A stretch of DNA of 42,793 bases, from IMG/VR virus record IMGVR_UViG_3300005077_000629, positions 1 to 42,793 of that record. One strand, 5' to 3'. A program made the translations under genes and the position numbers. The notes beneath the pieces were generated by a model. The model made no database searches. It was not told where the DNA came from and saw only the letters and a list, made by a program, of their open reading frames with translations. Positions 1 through 42,793 of this stretch are shown piece after piece (the stretch's first letter is position 1; each line of letters starts with the position of its first letter). The stretch is from a virus. Taxonomy: Duplodnaviria > Caudoviricetes.

Positions 1-99
1 GACGTGGCCAGAATACCGGATCACCTCGAAGTTATCCCAAGAACAAATCGTGCGTTCTATGATGCTGCCGGTACCATCGACATCCGGTACCGCAGAATA
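1..99. repeat. Terminal direct repeat, left copy (99 bp; circular contig overlap)
   Basis: Bases 1-99 (gacgtggcc...cgcagaata) are identical to 42695-42793, and an ORF starting at 42455 continues in frame across the junction. Confidence 0.97.
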
Positions 100-117
100 G
101 AAGTTCTGTCTCTGTGA
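1..117 (+). CDS. 3' part of origin-spanning hypothetical protein (starts at 42455; 118 aa in total)
   Basis: The frame from ATG 42455 continues DVARIPDHLEV...RRIEVLSL to TGA at 115-117, which overlaps the GTG start of the next gene (GTGA). Confidence 0.85.
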   Translation, partial: DVARIPDHLEVIPRTNRAFYDAAGTIDIRYRRIEVLSL

Positions 118-614
118 CCAGGCCAACAAATAACCCGGACGGCGCACCACGAAAGGGAACCGCAATCTCAGAACGCCGCCGGGAACTGCTCATGAAGCCG
201 CACAAGATCAACCTGCAGACCGTTGAATTCCAATGGTTGCGCCTATTTGTGGACCGTAAAACACAGGTCACGCTGCCGCTGATAGATATCATCGTCTATC
301 GGCGGCTTTACCTATTTGTGTGTGACCAACTATCTATCAACCCGGAAACAGGTGCTGAGGTCTTACTGCATCCATCGAATGACCGCCTGATAAATACAAT
401 GCTGGATCGTGCAGAAGGTCCGATCATCGACCAGGAATTGCTGCAATCCCTGGGTGCTGCAGGAAATGCAGCAGGTAACACACTGAACGCAGGAACACTT
501 GTCGTGCACCTGGACACACCGCCCGAAGCGAAAGGCATCCTGGAACGATCACAGTCCAGGATGCTTGAAGATGGGGAAATACCAATAGAAAAGAATGTGA
601 CCCCGAAGGAATAG
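114..614 (+). CDS. terS: Probable terminase small subunit (DUF5681-like)
   Basis: N-terminal NNPDGAPRKG resembles the (G)NPxGRPKG motif; LDRAEGP resembles the LDRxEGK motif of small terminases. It is coupled to the upstream stop codon. Confidence 0.6.
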   Translation: MTRPTNNPDGAPRKGTAISERRRELLMKPHKINLQTVEFQWLRLFVDRKTQVTLPLIDIIVYRRLYLFVCDQLSINPETGAEVLLHPSNDRLINTMLDRAEGPIIDQELLQSLGAAGNAAGNTLNAGTLVVHLDTPPEAKGILERSQSRMLEDGEIPIEKNVTPKE

Positions 615-648
615 AAAAGCCCCCGGTGATGGCGTCCCGGGGACTTTC
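614..648 (-). terminator. Intrinsic terminator ending the late operon, probably bidirectional
   Basis: Minus strand reads AAAGTCCCCGG-GACGCCATCA-CCGGGGGCTTTT, an 11-bp stem with one G-U, between convergent genes. Confidence 0.75.
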
Positions 649-699
649 CCATTAAGGAGGGTAGAGGAGAATGAACCTGTTGATCCAAAGATAGCAGGA

Positions 700-1116
700 T
701 CAGAAGGCACTGTCAATAGGCTCTTTTCTATTCTCCCCGTAGTTGTTCTGTGAAGTAATCCAGCCCAGTGCCGACAACACGACACCAGCAACAATCTTAT
801 AGTAGGGTGTGATTACAGCCAGCACCTCCGGTGCCTGAAGTAAATACATAGCAGCGACAGACACAAGGACTGCCGCAGCAATCATGATGGTGAATTTCAG
901 CTTACGGTGCAGGTTGTGCCACCAGGAAAAATCTTCAAGCAGCAGGCTGACAACCTTATTGATTGCCCAAACGCTGCCCGCCCCGGTGACAAACCAGATA
1001 AGCACCGCCTCCAACTGATACGGATCAGGCTGTTCCCCGGCATCCGCTGCAGCAGGCTGCACGAATACAAAGAGAGACAGCAACAACACGGATACAATAT
1101 AGCCCATCTTTTTCAT
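700..1116 (-). CDS. Holin-like membrane protein
   Basis: 138 aa with a signal-like N-terminus plus about three hydrophobic segments and a charged C-terminus. It is the last gene of the lysis cassette, with an AAGGAG RBS. Confidence 0.6.
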   Translation of the reverse strand: MKKMGYIVSVLLLSLFVFVQPAAADAGEQPDPYQLEAVLIWFVTGAGSVWAINKVVSLLLEDFSWWHNLHRKLKFTIMIAAAVLVSVAAMYLLQAPEVLAVITPYYKIVAGVVLSALGWITSQNNYGENRKEPIDSAF

Positions 1117-1493
1117 TTCACTTGCTCCTTTCGATCCTCTTTCTTGGAAGATACCACAGAATCACGGATCAGGTGTAAGGACGATACTGCATCTGTTGTG
1201 AAGCTGTCCATCCGTTCGTCATGACGTTGCATCATTGTAGTGTACTCTGCAAGTACGCAATGGATTCTGTTTAGCTCAGTGAATATGCGGCCAAACGCTT
1301 CAGTAGACTTTGCCCGCTCCTGTTCCAGGAAGGCTATGAAGTTGCCGTTCTGAACTTCCAGGAACGATCGCCACTCCTTATCCCGTACAGCACGTTCAGA
1401 AGCCTGCCCTTTCAACATCTGCAGCGTGAACCAGATAAATAATCCGACAAGAGGGACCTGTACAAGCAGCCCTATCCAATCTGTTTCATTCAT
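1113..1493 (-). CDS. Lysis-cassette membrane protein (N-terminal TM + coiled coil; holin/antiholin-like)
   Basis: WIGLLVQVPLVGLFIWFTL TM segment followed by a charged helical region; overlaps both neighbouring genes. Confidence 0.6.
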   Translation of the reverse strand: MNETDWIGLLVQVPLVGLFIWFTLQMLKGQASERAVRDKEWRSFLEVQNGNFIAFLEQERAKSTEAFGRIFTELNRIHCVLAEYTTMMQRHDERMDSFTTDAVSSLHLIRDSVVSSKKEDRKEQVK

Positions 1494-2427
1494 TCACCAC
1501 CTCCACGGTAACACCTGGGTCTGCCTGGATGCTGACCTTTACCTTTTTATCATCTGGATCAGGGACAGGCTGCGATGGTGAAAGCATTTCCCCTATGCTT
1601 GTAATCTGGTCAATGTATTCCACCTCGAAAACGTTCTTGTTCGGATTGCCTGGTCCTCCAATGAGGAAGTCATAGCTCCACCAGCTACGCCCCGGGCATC
1701 CATACGTTACCGTGGCATTGTATGCTGCGAGCATTTGCGCCGGTGTTGTGTTCCAGTGGATCGTTTTCTTGACCGTCTTTTTCCCTTCACGGACATAGAT
1801 GGTCGTGTCCTGTGCGAACGCTGCCAGCATCGGGTAAGTTCTGTCTGCGGTCCAACCTGCAAGGCGTGCATATTCATCCAGACAATCCGCTATCTGGCCA
1901 CCGCCCCAGGAAGGAACGAAGCTGCCCATCGGATAGCACATCGGCGCAATGTAGTCCATTCCTTCCAGGAACGCTTTGACCGGTGTCTTAGGATGCACTG
2001 ACGGCTTCCAATGACTGCATAATCCGATAGGACCTGAGTACCCACCCCGGCGAATGTCCGATACCTGCTTCCTGGCAAATGCTTCCCTGCTGCTCGTTGA
2101 TACCGGTGCTCGTGCTTCCCACTGTGATTCGACATCACACAGTGCACTTTCAGGGGAAAGGTTCTTCAGCGTATTGCCGAACAGGTTCGCTTCATTTGCC
2201 CATGCGTACATCATCATCCACGCATGGAAAGCAAGCCCCTGACGCTCAGCTTCCCGGCGCAGCGTTTCCACCCCGGCGAATGTCTGGGTATCCAGCCCAT
2301 CCTGCACCTTAACAATCAGACTGTCACAGTTCATCTGCTTTGCTACAGAGCAAATATCCTGGACGTTCCCACGAAAGAGACGTTCCCAATGCCAGATAAC
2401 CAATCCGTTTTTCATTGTCAAAGTCAT
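1486..2427 (-). CDS. Endolysin, glycoside-hydrolase TIM-barrel type
   Basis: Start reassigned to ATG 2427 behind a GGAGGA RBS. Motifs GLVIW, LIVKVQDG, FHAW, LCDVE, IAPMCY and SWWSYD fit a GH TIM barrel; it lies next to the holin-like genes. Confidence 0.65.
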   Translation of the reverse strand: MTLTMKNGLVIWHWERLFRGNVQDICSVAKQMNCDSLIVKVQDGLDTQTFAGVETLRREAERQGLAFHAWMMMYAWANEANLFGNTLKNLSPESALCDVESQWEARAPVSTSSREAFARKQVSDIRRGGYSGPIGLCSHWKPSVHPKTPVKAFLEGMDYIAPMCYPMGSFVPSWGGGQIADCLDEYARLAGWTADRTYPMLAAFAQDTTIYVREGKKTVKKTIHWNTTPAQMLAAYNATVTYGCPGRSWWSYDFLIGGPGNPNKNVFEVEYIDQITSIGEMLSPSQPVPDPDDKKVKVSIQADPGVTVEVVNE

Positions 2428-2455
2428 AGTAGTATCCTCCTGATAATGTTGTAGT

Positions 2456-3211
2456 TCAAATACCCTGCGGAACAAGTAATCCGTTCTTTTTCCTCGCCCA
2501 CCCGGAAGGATCATGATAAGGAAATTCTTCCCGTACAGGACGCTTCAGGATGTCTTTCGCTTTCTCGATGAAGCAACCGCCGAATATCTTGCTGCCGCCT
2601 TTTGACTGTTCCGGTAGGAAAATGACCGGACCGATGCCGTAAGCGGAGGTGCTGGTCGTCCATCCCAGTGTCGGTGTTCCGCTGCCGGAAGCAGAATATT
2701 CTGAAGCAACTCCACGGCTCCCGGCAGATGAATTCCCGAGAACAATACTCGATAGCTGTGTCTGGCCGGATTCATCAGAAGGCGACCAGGCTCCACCTTT
2801 CTCACATCCATGTGCCAGCCAGAACATGCCACTTTTTGCATGGCTGTCTGCCCAAGTCCGATCGGTTGAGCCAAAACTTTGTGACGAATAATCGACATCG
2901 GGGATATCAACACCCTTGTAGCAAGCCAGATGGATTTGCTCATAGGTGCTTGCTGTTCGCCAGTAGATTGTCGTTGTCCCCTCCCCGGACACTTCTCGAT
3001 AGTAGTATCCCTGTACCCCGGCCAGGTCCACTTTCGTGAAGTCATTCCCAACCGTGCTGTTTTCTCGCACCCAGGACCCCTGATCGTTTTCGCCACAGAC
3101 AAATGCAACGGCAATCCTGCCGTTACCGGAACCTAAATCAAGCGACACACTGCGGGTTGACCCTGCCGTATTTGTGCTGTCGTAAGTTGTGCCTGTACGT
3201 TCGACGCCCAT
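2456..3211 (-). CDS. Tail fibre/receptor-binding-like virion protein
   Basis: G/S/T-rich, beta-type 251-aa protein at the distal end of the tail module, coupled to the upstream gene. Confidence 0.5.
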   Translation of the reverse strand: MGVERTGTTYDSTNTAGSTRSVSLDLGSGNGRIAVAFVCGENDQGSWVRENSTVGNDFTKVDLAGVQGYYYREVSGEGTTTIYWRTASTYEQIHLACYKGVDIPDVDYSSQSFGSTDRTWADSHAKSGMFWLAHGCEKGGAWSPSDESGQTQLSSIVLGNSSAGSRGVASEYSASGSGTPTLGWTTSTSAYGIGPVIFLPEQSKGGSKIFGGCFIEKAKDILKRPVREEFPYHDPSGWARKKNGLLVPQGI

Positions 3212-4303
3212 CTACCGCCTCCATCCCCACAGCGCAACGGACAACCAGGTTGCCGTGTCGAAGTCCCCGGTGATCGCCAGTCTCCAGGACTTGCTGCCGA
3301 ACTGCCTGGTGATCCCTGACAGCGTGGTGTCGCTCTTGAACTGTTCGGAGGAATGATCCCAGGCCGTAAGCACGGTTGCCGGTGCAGCACCCACGTTCCC
3401 ATACAGGATGTCCGCTTCCCCGTCACCTGACCCGTCTGTGCTGGAATAGATACCCATCAGGTAGAACGGTGGTGCCCATGGCCACTCAGCCGGCGAAGCA
3501 GCTGTCGTAACAGCCGCCCCACCGCCATCCACATACAGACCGATGAGGACCATCTGCACGTTGCTGGCAATCTCCACCCAGTTTGTGCCGTCATACACCA
3601 GGACAATGCTGCTGACATCTTCATCAGACAGTGCCTTATCAACCCCGCCCGACAAAACGATATTTCCCGCCCCGCTGTCAATCGTGATCACCTGGGCCCC
3701 GGCACGCAGTACAACCACATCGCCAGCCGTGCCGCCGCTGATGGTCGTAAGCACATCTGCAGCAGAACCTTCACCAAGGACGGTATACATCCCATCATCG
3801 CCTACTGTTACTGCACCAGACGAAATTGTAAGATCACTTCCAGGCGCAGCCAGCAGCCTGGAAGCACTTGCTTCAACATCAGAAATGCGCCCGGCAACGG
3901 TTCCCGCTGCACTCCCGGTTGTATCAACGTCTAGCCCAAGTGTTTCTTGAAGGTTCTCGATCCCACGTATCAATTGACTATACTGTGGTGCAGACAGCCC
4001 GAAGTATAGATCGTCATCTGCCCCCGCTGTATGCGAAACTGCGCTTGAACCGTTCTCTCCACGGCTGATTGTCAATGTCTTGCTGCCGTCATCCTTTGCC
4101 GTCACCCAAACAAATTCGCCTGAAGCGAACCTGGCAAGGTATGGAATAGGAACGTCTGACGTATCCTCATTCACAGTACAGGTCGTGTCTACATCCGTAA
4201 TAGAGGATGCAAGGGTAAGAACCAGGCTATCAACTGGAAACCCGAAAAAGGTATCCTCGTCATCAAAGGCTGAAGGGAACTGAATAGTAGTCGGTGCGCT
4301 CAT
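3212..4303 (-). CDS. Virion tail-associated structural protein
   Basis: Acidic G/S/T/D-rich 363 aa. The E...VTAK...LTISRG...AVSH segment resembles common phage tail beta-domains; GAGG RBS. Confidence 0.55.
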   Translation of the reverse strand: MSAPTTIQFPSAFDDEDTFFGFPVDSLVLTLASSITDVDTTCTVNEDTSDVPIPYLARFASGEFVWVTAKDDGSKTLTISRGENGSSAVSHTAGADDDLYFGLSAPQYSQLIRGIENLQETLGLDVDTTGSAAGTVAGRISDVEASASRLLAAPGSDLTISSGAVTVGDDGMYTVLGEGSAADVLTTISGGTAGDVVVLRAGAQVITIDSGAGNIVLSGGVDKALSDEDVSSIVLVYDGTNWVEIASNVQMVLIGLYVDGGGAAVTTAASPAEWPWAPPFYLMGIYSSTDGSGDGEADILYGNVGAAPATVLTAWDHSSEQFKSDTTLSGITRQFGSKSWRLAITGDFDTATWLSVALWGWRR

Positions 4304-4311
4304 GCTGCCTC

Positions 4312-6597
4312 CTATAGATACTGTGCGCCAGTTGCAGTAGACCCTGCACTATCTCCGGGGAAGTATGATGCACCACCGCTTCCCGTGTCAATAACAGAGT
4401 TCGTTGAAGCATCATACCTCACACCGGTTATTGTATATGCTCCAAGCGTGAAAGTTGTTGATGCACAACGGAGTAAACTGAGATTGCTTACATTGGCAAA
4501 ACTTGTAGCAAAGTCTACGTCATCCTGGAATGTCACGACAATACCACCTGCTGAAATGTAACTCTGGTTTGTGGACACAAAGAACACTGGTGCATCACCG
4601 ACCACATAGAAGTCATCCGTCATGTAGATGCTGCTTCTCGCAAACGCACCAATATGACCAGCCCCACAATCTCCGAATACGATATCTGATGCTACCAATA
4701 TGGCATTGTTTGAAGTCGCAATGCCGTACCAGTTTGCTTCTACCTTGAAGCCTTCCACATGCCACACAACACTGACATTCGATTCTGTAATCGCATTGGT
4801 AAGACTTGAACTGACAACTACACTTGAAGGGTTTGTTGTGTTTCCACGAAGAACAAGCTGATCGCCTGACGTACTGTTTGAATGAGAAAAGCCAAGGCAC
4901 TCTTTCAATTGAACAGCTTCACTGTACGTTCCTGGACCGACCTGCACAATGACTTGATACCCGGCCAGGTTCAACTGTGCAACGGTGTCTACTGCCTGCT
5001 GAATTGTAAGGAAAGCACCGTCTGCCGTGTCGCTCAGTCCATCATTGCTATCGCTTCCATCTTTACGAACATAGTACGTCCGATCATCTGTAAGTGTATC
5101 CAGGACTGCCGTCAGTGTTCGTTCAATCTCTGTACTACCATCCTTCACACGAACCTTCAGGCTGCCATTGTCATCAGCCCATATAATTGCTTTACCGTCC
5201 CAATAGTCAGGACTATCTTCACGACTTGCAAACGTTACTCTATTCGCCTGCAGTCCATTGTCGTCCAGGACCAGGTTCCCGGCATCCGTCTGAATTGTCA
5301 AGCCGTCCTCATAACTGTAAATGAAGTGCCTATCCTCGTCACCAATCGCAACGCCGTATACATCTTCTATGATGCTCAGGAAGCCATTCAGTAAACCAAG
5401 ACGTGCGACATCTGTAATGTGATACGGGTGCGGTCCGAATCTCCGTGCTACTCCAAAGTACGGACCGTAAGAACGTGATCCTTCCAGGGTAAGAAAGCCG
5501 CCCTCCTGGTCACAGGGACCACCCCCGAACATTCCTTCTCCAAATTGCAGCTCACCAAATAACGGCATCTGATCAGGGTATATTGCAGCACCCGTGCTAT
5601 GAATGGACGTTCCCGCATATAAATCATAAGATGATCCACCATCTGCTGAACGCTCCACCTGATAACTGTATCCACCTGATACAGCCGTGTATTCACTCAG
5701 TACACGTATCCATTCCTTTGTCCCTGCGGACGGGACAATGTAAAGAACATCGTTCTTCTGGAATACTGGGTCAGTAAAGACAATCTCATTGTCAGTGGAT
5801 AGCGCATCGACTGCGATGGTTGTCCCTTCCGCTATCCGCTGCCGCCCTGCGATAACAGATACCTGTTCCGTTTTGAACACTGACGCTACAATCTCTCCCC
5901 TTGTGCGCACATCGTTGAACTCAGCGTTCCCGCTGCTATCAATCCGATAGCCGGATACACCTGAAGCGTAGTTCGCTGACTGCATGGTGCCCTGGATGAT
6001 GGCATTGAGCATGTATACGGTTCCATCCCACTTCACCCGGAAATCAGCATCATCCGGGTCCTCTGCGCCAGCCCATATAACCCATCCATCTTCATTATCG
6101 CCTGCTATGTGCGCAGAATTTGCACCGCTTCCAATGTCAAGCTGCCCGGTAATCTCCCCTCCTTCAGCATATATCTCCCCAATCAGCTTCAGCAGGCTTC
6201 CTGTCCACGCAAGGTAATTACCGTTTGCATCACCGACAAACATCTTGTACACGTTCTCATGTTTCCCCATCCAGATACCAGCCTGCTGCAGATAGTTGAC
6301 CATATCCCCCATCGCTAGAGCAGGAAGGTTGCTGTCAATTCTTACACGCTCATTATCTGCTGCCAGGAAACCATCTTCAAGTTGCCACCCTGATATATTT
6401 CCTCCACCCGGGTTAAGTTCAGAATATCTTGTCGTAACACGTGCGCCAATTGCGCCGCCGGTTCCTATCCTGGCTGACACATCGTTTGCACGAGCTTCAA
6501 GCTGGTCCAGGGCACTGGCGAATTCCATTGTCTTATCAATGTTTGTCCCATCCTTAAGCGAAAAGAGGTCCAGGAATAAGTCTGATAACTTAGGCAT
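4312..6597 (-). CDS. Tail fibre/tailspike with C-terminal pectin-lyase-like beta-helix
   Basis: SANYASGVSGYRIDSSGNAEFN is a typical tail-fibre motif; TYYVRKDGSDSNDG...AFLTIQQAVD is a typical start of a parallel beta-helix domain. Confidence 0.7.
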   Translation of the reverse strand: MPKLSDLFLDLFSLKDGTNIDKTMEFASALDQLEARANDVSARIGTGGAIGARVTTRYSELNPGGGNISGWQLEDGFLAADNERVRIDSNLPALAMGDMVNYLQQAGIWMGKHENVYKMFVGDANGNYLAWTGSLLKLIGEIYAEGGEITGQLDIGSGANSAHIAGDNEDGWVIWAGAEDPDDADFRVKWDGTVYMLNAIIQGTMQSANYASGVSGYRIDSSGNAEFNDVRTRGEIVASVFKTEQVSVIAGRQRIAEGTTIAVDALSTDNEIVFTDPVFQKNDVLYIVPSAGTKEWIRVLSEYTAVSGGYSYQVERSADGGSSYDLYAGTSIHSTGAAIYPDQMPLFGELQFGEGMFGGGPCDQEGGFLTLEGSRSYGPYFGVARRFGPHPYHITDVARLGLLNGFLSIIEDVYGVAIGDEDRHFIYSYEDGLTIQTDAGNLVLDDNGLQANRVTFASREDSPDYWDGKAIIWADDNGSLKVRVKDGSTEIERTLTAVLDTLTDDRTYYVRKDGSDSNDGLSDTADGAFLTIQQAVDTVAQLNLAGYQVIVQVGPGTYSEAVQLKECLGFSHSNSTSGDQLVLRGNTTNPSSVVVSSSLTNAITESNVSVVWHVEGFKVEANWYGIATSNNAILVASDIVFGDCGAGHIGAFARSSIYMTDDFYVVGDAPVFFVSTNQSYISAGGIVVTFQDDVDFATSFANVSNLSLLRCASTTFTLGAYTITGVRYDASTNSVIDTGSGGASYFPGDSAGSTATGAQYL

Positions 6598-7009
6598 TAT
6601 TCACCCCGAACATAGCAGTCACGGAAGCAAGTGCAGCTTCCTTTGTGTTCGTGTCTGCACTGTATAGGACTTTGTGCGAAAAGTATACGCCTTTGTAATA
6701 GGCATCAATAAAGGCACGCTTCCCACGATCCTCCTCACTTTGTTGGCCACTGTGCCAGTATTCACCATCAACGAACAGAGGTGTTGCCATAGGTGCTGTA
6801 CGCACAATGAAATCAACACGAATATCACCAAGTCTGCTGCCGTCTCCACGAAGCACGGTCTGGTAATCGAACTTCCAGTTCAGTTCCGTAAGTGCCCAGG
6901 CTGTATTCGCCTCGTTTGTGCTGTCTGCAGGTATCCCTGCAATCACGAGTTCTGCAGGGTCTACCAGCCTTCCTTCATCCTGGACAACATCAATACGATC
7001 AGGACTCAT
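6590..7009 (-). CDS. Vsr/DUF559-like PD-(D/E)XK endonuclease
   Basis: RVDFIV...LFVDGEYWH...EDRGKR matches the DF...(F/E)VDGxxWH...DxxR pattern; overlaps both neighbours. Confidence 0.6.
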   Translation of the reverse strand: MSPDRIDVVQDEGRLVDPAELVIAGIPADSTNEANTAWALTELNWKFDYQTVLRGDGSRLGDIRVDFIVRTAPMATPLFVDGEYWHSGQQSEEDRGKRAFIDAYYKGVYFSHKVLYSADTNTKEAALASVTAMFGVNNA

Positions 7010-10000
7010 CGAGTTGTATCAGTACACCCCGACCAAGCAGGGTGTTCCTGTCCTCCGTCTTACTGACGTCTATCGGACGGTCATCTGCAAATTCAAATAG
7101 AACGTACCTGTCTCGCAGCGGTTTATATGTAGAGTATGCAACCTTCAATACGGTGAGATTACTTTCCAGTTCCCGGAGGTCATCGAACCATTCAGTAATA
7201 TCATCGTAGTCCTGTGTCTTTCCAGAATTCACAAGAGACTTTCCACGGTCTATCAATTGGAACGTGAAAGGATACGTTGATTTTTTCCTGATCCTTCCGA
7301 TTATTTCAAGCAGGCTTGCCAGCACCCGTGGCGTTTGAGAATTATCGTCAGTAAGCAGGCGAAGTCTATATCTCATTCGCCTGCCTTTTGCGCTGTAATC
7401 ATCTGTTATCGGTATCTCTTGAATTGGAGAAACATCAAAGTCATCTGTTATCGCAGTCCAGGCATCATCGTCATTTGCATCATCAAGCTGATACTCAACC
7501 TTCACGTATCTGCTGCCAGGAGAAAGGTTCTCGCTGAACAATTTGATACTGTCCCACAGTTTAGGCACATCCCGCATGGACATATAAAACCATGACGTGA
7601 CCACAACAGATTCATGAGTGAACCGGTAAGCTGCATCGTAATACGAATTGAAATTGCTTATCGCCAATGGAACCCATAAGATATCACCGCCCATGCTGAT
7701 CCACAGTCTATCAGGCAATTCACTTCCTGGAATTGGTTGCACGAACGCATCACGAATACGCAGCCCTGCCCTGGGTGCCCTGTAAAGCTCATGCCATCCA
7801 CCGTTCCTGTACACAAGAACGGAAGATATGTTGTCATCGCCCCCGTCTACGCAAGCGACAATGTGGCCAGGAAAAGCGAGCAGCTTATATACAGGTCCCA
7901 TTCTGTCTGCAGGAAGTCCTGCATCCCTATTAGGACCAAAGTCCTGCAGTGTTGACCGGTAATATCTTTCCAGGCCGTACAGCATCGACCATACAAGATA
8001 TGTGTCAAAAGTGCAGTGCGCCCTGCCGTTCAGTTCAGACTTTACAGCCTTCATCTCAGCAAGTGGTATTGGCTGCGGCACCATATTCCTTACCTCATAT
8101 ACCATCGTTTCAGTAAGGACATGCGGAACAGCAGGCTCCCCATACAGTTCAATCCCAGTGATCTTTTCGTATCCGGTCCCGATCTTCACGGATTGTTCTT
8201 CTGGTATGAGATTGTGAAATTGCAATGTGATGGTTACATCATCTTCCTGTTCCGTGGCCAGGTTGATACCAACGGAACGCACCTCCTCAGCTTCCTCTAA
8301 CTCTATCAAGTCCAGGTCAAGCTCCATTGTGTAATCGCCGCCAGGACCGTAACTTATATTCTTCTGTATCGCCGGGAAGTCAACAACAAAGAACGGGGCA
8401 CCGCACAAAGCAGCATCATCAATACATAGCTGCAGGTCTCCCGCTGCCAGCGTGACAGATGATTTTATTGATATCTCAATCTTTGTGAACCTTCTCCAAT
8501 CTTCAACGTCAACGCTGTCTGATCCGATAAGACCAGTTGTGAAGTCCGCATCTATCGTGAATACTGTTTTGTTCCCACCCTTATAATCAGCACTCACGTC
8601 TGAAATGTTTGCTTCCTCCATGAATTCATCGGAGTTCGATCTATACGGTCTCGCAGCCAGGATGCCATCATCGAACGAATGGGGAGCATAAGCCCTGGTC
8701 AGTGTTGTATTTCCCTCGGCATTGTCGTTGTTCCTGGCAAGCCACAGGACTGGTCCCAGGTAAGGATCATTCTCTGCCATCAGGAAGGTTGCCTGCTGAT
8801 CCTCGCTGCCGAATTGCTTATCCCACAGTTCGCCCTCCGCATGTTCTTCCAGCTTGCGAATATTCCTGATGTTTGTCGCAGCCTGACCTTCACCGCACGC
8901 AAGATATACGATGTTATCTGCTATCGCCACATCAGTGAACGGATAATCCCCTGTTTGCTGCAGCGTGAACCGATCACTTGCAAGCACAACATACTGAGTA
9001 ATGTCCTGGCCGCTTCCAAGATGGGTTATGCTCCATGTATCATCACATGTTGCAACACCGCTTGCTGATGCCGTGATCTTCCTCCATGGTTGTTCTTCCT
9101 GAACGCCCATTCCATCAATGATCCGTGCAATGCAATCTGCAACTTCATCGCTTGCCCATCCTGTTTGAGTTGCATCATTCAGTTTTGTCTTATCCCCTGA
9201 GTTCGTGTCCGCAGCACCACGGTATCCATTCATGTACACCTTGCCTGCAGTCCCGTTGTCCGGCCTTGTCGCTACATACAACTGTCCTTTGTACTCAAAG
9301 AACATTGCAACGACTGACGCATCCTGGTCTGTCACCCTGTAGTAAAGTCCTTCTGTTGCTGCCGTCCAGGAAGCTGCATCGTTGGATACTTCAGTCGTTC
9401 CTGCTGCGTCCGGGTTCATTGCAACTTCCCAGTGATTTTCGTCATCGTCTGCAGCAGCAGCAGCAATTGCAATCCTGTATGTTGTCCCGGACACAAGTGC
9501 TTGTGTCGTTGCCCAGTCGAATACCTGGAATACAGAAACGACATCGCCAGGAAGGTCTGCTGCATCAAGCGTGATTGACTTCAAAGTGGATGATCTATCA
9601 ACGTTGTACAGGCTTACGGTAAGTCCTGCAGCAGGTGTGCCAACCTTCCTTATCCAGAATTCAGCCTTGTCTGCATTGTACGATGCCGATGCAGCAAACG
9701 ACCTGTCAACATGACGTGTGCTTCCGTACAATGCCATCCAGGAAACTGATCCGGGAAGAATAAAGTCCTGGTTTCGTAATCCAAGAGCATACGTTTCCTG
9801 GCCACCGCATACAATCTGACCAGACACATGGGTTGTCGCACGATAGCTGTCATAAAACCGATTGCGTGCCTTCTCAAAGTGTGTGTTTGCACGTCCACCG
9901 GACCAATCATCCTGATCTTCTGGCGCAAACGGTGCCTCAAAGTCATCGTATGTCGGGCTTCCCTGCATTGTCTTTAGGGACGTGCTAGGCTCACCCTGCC

Positions 10001-10118
10001 TGCTGATTGCAAGCTCGTTTTTATTTCCAGAACTGTCGATAAAGATAAAGCCGTATTCCAGGCCGGTTTGTTCATCTCTCAGAACCAGGTGGAATTTGTC
10101 GTAGGTTTCCTCTCTCAT
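6999..10118 (-). CDS. Tail nozzle/tubular-protein-B-like structural protein
   Basis: 1039-aa beta-rich protein (QDDWSGG near the N-terminus, propeller-like repeats) directly after the adaptor-like gene, in podovirus order. Confidence 0.6.
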   Translation of the reverse strand: MREETYDKFHLVLRDEQTGLEYGFIFIDSSGNKNELAISRQGEPSTSLKTMQGSPTYDDFEAPFAPEDQDDWSGGRANTHFEKARNRFYDSYRATTHVSGQIVCGGQETYALGLRNQDFILPGSVSWMALYGSTRHVDRSFAASASYNADKAEFWIRKVGTPAAGLTVSLYNVDRSSTLKSITLDAADLPGDVVSVFQVFDWATTQALVSGTTYRIAIAAAAADDDENHWEVAMNPDAAGTTEVSNDAASWTAATEGLYYRVTDQDASVVAMFFEYKGQLYVATRPDNGTAGKVYMNGYRGAADTNSGDKTKLNDATQTGWASDEVADCIARIIDGMGVQEEQPWRKITASASGVATCDDTWSITHLGSGQDITQYVVLASDRFTLQQTGDYPFTDVAIADNIVYLACGEGQAATNIRNIRKLEEHAEGELWDKQFGSEDQQATFLMAENDPYLGPVLWLARNNDNAEGNTTLTRAYAPHSFDDGILAARPYRSNSDEFMEEANISDVSADYKGGNKTVFTIDADFTTGLIGSDSVDVEDWRRFTKIEISIKSSVTLAAGDLQLCIDDAALCGAPFFVVDFPAIQKNISYGPGGDYTMELDLDLIELEEAEEVRSVGINLATEQEDDVTITLQFHNLIPEEQSVKIGTGYEKITGIELYGEPAVPHVLTETMVYEVRNMVPQPIPLAEMKAVKSELNGRAHCTFDTYLVWSMLYGLERYYRSTLQDFGPNRDAGLPADRMGPVYKLLAFPGHIVACVDGGDDNISSVLVYRNGGWHELYRAPRAGLRIRDAFVQPIPGSELPDRLWISMGGDILWVPLAISNFNSYYDAAYRFTHESVVVTSWFYMSMRDVPKLWDSIKLFSENLSPGSRYVKVEYQLDDANDDDAWTAITDDFDVSPIQEIPITDDYSAKGRRMRYRLRLLTDDNSQTPRVLASLLEIIGRIRKKSTYPFTFQLIDRGKSLVNSGKTQDYDDITEWFDDLRELESNLTVLKVAYSTYKPLRDRYVLFEFADDRPIDVSKTEDRNTLLGRGVLIQLDES

Positions 10119-10120
10119 GT

Positions 10121-10921
10121 CTACCAGTTCGCCAGGTGAGGATCACGCTGCATATCTGGACGAATAATAATAGGACTTTCTCCTTCCAGTTCAGCCCTGG
10201 CCTCCTTTCGCATTGCATCAACCTTCTTCATTGCCGTGTCATCATCAAGATAACGCAGCCTGAAAGCCATCTGCGCCGCTTCCCATACAATCCTTTTCGC
10301 ATTGATTGCAGGATCAAGCTCGTCATCATAATCTTCCAACGTATCGAAAAACGTCACATATACCAGGCGCATCGGCAAATCATCGTAGCACGGTTGTTTC
10401 CCGGCATCGAACCGCAGCACTCCATTTACTTCCTCCCACCCGTAGTGTGGTGCGAAGTCATACGGTTCCTCGTCATCTTCTGCAATCTCTACACGCAGCA
10501 GGTTCCTTACACCATCAGGCAACGTGTATTCTTCCTGGTCCTCTACGGTCACAAGAGAGGTTGTATCTTCTGCAATCTTCCATGCTGGAAGGTCCTCTAT
10601 TGCTGTGTTCACTGCATCTTCCAAGCGGTCCAGCGGGTAATCATCCATCGTTGCTGTGAAACGATCACCAACCTGGGGCATGTAATCAAGTGCAGCAGCG
10701 AAGCGGAAGCCGGAGGCAGACGTATAATCCTGGATGATTCGCACGGCACCAGCATTTGACCCAGTGGTAATGAATAACGTTCCGTTATCATACCGCCCAT
10801 CAGCGTCAACAACCTCAGAACTGATCAGGCTTGCAGACCCGGAAACACTGGTCACACGTGCTGACTTTACTTCACCAAGTTTTTTCGCAGTACGCAGTAG
10901 CAAATCAGAGAATGTCGTCAT
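10121..10921 (-). CDS. Head-tail adaptor-like protein
   Basis: MTTFSDLL N-terminus and the LVTVEDQEEYTLPDG motif typical of adaptor proteins; GGAGG RBS; position after the capsid genes. Confidence 0.6.
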   Translation of the reverse strand: MTTFSDLLLRTAKKLGEVKSARVTSVSGSASLISSEVVDADGRYDNGTLFITTGSNAGAVRIIQDYTSASGFRFAAALDYMPQVGDRFTATMDDYPLDRLEDAVNTAIEDLPAWKIAEDTTSLVTVEDQEEYTLPDGVRNLLRVEIAEDDEEPYDFAPHYGWEEVNGVLRFDAGKQPCYDDLPMRLVYVTFFDTLEDYDDELDPAINAKRIVWEAAQMAFRLRYLDDDTAMKKVDAMRKEARAELEGESPIIIRPDMQRDPHLANW

Positions 10922-10938
10922 CGCCTACCTCCGGGACG

Positions 10939-11307
10939 TTATGCTTTTGCAATTGGACGCAACAGGAATGTTCCTTGGTTTATCTCGTCAAGCTCATAAA
11001 CCATGTCGTTGTCGGTAAACATGATGCCGCTTCCAGGCTTGATTGCATCCAGGTGCAGCACGGGACGACCTTTCCACTGATCAATCACGGTATCAGTGAA
11101 ATGCTCAATGAGCTTTTGGGTTGCAATATCATCTTCAGTTGTTTTCCTGCCAGAAGATACAACAGGCTTGTCGGTTGTAAGTTCTGCTGAAGAATACGAT
11201 ACGGCTGCCACAAGATCAGCTTTGTTCATGTTCGAGTACCCGACAACATTGAATGACTTGGCCAATTCCTTCAGTTCTTTCGCTGACATATTTTCATAAT
11301 CAAGCAT
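10939..11307 (-). CDS. Rho-N/HeH-like domain protein
   Basis: DYENMSAKELKELAKSFNVVGYSNMNKADLVAAV matches the Rho termination factor N-terminal helix-extension-helix pattern, which is common after phage capsid genes. Confidence 0.7.
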   Translation of the reverse strand: MLDYENMSAKELKELAKSFNVVGYSNMNKADLVAAVSYSSAELTTDKPVVSSGRKTTEDDIATQKLIEHFTDTVIDQWKGRPVLHLDAIKPGSGIMFTDNDMVYELDEINQGTFLLRPIAKA

Positions 11308-11329
11308 GTTCTTTCCCTTTCTATGATAA

Positions 11330-11362
11330 TGCCCACCAACCGATGCTGTGGGTTGGTGGGCA
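11330..11362 (-). terminator. Strong hairpin after the capsid genes (leaky terminator/mRNA-stabilising stem)
   Basis: Perfect 12-bp inverted repeat TGCCCACCAACC/GGTTGGTGGGCA with a 9-nt loop, followed by only a weak U-tract (UUAUCAU). Confidence 0.6.
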
Positions 11363-11391
11363 CCAATATACTTACAGGCAACGAGCCACCT

Positions 11392-11754
11392 TTACGGCGA
11401 AAGGTACTGACCTGCAGGAACAGGACCGGCCTGCACTTCTCCGTAGCTTCCACCTGTGATTGTCAGGCGCAGTTGGCGGTATCTGTCACGGGTGTACCCA
11501 CGCATGAAGTAATCACCCGCTGCAGAAATGCCACTGACCTGGCACACCTGGGTGAAGCCAGCCGACCCGGTTGCGCTCGATCCAGAATACACTGCGGCGG
11601 TAAGGGCACCGGAACCACCAAACTCAGGAACGTTTACCTTATAGGTAAGTCCCTGAAGTGGATCAGGACCGAAATCCTTCACCGTTCCGTTTTCGCTTGC
11701 TTCCAAATCGCCAGCAGTTGTTGCACGAAGCATCAGTTCAGCATCGAAAGACAT
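11392..11754 (-). CDS. Capsid decoration/cement-like protein
   Basis: 120-aa beta-rich protein (MSFDAELML...RYRQLRLTI) immediately after the major capsid gene, like Bbp16-type cement proteins; AAGGAG RBS. Confidence 0.6.
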   Translation of the reverse strand: MSFDAELMLRATTAGDLEASENGTVKDFGPDPLQGLTYKVNVPEFGGSGALTAAVYSGSSATGSAGFTQVCQVSGISAAGDYFMRGYTRDRYRQLRLTITGGSYGEVQAGPVPAGQYLSP

Positions 11755-11786
11755 TGGACACCACTCCTTTCCGGCCTATGGCCTTA

Positions 11787-12758
11787 TTATGCGGCAGTAA
11801 TGCCGACTACCCTGGCCATGGTCCGGGGATCAGCGTACCAAAGGCCAACAGGCCAGTCGATCACGGTGCGCATGGTGTGCCCATCTTCCAGCATCCCAAG
11901 GTCATTCACGTCCATGGGGTACTCATAAAATCCGTTCAGGAATTGCCCCTGACCAAGACGCATGAGGTACATGCTGGTGTAGGTTCCACCAGTGACGGCT
12001 GAACCGTCCACAAGTTCCGTGTCCCGGATAATCTCCGTGTCGTCATCTGGCCAGATGCAGCCCATGTCGAAGATTCTTGCACCACGATAGATGGTGAATT
12101 CACGGTCGAAAGCGTCCTGCTGTGTGTTCAGCCCACCAGCAGCACGGATTGCGGCCTGCAGAGAAAGATACATGGATGAATTCACCAGGATCAGATCGGC
12201 ACGGTGTCCAGAAAGTTTGTGCATCGCCTGGTTCATATACCAGAGCAGCTTTGCCTGGTTCGCAGCAAGAGACGTTGCATCAATTGAAACGTCCAGGCCA
12301 GCAGCCGTAACTGTCTGAGACGATGAAACTTCATTGATCAGACGATGCCGGATACCTGTGATACCGTCAGGATCATCAGCCGGGTTCCCGTTGATGAAAT
12401 AGTTGTTGAACAGATACGCCATTGAACGCACGTATTCTTGTGTCTGCCATGCACGCTGGTTCGGGTTCTGGTTCTTGTCCCGGTCGATCATCTTATCGAC
12501 ATCGACCTGGCCGCCGAAGTCGTGCACGGTTTCCTGCAGCGGCTCAAAGGTACCTTTGCTTTCCGAAAAATCAGCATTGATTTTACGGAAGGCAGGGCGT
12601 GGAGCACGTTTTGTGCGGCGAACCTCAATCTTCAGAGTGCCTGCATCCTCAAAGGGAAGTGCATCCATGATCATTGACTCTTTACGATAGATGTCAATGA
12701 TTGCACGGCGAAGGTTATCGGTTTCACTGCGTGCCCAATCAGCAAGAGTGATAGGCAT
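11787..12758 (-). CDS. Major capsid protein (HK97 fold)
   Basis: MPITLADWA...IMDALPF...AFRKIN...FGGQVDVDK...FINGN...TSMY...ARVVGI, in BPP-1 Bbp17-like style; strong GGAGG RBS; follows the scaffold. Confidence 0.88.
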   Translation of the reverse strand: MPITLADWARSETDNLRRAIIDIYRKESMIMDALPFEDAGTLKIEVRRTKRAPRPAFRKINADFSESKGTFEPLQETVHDFGGQVDVDKMIDRDKNQNPNQRAWQTQEYVRSMAYLFNNYFINGNPADDPDGITGIRHRLINEVSSSQTVTAAGLDVSIDATSLAANQAKLLWYMNQAMHKLSGHRADLILVNSSMYLSLQAAIRAAGGLNTQQDAFDREFTIYRGARIFDMGCIWPDDDTEIIRDTELVDGSAVTGGTYTSMYLMRLGQGQFLNGFYEYPMDVNDLGMLEDGHTMRTVIDWPVGLWYADPRTMARVVGITAA

Positions 12759-12796
12759 TTTAAACCTCCCAAGTATTTAGATAGGAAGGTCAAACG

Positions 12797-13600
12797 TCAG
12801 TCCGATTTTTTGTATGCCTTTGAAAGTAAGTCAAGCGGGTCTGTTCCCTGGGGGATTGCAGGACCAGCAGGACCACCGGCACCGGACAGCGCAGCAGCAC
12901 GGTATTTACTCCGGTCTGTACCAGGCTGCATGCCTGGTTGCTGCTGCTGCTTGTTTTGACCTTCTGCAGCGTTTGACTGATTGGAGGCTGCAATCCTCGC
13001 CTTTTTGTCTCGGATTGCATCATCAAGTGAATCCAGAAAATCCTTGGGGTTCTCAGCCTCAATCTTGATTTTGCTGAATTCAGGGTCCGCTTCAGACAGA
13101 TCAAAACCGGACTTTGCCAGTTTTCCAGCAGCAAGCGCATTTACTTCATCCGGTGAAAGACTCATGTAAATGTTTGTGCTTGTTGCCGGTGCCTGATCCT
13201 TTTGCTTGCCTGCCTGTGTCTGCTGCTGGTCAGTAGCATTATCAGCTTCAGGTTCGCTGTTCGGTTCCTTGGACAGAAAGGCTGCAGCAAAGCCAGCCTT
13301 GTCTTTGATTGAAGCAATGATTGCCGGGTCAACTTCATGTCCGTTATCTTTGAGCATAGCAATAACCCGGTCAACCTCTGCCAATTGTCCCTGAACCTCA
13401 GTCCTCAGCCGATGGACACCTTTATCAGCATAGGACTGTGCCGTCTGGGTTACCAGCTTTTCCATATCAGACTTGAGTGTGATCAAGTCCTGCATGGTTA
13501 CTGGCGTGGTATTGTCAACTTCCGATCCGCTACTTCCCTGCTGAGAAGTATCTGTCCGCTGACCAACGTTAGGATTAGAAGTATTCTCACCGTCTCCCAT
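12797..13600 (-). CDS. Capsid scaffolding protein
   Basis: Acidic, Q-rich, helical/low-complexity 267 aa directly upstream of the capsid gene; AGGAGG RBS. Confidence 0.65.
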   Translation of the reverse strand: MGDGENTSNPNVGQRTDTSQQGSSGSEVDNTTPVTMQDLITLKSDMEKLVTQTAQSYADKGVHRLRTEVQGQLAEVDRVIAMLKDNGHEVDPAIIASIKDKAGFAAAFLSKEPNSEPEADNATDQQQTQAGKQKDQAPATSTNIYMSLSPDEVNALAAGKLAKSGFDLSEADPEFSKIKIEAENPKDFLDSLDDAIRDKKARIAASNQSNAAEGQNKQQQQPGMQPGTDRSKYRAAALSGAGGPAGPAIPQGTDPLDLLSKAYKKSD

Positions 13601-13622
13601 TAGCTTATGCCTCCTGTGTTTG

Positions 13623-13652
13623 AGTATAGATGCTTTTTACAGTATACGTCAA
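13623..13652 (-). promoter_or_regulatory. Sigma70-type internal promoter for scaffold/capsid genes
   Basis: Minus strand TTGACG-N18-TATACT, followed by AGGAGG and the scaffold ATG. Confidence 0.7.
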
Positions 13653-13672
13653 GAGAAACATTTTTCACCTGG

Positions 13673-16600
13673 TTACTTCATTGCACCACTTACAATTGTA
13701 TTCATGAACGCTCCGAATGACATATCGGTAATTCCCATCTGGTCGTATATTCTGCGAAGGTCCTTTATCGCACCTTCCCCAAGCTGATAATCAGCATAAT
13801 AGTACCTGGTAAGCTGCCCGGCCAGCGGTGCATCCAGATAGCTTCTGAATTCCTGGTACCGCAGATAATTGCGTGCTTCTGCGGACACAGGATAATCTTT
13901 CGGCTCCCACCCCTCCGGCTTCACATAAGGTATCAGGTCTGGACGGTTGCGCAGGAAGTCATTCTCCCATGCCCACATTGCTTCAAGCTCAGGCCAGGCG
14001 TTCTTGAACGCATCACGCTGCGATGGTTCTGTACTGTAGTATCTATCCAGCAATGCGTACCAGTGCGGGAACAGTGCATCTTTTGTGTCCCTGTAATCTG
14101 TTACGCCTGCAGCAATCCCAGGGTCCAGGTAGTCAATCCCACCCTGCATTGCTGCAGGGGTCATCATCTGGACCATTTCACTCGGTGCCTGCTGTGCTTC
14201 CGGGACATTCGGAACCTGTTCGGCCTGACGCATGAACCGCACCCACATTGCCATAGTTGCAATATCAACAGCATCATAAGACCTGGTTTCCTTGTCCAGG
14301 AATGTCATCTGGAAAATGTCTCCCAGTCCTTCACGTATTTGCGCCTTCTGCGCACGATCAAAACCGTTGTATGTATCCCACACAAGATCAACCATATATC
14401 CACGCAGTCGTTCTTCAGGTTCATCAAACAAGGCCAGACGTGATTCATACTCCGGGTGTTCATCGAAGAATTCATTCACCCTGGACCTGTCACCCGTCTC
14501 ATTTGCCCACTGAAACGCTGCGTTCAATTGCTGCTGCATGCCCCTGAACTGTTCTTCACCCTCGCCGTACATATTGCTTGTCATTCCAGCCCAGGATGTT
14601 GCCGTTCCCGTTGCAGCTTCAAGACCTGCCCTTCTCTTTGCTTCCTCATATAGTGGTCCGGCCTGCTCAATCATTGCACGCTGAACTTCATTCGTGTCGT
14701 ATCCTTCAACTGCCATGTTTGCAAGCTGCCGCTCAATGCGGTACTGGTGCCACCGTGGAAATTCATCCATACCAAGTGCCCGGCGAATAGGTGCTTCAAC
14801 ATTCACACCGGCAGTAGGATTTCCTGAAGCCCATCCAGCCAGGGACGTTATCGCCTGGATTGCACGTGTCGGCGGCAAGTTATTGATTTCATTCGGTGTG
14901 CCCTTCAGCACGTTGTACAGGATATTTATCGGCAATGACGGAGAAACGATAAGGTTCATAAAGTCGAACGGGTTAGATGTCTCCCTGTCAACGTTCTGTT
15001 CTGCCATCGTTTTGGCCTGTTCCCACACGTGCCCGCTTCTGCTATTGATTGCATCCCTGATTTCAGCATCAGAATATTTCCCTTCTTGCAACCATGACTG
15101 AAGGATTGTCGCAGTTCTCTGATCAACCATGCTGTTCTCACGTGCCATGGTTTCAAGCGGTGTTGCAAGCTGCTCGAACGGGAAAAGCTGCCGGAAAGGA
15201 TCGACCCACAATCCACCACCAGCCCAGTCAGGAAGGAATGGCATGGGGATTTTCACCTTATCACGCAGCCTTGTCGGGAAGCCAGGCGAATACAGGGTGT
15301 TCCGCTGCATGTTTCTCAGGCGTGCATAGAACGCATAGTATCCAGGCTTGTCAAATATCCTGGAAAGATGCCGCAGGAATGACCTGGTGTAAAAGAACTC
15401 ATACGGATAGATGATGTTCGCCAGGCTGTCTATGTTGTACCGCTTTGTGTAGTTCAGCAGTGCAGCATCACGGCGGTTCTGTCCCCACCGGATTGCTGCC
15501 AGCTTGTTGTCGCTCATTCTGCCGTATACACTACGGCGCATATAATCTTGTAATTGCCTGGTTGTGTCCGGGTCTGTTTCTCCAAGGTTGAACTTCTTTG
15601 GTGGATCAGTCCTTGTCATCTTTTCCCTGAGTGATGCAAGTGCAGGCATAATATGAGCAGACCAGGCTTCTTCCTCGTCCTGGCCACGGTATTCGTATGG
15701 CACAGCATCATTCATGCTTGCTGCTGGTGGAGGAACTTCAGCAGCTTCAGAACCGCCCTGGATAACTGGCCTTGTGAAAGTTGTTCCATCACCACGTTCC
15801 AGAACCCACATTCTACTGTTGTGTACATCAAGACCCAGGACACGGACTGGACCCGTTGCGGTATCAAACCATTCGTATTTTTCTCCTGCAGGAATATAGG
15901 CTGTTAGTATTCCATCCTTGTATACCGCAGCAGAAACAGTCATCCCGTTTTCCCCGCCATGAACGAACGGATCCATTGGAACAATTCCATCTTCACGAGA
16001 GTAACCATCTTCCCTTGTGAAATATGTATCCGCTTTTCCTGGATCAATGCGAAGGTAATTGTCAGGCGACCGCATTTCAGTTGAGTAGCCTTCTGCATTA
16101 TCTTCCTCACCCGGTGAGGTATTACCAATGCCGTCAGTTGGTGTTTCGCCAGTAGCCATAGTGGCTGCAATGCTTTTGAGAAGTGGATAAGAGTCAAAGA
16201 ACCTCTGCAGACTTTCCTCTGGAATGAACCACAGGTTGCCTTTCGGAATATACTTTGCGCCAGCACCTAGCAGGGAATTCTTATCAGACATCAATGCCCT
16301 GTCAATCGCTATTTTCCCATCGTTCCTCATGCGCAATTTATAGACACGATTTCCAGGACCATTGACGGGAATACTGTCCCCTGCATGGATTGCAGCAAGT
16401 GCAGTATCTCTTGTGATATTTGCCTTCATATCAACAAAGAAGAACTTTGCAATTCGTGAAATCTTTCCAGATGGTATCTGAATTCCGCTGATCGTATCTC
16501 CAACGTCCTGGTCCTGGAATGAAACAAATGAAACGGATTGAAGGTCTTTTGTGTTTTCGCTGAGCATGTTACGAATGTTCCTGAGATCATCCAGGAAAAT

Positions 16601-19600
16601 ACCACTGATCAGTGCATACTGTTTTCCGCTTGTGTCTCTGACCTCATACATGTTCAGGTCTTTTCCATCATCCCTGGCAAGACTTGTTTCCCTGAGAACC
16701 TTTCCCTTCACGACTTTTGAATACTGCTGCTGCATCAATTCATACGCAGCGGAATCTGTCATCTGTTCCATGACTTCATCGAAGTGCTTCATCGTCTCAA
16801 CCTGGACGTGAGGAGGCATGAACATGACTTCATTGAGAACAGCACGCATATTGTTCACTTTTGAAGGAAGTTCAGCAGGAATGTCGCCGCTTGATCCAAC
16901 CCATCTTGTGTAATATGCCTTTATCTCATTCGGAAGTGTTCTCCATGTTTCCTTGAACACGTCCAGATGGAACGTTGACATCATGTCGAACGAAGCCCAT
17001 TCGTCACCAGCAGCAGTGTCGGCACCACCTCTTGACGTTGCACCAGTATCACGCAGCCTGGTTGCTGCTGTGGCCACAAACTTGTTGTCGATCGGAGAAC
17101 TTGACTTCAGCAGCGTAACAAGTGGACTGGATAACTGATCAGCACGATCAACCCGCCCAAGTCTCTGAATTACCGTTGTCGCTGTCCAGTCGTAATCGAC
17201 AAAGATAAGTTCAACAGGCCATGACTCACCATACTTGTTTCCCTTGTCATGCAGACTGATACCGGTGTCACCCTTCTTGGACAGAATTGCAACCGTGGCT
17301 TCCCCGTTCTGCCATCTTTCTATTTCACGTTGCATGTCTGCCTTAATGTTTTTCAGTTCTTTCGGAAGTCCTGAAATAATCGCTACATTCTCACGCCCAT
17401 AGTGATTTATTACCGCTTCAATATTTGAAATGACTTGATGCTCCAAAGCTGACGCACGTTCATGCAAGAGTGCACGAGCTTCAAGTGCCTCTGGCATCAT
17501 GTCACCCATGCCAATAACAGCCCCTTCTTCATCCAGGTTGCGCTCCTGTACCGGAATGGCATCAATTGCAGCACGGAGGTTGCCACCTTCTTCTGTAATT
17601 GCAGATATATATTCTACTGATAGGACAACACGCCTTCCCTCCGAAATAGACTGATCGGCTATGCGGATTGCGTCTTTCATCCTCTCTGCACCTGTTCGCT
17701 GCCTGATGTCAAATCCGAGCATAGAACGCACACCAAACGACAATCCTGGATCATTTGATTGCGCAGCGAACTCATAAAATGCAGTCTCAATATCATGATA
17801 GAGTTCTGCTATTTCATCATATTTATTGAAGAAAAACTCGTCTACTGCACTAGCCTGCTCTACCCTGTATTCAGTACCACCACGCCACAATTCACGCGTC
17901 ATGAACATTCCATTTGCTTTCAATTCACGCATGACCTGTTCAGTCATAGCAGGCGATAGTGACACACCAGTTTCTTTCCATCCCTTTATTTTCTTCTGTA
18001 GACCAGAAGCGTTCTGTTCGATTGCAAGGTCTATATCTTCCTGTGATACAGCACCGGTGCTTTTAGCTTCATCAAACCCAAGCCTATCGTATTGCGTTTG
18101 TATCTGATCACGAAGGGCATTGAAACTTATGCTTGGGTTCTCCGCTACAATCTCCCGTAATAGTCCAACCATCGCGCGCCTGTTTCTCTCGAAGAAAGCA
18201 CCACGATAGTACCCTACCACGCTTGCTTGTGGATACATGCCTACGATGTTCGTGTTCAGTTCATCTTTCTTAATTACACCTATAAAGAATTCGCCTTTCC
18301 CCATTTCTCCAAGAACAATTTTATATTTCCCTCCGAGGTCATCTCCGACAACATTCACGTTCATGGTTTGCTTTTGATATGCTGGTGTACCAGGACGCTG
18401 AATGGTTATCGGCGTTTCATCCAGCATGCCACCAAGATCAGCATATTTACTTATTGCTGCTTCACGGAATTCAGAAACTTGTTTGTTAACTTTAGCAGCA
18501 GCTTTTATTCCATCGTATTCCTCTTTCGTAATTGTCCCTGTGATCAGATCAGTGTAAAGCTGGAATGATTTATCACTAGGTCCCCAAAGACCAAGGCCAA
18601 GTAAGTAATGAAGTTCATTGATGTTTTCGGCAGGTGTTGCTGTGTAGTAAACCTGGTAGGCATCTTTTTCCATTGCTGCGTGCAGTGCTGCCCACGTCTT
18701 TCCGTAGTCAGAACCATCCAGGTTCTTACAAACATGCGCTTCATCTGCAAGCAATCCGTCTGGGCGCAGGTCATTTATTTGTGTCGCATACTTTTTCATG
18801 TCGATGTATGAACCAATATATATTGTTGGTTCATCGAATACAGGAAGTGGATCAAGAGGACGGTCGTGGATCATAACTATCCTATACGGGAATTCCCCGT
18901 CAATGACAGTTCTTCCTGCTTCATCGTATTTTCCTCCACCGACAACATGGAAATATTCTATTTGAGCTGCGACTGTCGCATCATTCTTTGACAGGACCAG
19001 TATTCTTTTCTTCCCTGCACTTTCGATCATATCCCAGGCCGTATATGCCATCATGCGGCCTTTTCCTGTGCCTGTACCGTCTGCTGCCACAAACGCATGT
19101 CCTTCAGCATTTGCTTGCAGTGCATACGCTGCACCAACATGCTGATCGTCCGATATCATTCCACGCTGTCTCGCTGCCTGGACTATATCAGACACATTGT
19201 ATGTCAGTTCTGGAACACGTACTCCGGCAAGTGCTTTGCCTTCAACGTAAGGGCGGGGGTGTCTAGAGATTGATTCTCGTGGAGTGTATGTAGAGAAAGT
19301 ATAGCTGCCTGAATCTTCAATGGCGTCTGATTGGCTATCCCAGTAATCCCGAACAAGCTCATTGTTTCGGACGACAATAGCATCTGGAACCAGGCGATCC
19401 GAAGGCGGGGGGTCAGTTCTTTTTCTTCTAGGCTTTCGGGAAACCACGTTGGAATCAGGTATGGTTTCCCGTCTACTTGTACTTCCTCCATCGCCAGGGC
19501 TTCCTCCGGCTGCGCTAGTTCCTGATACAGCATAGGGTTCTCGTCTTTCAGTAGACGGTACAAATCGTTCCACCGCTGACGCTTCTCGTTCGATTTCAGT

Positions 19601-22600
19601 ATTTCCAGTGGGTAATGCTGCAGCTTCCACTGTTTCAACGCCTTCATTTCTTCTTTCACGGACATCTTTCACCTCCGAATATCGTGCGTGTGAACCGTCC
19701 TCAGACAAGCTCTTGACCAGGCTTATGTACTCAGCCCAGTCTTTTGGAGCATTGTCTCCCCAGGCTTCAATAGCGGGTAAAGCATCATCGGGTGCCTTTG
19801 TCTTATCGACAACCAGAAGGATTGACCCGACAGTTGTTCCTCGTGCATCGTATGCACCTTCAGGACTTTCGATAATTGCACGTACATGGAAGTTGTCATT
19901 TAGCCACGTCCTGAAACTTGAACCTGCCGGGCTTATCTCTCCTGTGCTCCTGTTTCTAGTGTATACAAGGTTTGTTGGAAATACGCTAACAACACGACCG
20001 CCATCCACAACCCTGTGGTTTGTAAGATAGTAAAACCGCTGTGACCAGTCATTCGGCTTCAGTGTTTTTTGAATACCGTCCGCATCACGGTAGGTTATAT
20101 TGACAGGATCACCGTACTTCCCTGACTTATAAGAACCCCACGGAGGATTGTGAACGATAACGGTTGCTTCAGCGGGAATTATTTTCCCATCCTCAGTGAA
20201 GTTGAACTCAGCCTTCAGGACATCGTACTTTGTTGGCTGATATCCCATTGACTCTAGTACAGCACGCCTTCCCTCGTCCAGTTCATTTACCTTTATTACA
20301 ACGTTCTCTGTGCCGTACAGTGGATCGACAAGGTTTGCCGTGCCAGCTTCCGGCTCCATGATCACATCACCGGGACGAACGTCTGCAGCATAGGCTGATG
20401 CCAGGCTGATCGGGAACGGTGTAGAGAACTGCTGCAGTGATGTCTTTTGAAGTGTTCGCCTGGCCGTAATCAGGCTGTCCTCATATCGCTGCGCAACTGC
20501 CATTCTTTCTTCAAACGTGGCCGATGGATTGTTCTCTCTCCACTTCCTGTATGCCATCGACACGCCACCTTCAAGCGCATCATACATGCGGCTTACATCG
20601 GTGTCGTTTTCCATGTCGAACCCGAGTGATGTTGCAAGCGTTTCAAACTCTGTACGATCAAGAGATTCTTGCGCTTCCCACTTGGCTGCAATACGTTTTG
20701 TAAGAACACGGATTTTCGCTGCTTCTCTGTCTGGAAAGTCGCCAAGGTCCGGTGGGCGTTCAACCGGTGCTTCCTTCCTGGCGTCAGGCATGATGGGGGC
20801 TGACCCCATTTCCATGGTTACGTTATTCGCACGCAAACCATTATCGAACACCAGCCTTACATCTACCGGAATATCTCCATAGATATTCTGGAAGGCGAGC
20901 ATCCTGTTTCTACCTTCATGCTGTGTATTATTCCAGACCTTGTTCTTACCATCCCAGGCAACGAATAAGACAGGATTGGCAAATACCTTTCCTTCTCTCA
21001 TTGCACTTTCAATACCCTCGCTTGTGCTATGAGAAACTTCAGGAACATAGGACAGATATTCGGACGGCTTCATCTTCCTATTCATGCCGTAAGCATTGCC
21101 TATCTGAAGTGGAATAGACCCGATGCCATCAGGAGAGAATATACCCTCCGGTCCTATGGCTTCCCCTCCAGGTGTATCTGTCTCTATCGGAGGAACCGCA
21201 AGCAATTCGCCTTCATAACCACGTTCACGCATGAGTTCCTGGAACGTATCGTATACCAGATCAGATACACTTTCTTTTCCGATCATGTCATACAATTGAG
21301 CATCGTTGTATCCACCGCCAAACGCATCTGAGTATTCTTCCCACCGGGTAATAGCTTCTATTATGCCGACGATGTTCCTCACGCCTTCCTGGTCAACCAG
21401 GTGCGCTATCTGTGATTTCAGAATTCGTTTAGCGTTATTTGCTGCATCATCTGCTGCAGCAGCAATCGGATCGTCTGCTGCTTTTCTTTCAGCAATCTTT
21501 CTTTCTATTCTTCCAAGCATCTCAGCATGAAGTCTATTAGACTCATCTGTTCCACGTGGTGCCCCATCATATAACCAATATAGTTCTGCATCTGGAATAT
21601 GGGACAGGCTGCCTTTCTTTTGAGCCTGTGATTCTGCTTCAGATGTCCAATAGAAAGGCTTCCTGGTTAGGTCCAGGTTATTGTCCATTGCTTGCTGTAC
21701 GTTGTAACGCTGCGGTTCGAGCCATCCCTTCCCTTCGTTGTCGCGGAACACGGCATTAATTGCGTCAAATAGGTAGTAAACCTTCTGTACTCTTGGATCG
21801 TCCTCTTTTATCGGTCCAAGCTGACCAAGATCATCAAATCCTTCCTCCATCAGCCTGTACAAATCACGGTACAACTCTTTCTTTGCGCCGTCTACATTGA
21901 CAAGATCATGCACATATCTGTATGCCCACTGTGAGGTAAGGAACGGATATTCCATCATGACTTCAAATGGAACCTCTTTATCAGCAAAGACTGCTTTCCG
22001 AACCTCCATGTAATGTTTTGTCTCTGCATCACGAACGTCACGCCCGGTAAGCAGTTCTCTATCAACGTATTCTTTCCTGGTCATTCGCCAGGTCTCACGT
22101 GTGTCAGGTTCCTGCGTCCTGGTAGGGACAGTTGTGCTTTCAACAGGGGTTGCTTCTGTTTCATTCACAAGCTCAGCATCATAACCTGCTGCTTCCCGTA
22201 AACTTGCCATCAAGTCCTGGGGTGTACTATCTTCCACTGGTGCAGGGCGCAATACTTCTTGGAGAACGGTCATTTTTGTCCCGTTATCAAGAGCAATTGT
22301 GTAGAACCTGGAAGGGTTCATTCTTCCACCCGTGTGTGTATCTTCAATTACACCGACATAGGTTTCCCCCATATATCGGAACGATACTCTCTTTCCACGC
22401 CACTCATGCTTCCAAGATTCTAACCATCCATTCCAACTTTGAAACTCTGCAGTTGTGATCGGTTCTCCAACCGAAACGGTGTTTTCTATGACTCCGATGT
22501 CTGAACCATTCAGCACAACATTCTTGTCTTTTATTATCGCCTTATACTTGTTGTCAGGAAGCACCTCTGTTATTACTGCCGTGCCAGTACCGGCATATTG

Positions 22601-25600
22601 TCCTTTGCGTATACTCACAACAGTTGGTGGTGATATTCTGGATGCAAGGATGTTTGAAGGAATGGTAATGTCATAACTTACGCCTGCTTCAGGTGCCCTT
22701 CCCATGATCATTGCAACACGCTGCGTTCCAACATAGAAGTTCAGCATGGTCCTGGTTGACTTTGTGTCTGAACTTATATATGTAGATATTACCGGGACAG
22801 CCTCCGGGAAAAGATGCCTGACCAAGTTGTAATAATTCCTATCAAGTAAAACTTTTCTACCGGTTCCAGACACGCTTAGTTCTACGGCTATGTTGTCCTG
22901 TGAACTTATCTTTATGGTGTCCGCAAGTTCCAGGTCATGATGATAAACACTGTCGTAGGCGTCCAGACTCATCTTTACCCGGGGCGAATTGTCAACCTCC
23001 CTTTTCAGTCTATTGAGTGCAGCTACCTTGAACATCTTTTTATCAAGATTATCTATCATATATGTGCGGTCTACACCGCCGCCGATAACCATTCTTCCGG
23101 TTACAAACAGCCTCTCGCCGCCTGACGTTACCTCTCCAAACGATTGTCCCCATATATCTTTGCCTGGATATGAAGTTGATGGGATAACGGGTAATGCGGA
23201 CGTTACCCCTCCAAGTCCTTTAAGATCACGCTTGTGATAATCCTGGTAGTGCATTAAGAAACGCATGACATCATCATACATAGCCTTGTCGTCAGGATTT
23301 ATTCCAGCGACATCAGCGTATGTCTTTAGCTTATTCATCGCTTCCAATACGGTATTCTGATCGGTACCATCAAAGTAGTCAGACGATCCAAGTTTTGTTC
23401 TACGATCCAGGTCACCTATGTATCTGTAGAATTCCTTTTGCTTCTGCTTTGCAGCATCTTTTGCAGGGTCAATAGAGTAAGTTGGTGTTTGCTGAAGGTT
23501 CCTAACTGCATCATCATAGACATACTCATATATCTTCCCGTTTGTCGTTGTTTTCATGTCAGGGGAATTTGCTGTGATCAGCCACATTGTATTGAATACG
23601 TCTTTGATATCTGCATCAGCAACAAGTTCAGTGAACGAACTGATGCCCTTTTGTGCAGCCCTGGACATGAATTCACGGAACGCATTTTCAGCGTGGCCGC
23701 CCTCCCCGGTATAATACGGTAATGACCGGAATATTTCATCCGCTTTCTCAACCGTGAAATCACTAGGTGTTTTTAGTACCATGTCTTTGTGAAGATCAGC
23801 CATATAAGTAATACGTGCATCCCTGTCTGTCTGCACAATTCCAAGTCCCTGGCCTGACCTTGTACGTATATCAATGATCAGCCGTATCTTTTCGGCAATA
23901 ACCTGAGCCTCGCCAAGGGTCATTTCCGGGTGGGTTCTGTGAATTGTTCGTGCCATGTCAGAGTCAGGAGGTGACGTTATGGTTGCCGCCAATACCTGAT
24001 GAACTGTATTGTACGGGTTGGCCAGGGAAACGCCATCAACCATTGTTATTTCCATGACCTGTTTCGTAAGATCGAAATACATTTGCAGTCGTGCGTTTTG
24101 TTTTCGATATGACATTCTCAATGCTTCGTATGCTGATTGCACATCTTTCGGCAATGCAGGATAGAAGTTGTCATACGAACCACCCGGATTACTCCGTATA
24201 ATTTTCCTGATTGTTTCCACAACATTTACTGTTGGATCAAGATGGTATGGAAGATAACTATGATACACAGTAGCAACGTCTGCTGCTATGTCCCCAGTTC
24301 CTTTGAAGTTCAGGTCTATCAAAGTATCGCCAGTGGCAAACTTCTGTGTTTGTCTTATTGAATTGCCCTTCTGGATGTTGTCCCAAACATTCTGTATAAG
24401 ACCATTCGGCGGCGTCTTATCACCGTAGAAAAGACTGATGATCCTGGAAACATCGTTAAGAGTAAGCCCCTCTTTGAAATGTGCGAACCTGGAATTCAGA
24501 TCACCCTCGAAAAGATCGTCCGTAATAGGACGCAGACCGAGCTTATCAACTAATTCTTGAACACCCGTTTCGGGCATCTCTGATGCAAGTTTATTCTCAA
24601 CAGGAACATACGGTTCTTCTTCAGCAGCTTTCATAGCTGCCTTTGCCGCTGCCTCACGAATATCGTCAATTGTCGGTACTGCAGCCGTATCTGCTGCAGG
24701 TTTTTTATCTGCAGGCTTTTTACTTTCCACCCTCTCATTAAATAACTGTCCCGCTTCTGCCGCTGAAATCAACCCCTCTTTGATTGCATTGGCTACGGAT
24801 AACTTCTCCCAGTTCCCATCCGGGTAGTTCAAAACGATATCTTCTTTGAGAAAAGTTCTGTAATCTGCAGTTACATTTTTTACTTTTACGTTGTCTGGCA
24901 AAACCTTTTCTACTGCCAGCCTGGTAATCTCACCTATATTCTCTGGCCTGGAAGCAACGACGTCTGTTCTTTCCTGTGCACGCTGCCGGATCACATCATT
25001 AAGTACAACTATCTGTTCTGGTGTAGCCTTGCTGTAATCAACAGATAGTTGACGGATCATGCCAATCTTGCCATTAAATTCTTTCGGCTCTTGATCAATT
25101 CCAGCCTTGTATCTTGCGGCACGATCAAATTCCTGCCGACTTTTATAACGAGCCTGCTTCAATGCTTCCCTATCAAGTCCAGGAATAGTATCTACCCATT
25201 CATCGCCAGTAAAATACTCTCCACTTTCTTTAAGTTCATTGTCATGCTTGTCGATTGCTTGTTCAATAGCTTCTCGTTCTGGACCCGGATTGTTCCGTGA
25301 TTCACGATATGCTTCTATGTCAAGTTTTTCAGCATCTATGGCTGCCTTCCTCGCCTGTTCTGCTGCAGCCAATTCTGCAGCCCTGGCTTCAATTGCCGCA
25401 GCCTTTGACGTTTCTTTATCAACAATACGCAGATCAAGTCGTCTTACGGCATCCGCTATCTGCTCAGCAGACAGATTGTTGATGTCCTTTGTGTTGAATT
25501 CCTTTTGAAGCCAATTTAATACATGCGCAAAGTGATTGAATTCGGCACGTTCTGCACGGTTCCAGAATTCAGCGAACCGCTCATCGAACAACAGTTTTTG

Positions 25601-28600
25601 TGGAACACCTGCTATCGTTGTTCTGTCTGCAAGTTCTTTCGCTATTCGTTCCTGGACTTCATTCTCATGTACCGCTGCATCCCTGGCTTTCTTGCCATCG
25701 CTATCAACCCGGGAAGCATAGGCTTCACGCTCAGCAACGGACTGCTTGTATGCTTCCAGGTAGGGACGCATTTCATTCAGCCGATCCATTGTCGGATAAT
25801 TGAAGTCGTCTACTGTAAGAGGTTTTCCTTCGCCAGCTTCAATGAACTTGTTTATTTCCCCCATTTTTCCAAGGAAACCTGACAGCTTATCCATTCCATA
25901 CTGCTTCAGCAATGTATCCCGCAGTTTCACAAGCTCTGGTGGAGGCGGCACCTTCCGTACTTCAGGTGCACCAGCCTGCCGTGCTTCACTTGTCGCCTGG
26001 CGTTGCGCATCCTTCAGGCTCATTCCACTATCCACAAGTTCCTGGACCCTGGACTTTGACACTTCTACTTCTGCTGTCTCTATCGGTACGCTTGCACCCT
26101 TGTCTGATGGTCCTTCCTGGGGACCAGTTGGTTCTTCTGGTACAGGAGCAGCACCTTCTGCAGGAGGTTCTTCTCCACCTGGTTTTCCCTCGATGTTCTG
26201 CCGTACTTCAGGGACAACCTGCCGCACGGCTTCCATGTTCATGTGCTCGAATTCAGCAATCATCGGAAGATATTCATTATTGATGAATTCGTACCAGGCT
26301 TTGCGCCTTTCCGATCCAGGCTTACCAACAAGTGACGACCTGAATGAAACCATGCGGTTACGCATATCACGCCTGAACTGCATGATGTTCTCACGGTGCA
26401 TCATAAGATTATCTGCTGCCGCTTTACCACCCTGTTTCTTTACCCAGGACACAGCAGCCTTATCAACTGCTTCCTGCAACTTGAAAGCACTTTCCGAGTA
26501 GTCACGATACATGTCATTGAGTGTTGCTTCCAGGCTTGTCCAGGCTGCCAGTCCTTCTTCATGTGTCTCATACTCAGTATTGAAATGCTCTCTCTTTGCA
26601 GCATCAGACTTTTTGAAGAATGTGTCCCACTCTCTGTGCATCTTCTCTATGTTAGAGATGAATGATGCAGGCGGTTCAAGTCCACCTTCACGCAGCCCTG
26701 TGAGTATTCCTTCATACGTGGCCAGTTGATAGGCACGCAATCGCTGTGCATCCCTGTTCGCATTGGCTGACCTTGCAGCAAAGATGGCATTACGTGCACC
26801 TTTTGAACTGGCACGGTCTCCCATCTCATACGTCTCAGCCCATTTGATAAAGTGATCATTCCACCAAACAAGCTCACGCATAGATACTTCATCGAACAGG
26901 CCGACTATCTGATCAAGTGCATCACCCATCCGTGGAGAATCTGTATCCCCTGGAATAACTGACGCTACTCGTTGCGCTGCTTCCGCAGCCCGTGCCTTCG
27001 CTTCCGTTGCAGCAAGTTCGTCCAGGTGATCCTGGACCCTGGCTTCAAGCTCGTCGAATACACGTATCTTTTCATCAGGTGTAAGGTCGTCATTCCACCG
27101 TTCTGAAAGAAAGTCCATTACACCAGCAGTCCCGAGCAAATCACCAAGACGATCAGCCGGAATACCTACCTCTTGTGCAACCTCTGGAAGGAATGAATCA
27201 ACGTTCCTGGATAACGTACCGAACAGCCGTGCTTCCATGTCACGCTGGTTCATGCCCCCCTCAATGATGCCATACACCATACCAGGAAGGTCCGGGTCAA
27301 TATTCCGCAGCGTGTTTTCCAGGTGAGGCGGCATTGCATCAAACCCTACACCACGCCTCCATAGCTGCCGCCACATTCGCTGTGTTGACGTTGTGAACGC
27401 CCGGCGTGATTGCCATTTCTCAACTTCCCTCGAAAACTTCATGAATACGCCAACCTTGTCATTCGTTTGGCGTATCTTTCTTCCAATTTCACCGAGTGCA
27501 CCAGCATCTTCCTGCTGCGCTGCTCGTATCTTCATTTCAGCAGCGGTGCCAAGGTCGGAACCAATGTCTGCAGCACCAAGCCCTGCTTCATATCTGTACG
27601 GCTGAATACCGAACTTATCCCAAAAGCCCTGCAGTCGTTCCGGTGACCACATGCCCCAGGTCCCGGCCAATGCCATGGTTACTTCACCATTGATAAAGTT
27701 ATTGACAAAGTATGTAGGGTTCATGCCAAGCAGCACAAGAGATTGTGCAGCTTTGATTGTGTTCGCAAGCCTGTAGATGCCTGGCTCTTTCTTTATACCG
27801 AACTCTTTTATTCCCCACTCCGCAGTATGATCAAGCAATGATGCCATAAGCTGAGCAGCAAACTCATGCGGATGATAAGGCGCACCAGTCTCAGTGAATA
27901 CCTTGTGCATGTCTGCAAGTGCCTGTGGGGTAAACTCTCCACGGCTTGCGGCTGCTATTATATCTTCAGCGTGTGCGTGCCCGGACTGCTGAACCCGATC
28001 CATGAAACGATTAAAGATTGCATCGGTATCGTCTATTCCGCTGCTTATCGCAGCGAGAATTTCATCAGGCGTATCACCGAGAACTTCAGCAAGCGTCATG
28101 AGTATGCGCCTGTTTGTCTCAGTCATGTGCCATATATCCAGGTGTTCATCAGCAACACGACTTACAAAGTCACGTATAGCACTGGATGCCAGGTATCCTT
28201 CCGGGGAACCAAGGCTTGCCTGGGAATACTCCGCAGCAGCTTCAAGTGGAGTATTACCCCAGGTCTTTAGTCGCTGCACCATTGCTTCAGGGTTATCACG
28301 ATCCGTATACAAAAGAACCTGTGCATTGTCAGACACTATTCCAAGTATCGTTTTCAACCTGGATGCAGGTGTCATTTCAAACATCAGGTTTATCCAGTCG
28401 CCAACGAACGGGATAGTGCCTATGAACTTTCTTCCAAGTTCTCCGAGCACAGGACCACCGCTTCTTACCTGGCCATCCTTTGTCACACCTGCCATGAACC
28501 TGGTGAACGCCCCGGCATGACTTAGGTCTGCAACGGTAAGGCCTGTCTGTCCTGTGCGCAGCATGACTTTGTACAGTTCAAGCCCTTGTGCAAGGCCATG

Positions 28601-30073
28601 CGTTTCACGCATAGCACGACCAAGAGCAGGGTTACCAAGAGCATCAGCAAGCGGCCCCCACAATATCTTCCCGCCGTAAGGTTCTATAACATTCAAAGGA
28701 TCAGCCGCAGACCTGGCAAACAATTCAGCCATCTGCCCGGTGAAGCCATACCGGAGGTTTACTTCTTCCTGGATGTCATTAAATGAACGTCCATCTACAA
28801 GGTCACGGCGTGCCTGGACGATTGCTGCAAGACCAAGCTGCTGATCATCAAACACGCTGGAAATATCGACAGGCTCAGGTAATCCTATGTGCCATGCTTC
28901 ACCAGGTCCAGCAAGGTCCTGTCGAATAAGCCGTTCACCAAACGCTTCACGCATACCAAGATCGTATAAGGCGTTCTCAATACCCTGGAATATGTTCGAT
29001 GAAGTCCTTGTGATTGCGCCCTCAGTCGATACAGTTTCGTATGCTGTCTGTCCAGCCTTGTATGCCTGGACAACATTCTTGTTGAATTCCTCAACTGTGC
29101 CGTATGCTTCCGGGTCCATCACTGCACCAAGATACTGAGCAACAGCACCAACACCGCCTTCAAGTATTCCTGCAGGAATGTCCATCACATTGAGAAGTTC
29201 TGCAATCGTTTCACTATGCTGTGCAGCTACGCCAAGAGCAGCACCGCCAGCAAGCGTTCCAAGGCCGCTTACCGGACCACCAGATAGCGTTGCCAGAATA
29301 GCCCACGGCACTGCTGTAAACGCACCGTGTGCCGCCGGAGATTGTAAGATTGGAGCAATGAGCTTCTGCCATGCGGGAAGGTTTTCATACTGGACTTCCT
29401 GGCCACCACCCTGGCGCATTGCTTCCTGGTACAGCGGGTCCTGCTCCATCATGTACTGACCGTACTGTTCCTGGAACGCTTCAAACGGAAACATTATCTC
29501 TGCTGGAGGTGTTCCCACTTGCTGCAACCAACTGCGTGCAGGATCGTCAGGGCTGAGATATTTCCATTCCTGCCATGGTGCGTTATTGTTCGCCTGCTGG
29601 AAATACTTGTAAGCAGCAGACACGCCTTCTGCATCTATCCAGTTAAATATCGGATCGTCAGGTGCAGCAGATTGCAATAGATGATAGTACCTGGCAACCC
29701 GCCGCGGATCCTCCCAGTAGGTTGGCGCATAATCAGGCACGAACCCAGGCGTAAGGTCATACGCACCGTACCGCATGAATGAACGAACGATATCATCACG
29801 CTGCTGGTTCGGCATCTGAGACAGACCTGGCATCCAACGATAAGACTGTACCTGGCCATTTCCCACATTCCTGGCGTTCACAGTGTTCATCGGCTGTGTC
29901 TGGTATCCAGGATAATTCGTTGTGTCCAGTCCTGGCGCAGATATATATGCACCAGCTTCAGGTCTGAACTGGTATTGTGGGTTGCGCTGCTGCATTTCAC
30001 GAACAGCTTGCGGCTGTCTCAGGTATTGATCACGGCGTTTTATCGCTGCCTGAAGTTCTGCGTCTGTCGGCAT
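13673..30073 (-). CDS. Giant (5466 aa) polyvalent virion/ejection protein with ParB-like, adenine methyltransferase and strawberry-notch SF2 helicase domains
   Basis: Single ORF with AAGGAG RBS. HEGRNR (~aa 3052); QQFSTP, EPEAGTA and NPPW (~aa 3210-3312); ADGTGTGKGR (~3664); DEAH (~3777); TGISLH and QRLGRVDRADQ (~4303). Helical N- and C-terminal regions and a hydrophobic Gly/Ala segment near aa 240-290. Confidence 0.85.
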   Translation of the reverse strand: MPTDAELQAAIKRRDQYLRQPQAVREMQQRNPQYQFRPEAGAYISAPGLDTTNYPGYQTQPMNTVNARNVGNGQVQSYRWMPGLSQMPNQQRDDIVRSFMRYGAYDLTPGFVPDYAPTYWEDPRRVARYYHLLQSAAPDDPIFNWIDAEGVSAAYKYFQQANNNAPWQEWKYLSPDDPARSWLQQVGTPPAEIMFPFEAFQEQYGQYMMEQDPLYQEAMRQGGGQEVQYENLPAWQKLIAPILQSPAAHGAFTAVPWAILATLSGGPVSGLGTLAGGAALGVAAQHSETIAELLNVMDIPAGILEGGVGAVAQYLGAVMDPEAYGTVEEFNKNVVQAYKAGQTAYETVSTEGAITRTSSNIFQGIENALYDLGMREAFGERLIRQDLAGPGEAWHIGLPEPVDISSVFDDQQLGLAAIVQARRDLVDGRSFNDIQEEVNLRYGFTGQMAELFARSAADPLNVIEPYGGKILWGPLADALGNPALGRAMRETHGLAQGLELYKVMLRTGQTGLTVADLSHAGAFTRFMAGVTKDGQVRSGGPVLGELGRKFIGTIPFVGDWINLMFEMTPASRLKTILGIVSDNAQVLLYTDRDNPEAMVQRLKTWGNTPLEAAAEYSQASLGSPEGYLASSAIRDFVSRVADEHLDIWHMTETNRRILMTLAEVLGDTPDEILAAISSGIDDTDAIFNRFMDRVQQSGHAHAEDIIAAASRGEFTPQALADMHKVFTETGAPYHPHEFAAQLMASLLDHTAEWGIKEFGIKKEPGIYRLANTIKAAQSLVLLGMNPTYFVNNFINGEVTMALAGTWGMWSPERLQGFWDKFGIQPYRYEAGLGAADIGSDLGTAAEMKIRAAQQEDAGALGEIGRKIRQTNDKVGVFMKFSREVEKWQSRRAFTTSTQRMWRQLWRRGVGFDAMPPHLENTLRNIDPDLPGMVYGIIEGGMNQRDMEARLFGTLSRNVDSFLPEVAQEVGIPADRLGDLLGTAGVMDFLSERWNDDLTPDEKIRVFDELEARVQDHLDELAATEAKARAAEAAQRVASVIPGDTDSPRMGDALDQIVGLFDEVSMRELVWWNDHFIKWAETYEMGDRASSKGARNAIFAARSANANRDAQRLRAYQLATYEGILTGLREGGLEPPASFISNIEKMHREWDTFFKKSDAAKREHFNTEYETHEEGLAAWTSLEATLNDMYRDYSESAFKLQEAVDKAAVSWVKKQGGKAAADNLMMHRENIMQFRRDMRNRMVSFRSSLVGKPGSERRKAWYEFINNEYLPMIAEFEHMNMEAVRQVVPEVRQNIEGKPGGEEPPAEGAAPVPEEPTGPQEGPSDKGASVPIETAEVEVSKSRVQELVDSGMSLKDAQRQATSEARQAGAPEVRKVPPPPELVKLRDTLLKQYGMDKLSGFLGKMGEINKFIEAGEGKPLTVDDFNYPTMDRLNEMRPYLEAYKQSVAEREAYASRVDSDGKKARDAAVHENEVQERIAKELADRTTIAGVPQKLLFDERFAEFWNRAERAEFNHFAHVLNWLQKEFNTKDINNLSAEQIADAVRRLDLRIVDKETSKAAAIEARAAELAAAEQARKAAIDAEKLDIEAYRESRNNPGPEREAIEQAIDKHDNELKESGEYFTGDEWVDTIPGLDREALKQARYKSRQEFDRAARYKAGIDQEPKEFNGKIGMIRQLSVDYSKATPEQIVVLNDVIRQRAQERTDVVASRPENIGEITRLAVEKVLPDNVKVKNVTADYRTFLKEDIVLNYPDGNWEKLSVANAIKEGLISAAEAGQLFNERVESKKPADKKPAADTAAVPTIDDIREAAAKAAMKAAEEEPYVPVENKLASEMPETGVQELVDKLGLRPITDDLFEGDLNSRFAHFKEGLTLNDVSRIISLFYGDKTPPNGLIQNVWDNIQKGNSIRQTQKFATGDTLIDLNFKGTGDIAADVATVYHSYLPYHLDPTVNVVETIRKIIRSNPGGSYDNFYPALPKDVQSAYEALRMSYRKQNARLQMYFDLTKQVMEITMVDGVSLANPYNTVHQVLAATITSPPDSDMARTIHRTHPEMTLGEAQVIAEKIRLIIDIRTRSGQGLGIVQTDRDARITYMADLHKDMVLKTPSDFTVEKADEIFRSLPYYTGEGGHAENAFREFMSRAAQKGISSFTELVADADIKDVFNTMWLITANSPDMKTTTNGKIYEYVYDDAVRNLQQTPTYSIDPAKDAAKQKQKEFYRYIGDLDRRTKLGSSDYFDGTDQNTVLEAMNKLKTYADVAGINPDDKAMYDDVMRFLMHYQDYHKRDLKGLGGVTSALPVIPSTSYPGKDIWGQSFGEVTSGGERLFVTGRMVIGGGVDRTYMIDNLDKKMFKVAALNRLKREVDNSPRVKMSLDAYDSVYHHDLELADTIKISSQDNIAVELSVSGTGRKVLLDRNYYNLVRHLFPEAVPVISTYISSDTKSTRTMLNFYVGTQRVAMIMGRAPEAGVSYDITIPSNILASRISPPTVVSIRKGQYAGTGTAVITEVLPDNKYKAIIKDKNVVLNGSDIGVIENTVSVGEPITTAEFQSWNGWLESWKHEWRGKRVSFRYMGETYVGVIEDTHTGGRMNPSRFYTIALDNGTKMTVLQEVLRPAPVEDSTPQDLMASLREAAGYDAELVNETEATPVESTTVPTRTQEPDTRETWRMTRKEYVDRELLTGRDVRDAETKHYMEVRKAVFADKEVPFEVMMEYPFLTSQWAYRYVHDLVNVDGAKKELYRDLYRLMEEGFDDLGQLGPIKEDDPRVQKVYYLFDAINAVFRDNEGKGWLEPQRYNVQQAMDNNLDLTRKPFYWTSEAESQAQKKGSLSHIPDAELYWLYDGAPRGTDESNRLHAEMLGRIERKIAERKAADDPIAAAADDAANNAKRILKSQIAHLVDQEGVRNIVGIIEAITRWEEYSDAFGGGYNDAQLYDMIGKESVSDLVYDTFQELMRERGYEGELLAVPPIETDTPGGEAIGPEGIFSPDGIGSIPLQIGNAYGMNRKMKPSEYLSYVPEVSHSTSEGIESAMREGKVFANPVLFVAWDGKNKVWNNTQHEGRNRMLAFQNIYGDIPVDVRLVFDNGLRANNVTMEMGSAPIMPDARKEAPVERPPDLGDFPDREAAKIRVLTKRIAAKWEAQESLDRTEFETLATSLGFDMENDTDVSRMYDALEGGVSMAYRKWRENNPSATFEERMAVAQRYEDSLITARRTLQKTSLQQFSTPFPISLASAYAADVRPGDVIMEPEAGTANLVDPLYGTENVVIKVNELDEGRRAVLESMGYQPTKYDVLKAEFNFTEDGKIIPAEATVIVHNPPWGSYKSGKYGDPVNITYRDADGIQKTLKPNDWSQRFYYLTNHRVVDGGRVVSVFPTNLVYTRNRSTGEISPAGSSFRTWLNDNFHVRAIIESPEGAYDARGTTVGSILLVVDKTKAPDDALPAIEAWGDNAPKDWAEYISLVKSLSEDGSHARYSEVKDVRERRNEGVETVEAAALPTGNTEIEREASAVERFVPSTERREPYAVSGTSAAGGSPGDGGSTSRRETIPDSNVVSRKPRRKRTDPPPSDRLVPDAIVVRNNELVRDYWDSQSDAIEDSGSYTFSTYTPRESISRHPRPYVEGKALAGVRVPELTYNVSDIVQAARQRGMISDDQHVGAAYALQANAEGHAFVAADGTGTGKGRMMAYTAWDMIESAGKKRILVLSKNDATVAAQIEYFHVVGGGKYDEAGRTVIDGEFPYRIVMIHDRPLDPLPVFDEPTIYIGSYIDMKKYATQINDLRPDGLLADEAHVCKNLDGSDYGKTWAALHAAMEKDAYQVYYTATPAENINELHYLLGLGLWGPSDKSFQLYTDLITGTITKEEYDGIKAAAKVNKQVSEFREAAISKYADLGGMLDETPITIQRPGTPAYQKQTMNVNVVGDDLGGKYKIVLGEMGKGEFFIGVIKKDELNTNIVGMYPQASVVGYYRGAFFERNRRAMVGLLREIVAENPSISFNALRDQIQTQYDRLGFDEAKSTGAVSQEDIDLAIEQNASGLQKKIKGWKETGVSLSPAMTEQVMRELKANGMFMTRELWRGGTEYRVEQASAVDEFFFNKYDEIAELYHDIETAFYEFAAQSNDPGLSFGVRSMLGFDIRQRTGAERMKDAIRIADQSISEGRRVVLSVEYISAITEEGGNLRAAIDAIPVQERNLDEEGAVIGMGDMMPEALEARALLHERASALEHQVISNIEAVINHYGRENVAIISGLPKELKNIKADMQREIERWQNGEATVAILSKKGDTGISLHDKGNKYGESWPVELIFVDYDWTATTVIQRLGRVDRADQLSSPLVTLLKSSSPIDNKFVATAATRLRDTGATSRGGADTAAGDEWASFDMMSTFHLDVFKETWRTLPNEIKAYYTRWVGSSGDIPAELPSKVNNMRAVLNEVMFMPPHVQVETMKHFDEVMEQMTDSAAYELMQQQYSKVVKGKVLRETSLARDDGKDLNMYEVRDTSGKQYALISGIFLDDLRNIRNMLSENTKDLQSVSFVSFQDQDVGDTISGIQIPSGKISRIAKFFFVDMKANITRDTALAAIHAGDSIPVNGPGNRVYKLRMRNDGKIAIDRALMSDKNSLLGAGAKYIPKGNLWFIPEESLQRFFDSYPLLKSIAATMATGETPTDGIGNTSPGEEDNAEGYSTEMRSPDNYLRIDPGKADTYFTREDGYSREDGIVPMDPFVHGGENGMTVSAAVYKDGILTAYIPAGEKYEWFDTATGPVRVLGLDVHNSRMWVLERGDGTTFTRPVIQGGSEAAEVPPPAASMNDAVPYEYRGQDEEEAWSAHIMPALASLREKMTRTDPPKKFNLGETDPDTTRQLQDYMRRSVYGRMSDNKLAAIRWGQNRRDAALLNYTKRYNIDSLANIIYPYEFFYTRSFLRHLSRIFDKPGYYAFYARLRNMQRNTLYSPGFPTRLRDKVKIPMPFLPDWAGGGLWVDPFRQLFPFEQLATPLETMARENSMVDQRTATILQSWLQEGKYSDAEIRDAINSRSGHVWEQAKTMAEQNVDRETSNPFDFMNLIVSPSLPINILYNVLKGTPNEINNLPPTRAIQAITSLAGWASGNPTAGVNVEAPIRRALGMDEFPRWHQYRIERQLANMAVEGYDTNEVQRAMIEQAGPLYEEAKRRAGLEAATGTATSWAGMTSNMYGEGEEQFRGMQQQLNAAFQWANETGDRSRVNEFFDEHPEYESRLALFDEPEERLRGYMVDLVWDTYNGFDRAQKAQIREGLGDIFQMTFLDKETRSYDAVDIATMAMWVRFMRQAEQVPNVPEAQQAPSEMVQMMTPAAMQGGIDYLDPGIAAGVTDYRDTKDALFPHWYALLDRYYSTEPSQRDAFKNAWPELEAMWAWENDFLRNRPDLIPYVKPEGWEPKDYPVSAEARNYLRYQEFRSYLDAPLAGQLTRYYYADYQLGEGAIKDLRRIYDQMGITDMSFGAFMNTIVSGAMK

Positions 30074-30082
30074 GACTGCTCC

Positions 30083-30778
30083 TTATATAACCCAGGTTGC
30101 AAGAGACTGCGCCCACTGTGGCGTATTGCGCCTGTATGGGTTCTGCAGGTAGTTCGACCTTCCGTATCCACCGCCACCATACCCGCCGTATCCATATCCA
30201 CCATACCCGGAGTAAGACGGATAAGACGGATAACCAGGGTCAATCGGAATGTCCATCCACGGGACAAGGTTCCCCCACATGTTTGCCAAGGCTTCCCACC
30301 TGTCACCTGTAGCCTGTCTGCGCTGTTCAGGTGTTCCAAAGTATGTTTCAGCACCAGACATACCGCTCATTACAGGACGTGCATGCCTGGCGTCATACTG
30401 CTGCTGCTTGAAGTAGTTGTCCTGGTATTGGTAATAACTTGGATCAACTGGTGCCCTTCCATACTGAGCCGGATCGTACATCAGACTTTGATACCCGCCA
30501 ACCATCGGAATGTTACCGATTGGCTGTGTCGGCAGGCTTGCCCTCCGGTAATACCTGGCCTGTGCCTGCAGTCTTTGCGCTTCCACATTCCGCAATTGCT
30601 GCAGTCTCAACTGTGCCAACCGCTGCGCATTTGCAGCAGCAGCAGCAGCAGCACTTGAAGCACCAGGTGCACCGCTAGATGTTCGTGGGACGTTCACCGG
30701 TGCCGGAGTATTCATCGGCTTCGGCTTCCATGTTGGCGTTGTTGTCCCGCCCGTTCCAGCCGTCCATGTAATTGGCAT
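30083..30778 (-). CDS. Low-complexity (G/Y/P/Q/A-rich) probable internal virion protein
   Basis: AAGG RBS, poly-Ala tract and GYGGYGYGGYGGGGYG repeat; sits between the portal and the giant protein. Confidence 0.6.
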   Translation of the reverse strand: MPITWTAGTGGTTTPTWKPKPMNTPAPVNVPRTSSGAPGASSAAAAAAANAQRLAQLRLQQLRNVEAQRLQAQARYYRRASLPTQPIGNIPMVGGYQSLMYDPAQYGRAPVDPSYYQYQDNYFKQQQYDARHARPVMSGMSGAETYFGTPEQRRQATGDRWEALANMWGNLVPWMDIPIDPGYPSYPSYSGYGGYGYGGYGGGGYGRSNYLQNPYRRNTPQWAQSLATWVI

Positions 30779-31031
30779 TTTCTTTGCCTTCCTTTCGCCC
30801 GAGTACCTTCTGCATTACTTCCTTGTACTTTGCCAACAGTCCCGGGTCAATCTGCTGCAGGACTTCAGGCGGCATTGACATCAGTGCTTCATAGTTCATT
30901 GCCATCAATGCCACGCCCATCGGCAACATGAACATAGTAAACCATTCATCGTACCAGTTTTGAAAGTCTACACGCCCGGACAGATAAGCATCTTCAACGT
31001 CAGAGTATGTCAGTCCACCTTGCCCGATCAT
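30675..31031 (-). CDS. Hypothetical protein coupled to the portal gene
   Basis: ATGA overlap with the portal stop and a GGAG RBS; the 3' end overlaps the next gene by about 100 nt. Confidence 0.6.
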   Translation of the reverse strand: MIGQGGLTYSDVEDAYLSGRVDFQNWYDEWFTMFMLPMGVALMAMNYEALMSMPPEVLQQIDPGLLAKYKEVMQKVLGRKEGKENANYMDGWNGRDNNANMEAEADEYSGTGERPTNI

Positions 31032-32857
31032 ATCTGCTGCTCCGGCGGCATTGTTCCAGGCTGCATGCCTGCTTGCACCGGCGGTAATCCGCCCTGCCCA
31101 GGATCAAAGCCTGGTCCTTGTGCTGCACCGCCACCAGGTGCAAAGCCACCGCCACCAGGCATTTGTCCTTCCATGCCAGGCTGCATCATACCAGGCTGCC
31201 CCATTCCTGGCGCACCACCAGGCGGCATCATTCCACCGGGCTGCTGCGGTGGTTGTGCCATCTGTTTCATCTGCTCAACCATCTGCTGCATGAACATTCC
31301 AGCGAATACACCGGAAGCGTTCTCACTCCATATCTTCCGCTGTTCTTCTGCACTCTGTCCGATCTGAAGGACGTTCTCACGTGCCCATTCCTGGCTTGCC
31401 AATGGCTTGTCGCCTGACGTTATCATCTGCGCAATGTTCGCAGCCTGCAGCCTGTCCTGGGGCATATCAATTTCCAGGTGACATTCCAGTTCCAGGTCAT
31501 CAGGTAATTCTGCAAGCGTGATGTTCTCACTCTCTCTCACATACTTGCTTATGTCCTGGTCCCCACTGTCACGCATCATATCGAACCCGATCTGCATTGC
31601 TTCAGCCCATCCCCACCCTGTCGATCGTTGCGTATTCACAAGCGGCAACCTTCCAGACTGTGACATCAGGCTTACGGTGGAGAAGGCCGGATCACCAGAT
31701 AACGGCTGCCCAAGTGCCTGGCGGTAGATTGTCGTGTCATTCCCAAGGCGTTCAGCAAGCGTGTACCCTTCAACCAGGCTGCTATCAATGTACCCGCCTG
31801 TTATGTGCTCCATCTTGTCACCAGGCATCAGCTTGTAAATGCCAAGCATAGTAGAATTGTCCAGCTTGTATGTGTTTCCCTTCTCACCTGGCGTGTATGC
31901 AAAGTGGCCAGAACCGCCAAGCGCAAAGATAAGGGAATACAGCACAGTCAATGAAAGGTTCTGCCGCTTCCACAATTCAGTTTTCATCAAGCTGTACAGG
32001 AATGGCTGCACCTGCTGTTCTTCCTTGTCGAATATATACGTGCCCTCTACCAATTGATCAACCACCGGGATTGCCGGAAGCTCATGCGCTTTGAACACCA
32101 ACGGGTCCTTCCCGCCCTCGATCCAGACACCGTAGTTGTCCAGGTCCCAGGAGTAATACACCGGGACGCTATCTGTTGCCTTCATGTTGTTTGACCCAAG
32201 GGCGTTCTGGACTTCTTCCTCACCGAAATCTGCTGCCAGGTCACGGATTGTTTTCTTTCTCTCAACACCGAAAGCAGATAGTCCATACTGATCATGCTCA
32301 GAATAACTTGTCTTTGGCTGATACACTGTGAAGTGCAGCGGAGATTTACGTTCCAGGCGTTCAAGCCTGGCAACCCGTGCACGTGATGCCTGGGCTTCTT
32401 TTGCTGCACGCACAAGTTCAGACACCAGGCTTACTCCGATGATCACCTTGCTGTACAGCAGGCCAGTGAATACCGTTTCCTGGTGCAAAGGAATTCCCGT
32501 AATACGTGAGTTCCCCTGCATCATCCTTGCAGCCAGGCGTTCAAGCGCATCAGAATAAGCTGCTGCGGTCGGATCGTTCTTGTCCCGCTCTACCTTCCAC
32601 TTAGGATCAGTACCAACAAGCAACCTGATTGCACCCTGGATATCTATCCTTGGTGCTGGACTGATCGTTGTCTTTATCGTGTTGTCACCGCTTGCGTTCC
32701 TTTTCCCTGTTACAGCACCAGGATCGAGCAGATACATTTCCTCGAATTCTGTGTAGTTCTCATTACGCTGCGATGCCCGCCCCTTCATATCCATGAAGTG
32801 CTGCTTGAAGTCTTTGAACTGCTCCGTTGCATCAGGTATCTGGATGTTATCGCTCAT
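31028..32857 (-). CDS. Portal protein
   Basis: Directly after terL with an ATGA overlap (start reassigned to MSDNIQ at 32857). About 609 aa, helical, with a Q/P/G/M low-complexity C-terminal tail. Confidence 0.8.
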   Translation of the reverse strand: MSDNIQIPDATEQFKDFKQHFMDMKGRASQRNENYTEFEEMYLLDPGAVTGKRNASGDNTIKTTISPAPRIDIQGAIRLLVGTDPKWKVERDKNDPTAAAYSDALERLAARMMQGNSRITGIPLHQETVFTGLLYSKVIIGVSLVSELVRAAKEAQASRARVARLERLERKSPLHFTVYQPKTSYSEHDQYGLSAFGVERKKTIRDLAADFGEEEVQNALGSNNMKATDSVPVYYSWDLDNYGVWIEGGKDPLVFKAHELPAIPVVDQLVEGTYIFDKEEQQVQPFLYSLMKTELWKRQNLSLTVLYSLIFALGGSGHFAYTPGEKGNTYKLDNSTMLGIYKLMPGDKMEHITGGYIDSSLVEGYTLAERLGNDTTIYRQALGQPLSGDPAFSTVSLMSQSGRLPLVNTQRSTGWGWAEAMQIGFDMMRDSGDQDISKYVRESENITLAELPDDLELECHLEIDMPQDRLQAANIAQMITSGDKPLASQEWARENVLQIGQSAEEQRKIWSENASGVFAGMFMQQMVEQMKQMAQPPQQPGGMMPPGGAPGMGQPGMMQPGMEGQMPGGGGFAPGGGAAQGPGFDPGQGGLPPVQAGMQPGTMPPEQQI

Positions 32858-34257
32858 AAGCCTTTCACTCCTTGTAGTTGGTTCTCTACCGGCTCTTGTT
32901 CTTCTGGCACATACTCCGACTTCAGGTTTGTGCACCCGTATCGCAGCATGTCATATTCATCATCACCGTCAACCTTCAGCACGTCCTCCGGGTTGTTTTC
33001 GTCCAGGATCAACGTGACCATGCACTCATAGATACCTGCACAGTTAGGAAAGAACTGCAGACCTGGCGAACCATCCGGCTTGATTGCGAGTAGTTGGTGA
33101 AGTTTTACTTTGCCGGATACACGTGCAATGTCCGCTCTGGACAGCATTACCCCGTTGTCGGCATACTCATCTGCCGTTGTAAGCACCTTGTCCGCTATGG
33201 TTTTCTTTCCCCACAGGTCGTGCCCGGCGTATGTATGCGAGATAATCTCTGTATCCGGTGTGCTCTCACGCAGCAGTACCGCCTGCTGCTTATCTGTGAG
33301 GCCACTGTGTCTTAGCATACGATACACGTATACCCTATCGGTGTCAACGTCCCTGGTAAACCATCCTGCAACCCATGGGTGCACACGCCCCCAGTCTATC
33401 GCTCTCCACTTGGGCCAGTGGTCCTGGATCAATACAGGCTTTTCCAGGACATGCTGATCATATCTCAACTCCGGGAACGCCTGGCCTTCGAACGCTTCCC
33501 AGTCACCATCGAGCAGCGCACGGGCAACGACAGGATTACGCTTCCGCAGCTTATCTACATAGAATGGATCACGGTCCAGGCCGATCCTGTTATCTTGAAT
33601 AAATGCTGGCAAGAATACAACTTGCTCATACTGACCGGACGGATTGCGGACCTGCTTCACTACATTCGGATCACCCTTCACGAACATGTCACGATACCAC
33701 ACGTGCCCAACGTCCCCCGGATTGGTAGACATTACTGCGAACGGTCGTGGTATGCCGCAGCCTGTGCCGACCCTGTTCCTGGTCAACAGATAGTCGATGA
33801 TCTTCCAGGTAAATGACGTGCCTTCGTCTACCAGCAGCACCTCGAACTGTGACGACTTGTACCGCAGCCGGTCGGCTTCACGCTGACAATGATAGAACCG
33901 AACCTCCGAACCGTTGAACATATTCCAGGAATGGTTGCCTGCATTGTATGTACCGATGCCGGAATACATTTGTTGACTGCGGTCAATCGCACCGCCACCA
34001 GCTTCAAGCTCAGGGAATGTACGTCTGAAGTACGCAATCCGAATACCAGGCCAGGCCAGTGCAGCCAGGCCAGCAAGCCCAAGCATGCCGTCAGTCTTTC
34101 CACCGAACGCAGCACCACCATACCCGATGATGTCTGCCCATGCAGGCGTAGGCGTGTATCCTGCAAGAACAGGAAGCAATCCGGCCACCAGCAGCATGTC
34201 TGCTTGCCTTGGCTGCGGTATCCATTTGAATTCCAGGTCTGCAGGAACTTTACCCAT
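32854..34257 (-). CDS. terL: Terminase large subunit
   Basis: PQPRQ, Walker A YGGAAFGGKT, Walker B LLVDE, STNPG, nuclease AIDWG and DDEYDMLRY. Start reassigned to MGKVP at 34257. Confidence 0.93.
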   Translation of the reverse strand: MGKVPADLEFKWIPQPRQADMLLVAGLLPVLAGYTPTPAWADIIGYGGAAFGGKTDGMLGLAGLAALAWPGIRIAYFRRTFPELEAGGGAIDRSQQMYSGIGTYNAGNHSWNMFNGSEVRFYHCQREADRLRYKSSQFEVLLVDEGTSFTWKIIDYLLTRNRVGTGCGIPRPFAVMSTNPGDVGHVWYRDMFVKGDPNVVKQVRNPSGQYEQVVFLPAFIQDNRIGLDRDPFYVDKLRKRNPVVARALLDGDWEAFEGQAFPELRYDQHVLEKPVLIQDHWPKWRAIDWGRVHPWVAGWFTRDVDTDRVYVYRMLRHSGLTDKQQAVLLRESTPDTEIISHTYAGHDLWGKKTIADKVLTTADEYADNGVMLSRADIARVSGKVKLHQLLAIKPDGSPGLQFFPNCAGIYECMVTLILDENNPEDVLKVDGDDEYDMLRYGCTNLKSEYVPEEQEPVENQLQGVKGL

Positions 34258-34263
34258 GCCTGG

Positions 34264-34280
34264 ATAATAGCATATATTAT
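34264..34280. promoter_or_regulatory. Symmetric divergent -10 elements between terL and the HTH gene
   Basis: ATAATA-GCATA-TATTAT inverted repeat gives TATTAT on both strands. The minus copy is TGcTATTAT, 6 nt before the terL ATG. Confidence 0.5.
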
Positions 34281-34324
34281 GAGCAGTGTTTGTTTTCCCC
34301 CCACGGGAATGAATAGGAGATAGC

Positions 34325-34546
34325 ATGAGCAAGGAAGATGAAGCCTGGACTGAACGCTGCTGGAGGACCTCTGTCGTAGCCAGCTGGGTGCGTGTTACAC
34401 CACGAACAATTCGCAACTGGTTGTACTCCGGGCGGCTGCGATACTACCGGATCGGCAGTGAATACATGGTCAACCTGGACGATGCAATAGCCGTGGCCAG
34501 AATGAAAAGAGGACTGCCGTTTGAGCAGCCCTCTCTTTCCAGGTGA
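34325..34546 (+). CDS. Excisionase/MerR-like HTH DNA-binding protein (HTH_17-like)
   Basis: VASWVRVTPRTIRNWLYSGRLRYYRIGSEYMV pattern; AGGAGA RBS. Confidence 0.8.
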   Translation: MSKEDEAWTERCWRTSVVASWVRVTPRTIRNWLYSGRLRYYRIGSEYMVNLDDAIAVARMKRGLPFEQPSLSR

Positions 34547-34562
34547 ACCAGGGACAACAACC

Positions 34563-34817
34563 TTACAGGCGAACCTTCCGTTCGTCCCAGGTGCAATGCC
34601 AACAGTGATACAACCCGTTCACTGCACCCAGTCGGTGACCGCACACCGGGCACCATCCATTTGAAACCAGCTTTTCCAACCGCCGGTCACGCTTCCTGGA
34701 AGCTATCCGCTTGCATGCACTACACTTGTAATAAGTCCAAACCGTGTTGTGCTGCGGATCATAAACTGTGTGACGGTGCATTGCACCGCCACACTTTGAA
34801 CACGTCTGCTTCTTCAT
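34563..34817 (-). CDS. Double zinc-ribbon protein
   Basis: Four CxxC pairs (CSKC, CSAC, CPVC, CWHC); GAGGAG RBS; ATGA overlap. Confidence 0.7.
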   Translation of the reverse strand: MKKQTCSKCGGAMHRHTVYDPQHNTVWTYYKCSACKRIASRKRDRRLEKLVSNGWCPVCGHRLGAVNGLYHCWHCTWDERKVRL

Positions 34818-35035
34818 ATCTCCTCACAAATGCAGTCGATTGCCCCGCACCTGGGGCAACGTCCGGCTGCTATCAGGATTTCACCAGACCGCTGCATAAC
34901 AGAACCCATCACATTCAGGTTGCCGTTCTGCGTCAGACAGATTATCCCGGTCCCGTTGGAATATTCCCGGCAAGCATCACGAAAAGCGTCTACGTTTGCC
35001 TTCAAGATTTCTTCCATTGTCTCGCTCATGTTCAC
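34814..35035 (-). CDS. Hypothetical protein with C-terminal Cys cluster
   Basis: GGAGG RBS, overlapping start/stop, CPRCG...CIC. Confidence 0.65.
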   Translation of the reverse strand: MNMSETMEEILKANVDAFRDACREYSNGTGIICLTQNGNLNVMGSVMQRSGEILIAAGRCPRCGAIDCICEEI

Positions 35036-35460
35036 TTCACCTCCATCAAGTAGGTTCGTGCCCGTTCAAGATGGGCTGCAGCGGAAACCAGGTGCCCTTC
35101 TTTCATTCCAAAGTAGTTATTCCTGGCAATAAGAACCCTGAGCAGTTCAATCATTTCATACAATTCGCTCAGCGGTGCTGCAATGTCATCGCTGACCTGC
35201 TTCCTGGACATTTGAACAGCACGGTTCCACAGATATTCGATCTCAGCTTCCAGACACTCAGTATTCGTCAGGTCTGAAGGGACCAAGCCGACTTCTCCGA
35301 ACCACCGTGCCATTCCCAGAGCTTCACCAGCACGAACCAACCCGATCATTTCAGACCCCGTGAGACCATCGATGTCGTGGAATGTCTGGTGCGTGCAATA
35401 GTAAATGACTTTGCACGCCTGGTATTCACGCTGCGCAAGAGTATTTTCCTGGTCCATCAC
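35032..35460 (-). CDS. Hypothetical protein
   Basis: AAGGAG RBS; coupled on both sides. Confidence 0.7.
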   Translation of the reverse strand: MMDQENTLAQREYQACKVIYYCTHQTFHDIDGLTGSEMIGLVRAGEALGMARWFGEVGLVPSDLTNTECLEAEIEYLWNRAVQMSRKQVSDDIAAPLSELYEMIELLRVLIARNNYFGMKEGHLVSAAAHLERARTYLMEVK

Positions 35461-35612
35461 TTGTTCTCCTTTATCAGTAGTCTAGCCTTTAGTGTAGCCA
35501 ACGCTGTCACCTTGTCCTGGTCCCGTAGTATTGCCATCGTCCGGGCATATCCATACTTCACAAGCAGGTGGTTCACAACAACTTTCCTCGCCTCGTTCGT
35601 TTTCATTCTCAT
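35457..35612 (-). CDS. Small basic hypothetical protein (51 aa; not in ORF track)
   Basis: AAAGGAG RBS then ATG 35612; MRMKTNEARKVVVNHLLVKYGYARTMAILRDQDKVTALATLKARLLIKENK; stop overlaps the next start; first gene after a strong promoter. Confidence 0.7.
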   Translation of the reverse strand: MRMKTNEARKVVVNHLLVKYGYARTMAILRDQDKVTALATLKARLLIKENK

Positions 35613-35636
35613 TTATGCTCCGCTCCTTTCATTACA

Positions 35637-35666
35637 AGTATACACGCCTATGCACATAATTGTCAA
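35637..35666 (-). promoter_or_regulatory. Strong sigma70 promoter
   Basis: Minus strand TTGACA-N18-TATACT directly downstream of a terminator. Confidence 0.8.
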
Positions 35667-35697
35667 CAAACAAAAGGCCGGGCAATGTGCCCGGCCT
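35667..35697 (-). terminator. Intrinsic terminator of the recombination operon
   Basis: GGCCGGGCA-CAT-TGCCCGGCC followed by TTTTGTTTG on the minus strand. Confidence 0.85.
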
Positions 35698-35717
35698 GGT
35701 CGTGCGCAGCGTTCCCG

Positions 35718-35918
35718 TCAATGCCAGCAGTCAAACTTCCATTCATCACCGTAAAACGCAGCAGCACAGTGATTGCTTTCGCATATCTGCAGTGCCCCGG
35801 ACGCATTAAATTCACATCCAATCCCAGGTGCCTGCAGTGAATGAATGGAAGCAGCAAGCAGCAGCGCAAAAAAGAGCAGCAGCACAACCGTGAGTAATGC
35901 CTTATTGAAGTTCCCCAT
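35718..35918 (-). CDS. Small membrane-anchored/exported Cys-containing protein
   Basis: GAGGA RBS, hydrophobic N-terminus (ALLTVVLLLFFALLLAA), four Cys in a ~40-aa tail. Confidence 0.65.
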   Translation of the reverse strand: MGNFNKALLTVVLLLFFALLLAASIHSLQAPGIGCEFNASGALQICESNHCAAAFYGDEWKFDCWH

Positions 35919-35933
35919 GTTCTTTCCTCTCTT

Positions 35934-36491
35934 TCAGAATGGTGGTTCGTCGTAAACCGTTTCAGGTGCAATGTCCAGGACAGACTTGTAAGGACCAACT
36001 ACCTGGTTAATGCGTGTTCTTATGACGTTGACGGCTTCGGGATCGTCAGGGTCAAACAACAGTGCTTCACTCGCATAATCCGGCATTGGATCACCGATCA
36101 TCTTCAGTGTTACTGACGGATCGACCGCCGTTGTTTTCGCAAGCGGCTGGATCAACGGGCGCAAACTTTCATTCTTCGCCAGGAAATTCTCAACCGCCTG
36201 TGGAGAATATGAAACCCGTTCGTACCCGCTTCTGTATGTTACCTGGAAACCGTGCCCTTCATACTTGCTTTCGCAAATAAGAACATGAAGTTTAAGTTCT
36301 TCTTCCAGCATGGAAATCCGCTTGTCATGTTCTGCAGCAGCCTGCTTCAGTTCTTCCCGTGCGACATCCAGTTGAGCCTGCAGCCGGTCAATCTTCTGCT
36401 GCACGTTCTGGACCAGGCCATCTCGCAGCCTGGCTGCATGTGCGTTCATGAGCAGGATTGCCAGCTTATCAAGATCAGTGTACTCAGTCAT
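35934..36491 (-). CDS. Coiled-coil protein, Gam/Gp157-like candidate
   Basis: Long coiled coil followed by a short beta region (GFQVTYRSG), ending in an SSB-like acidic tail YDEPPF; lies in the recombination operon. Confidence 0.5.
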   Translation of the reverse strand: MTEYTDLDKLAILLMNAHAARLRDGLVQNVQQKIDRLQAQLDVAREELKQAAAEHDKRISMLEEELKLHVLICESKYEGHGFQVTYRSGYERVSYSPQAVENFLAKNESLRPLIQPLAKTTAVDPSVTLKMIGDPMPDYASEALLFDPDDPEAVNVIRTRINQVVGPYKSVLDIAPETVYDEPPF

Positions 36492-36506
36492 CGTTCCTCT
36501 CTCCTT

Positions 36507-36884
36507 TTATTCAGCATATTCGTAAATCACAAGTGCTACCTGTCCCCGGTGCATGCTGTACGTGTACTTATTTGCGGTAACATCGGGCAATCTCTTTCCA
36601 AACGGGTTGTTTCGTCTCACCTGCTCAACGTTTATATAATCGCTGCCGGTAAGTGAATACAGCCGTTGCAGTTCTGCTGCCCGCATCTTGCGCAAGATAC
36701 CATACTCAATCTTGCCTTCCTGCAAGTCAACACGATAGAACAGGAACGCTTCCCCCAGGGCTTCATCAATAAGCTCGATGTTGCTGCCAACTGCTGCCGC
36801 CCTGGACGTGAACAGTGCATACCTGGCGCATGCCGCAAGCGCATTTGTCTTTATTGCTTTTACTTCTTCCATGTGTCCGCTCAT
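36507..36884 (-). CDS. Hypothetical protein
   Basis: GGAGG RBS; ATGA overlap with the upstream gene. Confidence 0.65.
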   Translation of the reverse strand: MSGHMEEVKAIKTNALAACARYALFTSRAAAVGSNIELIDEALGEAFLFYRVDLQEGKIEYGILRKMRAAELQRLYSLTGSDYINVEQVRRNNPFGKRLPDVTANKYTYSMHRGQVALVIYEYAE

Positions 36885-37093
36885 TTGTCACAGTCCTCCA
36901 CCATGCGAATGATAGAACCAGGCAACATGCTTTCAACATCGGCTGTCGTAAACCCGCCCGGACGCTCAATGGTATATACACTCTTTGCCGTTGCCACCAG
37001 CAGCCTGCCACCTTCAATCACTGTGCACGATACTATCTGGTCAACGTGGATATACCGATTGCCGAACTTTATCCAGTCGTGGTGTTTATCCAT
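36881..37093 (-). CDS. Hypothetical small beta protein
   Basis: GGAGG RBS; WIKFGNRYIHVDQI type small phage protein. Confidence 0.65.
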   Translation of the reverse strand: MDKHHDWIKFGNRYIHVDQIVSCTVIEGGRLLVATAKSVYTIERPGGFTTADVESMLPGSIIRMVEDCDK

Positions 37094-37479
37094 CTTTGAT
37101 ACACCTCCCTTTCAGTATTCCTTATCTTCATGTCGAACAGCGGCGGCTTGTCTACGTCTGAAGGCCTCAGGATCAGCAGCACCATTCCAACTTCAGCAGC
37201 AATTGCTATCTTACGGTCCATGCTTTCCGCAGACCAGCTTCCTGGGTTCTTCTGAAAGTCAATAAGGTACGGTTCTCCAAACGGCGGCTGAACATACATG
37301 TCAAAGAACAGCAGCCCCTCGTCATCTGGCAATTCATACTCAAGCCCGACTTCCCTATACGGTTCCAGCCGTGCTTTCGCAATTGCTACCTCCAGGGAAG
37401 GATAGTCCCGGCGTTCCTGTGCAAGCTGCCGGGCACGTGCTCTACCCCCCCGCTGTTGCGCCGTCATCTGCTCCGTCAT
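37069..37479 (-). CDS. DUF559-like restriction-endonuclease-fold protein
   Basis: PSLE...EYEL...FFDMY...YLIDFQ...DRK...GMVLLIL pattern; GGAG RBS; directly after the annealase. Confidence 0.5.
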   Translation of the reverse strand: MTEQMTAQQRGGRARARQLAQERRDYPSLEVAIAKARLEPYREVGLEYELPDDEGLLFFDMYVQPPFGEPYLIDFQKNPGSWSAESMDRKIAIAAEVGMVLLILRPSDVDKPPLFDMKIRNTEREVYQRWINTTTG

Positions 37480-38692
37480 CGCTCCACTCCCCTTCCATTA
37501 TGGTCTGCTGCAGCGGTTCGCTGCGCAATCTCTGAACCTCAACAATCTTTCGCAGTTCTGTCGCACTGTCCTTGTTTATCACGTATGCACCGCCGCTGTC
37601 CTGGGTCATGTTCAGGTACCTTGTAAGCGCAAGCACCTGGGGAACATCCAGGTTAGAACGCTTCGTTGTGCCGAACAGATAATCCAGCAGAAGGTTTACG
37701 TTATCCTCCACCAGTTCTGATCCTGGCCACAGCTCTTTGATTGCTCCGATACCAGCATCCAATGCCACTTCATAATCACCAACGGCGACCGTGACGGTAC
37801 CGTTATCCACCTTTTCCTGGTACTCTTTGCGGATTTTTTCGATGCCTTCCTTCACCTGTTCAGGCTGGTATGGCCGGACCTTGTTCGGTGCGCTGCTCTT
37901 GCCTGCATTTGTATCACTCCCATACAATGCGTTTACACCAGCCTGGAACCTGCTTTCCACTTCCTCAGCCGAAACGTTTACGACATCCAATTCATCCCAT
38001 TCCCCGGCAATAATGTAGTCATCGGTAACAGCCGATGCTTCTCGCACCGGTGTTTCAGGATGGTATCGCTTGCGAATTGCCTGGATCAGGGCACGCTTCT
38101 CTGCAGCTTCCTTCATGTTCCACTTGGCCTTACCGGTGAACTTCCACTGTTCACCTTTGCGGATTATGCCGACCCCAGTTACTACCGGCATGCTGCCGAT
38201 GGTTTCGACAATCGCATCATGATCAAGTCCAAGCTCTTTCATGTCCCGGTAATCACGCTTCCAATTCTCAATGTCCTGCTGATCCCGGACCGTGGCCAGA
38301 ACAGTGTAATCACCTGTGTCTGCTCCATACCTGGCGGCTTCGGTCGGGTCCGTAACGATCCTGCTTTCCCATCGAAATGCAGAACCAATGCTCCGGGCGT
38401 GTTCTTCTGCCTTCCTCAGTTCTCCATCCCGCCCCTTGTGCAGGCTCAGCGTCCGCTTTCCTTCTCGATCAACATTCACCCAGGCGTGCAGTTCCCCCAT
38501 GAATGGATCAAGATCGTAGGCTACGGCTACCTGGGCAAACAGCAGAAGTTCCTGCATGTTCATGCGGGTATCACCTCTGTCTGTTGCCTGCAGCCGTTCT
38601 GCCAGGGCACGCACAGTTTTAGCGTCCTGGTATCTCGCCAAACTGTGCCCGGAAGTCGTGTGCTCCCGGTACTTCACCAATTCATTGCTCAT
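37442..38692 (-). CDS. RecT/Bet-like single-strand annealing protein
   Basis: ELLLFAQVAVAYDLDPFMGELHAW, KGRDG and AEKRALIQAIRKRY match the Bet/RecT core. Start reassigned to MSNELV at 38692 behind GGAGGA. Confidence 0.75.
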   Translation of the reverse strand: MSNELVKYREHTTSGHSLARYQDAKTVRALAERLQATDRGDTRMNMQELLLFAQVAVAYDLDPFMGELHAWVNVDREGKRTLSLHKGRDGELRKAEEHARSIGSAFRWESRIVTDPTEAARYGADTGDYTVLATVRDQQDIENWKRDYRDMKELGLDHDAIVETIGSMPVVTGVGIIRKGEQWKFTGKAKWNMKEAAEKRALIQAIRKRYHPETPVREASAVTDDYIIAGEWDELDVVNVSAEEVESRFQAGVNALYGSDTNAGKSSAPNKVRPYQPEQVKEGIEKIRKEYQEKVDNGTVTVAVGDYEVALDAGIGAIKELWPGSELVEDNVNLLLDYLFGTTKRSNLDVPQVLALTRYLNMTQDSGGAYVINKDSATELRKIVEVQRLRSEPLQQTIMEGEWSDDGADDGATAGG

Positions 38693-38706
38693 GGTTTCCT
38701 CCATTG

Positions 38707-38771
38707 CGACCTGCTTCATCAGCGGGCAGGCGGTCAGTCCTGCCCGTACCGGGAGCAATCCCGGTTTCAGC
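38707..38771 (-). ncRNA. Type II hammerhead ribozyme with loop I pseudoknot
   Basis: Minus strand GCU-GAA-ACCGGGA(UUGC)UCCCGGU-A^-CGGGCAGG(ACUGACCG)CCUGCCCG-CUGAUGA-AGC-A-GGUCG. It has the full core (CUGAUGA, GAAA, GUA), a 7-bp stem III, 8-bp stem I, 3-bp stem II and UGACC/GGUCG pairing. Confidence 0.92.
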
Positions 38772-38774
38772 TAC

Positions 38775-39011
38775 CTACATGACCTGTTCGCCCCAGTCGT
38801 ATACGGCGACAATCTGATTATCATCAATCATATTGAAGTCCAGGTCCTCAGAAGTACCTTCGTTGTACAGGTACTCCGTTTTCCCGGCCTCTGCATCGTA
38901 CTCCGTCAACCGGTACACATAGGCGAAATCCCTGAGCTTCTCGCTGCGCCGCTGCGCCGCTGCTGCAGCATCCTTCAGATTGTAATAGTCACCTTCAGCA
39001 CTTTTTTTCAC
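38775..39011 (-). CDS. Small acidic hypothetical protein, first gene of the leftward early operon
   Basis: Start reassigned to GTG 39011 behind GAGGAGG; 78 aa (MKKSAEGDYYN...WGEQVM). Confidence 0.7.
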   Translation of the reverse strand: MKKSAEGDYYNLKDAAAAAQRRSEKLRDFAYVYRLTEYDAEAGKTEYLYNEGTSEDLDFNMIDDNQIVAVYDWGEQVM

Positions 39012-39044
39012 CAGTATCCTCCTCTTGAATGTATTGTTTCCTTC

Positions 39045-39073
39045 ATTATATATCGGTCTACTTGCGTAGTCAA
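39045..39073 (-). promoter_or_regulatory. Strong sigma70 leftward early promoter
   Basis: Minus strand TTGACT-N17-TATAAT. Confidence 0.85.
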
Positions 39074-39162
39074 CTACCAAGCTAGGTGTATTCTACTCTA
39101 TGCGCCTATGTAATATGCTTGTACCAGCAGTGCGGAAAAACTTGTTTTGAAAGGGACATTCA

Positions 39163-39366
39163 ATGAATAAGGTATCCATCGTATTGGAAGAACACCTGAA
39201 AGCCAGGGGCATGAGCATACTGCAGCTTGCTGAAGATACCGGGCGCACCTACGGGTCAGTTCACAGCATCGTTCGCAACCGTGTATCAAGGCTGGACCTT
39301 GATGTCCTGGCAGACATCTGTGTTGCGCTCGGGCTGCAGCCTGGTGATGTGCTGCACCTCAATTAG
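39163..39366 (+). CDS. Cro/C1-type (XRE, HTH_26-like) regulator
   Basis: LKARGMSILQLAEDTG...LDVLADICVALGLQPGDVL pattern; divergent from the early leftward promoter. Confidence 0.88.
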   Translation: MNKVSIVLEEHLKARGMSILQLAEDTGRTYGSVHSIVRNRVSRLDLDVLADICVALGLQPGDVLHLN

Positions 39367-39373
39367 GCGGGGC

Positions 39374-39452
39374 CGCCTGGGGGGACGGATCGTTCATGGT
39401 TTCGTCATCCAACGGTGTATGGTCCCGCATTATTGGACCGTTCCCCCAGGCG
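39374..39452 (+). ncRNA. Candidate structured RNA (three-way junction) of unknown class
   Basis: 13-bp closing stem CGCCUGGGGGGAC/GUUCCCCCAGGCG enclosing two hairpins; the non-Watson-Crick pairs are G-U on the plus strand. Confidence 0.45.
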
Positions 39453-39466
39453 TTATAGGATAAAAC

Positions 39467-39664
39467 ATGTCAGTAGTCATCGGTAAGGCAAACATAAGCG
39501 GTAAAAGGATCCGCGTTATCGCATGGACACCAGAACCGCAGCAGCAGGACAGGGTTTATCTCTATTATCTGCTGCGCCTGCTGTATATTGGAGGGTACAT
39601 TTCAAAGGATGGCACCTATGAAAAAGACCTGGATAAAGATAAGGTCCGGTCTACTTACGGCTGA
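39467..39664 (+). CDS. Hypothetical protein
   Basis: AGGA RBS; 65 aa; overlaps the start of the initiator gene. Confidence 0.55.
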   Translation: MSVVIGKANISGKRIRVIAWTPEPQQQDRVYLYYLLRLLYIGGYISKDGTYEKDLDKDKVRSTYG

Positions 39665-40337
39665 ACACAAAGCCAGGATAGAAAACAACCTCTGGTTATA
39701 CCTTCACATTATTGACCGTGCCGACTGGGAAACAGGAAAGATATTCGAGTGGAATGATCGTGACGCTGCCGATCATTTTACTGTTTCCATTCATACGATC
39801 AGGAAACAAAGACGTGCCCTGGAAGCAGAAGGATACATCAGCAGCCTGCTCCGTCCGCACTGCCTGGAAATCACAGTCCATAATTGGATTGACCCAAGAC
39901 GATACGATCAACACGTACTGAATGAACGTGAGGGGGGGGGGCCAGAAATGGTCACCCATGAATCTGATGCAGGGGGTGATACAGAATGGTCACCGGGGGT
40001 GACCATGGATGGTCACCGGGGTGATACAGTGGTCGATAACGACATGGTCACCCTTACCATTAGAGTCACAGAACACATCAAACAAGAATTGATTAATATC
40101 TTTTACACAACTCATGGACGTGCCTTCACTGATACCTGGATACGTGACAATGAAATGTACTTTGCCAAGAATGTTTGTTTCGTCCAGGTATCAAACACCG
40201 TTGCAATGCGGCGTATCCAGGAAGTGCGGCGTGAACTTGAAGATGGTCTGGAAAAGATCACGGGATCAAAGTGTGAAGCCATCATAACCACAGAGTCACA
40301 GGAGGAAATATTCCAATGGATAAAGACACATACATAA
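39618..40337 (+). CDS. Replication initiator (N-terminal winged-HTH; C-terminal DnaA domain I-like)
   Basis: TWIKI...LWLYLHII...TIRKQRRALEAEGYI, iterons within the gene, and a C-terminal FTDTWI...VQVSN...LEKITG. The start could also be 39609. Confidence 0.78.
   Translation: MKKTWIKIRSGLLTAEHKARIENNLWLYLHIIDRADWETGKIFEWNDRDAADHFTVSIHTIRKQRRALEAEGYISSLLRPHCLEITVHNWIDPRRYDQHVLNEREGGGPEMVTHESDAGGDTEWSPGVTMDGHRGDTVVDNDMVTLTIRVTEHIKQELINIFYTTHGRAFTDTWIRDNEMYFAKNVCFVQVSNTVAMRRIQEVRRELEDGLEKITGSKCEAIITTESQEEIFQWIKTHT
39948..40052. repeat. Iterons / probable replication origin
   Basis: ATGGTCACC at 39948, 39986, 40009 and 40044, an inverted copy at 39998-40006, and GGGGTGATACAG at 39973 and 40018. 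Confidence 0.8.
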
Positions 40338-40819
40338 AGCCAACGTTCCGGCTGCCGGATCAGCAGGAAATAGAGAAGGCACAGTATAGCCTGTCCCTGG
40401 AAAATAAGCTGCTGCGGGCAAAGATAAAGGAACTGGAAGCTGAAAGAGGCATGCTGCTTGCTGCGCTGCAGCCTACTGCCGACTTTGCTAGGCGCATCAT
40501 TGATGCAATTACAGTTGTATGGTCCGACACAGAGAACATTTCCCAGGGGAACATGACACCACTGAAGGTTGTCCAGCATGCTGAGAAAGCCCTGTTCGAT
40601 AGGACGTATGCACGCACCTGGTTGCGCCCGGAGATTACAGACCGCATGCTGGACCAGTTGCGCAATCTCACAGAAGCCAGTCAAAAAGCACTCGAACGCA
40701 GGAAGGAACAATCATGCGGACCAACAGAACAGCAGGGAATAAAGACCACCGCCCGGAAGAAAAGAAACACACAACATCGAAAGATCATGAAGCGGTTCTT
40801 GACAAGTATCAAGCGGTGA
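40316..40819 (+). CDS. Hypothetical coiled-coil protein
   Basis: AGGAGG RBS; overlaps the end of the initiator gene. Confidence 0.7.
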   Translation: MDKDTYIKPTFRLPDQQEIEKAQYSLSLENKLLRAKIKELEAERGMLLAALQPTADFARRIIDAITVVWSDTENISQGNMTPLKVVQHAEKALFDRTYARTWLRPEITDRMLDQLRNLTEASQKALERRKEQSCGPTEQQGIKTTARKKRNTQHRKIMKRFLTSIKR

Positions 40820-41112
40820 TCCTGGAAGAACAAATCATCATTGCTGCTGCATGGAAGTCTATCCTGCAGGCAGAGCAGCGCATCATGGAGGCTGAACATG
40901 AGTACAGAAAAGAACTCGTTGCAATCTACCGGGACGAAATCAGAACCGGTATCGAACAGAGAGAGGAAGTTTTCCCGGGAACAGGCAATCCCGATAGTGA
41001 ATTGTATGATAGATTGGCTGTCCTCTTGCACAGTAGCAGCGGCTCCGGCTGGCGCAATGCGGAGGTTCGGGGATTGGATTACATCCGTAGACATTGTTAC
41101 AGTACCGAATGA
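40714..41112 (+). CDS. Hypothetical protein
   Basis: AGGAAGGA RBS before ATG 40714; helical composition. Confidence 0.6.
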   Translation: MRTNRTAGNKDHRPEEKKHTTSKDHEAVLDKYQAVILEEQIIIAAAWKSILQAEQRIMEAEHEYRKELVAIYRDEIRTGIEQREEVFPGTGNPDSELYDRLAVLLHSSSGSGWRNAEVRGLDYIRRHCYSTE

Positions 41113-41620
41113 TTATCACGTCAGGGAAATCAGGAACCTGTTCAAAGAAGTCACACAAAGCATGCCGACATCAACCCTGATGGATCGTGCCCGTGATGCT
41201 TACTTCGGCAGGGATAACACCTGGGCTGCCCCGGACGACAAGTCTGACAGAACCCTTACCGCTAAGACGATTGTATTGAGGCATAGAAATACTGGCCTCT
41301 TGTTTGACATTCACCTGGCAGACAAAAGAACATTTGCCTATTGGATGCTGGTATGGACAGGACCAGCAGAGTTCAATAAGGCAATCATGACATTAGCACT
41401 TGAACGGGGGTACTTTTTCCAGGATGGATTGCTGCACGGGCACCCACGCCCAATAACATACGTATGCCAGGACCGTGAAGAATGTCCCTACATCCTGGAT
41501 TGTTACGATGATAATGATATTTTCAAGCACCTTGACTATCCATACCAACTGCCGTCAAAGAGAGACGGCGATAAGGCATGGCAATTTATACGTGCCGTAA
41601 GAGAAGGGCTCGATGGATAG
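41006..41620 (+). CDS. Hypothetical protein (start uncertain: 41006, 41057 or 41162)
   Basis: Open frame to TAG 41620 overlapping the next gene; the track's 40841 start overlaps the previous gene too much. Confidence 0.55.
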   Translation: MIDWLSSCTVAAAPAGAMRRFGDWITSVDIVTVPNDYHVREIRNLFKEVTQSMPTSTLMDRARDAYFGRDNTWAAPDDKSDRTLTAKTIVLRHRNTGLLFDIHLADKRTFAYWMLVWTGPAEFNKAIMTLALERGYFFQDGLLHGHPRPITYVCQDREECPYILDCYDDNDIFKHLDYPYQLPSKRDGDKAWQFIRAVREGLDG

Positions 41621-42029
41621 CAAGATCGTGATTGACGTACAGGACCTTGTGCTTACACCTATGTTGGTTGGCGTTCGGATTGTGACAAACAACATGTGCT
41701 TCACAGAAAAGATTGAGCAGCGCACATGGAAGGAACGGTTACTTACAATCCCCTGGCGACCTTTGATCAAAGAAAAGACCGTGTGTTACCCGGCTGCGTA
41801 TCTTATCCAGGAACCGGAATGTATGTCCGTATACTTTCCACGAATGACTGCACCGCCAGGACTTCAGAACAATTATGCCAGGCACAGCGGAACGACTATG
41901 CTTGTGTGTCACCCGTCCCTGGAAAAGGAAATAAAAGACCTCATGGGTCTGTCTCTTGCGGATATCAACCTGGCAAGACTTGAAAAATTGTACGGTTCTC
42001 CGCTTGGAGAAAAAGTAAATAGGGGATAA
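41613..42029 (+). CDS. Hypothetical protein
   Basis: Coupled to the previous gene; RTWKERLLTIPWRP-type phage motif. Confidence 0.65.
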   Translation: MDSKIVIDVQDLVLTPMLVGVRIVTNNMCFTEKIEQRTWKERLLTIPWRPLIKEKTVCYPAAYLIQEPECMSVYFPRMTAPPGLQNNYARHSGTTMLVCHPSLEKEIKDLMGLSLADINLARLEKLYGSPLGEKVNRG

Positions 42030-42057
42030 TCCTTGCCGGTCAGAAGGTGGTCAGAAA

Positions 42058-42453
42058 ATGCTGGCTGACGAAACAGGTAAAATCACAAGCGCATCAATAT
42101 TTTCGCAGCTTCTGGAGGAAATCGCAGGTTCCTCTTTGAATAAACGTTGTGCGAACCTTGCCATTCAGTTATCCACCGCCGCACGTCACGATCCACCCTG
42201 GACAACCTCATACATCAAGTCGATACATTACGGACTGCTTGCCCCATCCGCTGCCATCCTGGACGCTGTTGCTATGATGGAAGGATACAGTGAAAAAGAC
42301 TTTTCCAAGATCACAGTAAGATCAACTGATGCTAATATGGAAGGTGTTTATATAATAGGTAAGGTGTTCACGTGCAGTTGTGGCCGTAAGTTCGTACCAA
42401 ATTCGCCAAATAGAAAACGCTGCTACATCTGCAGCAAACCACGGAGGAAATAA
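42058..42453 (+). CDS. Protein with C-terminal zinc ribbon
   Basis: CSCGRKFVPNSPNRKRCYICS; AAGGTGG RBS. Confidence 0.7.
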   Translation: MLADETGKITSASIFSQLLEEIAGSSLNKRCANLAIQLSTAARHDPPWTTSYIKSIHYGLLAPSAAILDAVAMMEGYSEKDFSKITVRSTDANMEGVYIIGKVFTCSCGRKFVPNSPNRKRCYICSKPRRK

Positions 42454-42454
42454 G

Positions 42455-42793
42455 ATGAAGGAAGATAAGGTTGTAATGAGTGATGCTGAGCAAATAAAGG
42501 TATTCGGTGCTCTTGTCCCTGTTGAGAAACAGAAGGAATATCTCGAATTCGGACGCACATTAGCAATCGGAGAAGAACCTGAGAAGTACCGGCAAATCGT
42601 GGAGGAAGATCGGACAACCCGCAGCAAGGATGCTCTCTATGTTTTGTGCCGTGAGAAGAACCGCAAACATATCCGGTACCGGATTATGGAAAAAGACGTG
42701 GCCAGAATACCGGATCACCTCGAAGTTATCCCAAGAACAAATCGTGCGTTCTATGATGCTGCCGGTACCATCGACATCCGGTACCGCAGAATA
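42455..42793 (+). CDS. 5' part of origin-spanning hypothetical protein
   Basis: GGAGG RBS, ATG 42455, open to the window end and on through the repeat to TGA at 117. Confidence 0.85.
   Translation, partial: MKEDKVVMSDAEQIKVFGALVPVEKQKEYLEFGRTLAIGEEPEKYRQIVEEDRTTRSKDALYVLCREKNRKHIRYRIMEKDVARIPDHLEVIPRTNRAFYDAAGTIDIRYRRI
42695..42793. repeat. Terminal direct repeat, right copy
   Basis: Identical to 1-99. Confidence 0.97.

Follow-up and report, generated by a model that had tools for sequence, protein, structure and literature searches.

The gap between the first two cistrons of a leftward operon in the phage genome IMGVR_UViG_3300005077_000629 is filled by a type II hammerhead ribozyme (38707..38771, minus strand) in which the core, the three stems and the pseudoknot are all intact. 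This ribozyme probably cleaves itself between 38747 and 38746, the cut site predicted from its sequence, and would thereby split the early transcript without the help of proteins, behaving as a portable module placed between genes rather than as a device for the specific control of the recT-like gene that follows. The window, by which we mean the whole stretch of DNA analysed here, is the entire contig of 42,793 nt; it is likely to be a complete phage genome, since it has a terminal repeat of 99 nt, a gene for the large subunit of terminase and another for a protein of 5466 aa. The locus offers a compact test case: a lone ribozyme follows the opening gene of what is predicted to be a strong early operon, and the genome is taken to be complete. 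As an instance it adds little in itself, because hundreds of similar hammerheads exist.

Anatomy of the ribozyme and its statistical support

The gap spans 82 nt of the minus strand, from the TAG of the first cistron (38777-38775) to the ATG of the recT-like gene (38692). The core comprises GAAA (38768-38765), CUGAUGA (38722-38716) and the triplet GUA (38749-38747), in agreement with the CUGANGA, GAAA and NUH elements of hammerheads. Seven base pairs make up stem III (38765-38759 with 38748-38754), A15.1-U16.1 among them, with a loop of 4 nt; stem I consists of 8 bp (38746-38739 with 38723-38730), with a loop of 8 nt; stem II, the open stem, comprises 3 bp (38771-38769 with 38713-38715), its closing pair being A10.1-U11.1 in place of the usual G-C. 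The three stems are without mismatch and loops close stems I and III, which is the topology of type II, while UGACC in loop I (38736-38732) pairs with GGUCG in the 3' tail (38711-38707) through four Watson-Crick pairs and one U-G pair, counting as a pseudoknot at the threshold of at least 4 bp. Stem II begins 3 nt after the stop codon and the tail ends 4 nt before GGAGGA, the Shine-Dalgarno (SD) sequence of recT (38697..38702, minus strand). In the terms of the survey of relatives reported below, these distances correspond to 6 nt from stop to GAAA and to an SD-led start at 23 nt, as in an inter-cistronic module. The preliminary description had claimed a complete type II hammerhead in the stop-to-RBS gap, with this pseudoknot and these two distances to the TAG and the SD, and every one of its coordinates holds.

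A descriptor covering hammerheads of types I, II and III has a single match in the whole window, of type II at 38768/38747/38722. Among 4116 dinucleotide shuffles, any loose match was counted in 103, a medium match in 2 and one with at least 17 stem pairs in 1. Weaker patterns were discarded as evidence: a loose version of the motif gave 9 matches in the window versus 6.6 expected, which is uninformative, and a pattern restricted to the core retrieved 118 loci from IMG/VR (85 distinct matches), yet the stems were present in a single contig among them, so that the core words alone are attributable to chance. The folding z-score of the whole gap is only -1.3.

Nothing reached the gathering level when the whole window was scanned with Rfam, and nothing was retrieved at E<=10 from a query of 1 kb; with 101 nt as query the best family was RF02276, aligned over the full model at 21.1 bits (E 0.016), short of the cut-off of 37. 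Such a score lowers the standing of the element as an Rfam member by score, not its identity as a type II hammerhead. A custom covariance model was then built from 16 copies neighbouring pattern hits in other contigs, the window sequence being excluded; it assigned to the window hammerhead 55.4 bits (E 1.2e-10, on a rough calibration; next-best match 8.6 bits), and it leans to the subfamily of the window ribozyme because its source contigs were found with a pattern derived from that ribozyme. Hence the earlier expectation of a significant covariance-model hit fails at the Rfam cut-off and is borne out by the model built from relatives. Run over the full window, the same model detected no second copy in this genome. 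The cut-off of RF02276 is passed by 17 copies in six of the related loci, which ties the subfamily to that family. In 45 aligned hits of the model (including the window hammerhead, one contig twice and paralogues), double-sided changes occur at 15 of 15 nested pairs and, in an alignment fitted to the nested stems with the pseudoknot outside the model, also at 5 of 5 pseudoknot pairs; none of 500 shuffles reached as high. The A-U closure of stem II is present in 2 of these 45 copies, one being the window hammerhead itself.

Type II hammerheads of phages and bacteria, as well as their placement between genes, were described by Perreault 2011 (PMC3088659). In that article 14 of 18 consensus examples are active, tandem phage hammerheads cleave in vitro, and cleavage in vivo is reported in E. 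coli; a halovirus hammerhead lies 13 nt before a start codon, with its cut site coinciding with the mapped 5' end of the mRNA, and phage hammerheads are proposed to process long transcripts into mRNAs of gene or operon length (PMC3088659). Another source presents the purpose of phage hammerheads lying between genes as unresolved (PMC6765202). The window ribozyme resembles the RF02276 hammerheads of Perreault in topology and core, in its short stem II and its pseudoknot, and in lying between phage genes, but differs from them in being a single copy instead of part of a cluster, in its A10.1-U11.1 closure and sub-threshold score, in adjoining a recT-like gene (the word RecT is absent from the main text of PMC3088659) and in having a 12-nt complement downstream. 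The HHphage of the archaeal haloviruses HF1 and HF2 has a variant core (PMC3088659), whereas that of the window element is canonical and the element comes after a first cistron that is translated.

The leftward operon and its recT-like gene

Seven SD-led ORFs follow one another in the leftward direction (39011-35718), and the hammerhead lies among them. The operon is predicted to start at a promoter-like site of sigma70/sigmaA type, TTGACT-17-TATAAT (39045..39073, minus strand), which is a consensus match of 11/12 only, one of two at this level among 13 sites found where 8.9 are expected by chance. It is predicted to end at a terminator-like hairpin with a T run (35675..35697, minus strand), equally a consensus match, 3' of the last of the five ORFs that follow the recT-like gene (37479-35718, minus strand). 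The first cistron (38775..39011, minus strand) is an acidic ORF with a GTG start and the SD sequence GAGGAGG, for which searches returned no family and no relatives outside its own contig. It most likely encodes 78 aa from GTG 39011; an alternative reading of 101 aa was rejected since the promoter-like site would sit inside the longer ORF, the SD of GTG 39011 is strong, and the protein collection has an entry of 78 aa. Divergent from the promoter-like site is a gene of Cro/C1 HTH type (39163-39366, plus strand), and the region that they form is likely to be a control switch.

Other features of the genome deserve mention. The ORF of 5466 aa (13673-30073, minus strand) occupies 38% of the genome and shows, by eye, motifs of methyltransferase and helicase type; it presumably resembles the large anti-restriction or injected polyproteins of phages. 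A 259-aa ORF (40841-41620, plus strand) has a thumb domain of DNA polymerase beta above the Pfam cut-off (E 1e-8), which is unusual for the replication region of a small phage. Two weak hints on the host point to Dehalococcoidia: one homologue of the RecT-like protein is annotated from such a genome bin, and one hammerhead array is located in a bin of the same kind.

The gene downstream of the ribozyme (37442..38692, minus strand) codes for a protein of 416 aa with the Redbeta/RecT fold of single-strand annealing proteins in its N-terminal ~215 residues. Its match to Pfam RecT (PF03837) stays below threshold (19.4 bits against a gathering value of 24, E 8e-4), and a sequence search of the PDB returned no useful match. 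At E<=0.001 the protein has 265 relatives, of which the closest are ~30-38% identical; 10 of 41 aligned homologues match Pfam RecT at E<=0.01 (best 7e-7). The AlphaFold model has a pLDDT of 85, and its top VIA matches are lambda Redbeta (7ujl; Z 9.1, rmsd 3.9, 137 aligned) and A118 RecT (7ub2; Z 7.5, rmsd 6.4, 163 aligned), which places it within the annealing-domain fold of Redbeta, RecT and Rad52. Foldseek gave no match at E<=0.001 with this model, its best rows being RAD52, and an atlas search with the protein led to RecT-bearing viral clusters at 0.94. The label RecT-like is justified, and the protein would be expected to anneal single-stranded DNA.

We fetched 13 loci with homologues of recT, of which L350 was omitted as a duplicate of L345; in the remaining 12, which comprise several near-duplicates and two loci (L352 and L355) with little or no upstream sequence, no hammerhead was found. 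Conservation upstream of recT in related phages, suggested earlier as a check, turned out negative in these 12 loci, and a conservation of the hammerhead specific to recT was rejected. A profile of the recT subfamily matches all 13 of the fetched loci and none of 224 other loci, the latter including chance pattern matches devoid of ribozyme. The pairing of hammerhead and recT is hence specific to a lineage, given its absence on both sides of the comparison. Pfam RecT was also absent at E<=1e-4 among 70 of 92 predicted ORFs downstream of hammerheads, a threshold that the window protein itself would miss. We found no close relatives of the window locus that could show conservation.

Other structures occupy the position of the ribozyme upstream of some recT homologues. 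By eye, there is a long imperfect hairpin in L353 and L354 and a short GC hairpin in L345, L347 and L349; these might fill the role of the ribozyme, as structures of RNase III type or as stabilisers. In L343 and L344 (~2850-2940), three short palindromic repeats lie right before the SD sequence. We take these repeats to recall degenerate CRISPR repeats of type I-E, and they may possibly constitute an operator or a solitary-repeat RNA.

Predicted products of cleavage and a complement in recT

Transcription from the promoter-like site, followed by cleavage at useful rates, would convert the leftward early transcript into a message of ~290 nt for the first gene and one of ~3 kb beginning with recT. 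Type II topology leaves one hairpin on each of the two products. From this anatomy and the established chemistry of hammerheads we infer that the upstream product would terminate in the hairpin of stem III with a 2',3'-cyclic phosphate, and that the downstream one would start, 54 nt before the recT start codon, with a 5'-OH fully paired in the hairpin of stem I. RNA ends of this kind, 5'-OH and paired, resist the decay that depends on the 5' end, to an extent that varies with the host. In the early transcript of T7, polycistronic phage RNA is split between cistrons by RNase III. That system needs a host protein and produces 5'-phosphate ends, whereas the window hammerhead is predicted to rely on RNA chemistry alone. 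By comparison with an RNase III site and with RiboJ, the hairpin ends would likely set stability and translation of the two messages independently, and by analogy with RiboJ the downstream message is likely to be both stabilised and standardised. RiboJ likewise generates by self-cleavage a defined 5' end starting with a hairpin just before the RBS, and raises protein 2-10 fold and transcript ~2 fold; it was engineered from the ribozyme of a plant satellite RNA and is placed after a promoter, and so is neither a member nor a relative of the present family (PMC6206723). The effect of such ends depends on the host, as glmS illustrates, whose cleavage product with a 5'-OH undergoes degradation (PMC6765202). 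We also considered that the ribozyme might mask the SD sequence, but the predicted accessibility of the SD is equal before and after cleavage; masking was rejected on this prediction, which leaves an unmasking of the RBS unsupported.

The first codons of recT complicate the prediction of cleavage. Codons 7-11 (38661..38672, minus strand) are a perfect 12-nt complement of ribozyme positions 38757-38746, a segment that takes in loop III, stem III on its 3' strand and the cleavage site; they may alternatively form a local hairpin with ~38655-38647. According to ViennaRNA, the probability of stem III drops from 1.0 to 0.0 when codons 7-11 are added to the naked RNA, and the resulting fold lies 9.6 kcal/mol below the best fold compatible with the hammerhead, with the pseudoknot uncounted. 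Cleavage could therefore be partial or slow. One explanation for this arrangement is that cleavage is gated by translation: with codons 7-11 paired over the cut site and stem III, the ribozyme would be off unless ribosomes translate recT. The operon would then be split only during such translation, or in the window of ~46 nt before codons 7-11 are transcribed, with the competing local hairpin setting the balance and the switch being written in the coding sequence that it controls.

We regard this explanation as unlikely, even if the complement is uncommon by several measures. None of 848 tiles of 100 nt from the genome reaches 12 nt, none of the 109 relatives surveyed below attains 10 nt downstream, and among 1000 mismatched pairs a single one has as many as 12 nt; nevertheless, the complement was found post hoc and, given the protein sequence, it arises in 282 of 20000 random synonymous recodings (1.4%), so that the probability of its occurring by chance is about 0.1-1.4%. 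The residues of codons 7-11 belong, moreover, to a semi-conserved stretch of the protein family. The duplex formed by these codons (-24.3 kcal/mol) is stronger than in all 109 relatives (best -20.9), but the local hairpin of the codons cuts the advantage to the above value of 9.6 kcal/mol, in a model that has no pseudoknot or tertiary contacts. Masking recT from -12 to +35 brings stem III back to a probability of 1.0, with a predicted refolding barrier of 2.5 kcal/mol; on the other side, the complement is absent from the hammerhead family and no homologous locus was found for covariation.

Inhibitory pairings of flanking strands are proven for the HDV ribozyme, in which Alt1 / P(-1) shows that a ribozyme can be silenced by a flanking strand of ~10 bp, and that this strand can in turn be tied up in a local hairpin (PMC4615214), as codons 7-11 might be. 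HDV is, however, a different ribozyme, with an upstream non-coding strand and experimental proof (PMC4615214), whereas in the window the strand is downstream, coding and predicted only. For phages, none of the papers listed by our searches of the open-access literature describes an anti-hammerhead located in a coding sequence. If true, the gating by recT would be a natural case of a hammerhead under the control of translation, and would offer a principle for designing ribozyme insulators. Even if the complement is accidental, an assay of the ribozyme alone could overstate, judging from the predicted folds, cleavage in context.

Layout among viral relatives

In order to place the window ribozyme among its relatives, a narrow hammerhead pattern in which the stop codon was left unspecified was applied to 15 of the 64 parts of IMG/VR. 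It returned 125 loci, corresponding to an estimated ~510 stretches in all. Copies with verified stems were present in 116 loci; the 124 distinct ones were reduced to 112 after removal of near-duplicates and to 109 with enough flank. The stop codon of an ORF of at least 45 codons ends 2-7 nt before GAAA in 81/109 copies, as against 2-9/109 at five shifted positions. An SD-led start follows within 45 nt in 74/109, stop and start are both present in 58/109, and the pseudoknot reaches 4 bp or more in 97/109. The genes downstream are diverse and unrelated, mostly small and of no known function. The wedge of stop codon, ribozyme and SD is thus the norm of the family and no feature of recT. Any special link between hammerhead and recombination is left unsupported, because the layout is common to the family, the downstream genes are unrelated and the 12 loci of recT homologues have no hammerhead. 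The module would rather have been picked up in this phage lineage.

The tightness of the upstream spacing could have another meaning. Ribosomes ending the upstream gene might unwind stem II and GAAA, or shield the ribozyme from upstream mispairing, so that throughout the family cleavage would depend on whether the first cistron is being translated; the argument makes use of the size of the ribosome footprint. From the stop codon to the 5' edge of stem II the distance is -1 to +4 nt in 81/109 copies, versus 1 of 32 terminator-like hairpins at the same loci, and the spacing on the 3' side, to the SD, varies much more widely than that on the 5' side, to the stop. The terminator baseline is nonetheless small, unvalidated and possibly itself selected for distance, and genome compaction could likewise bring a module to abut a stop codon; tight stop spacing is compatible with both ribosome coupling and compaction. 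In the window, the last codons of the first cistron contain GGUCA (38780..38784, minus strand), complementary to loop I and conceivably a decoy for the pseudoknot, but a comparable match exists in only 5/101 relatives and may be due to chance. Stems I and III also stay intact in folding when 50-100 nt of upstream sequence are added. We judge a termination coupling of this kind to be rather unlikely, and favour the plain splitting of the transcript by a portable ribozyme.

Another origin for the layout would be that the module of stop, ribozyme and SD is a neutral or decayed passenger, left by the shuffling of genes, cutting weakly or not at all and having no role in fitness. The hammerhead has no second copy in this genome, taken to be complete, and is missing before homologous recT genes; it combines the A-U closure of stem II with an Rfam score under threshold, and its predicted fold in context is inactive. 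Against these points, the hammerhead keeps 18/18 stem pairs, its entire core and its pseudoknot, while close relatives of the flanking proteins are lacking, a combination which argues for ongoing selection or recent arrival. We hold a passenger to be very improbable.

Arrays of type II hammerheads were frequent among the loci retrieved first, at a density of up to 9 copies in 5 kb. They comprise 4-9 hammerheads each, lying between small genes (L133 in its entirety, with 9 copies, L127 with 6, and L123, L120, L282-L285 and L193). Within one genome, as in L133, the SD leaders are near-identical, as if the whole module of stop, ribozyme and SD had been duplicated, and it is possible that such modules serve as recombination points for gene shuffling. 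In L001, positions 430-2600 contain a 276-aa ORF and small genes flanked by three hammerheads in tandem. Loop I of the first is identical to that of the window ribozyme and its tail is nearly so, and the third has the A-U closure of stem II in common with the window ribozyme.
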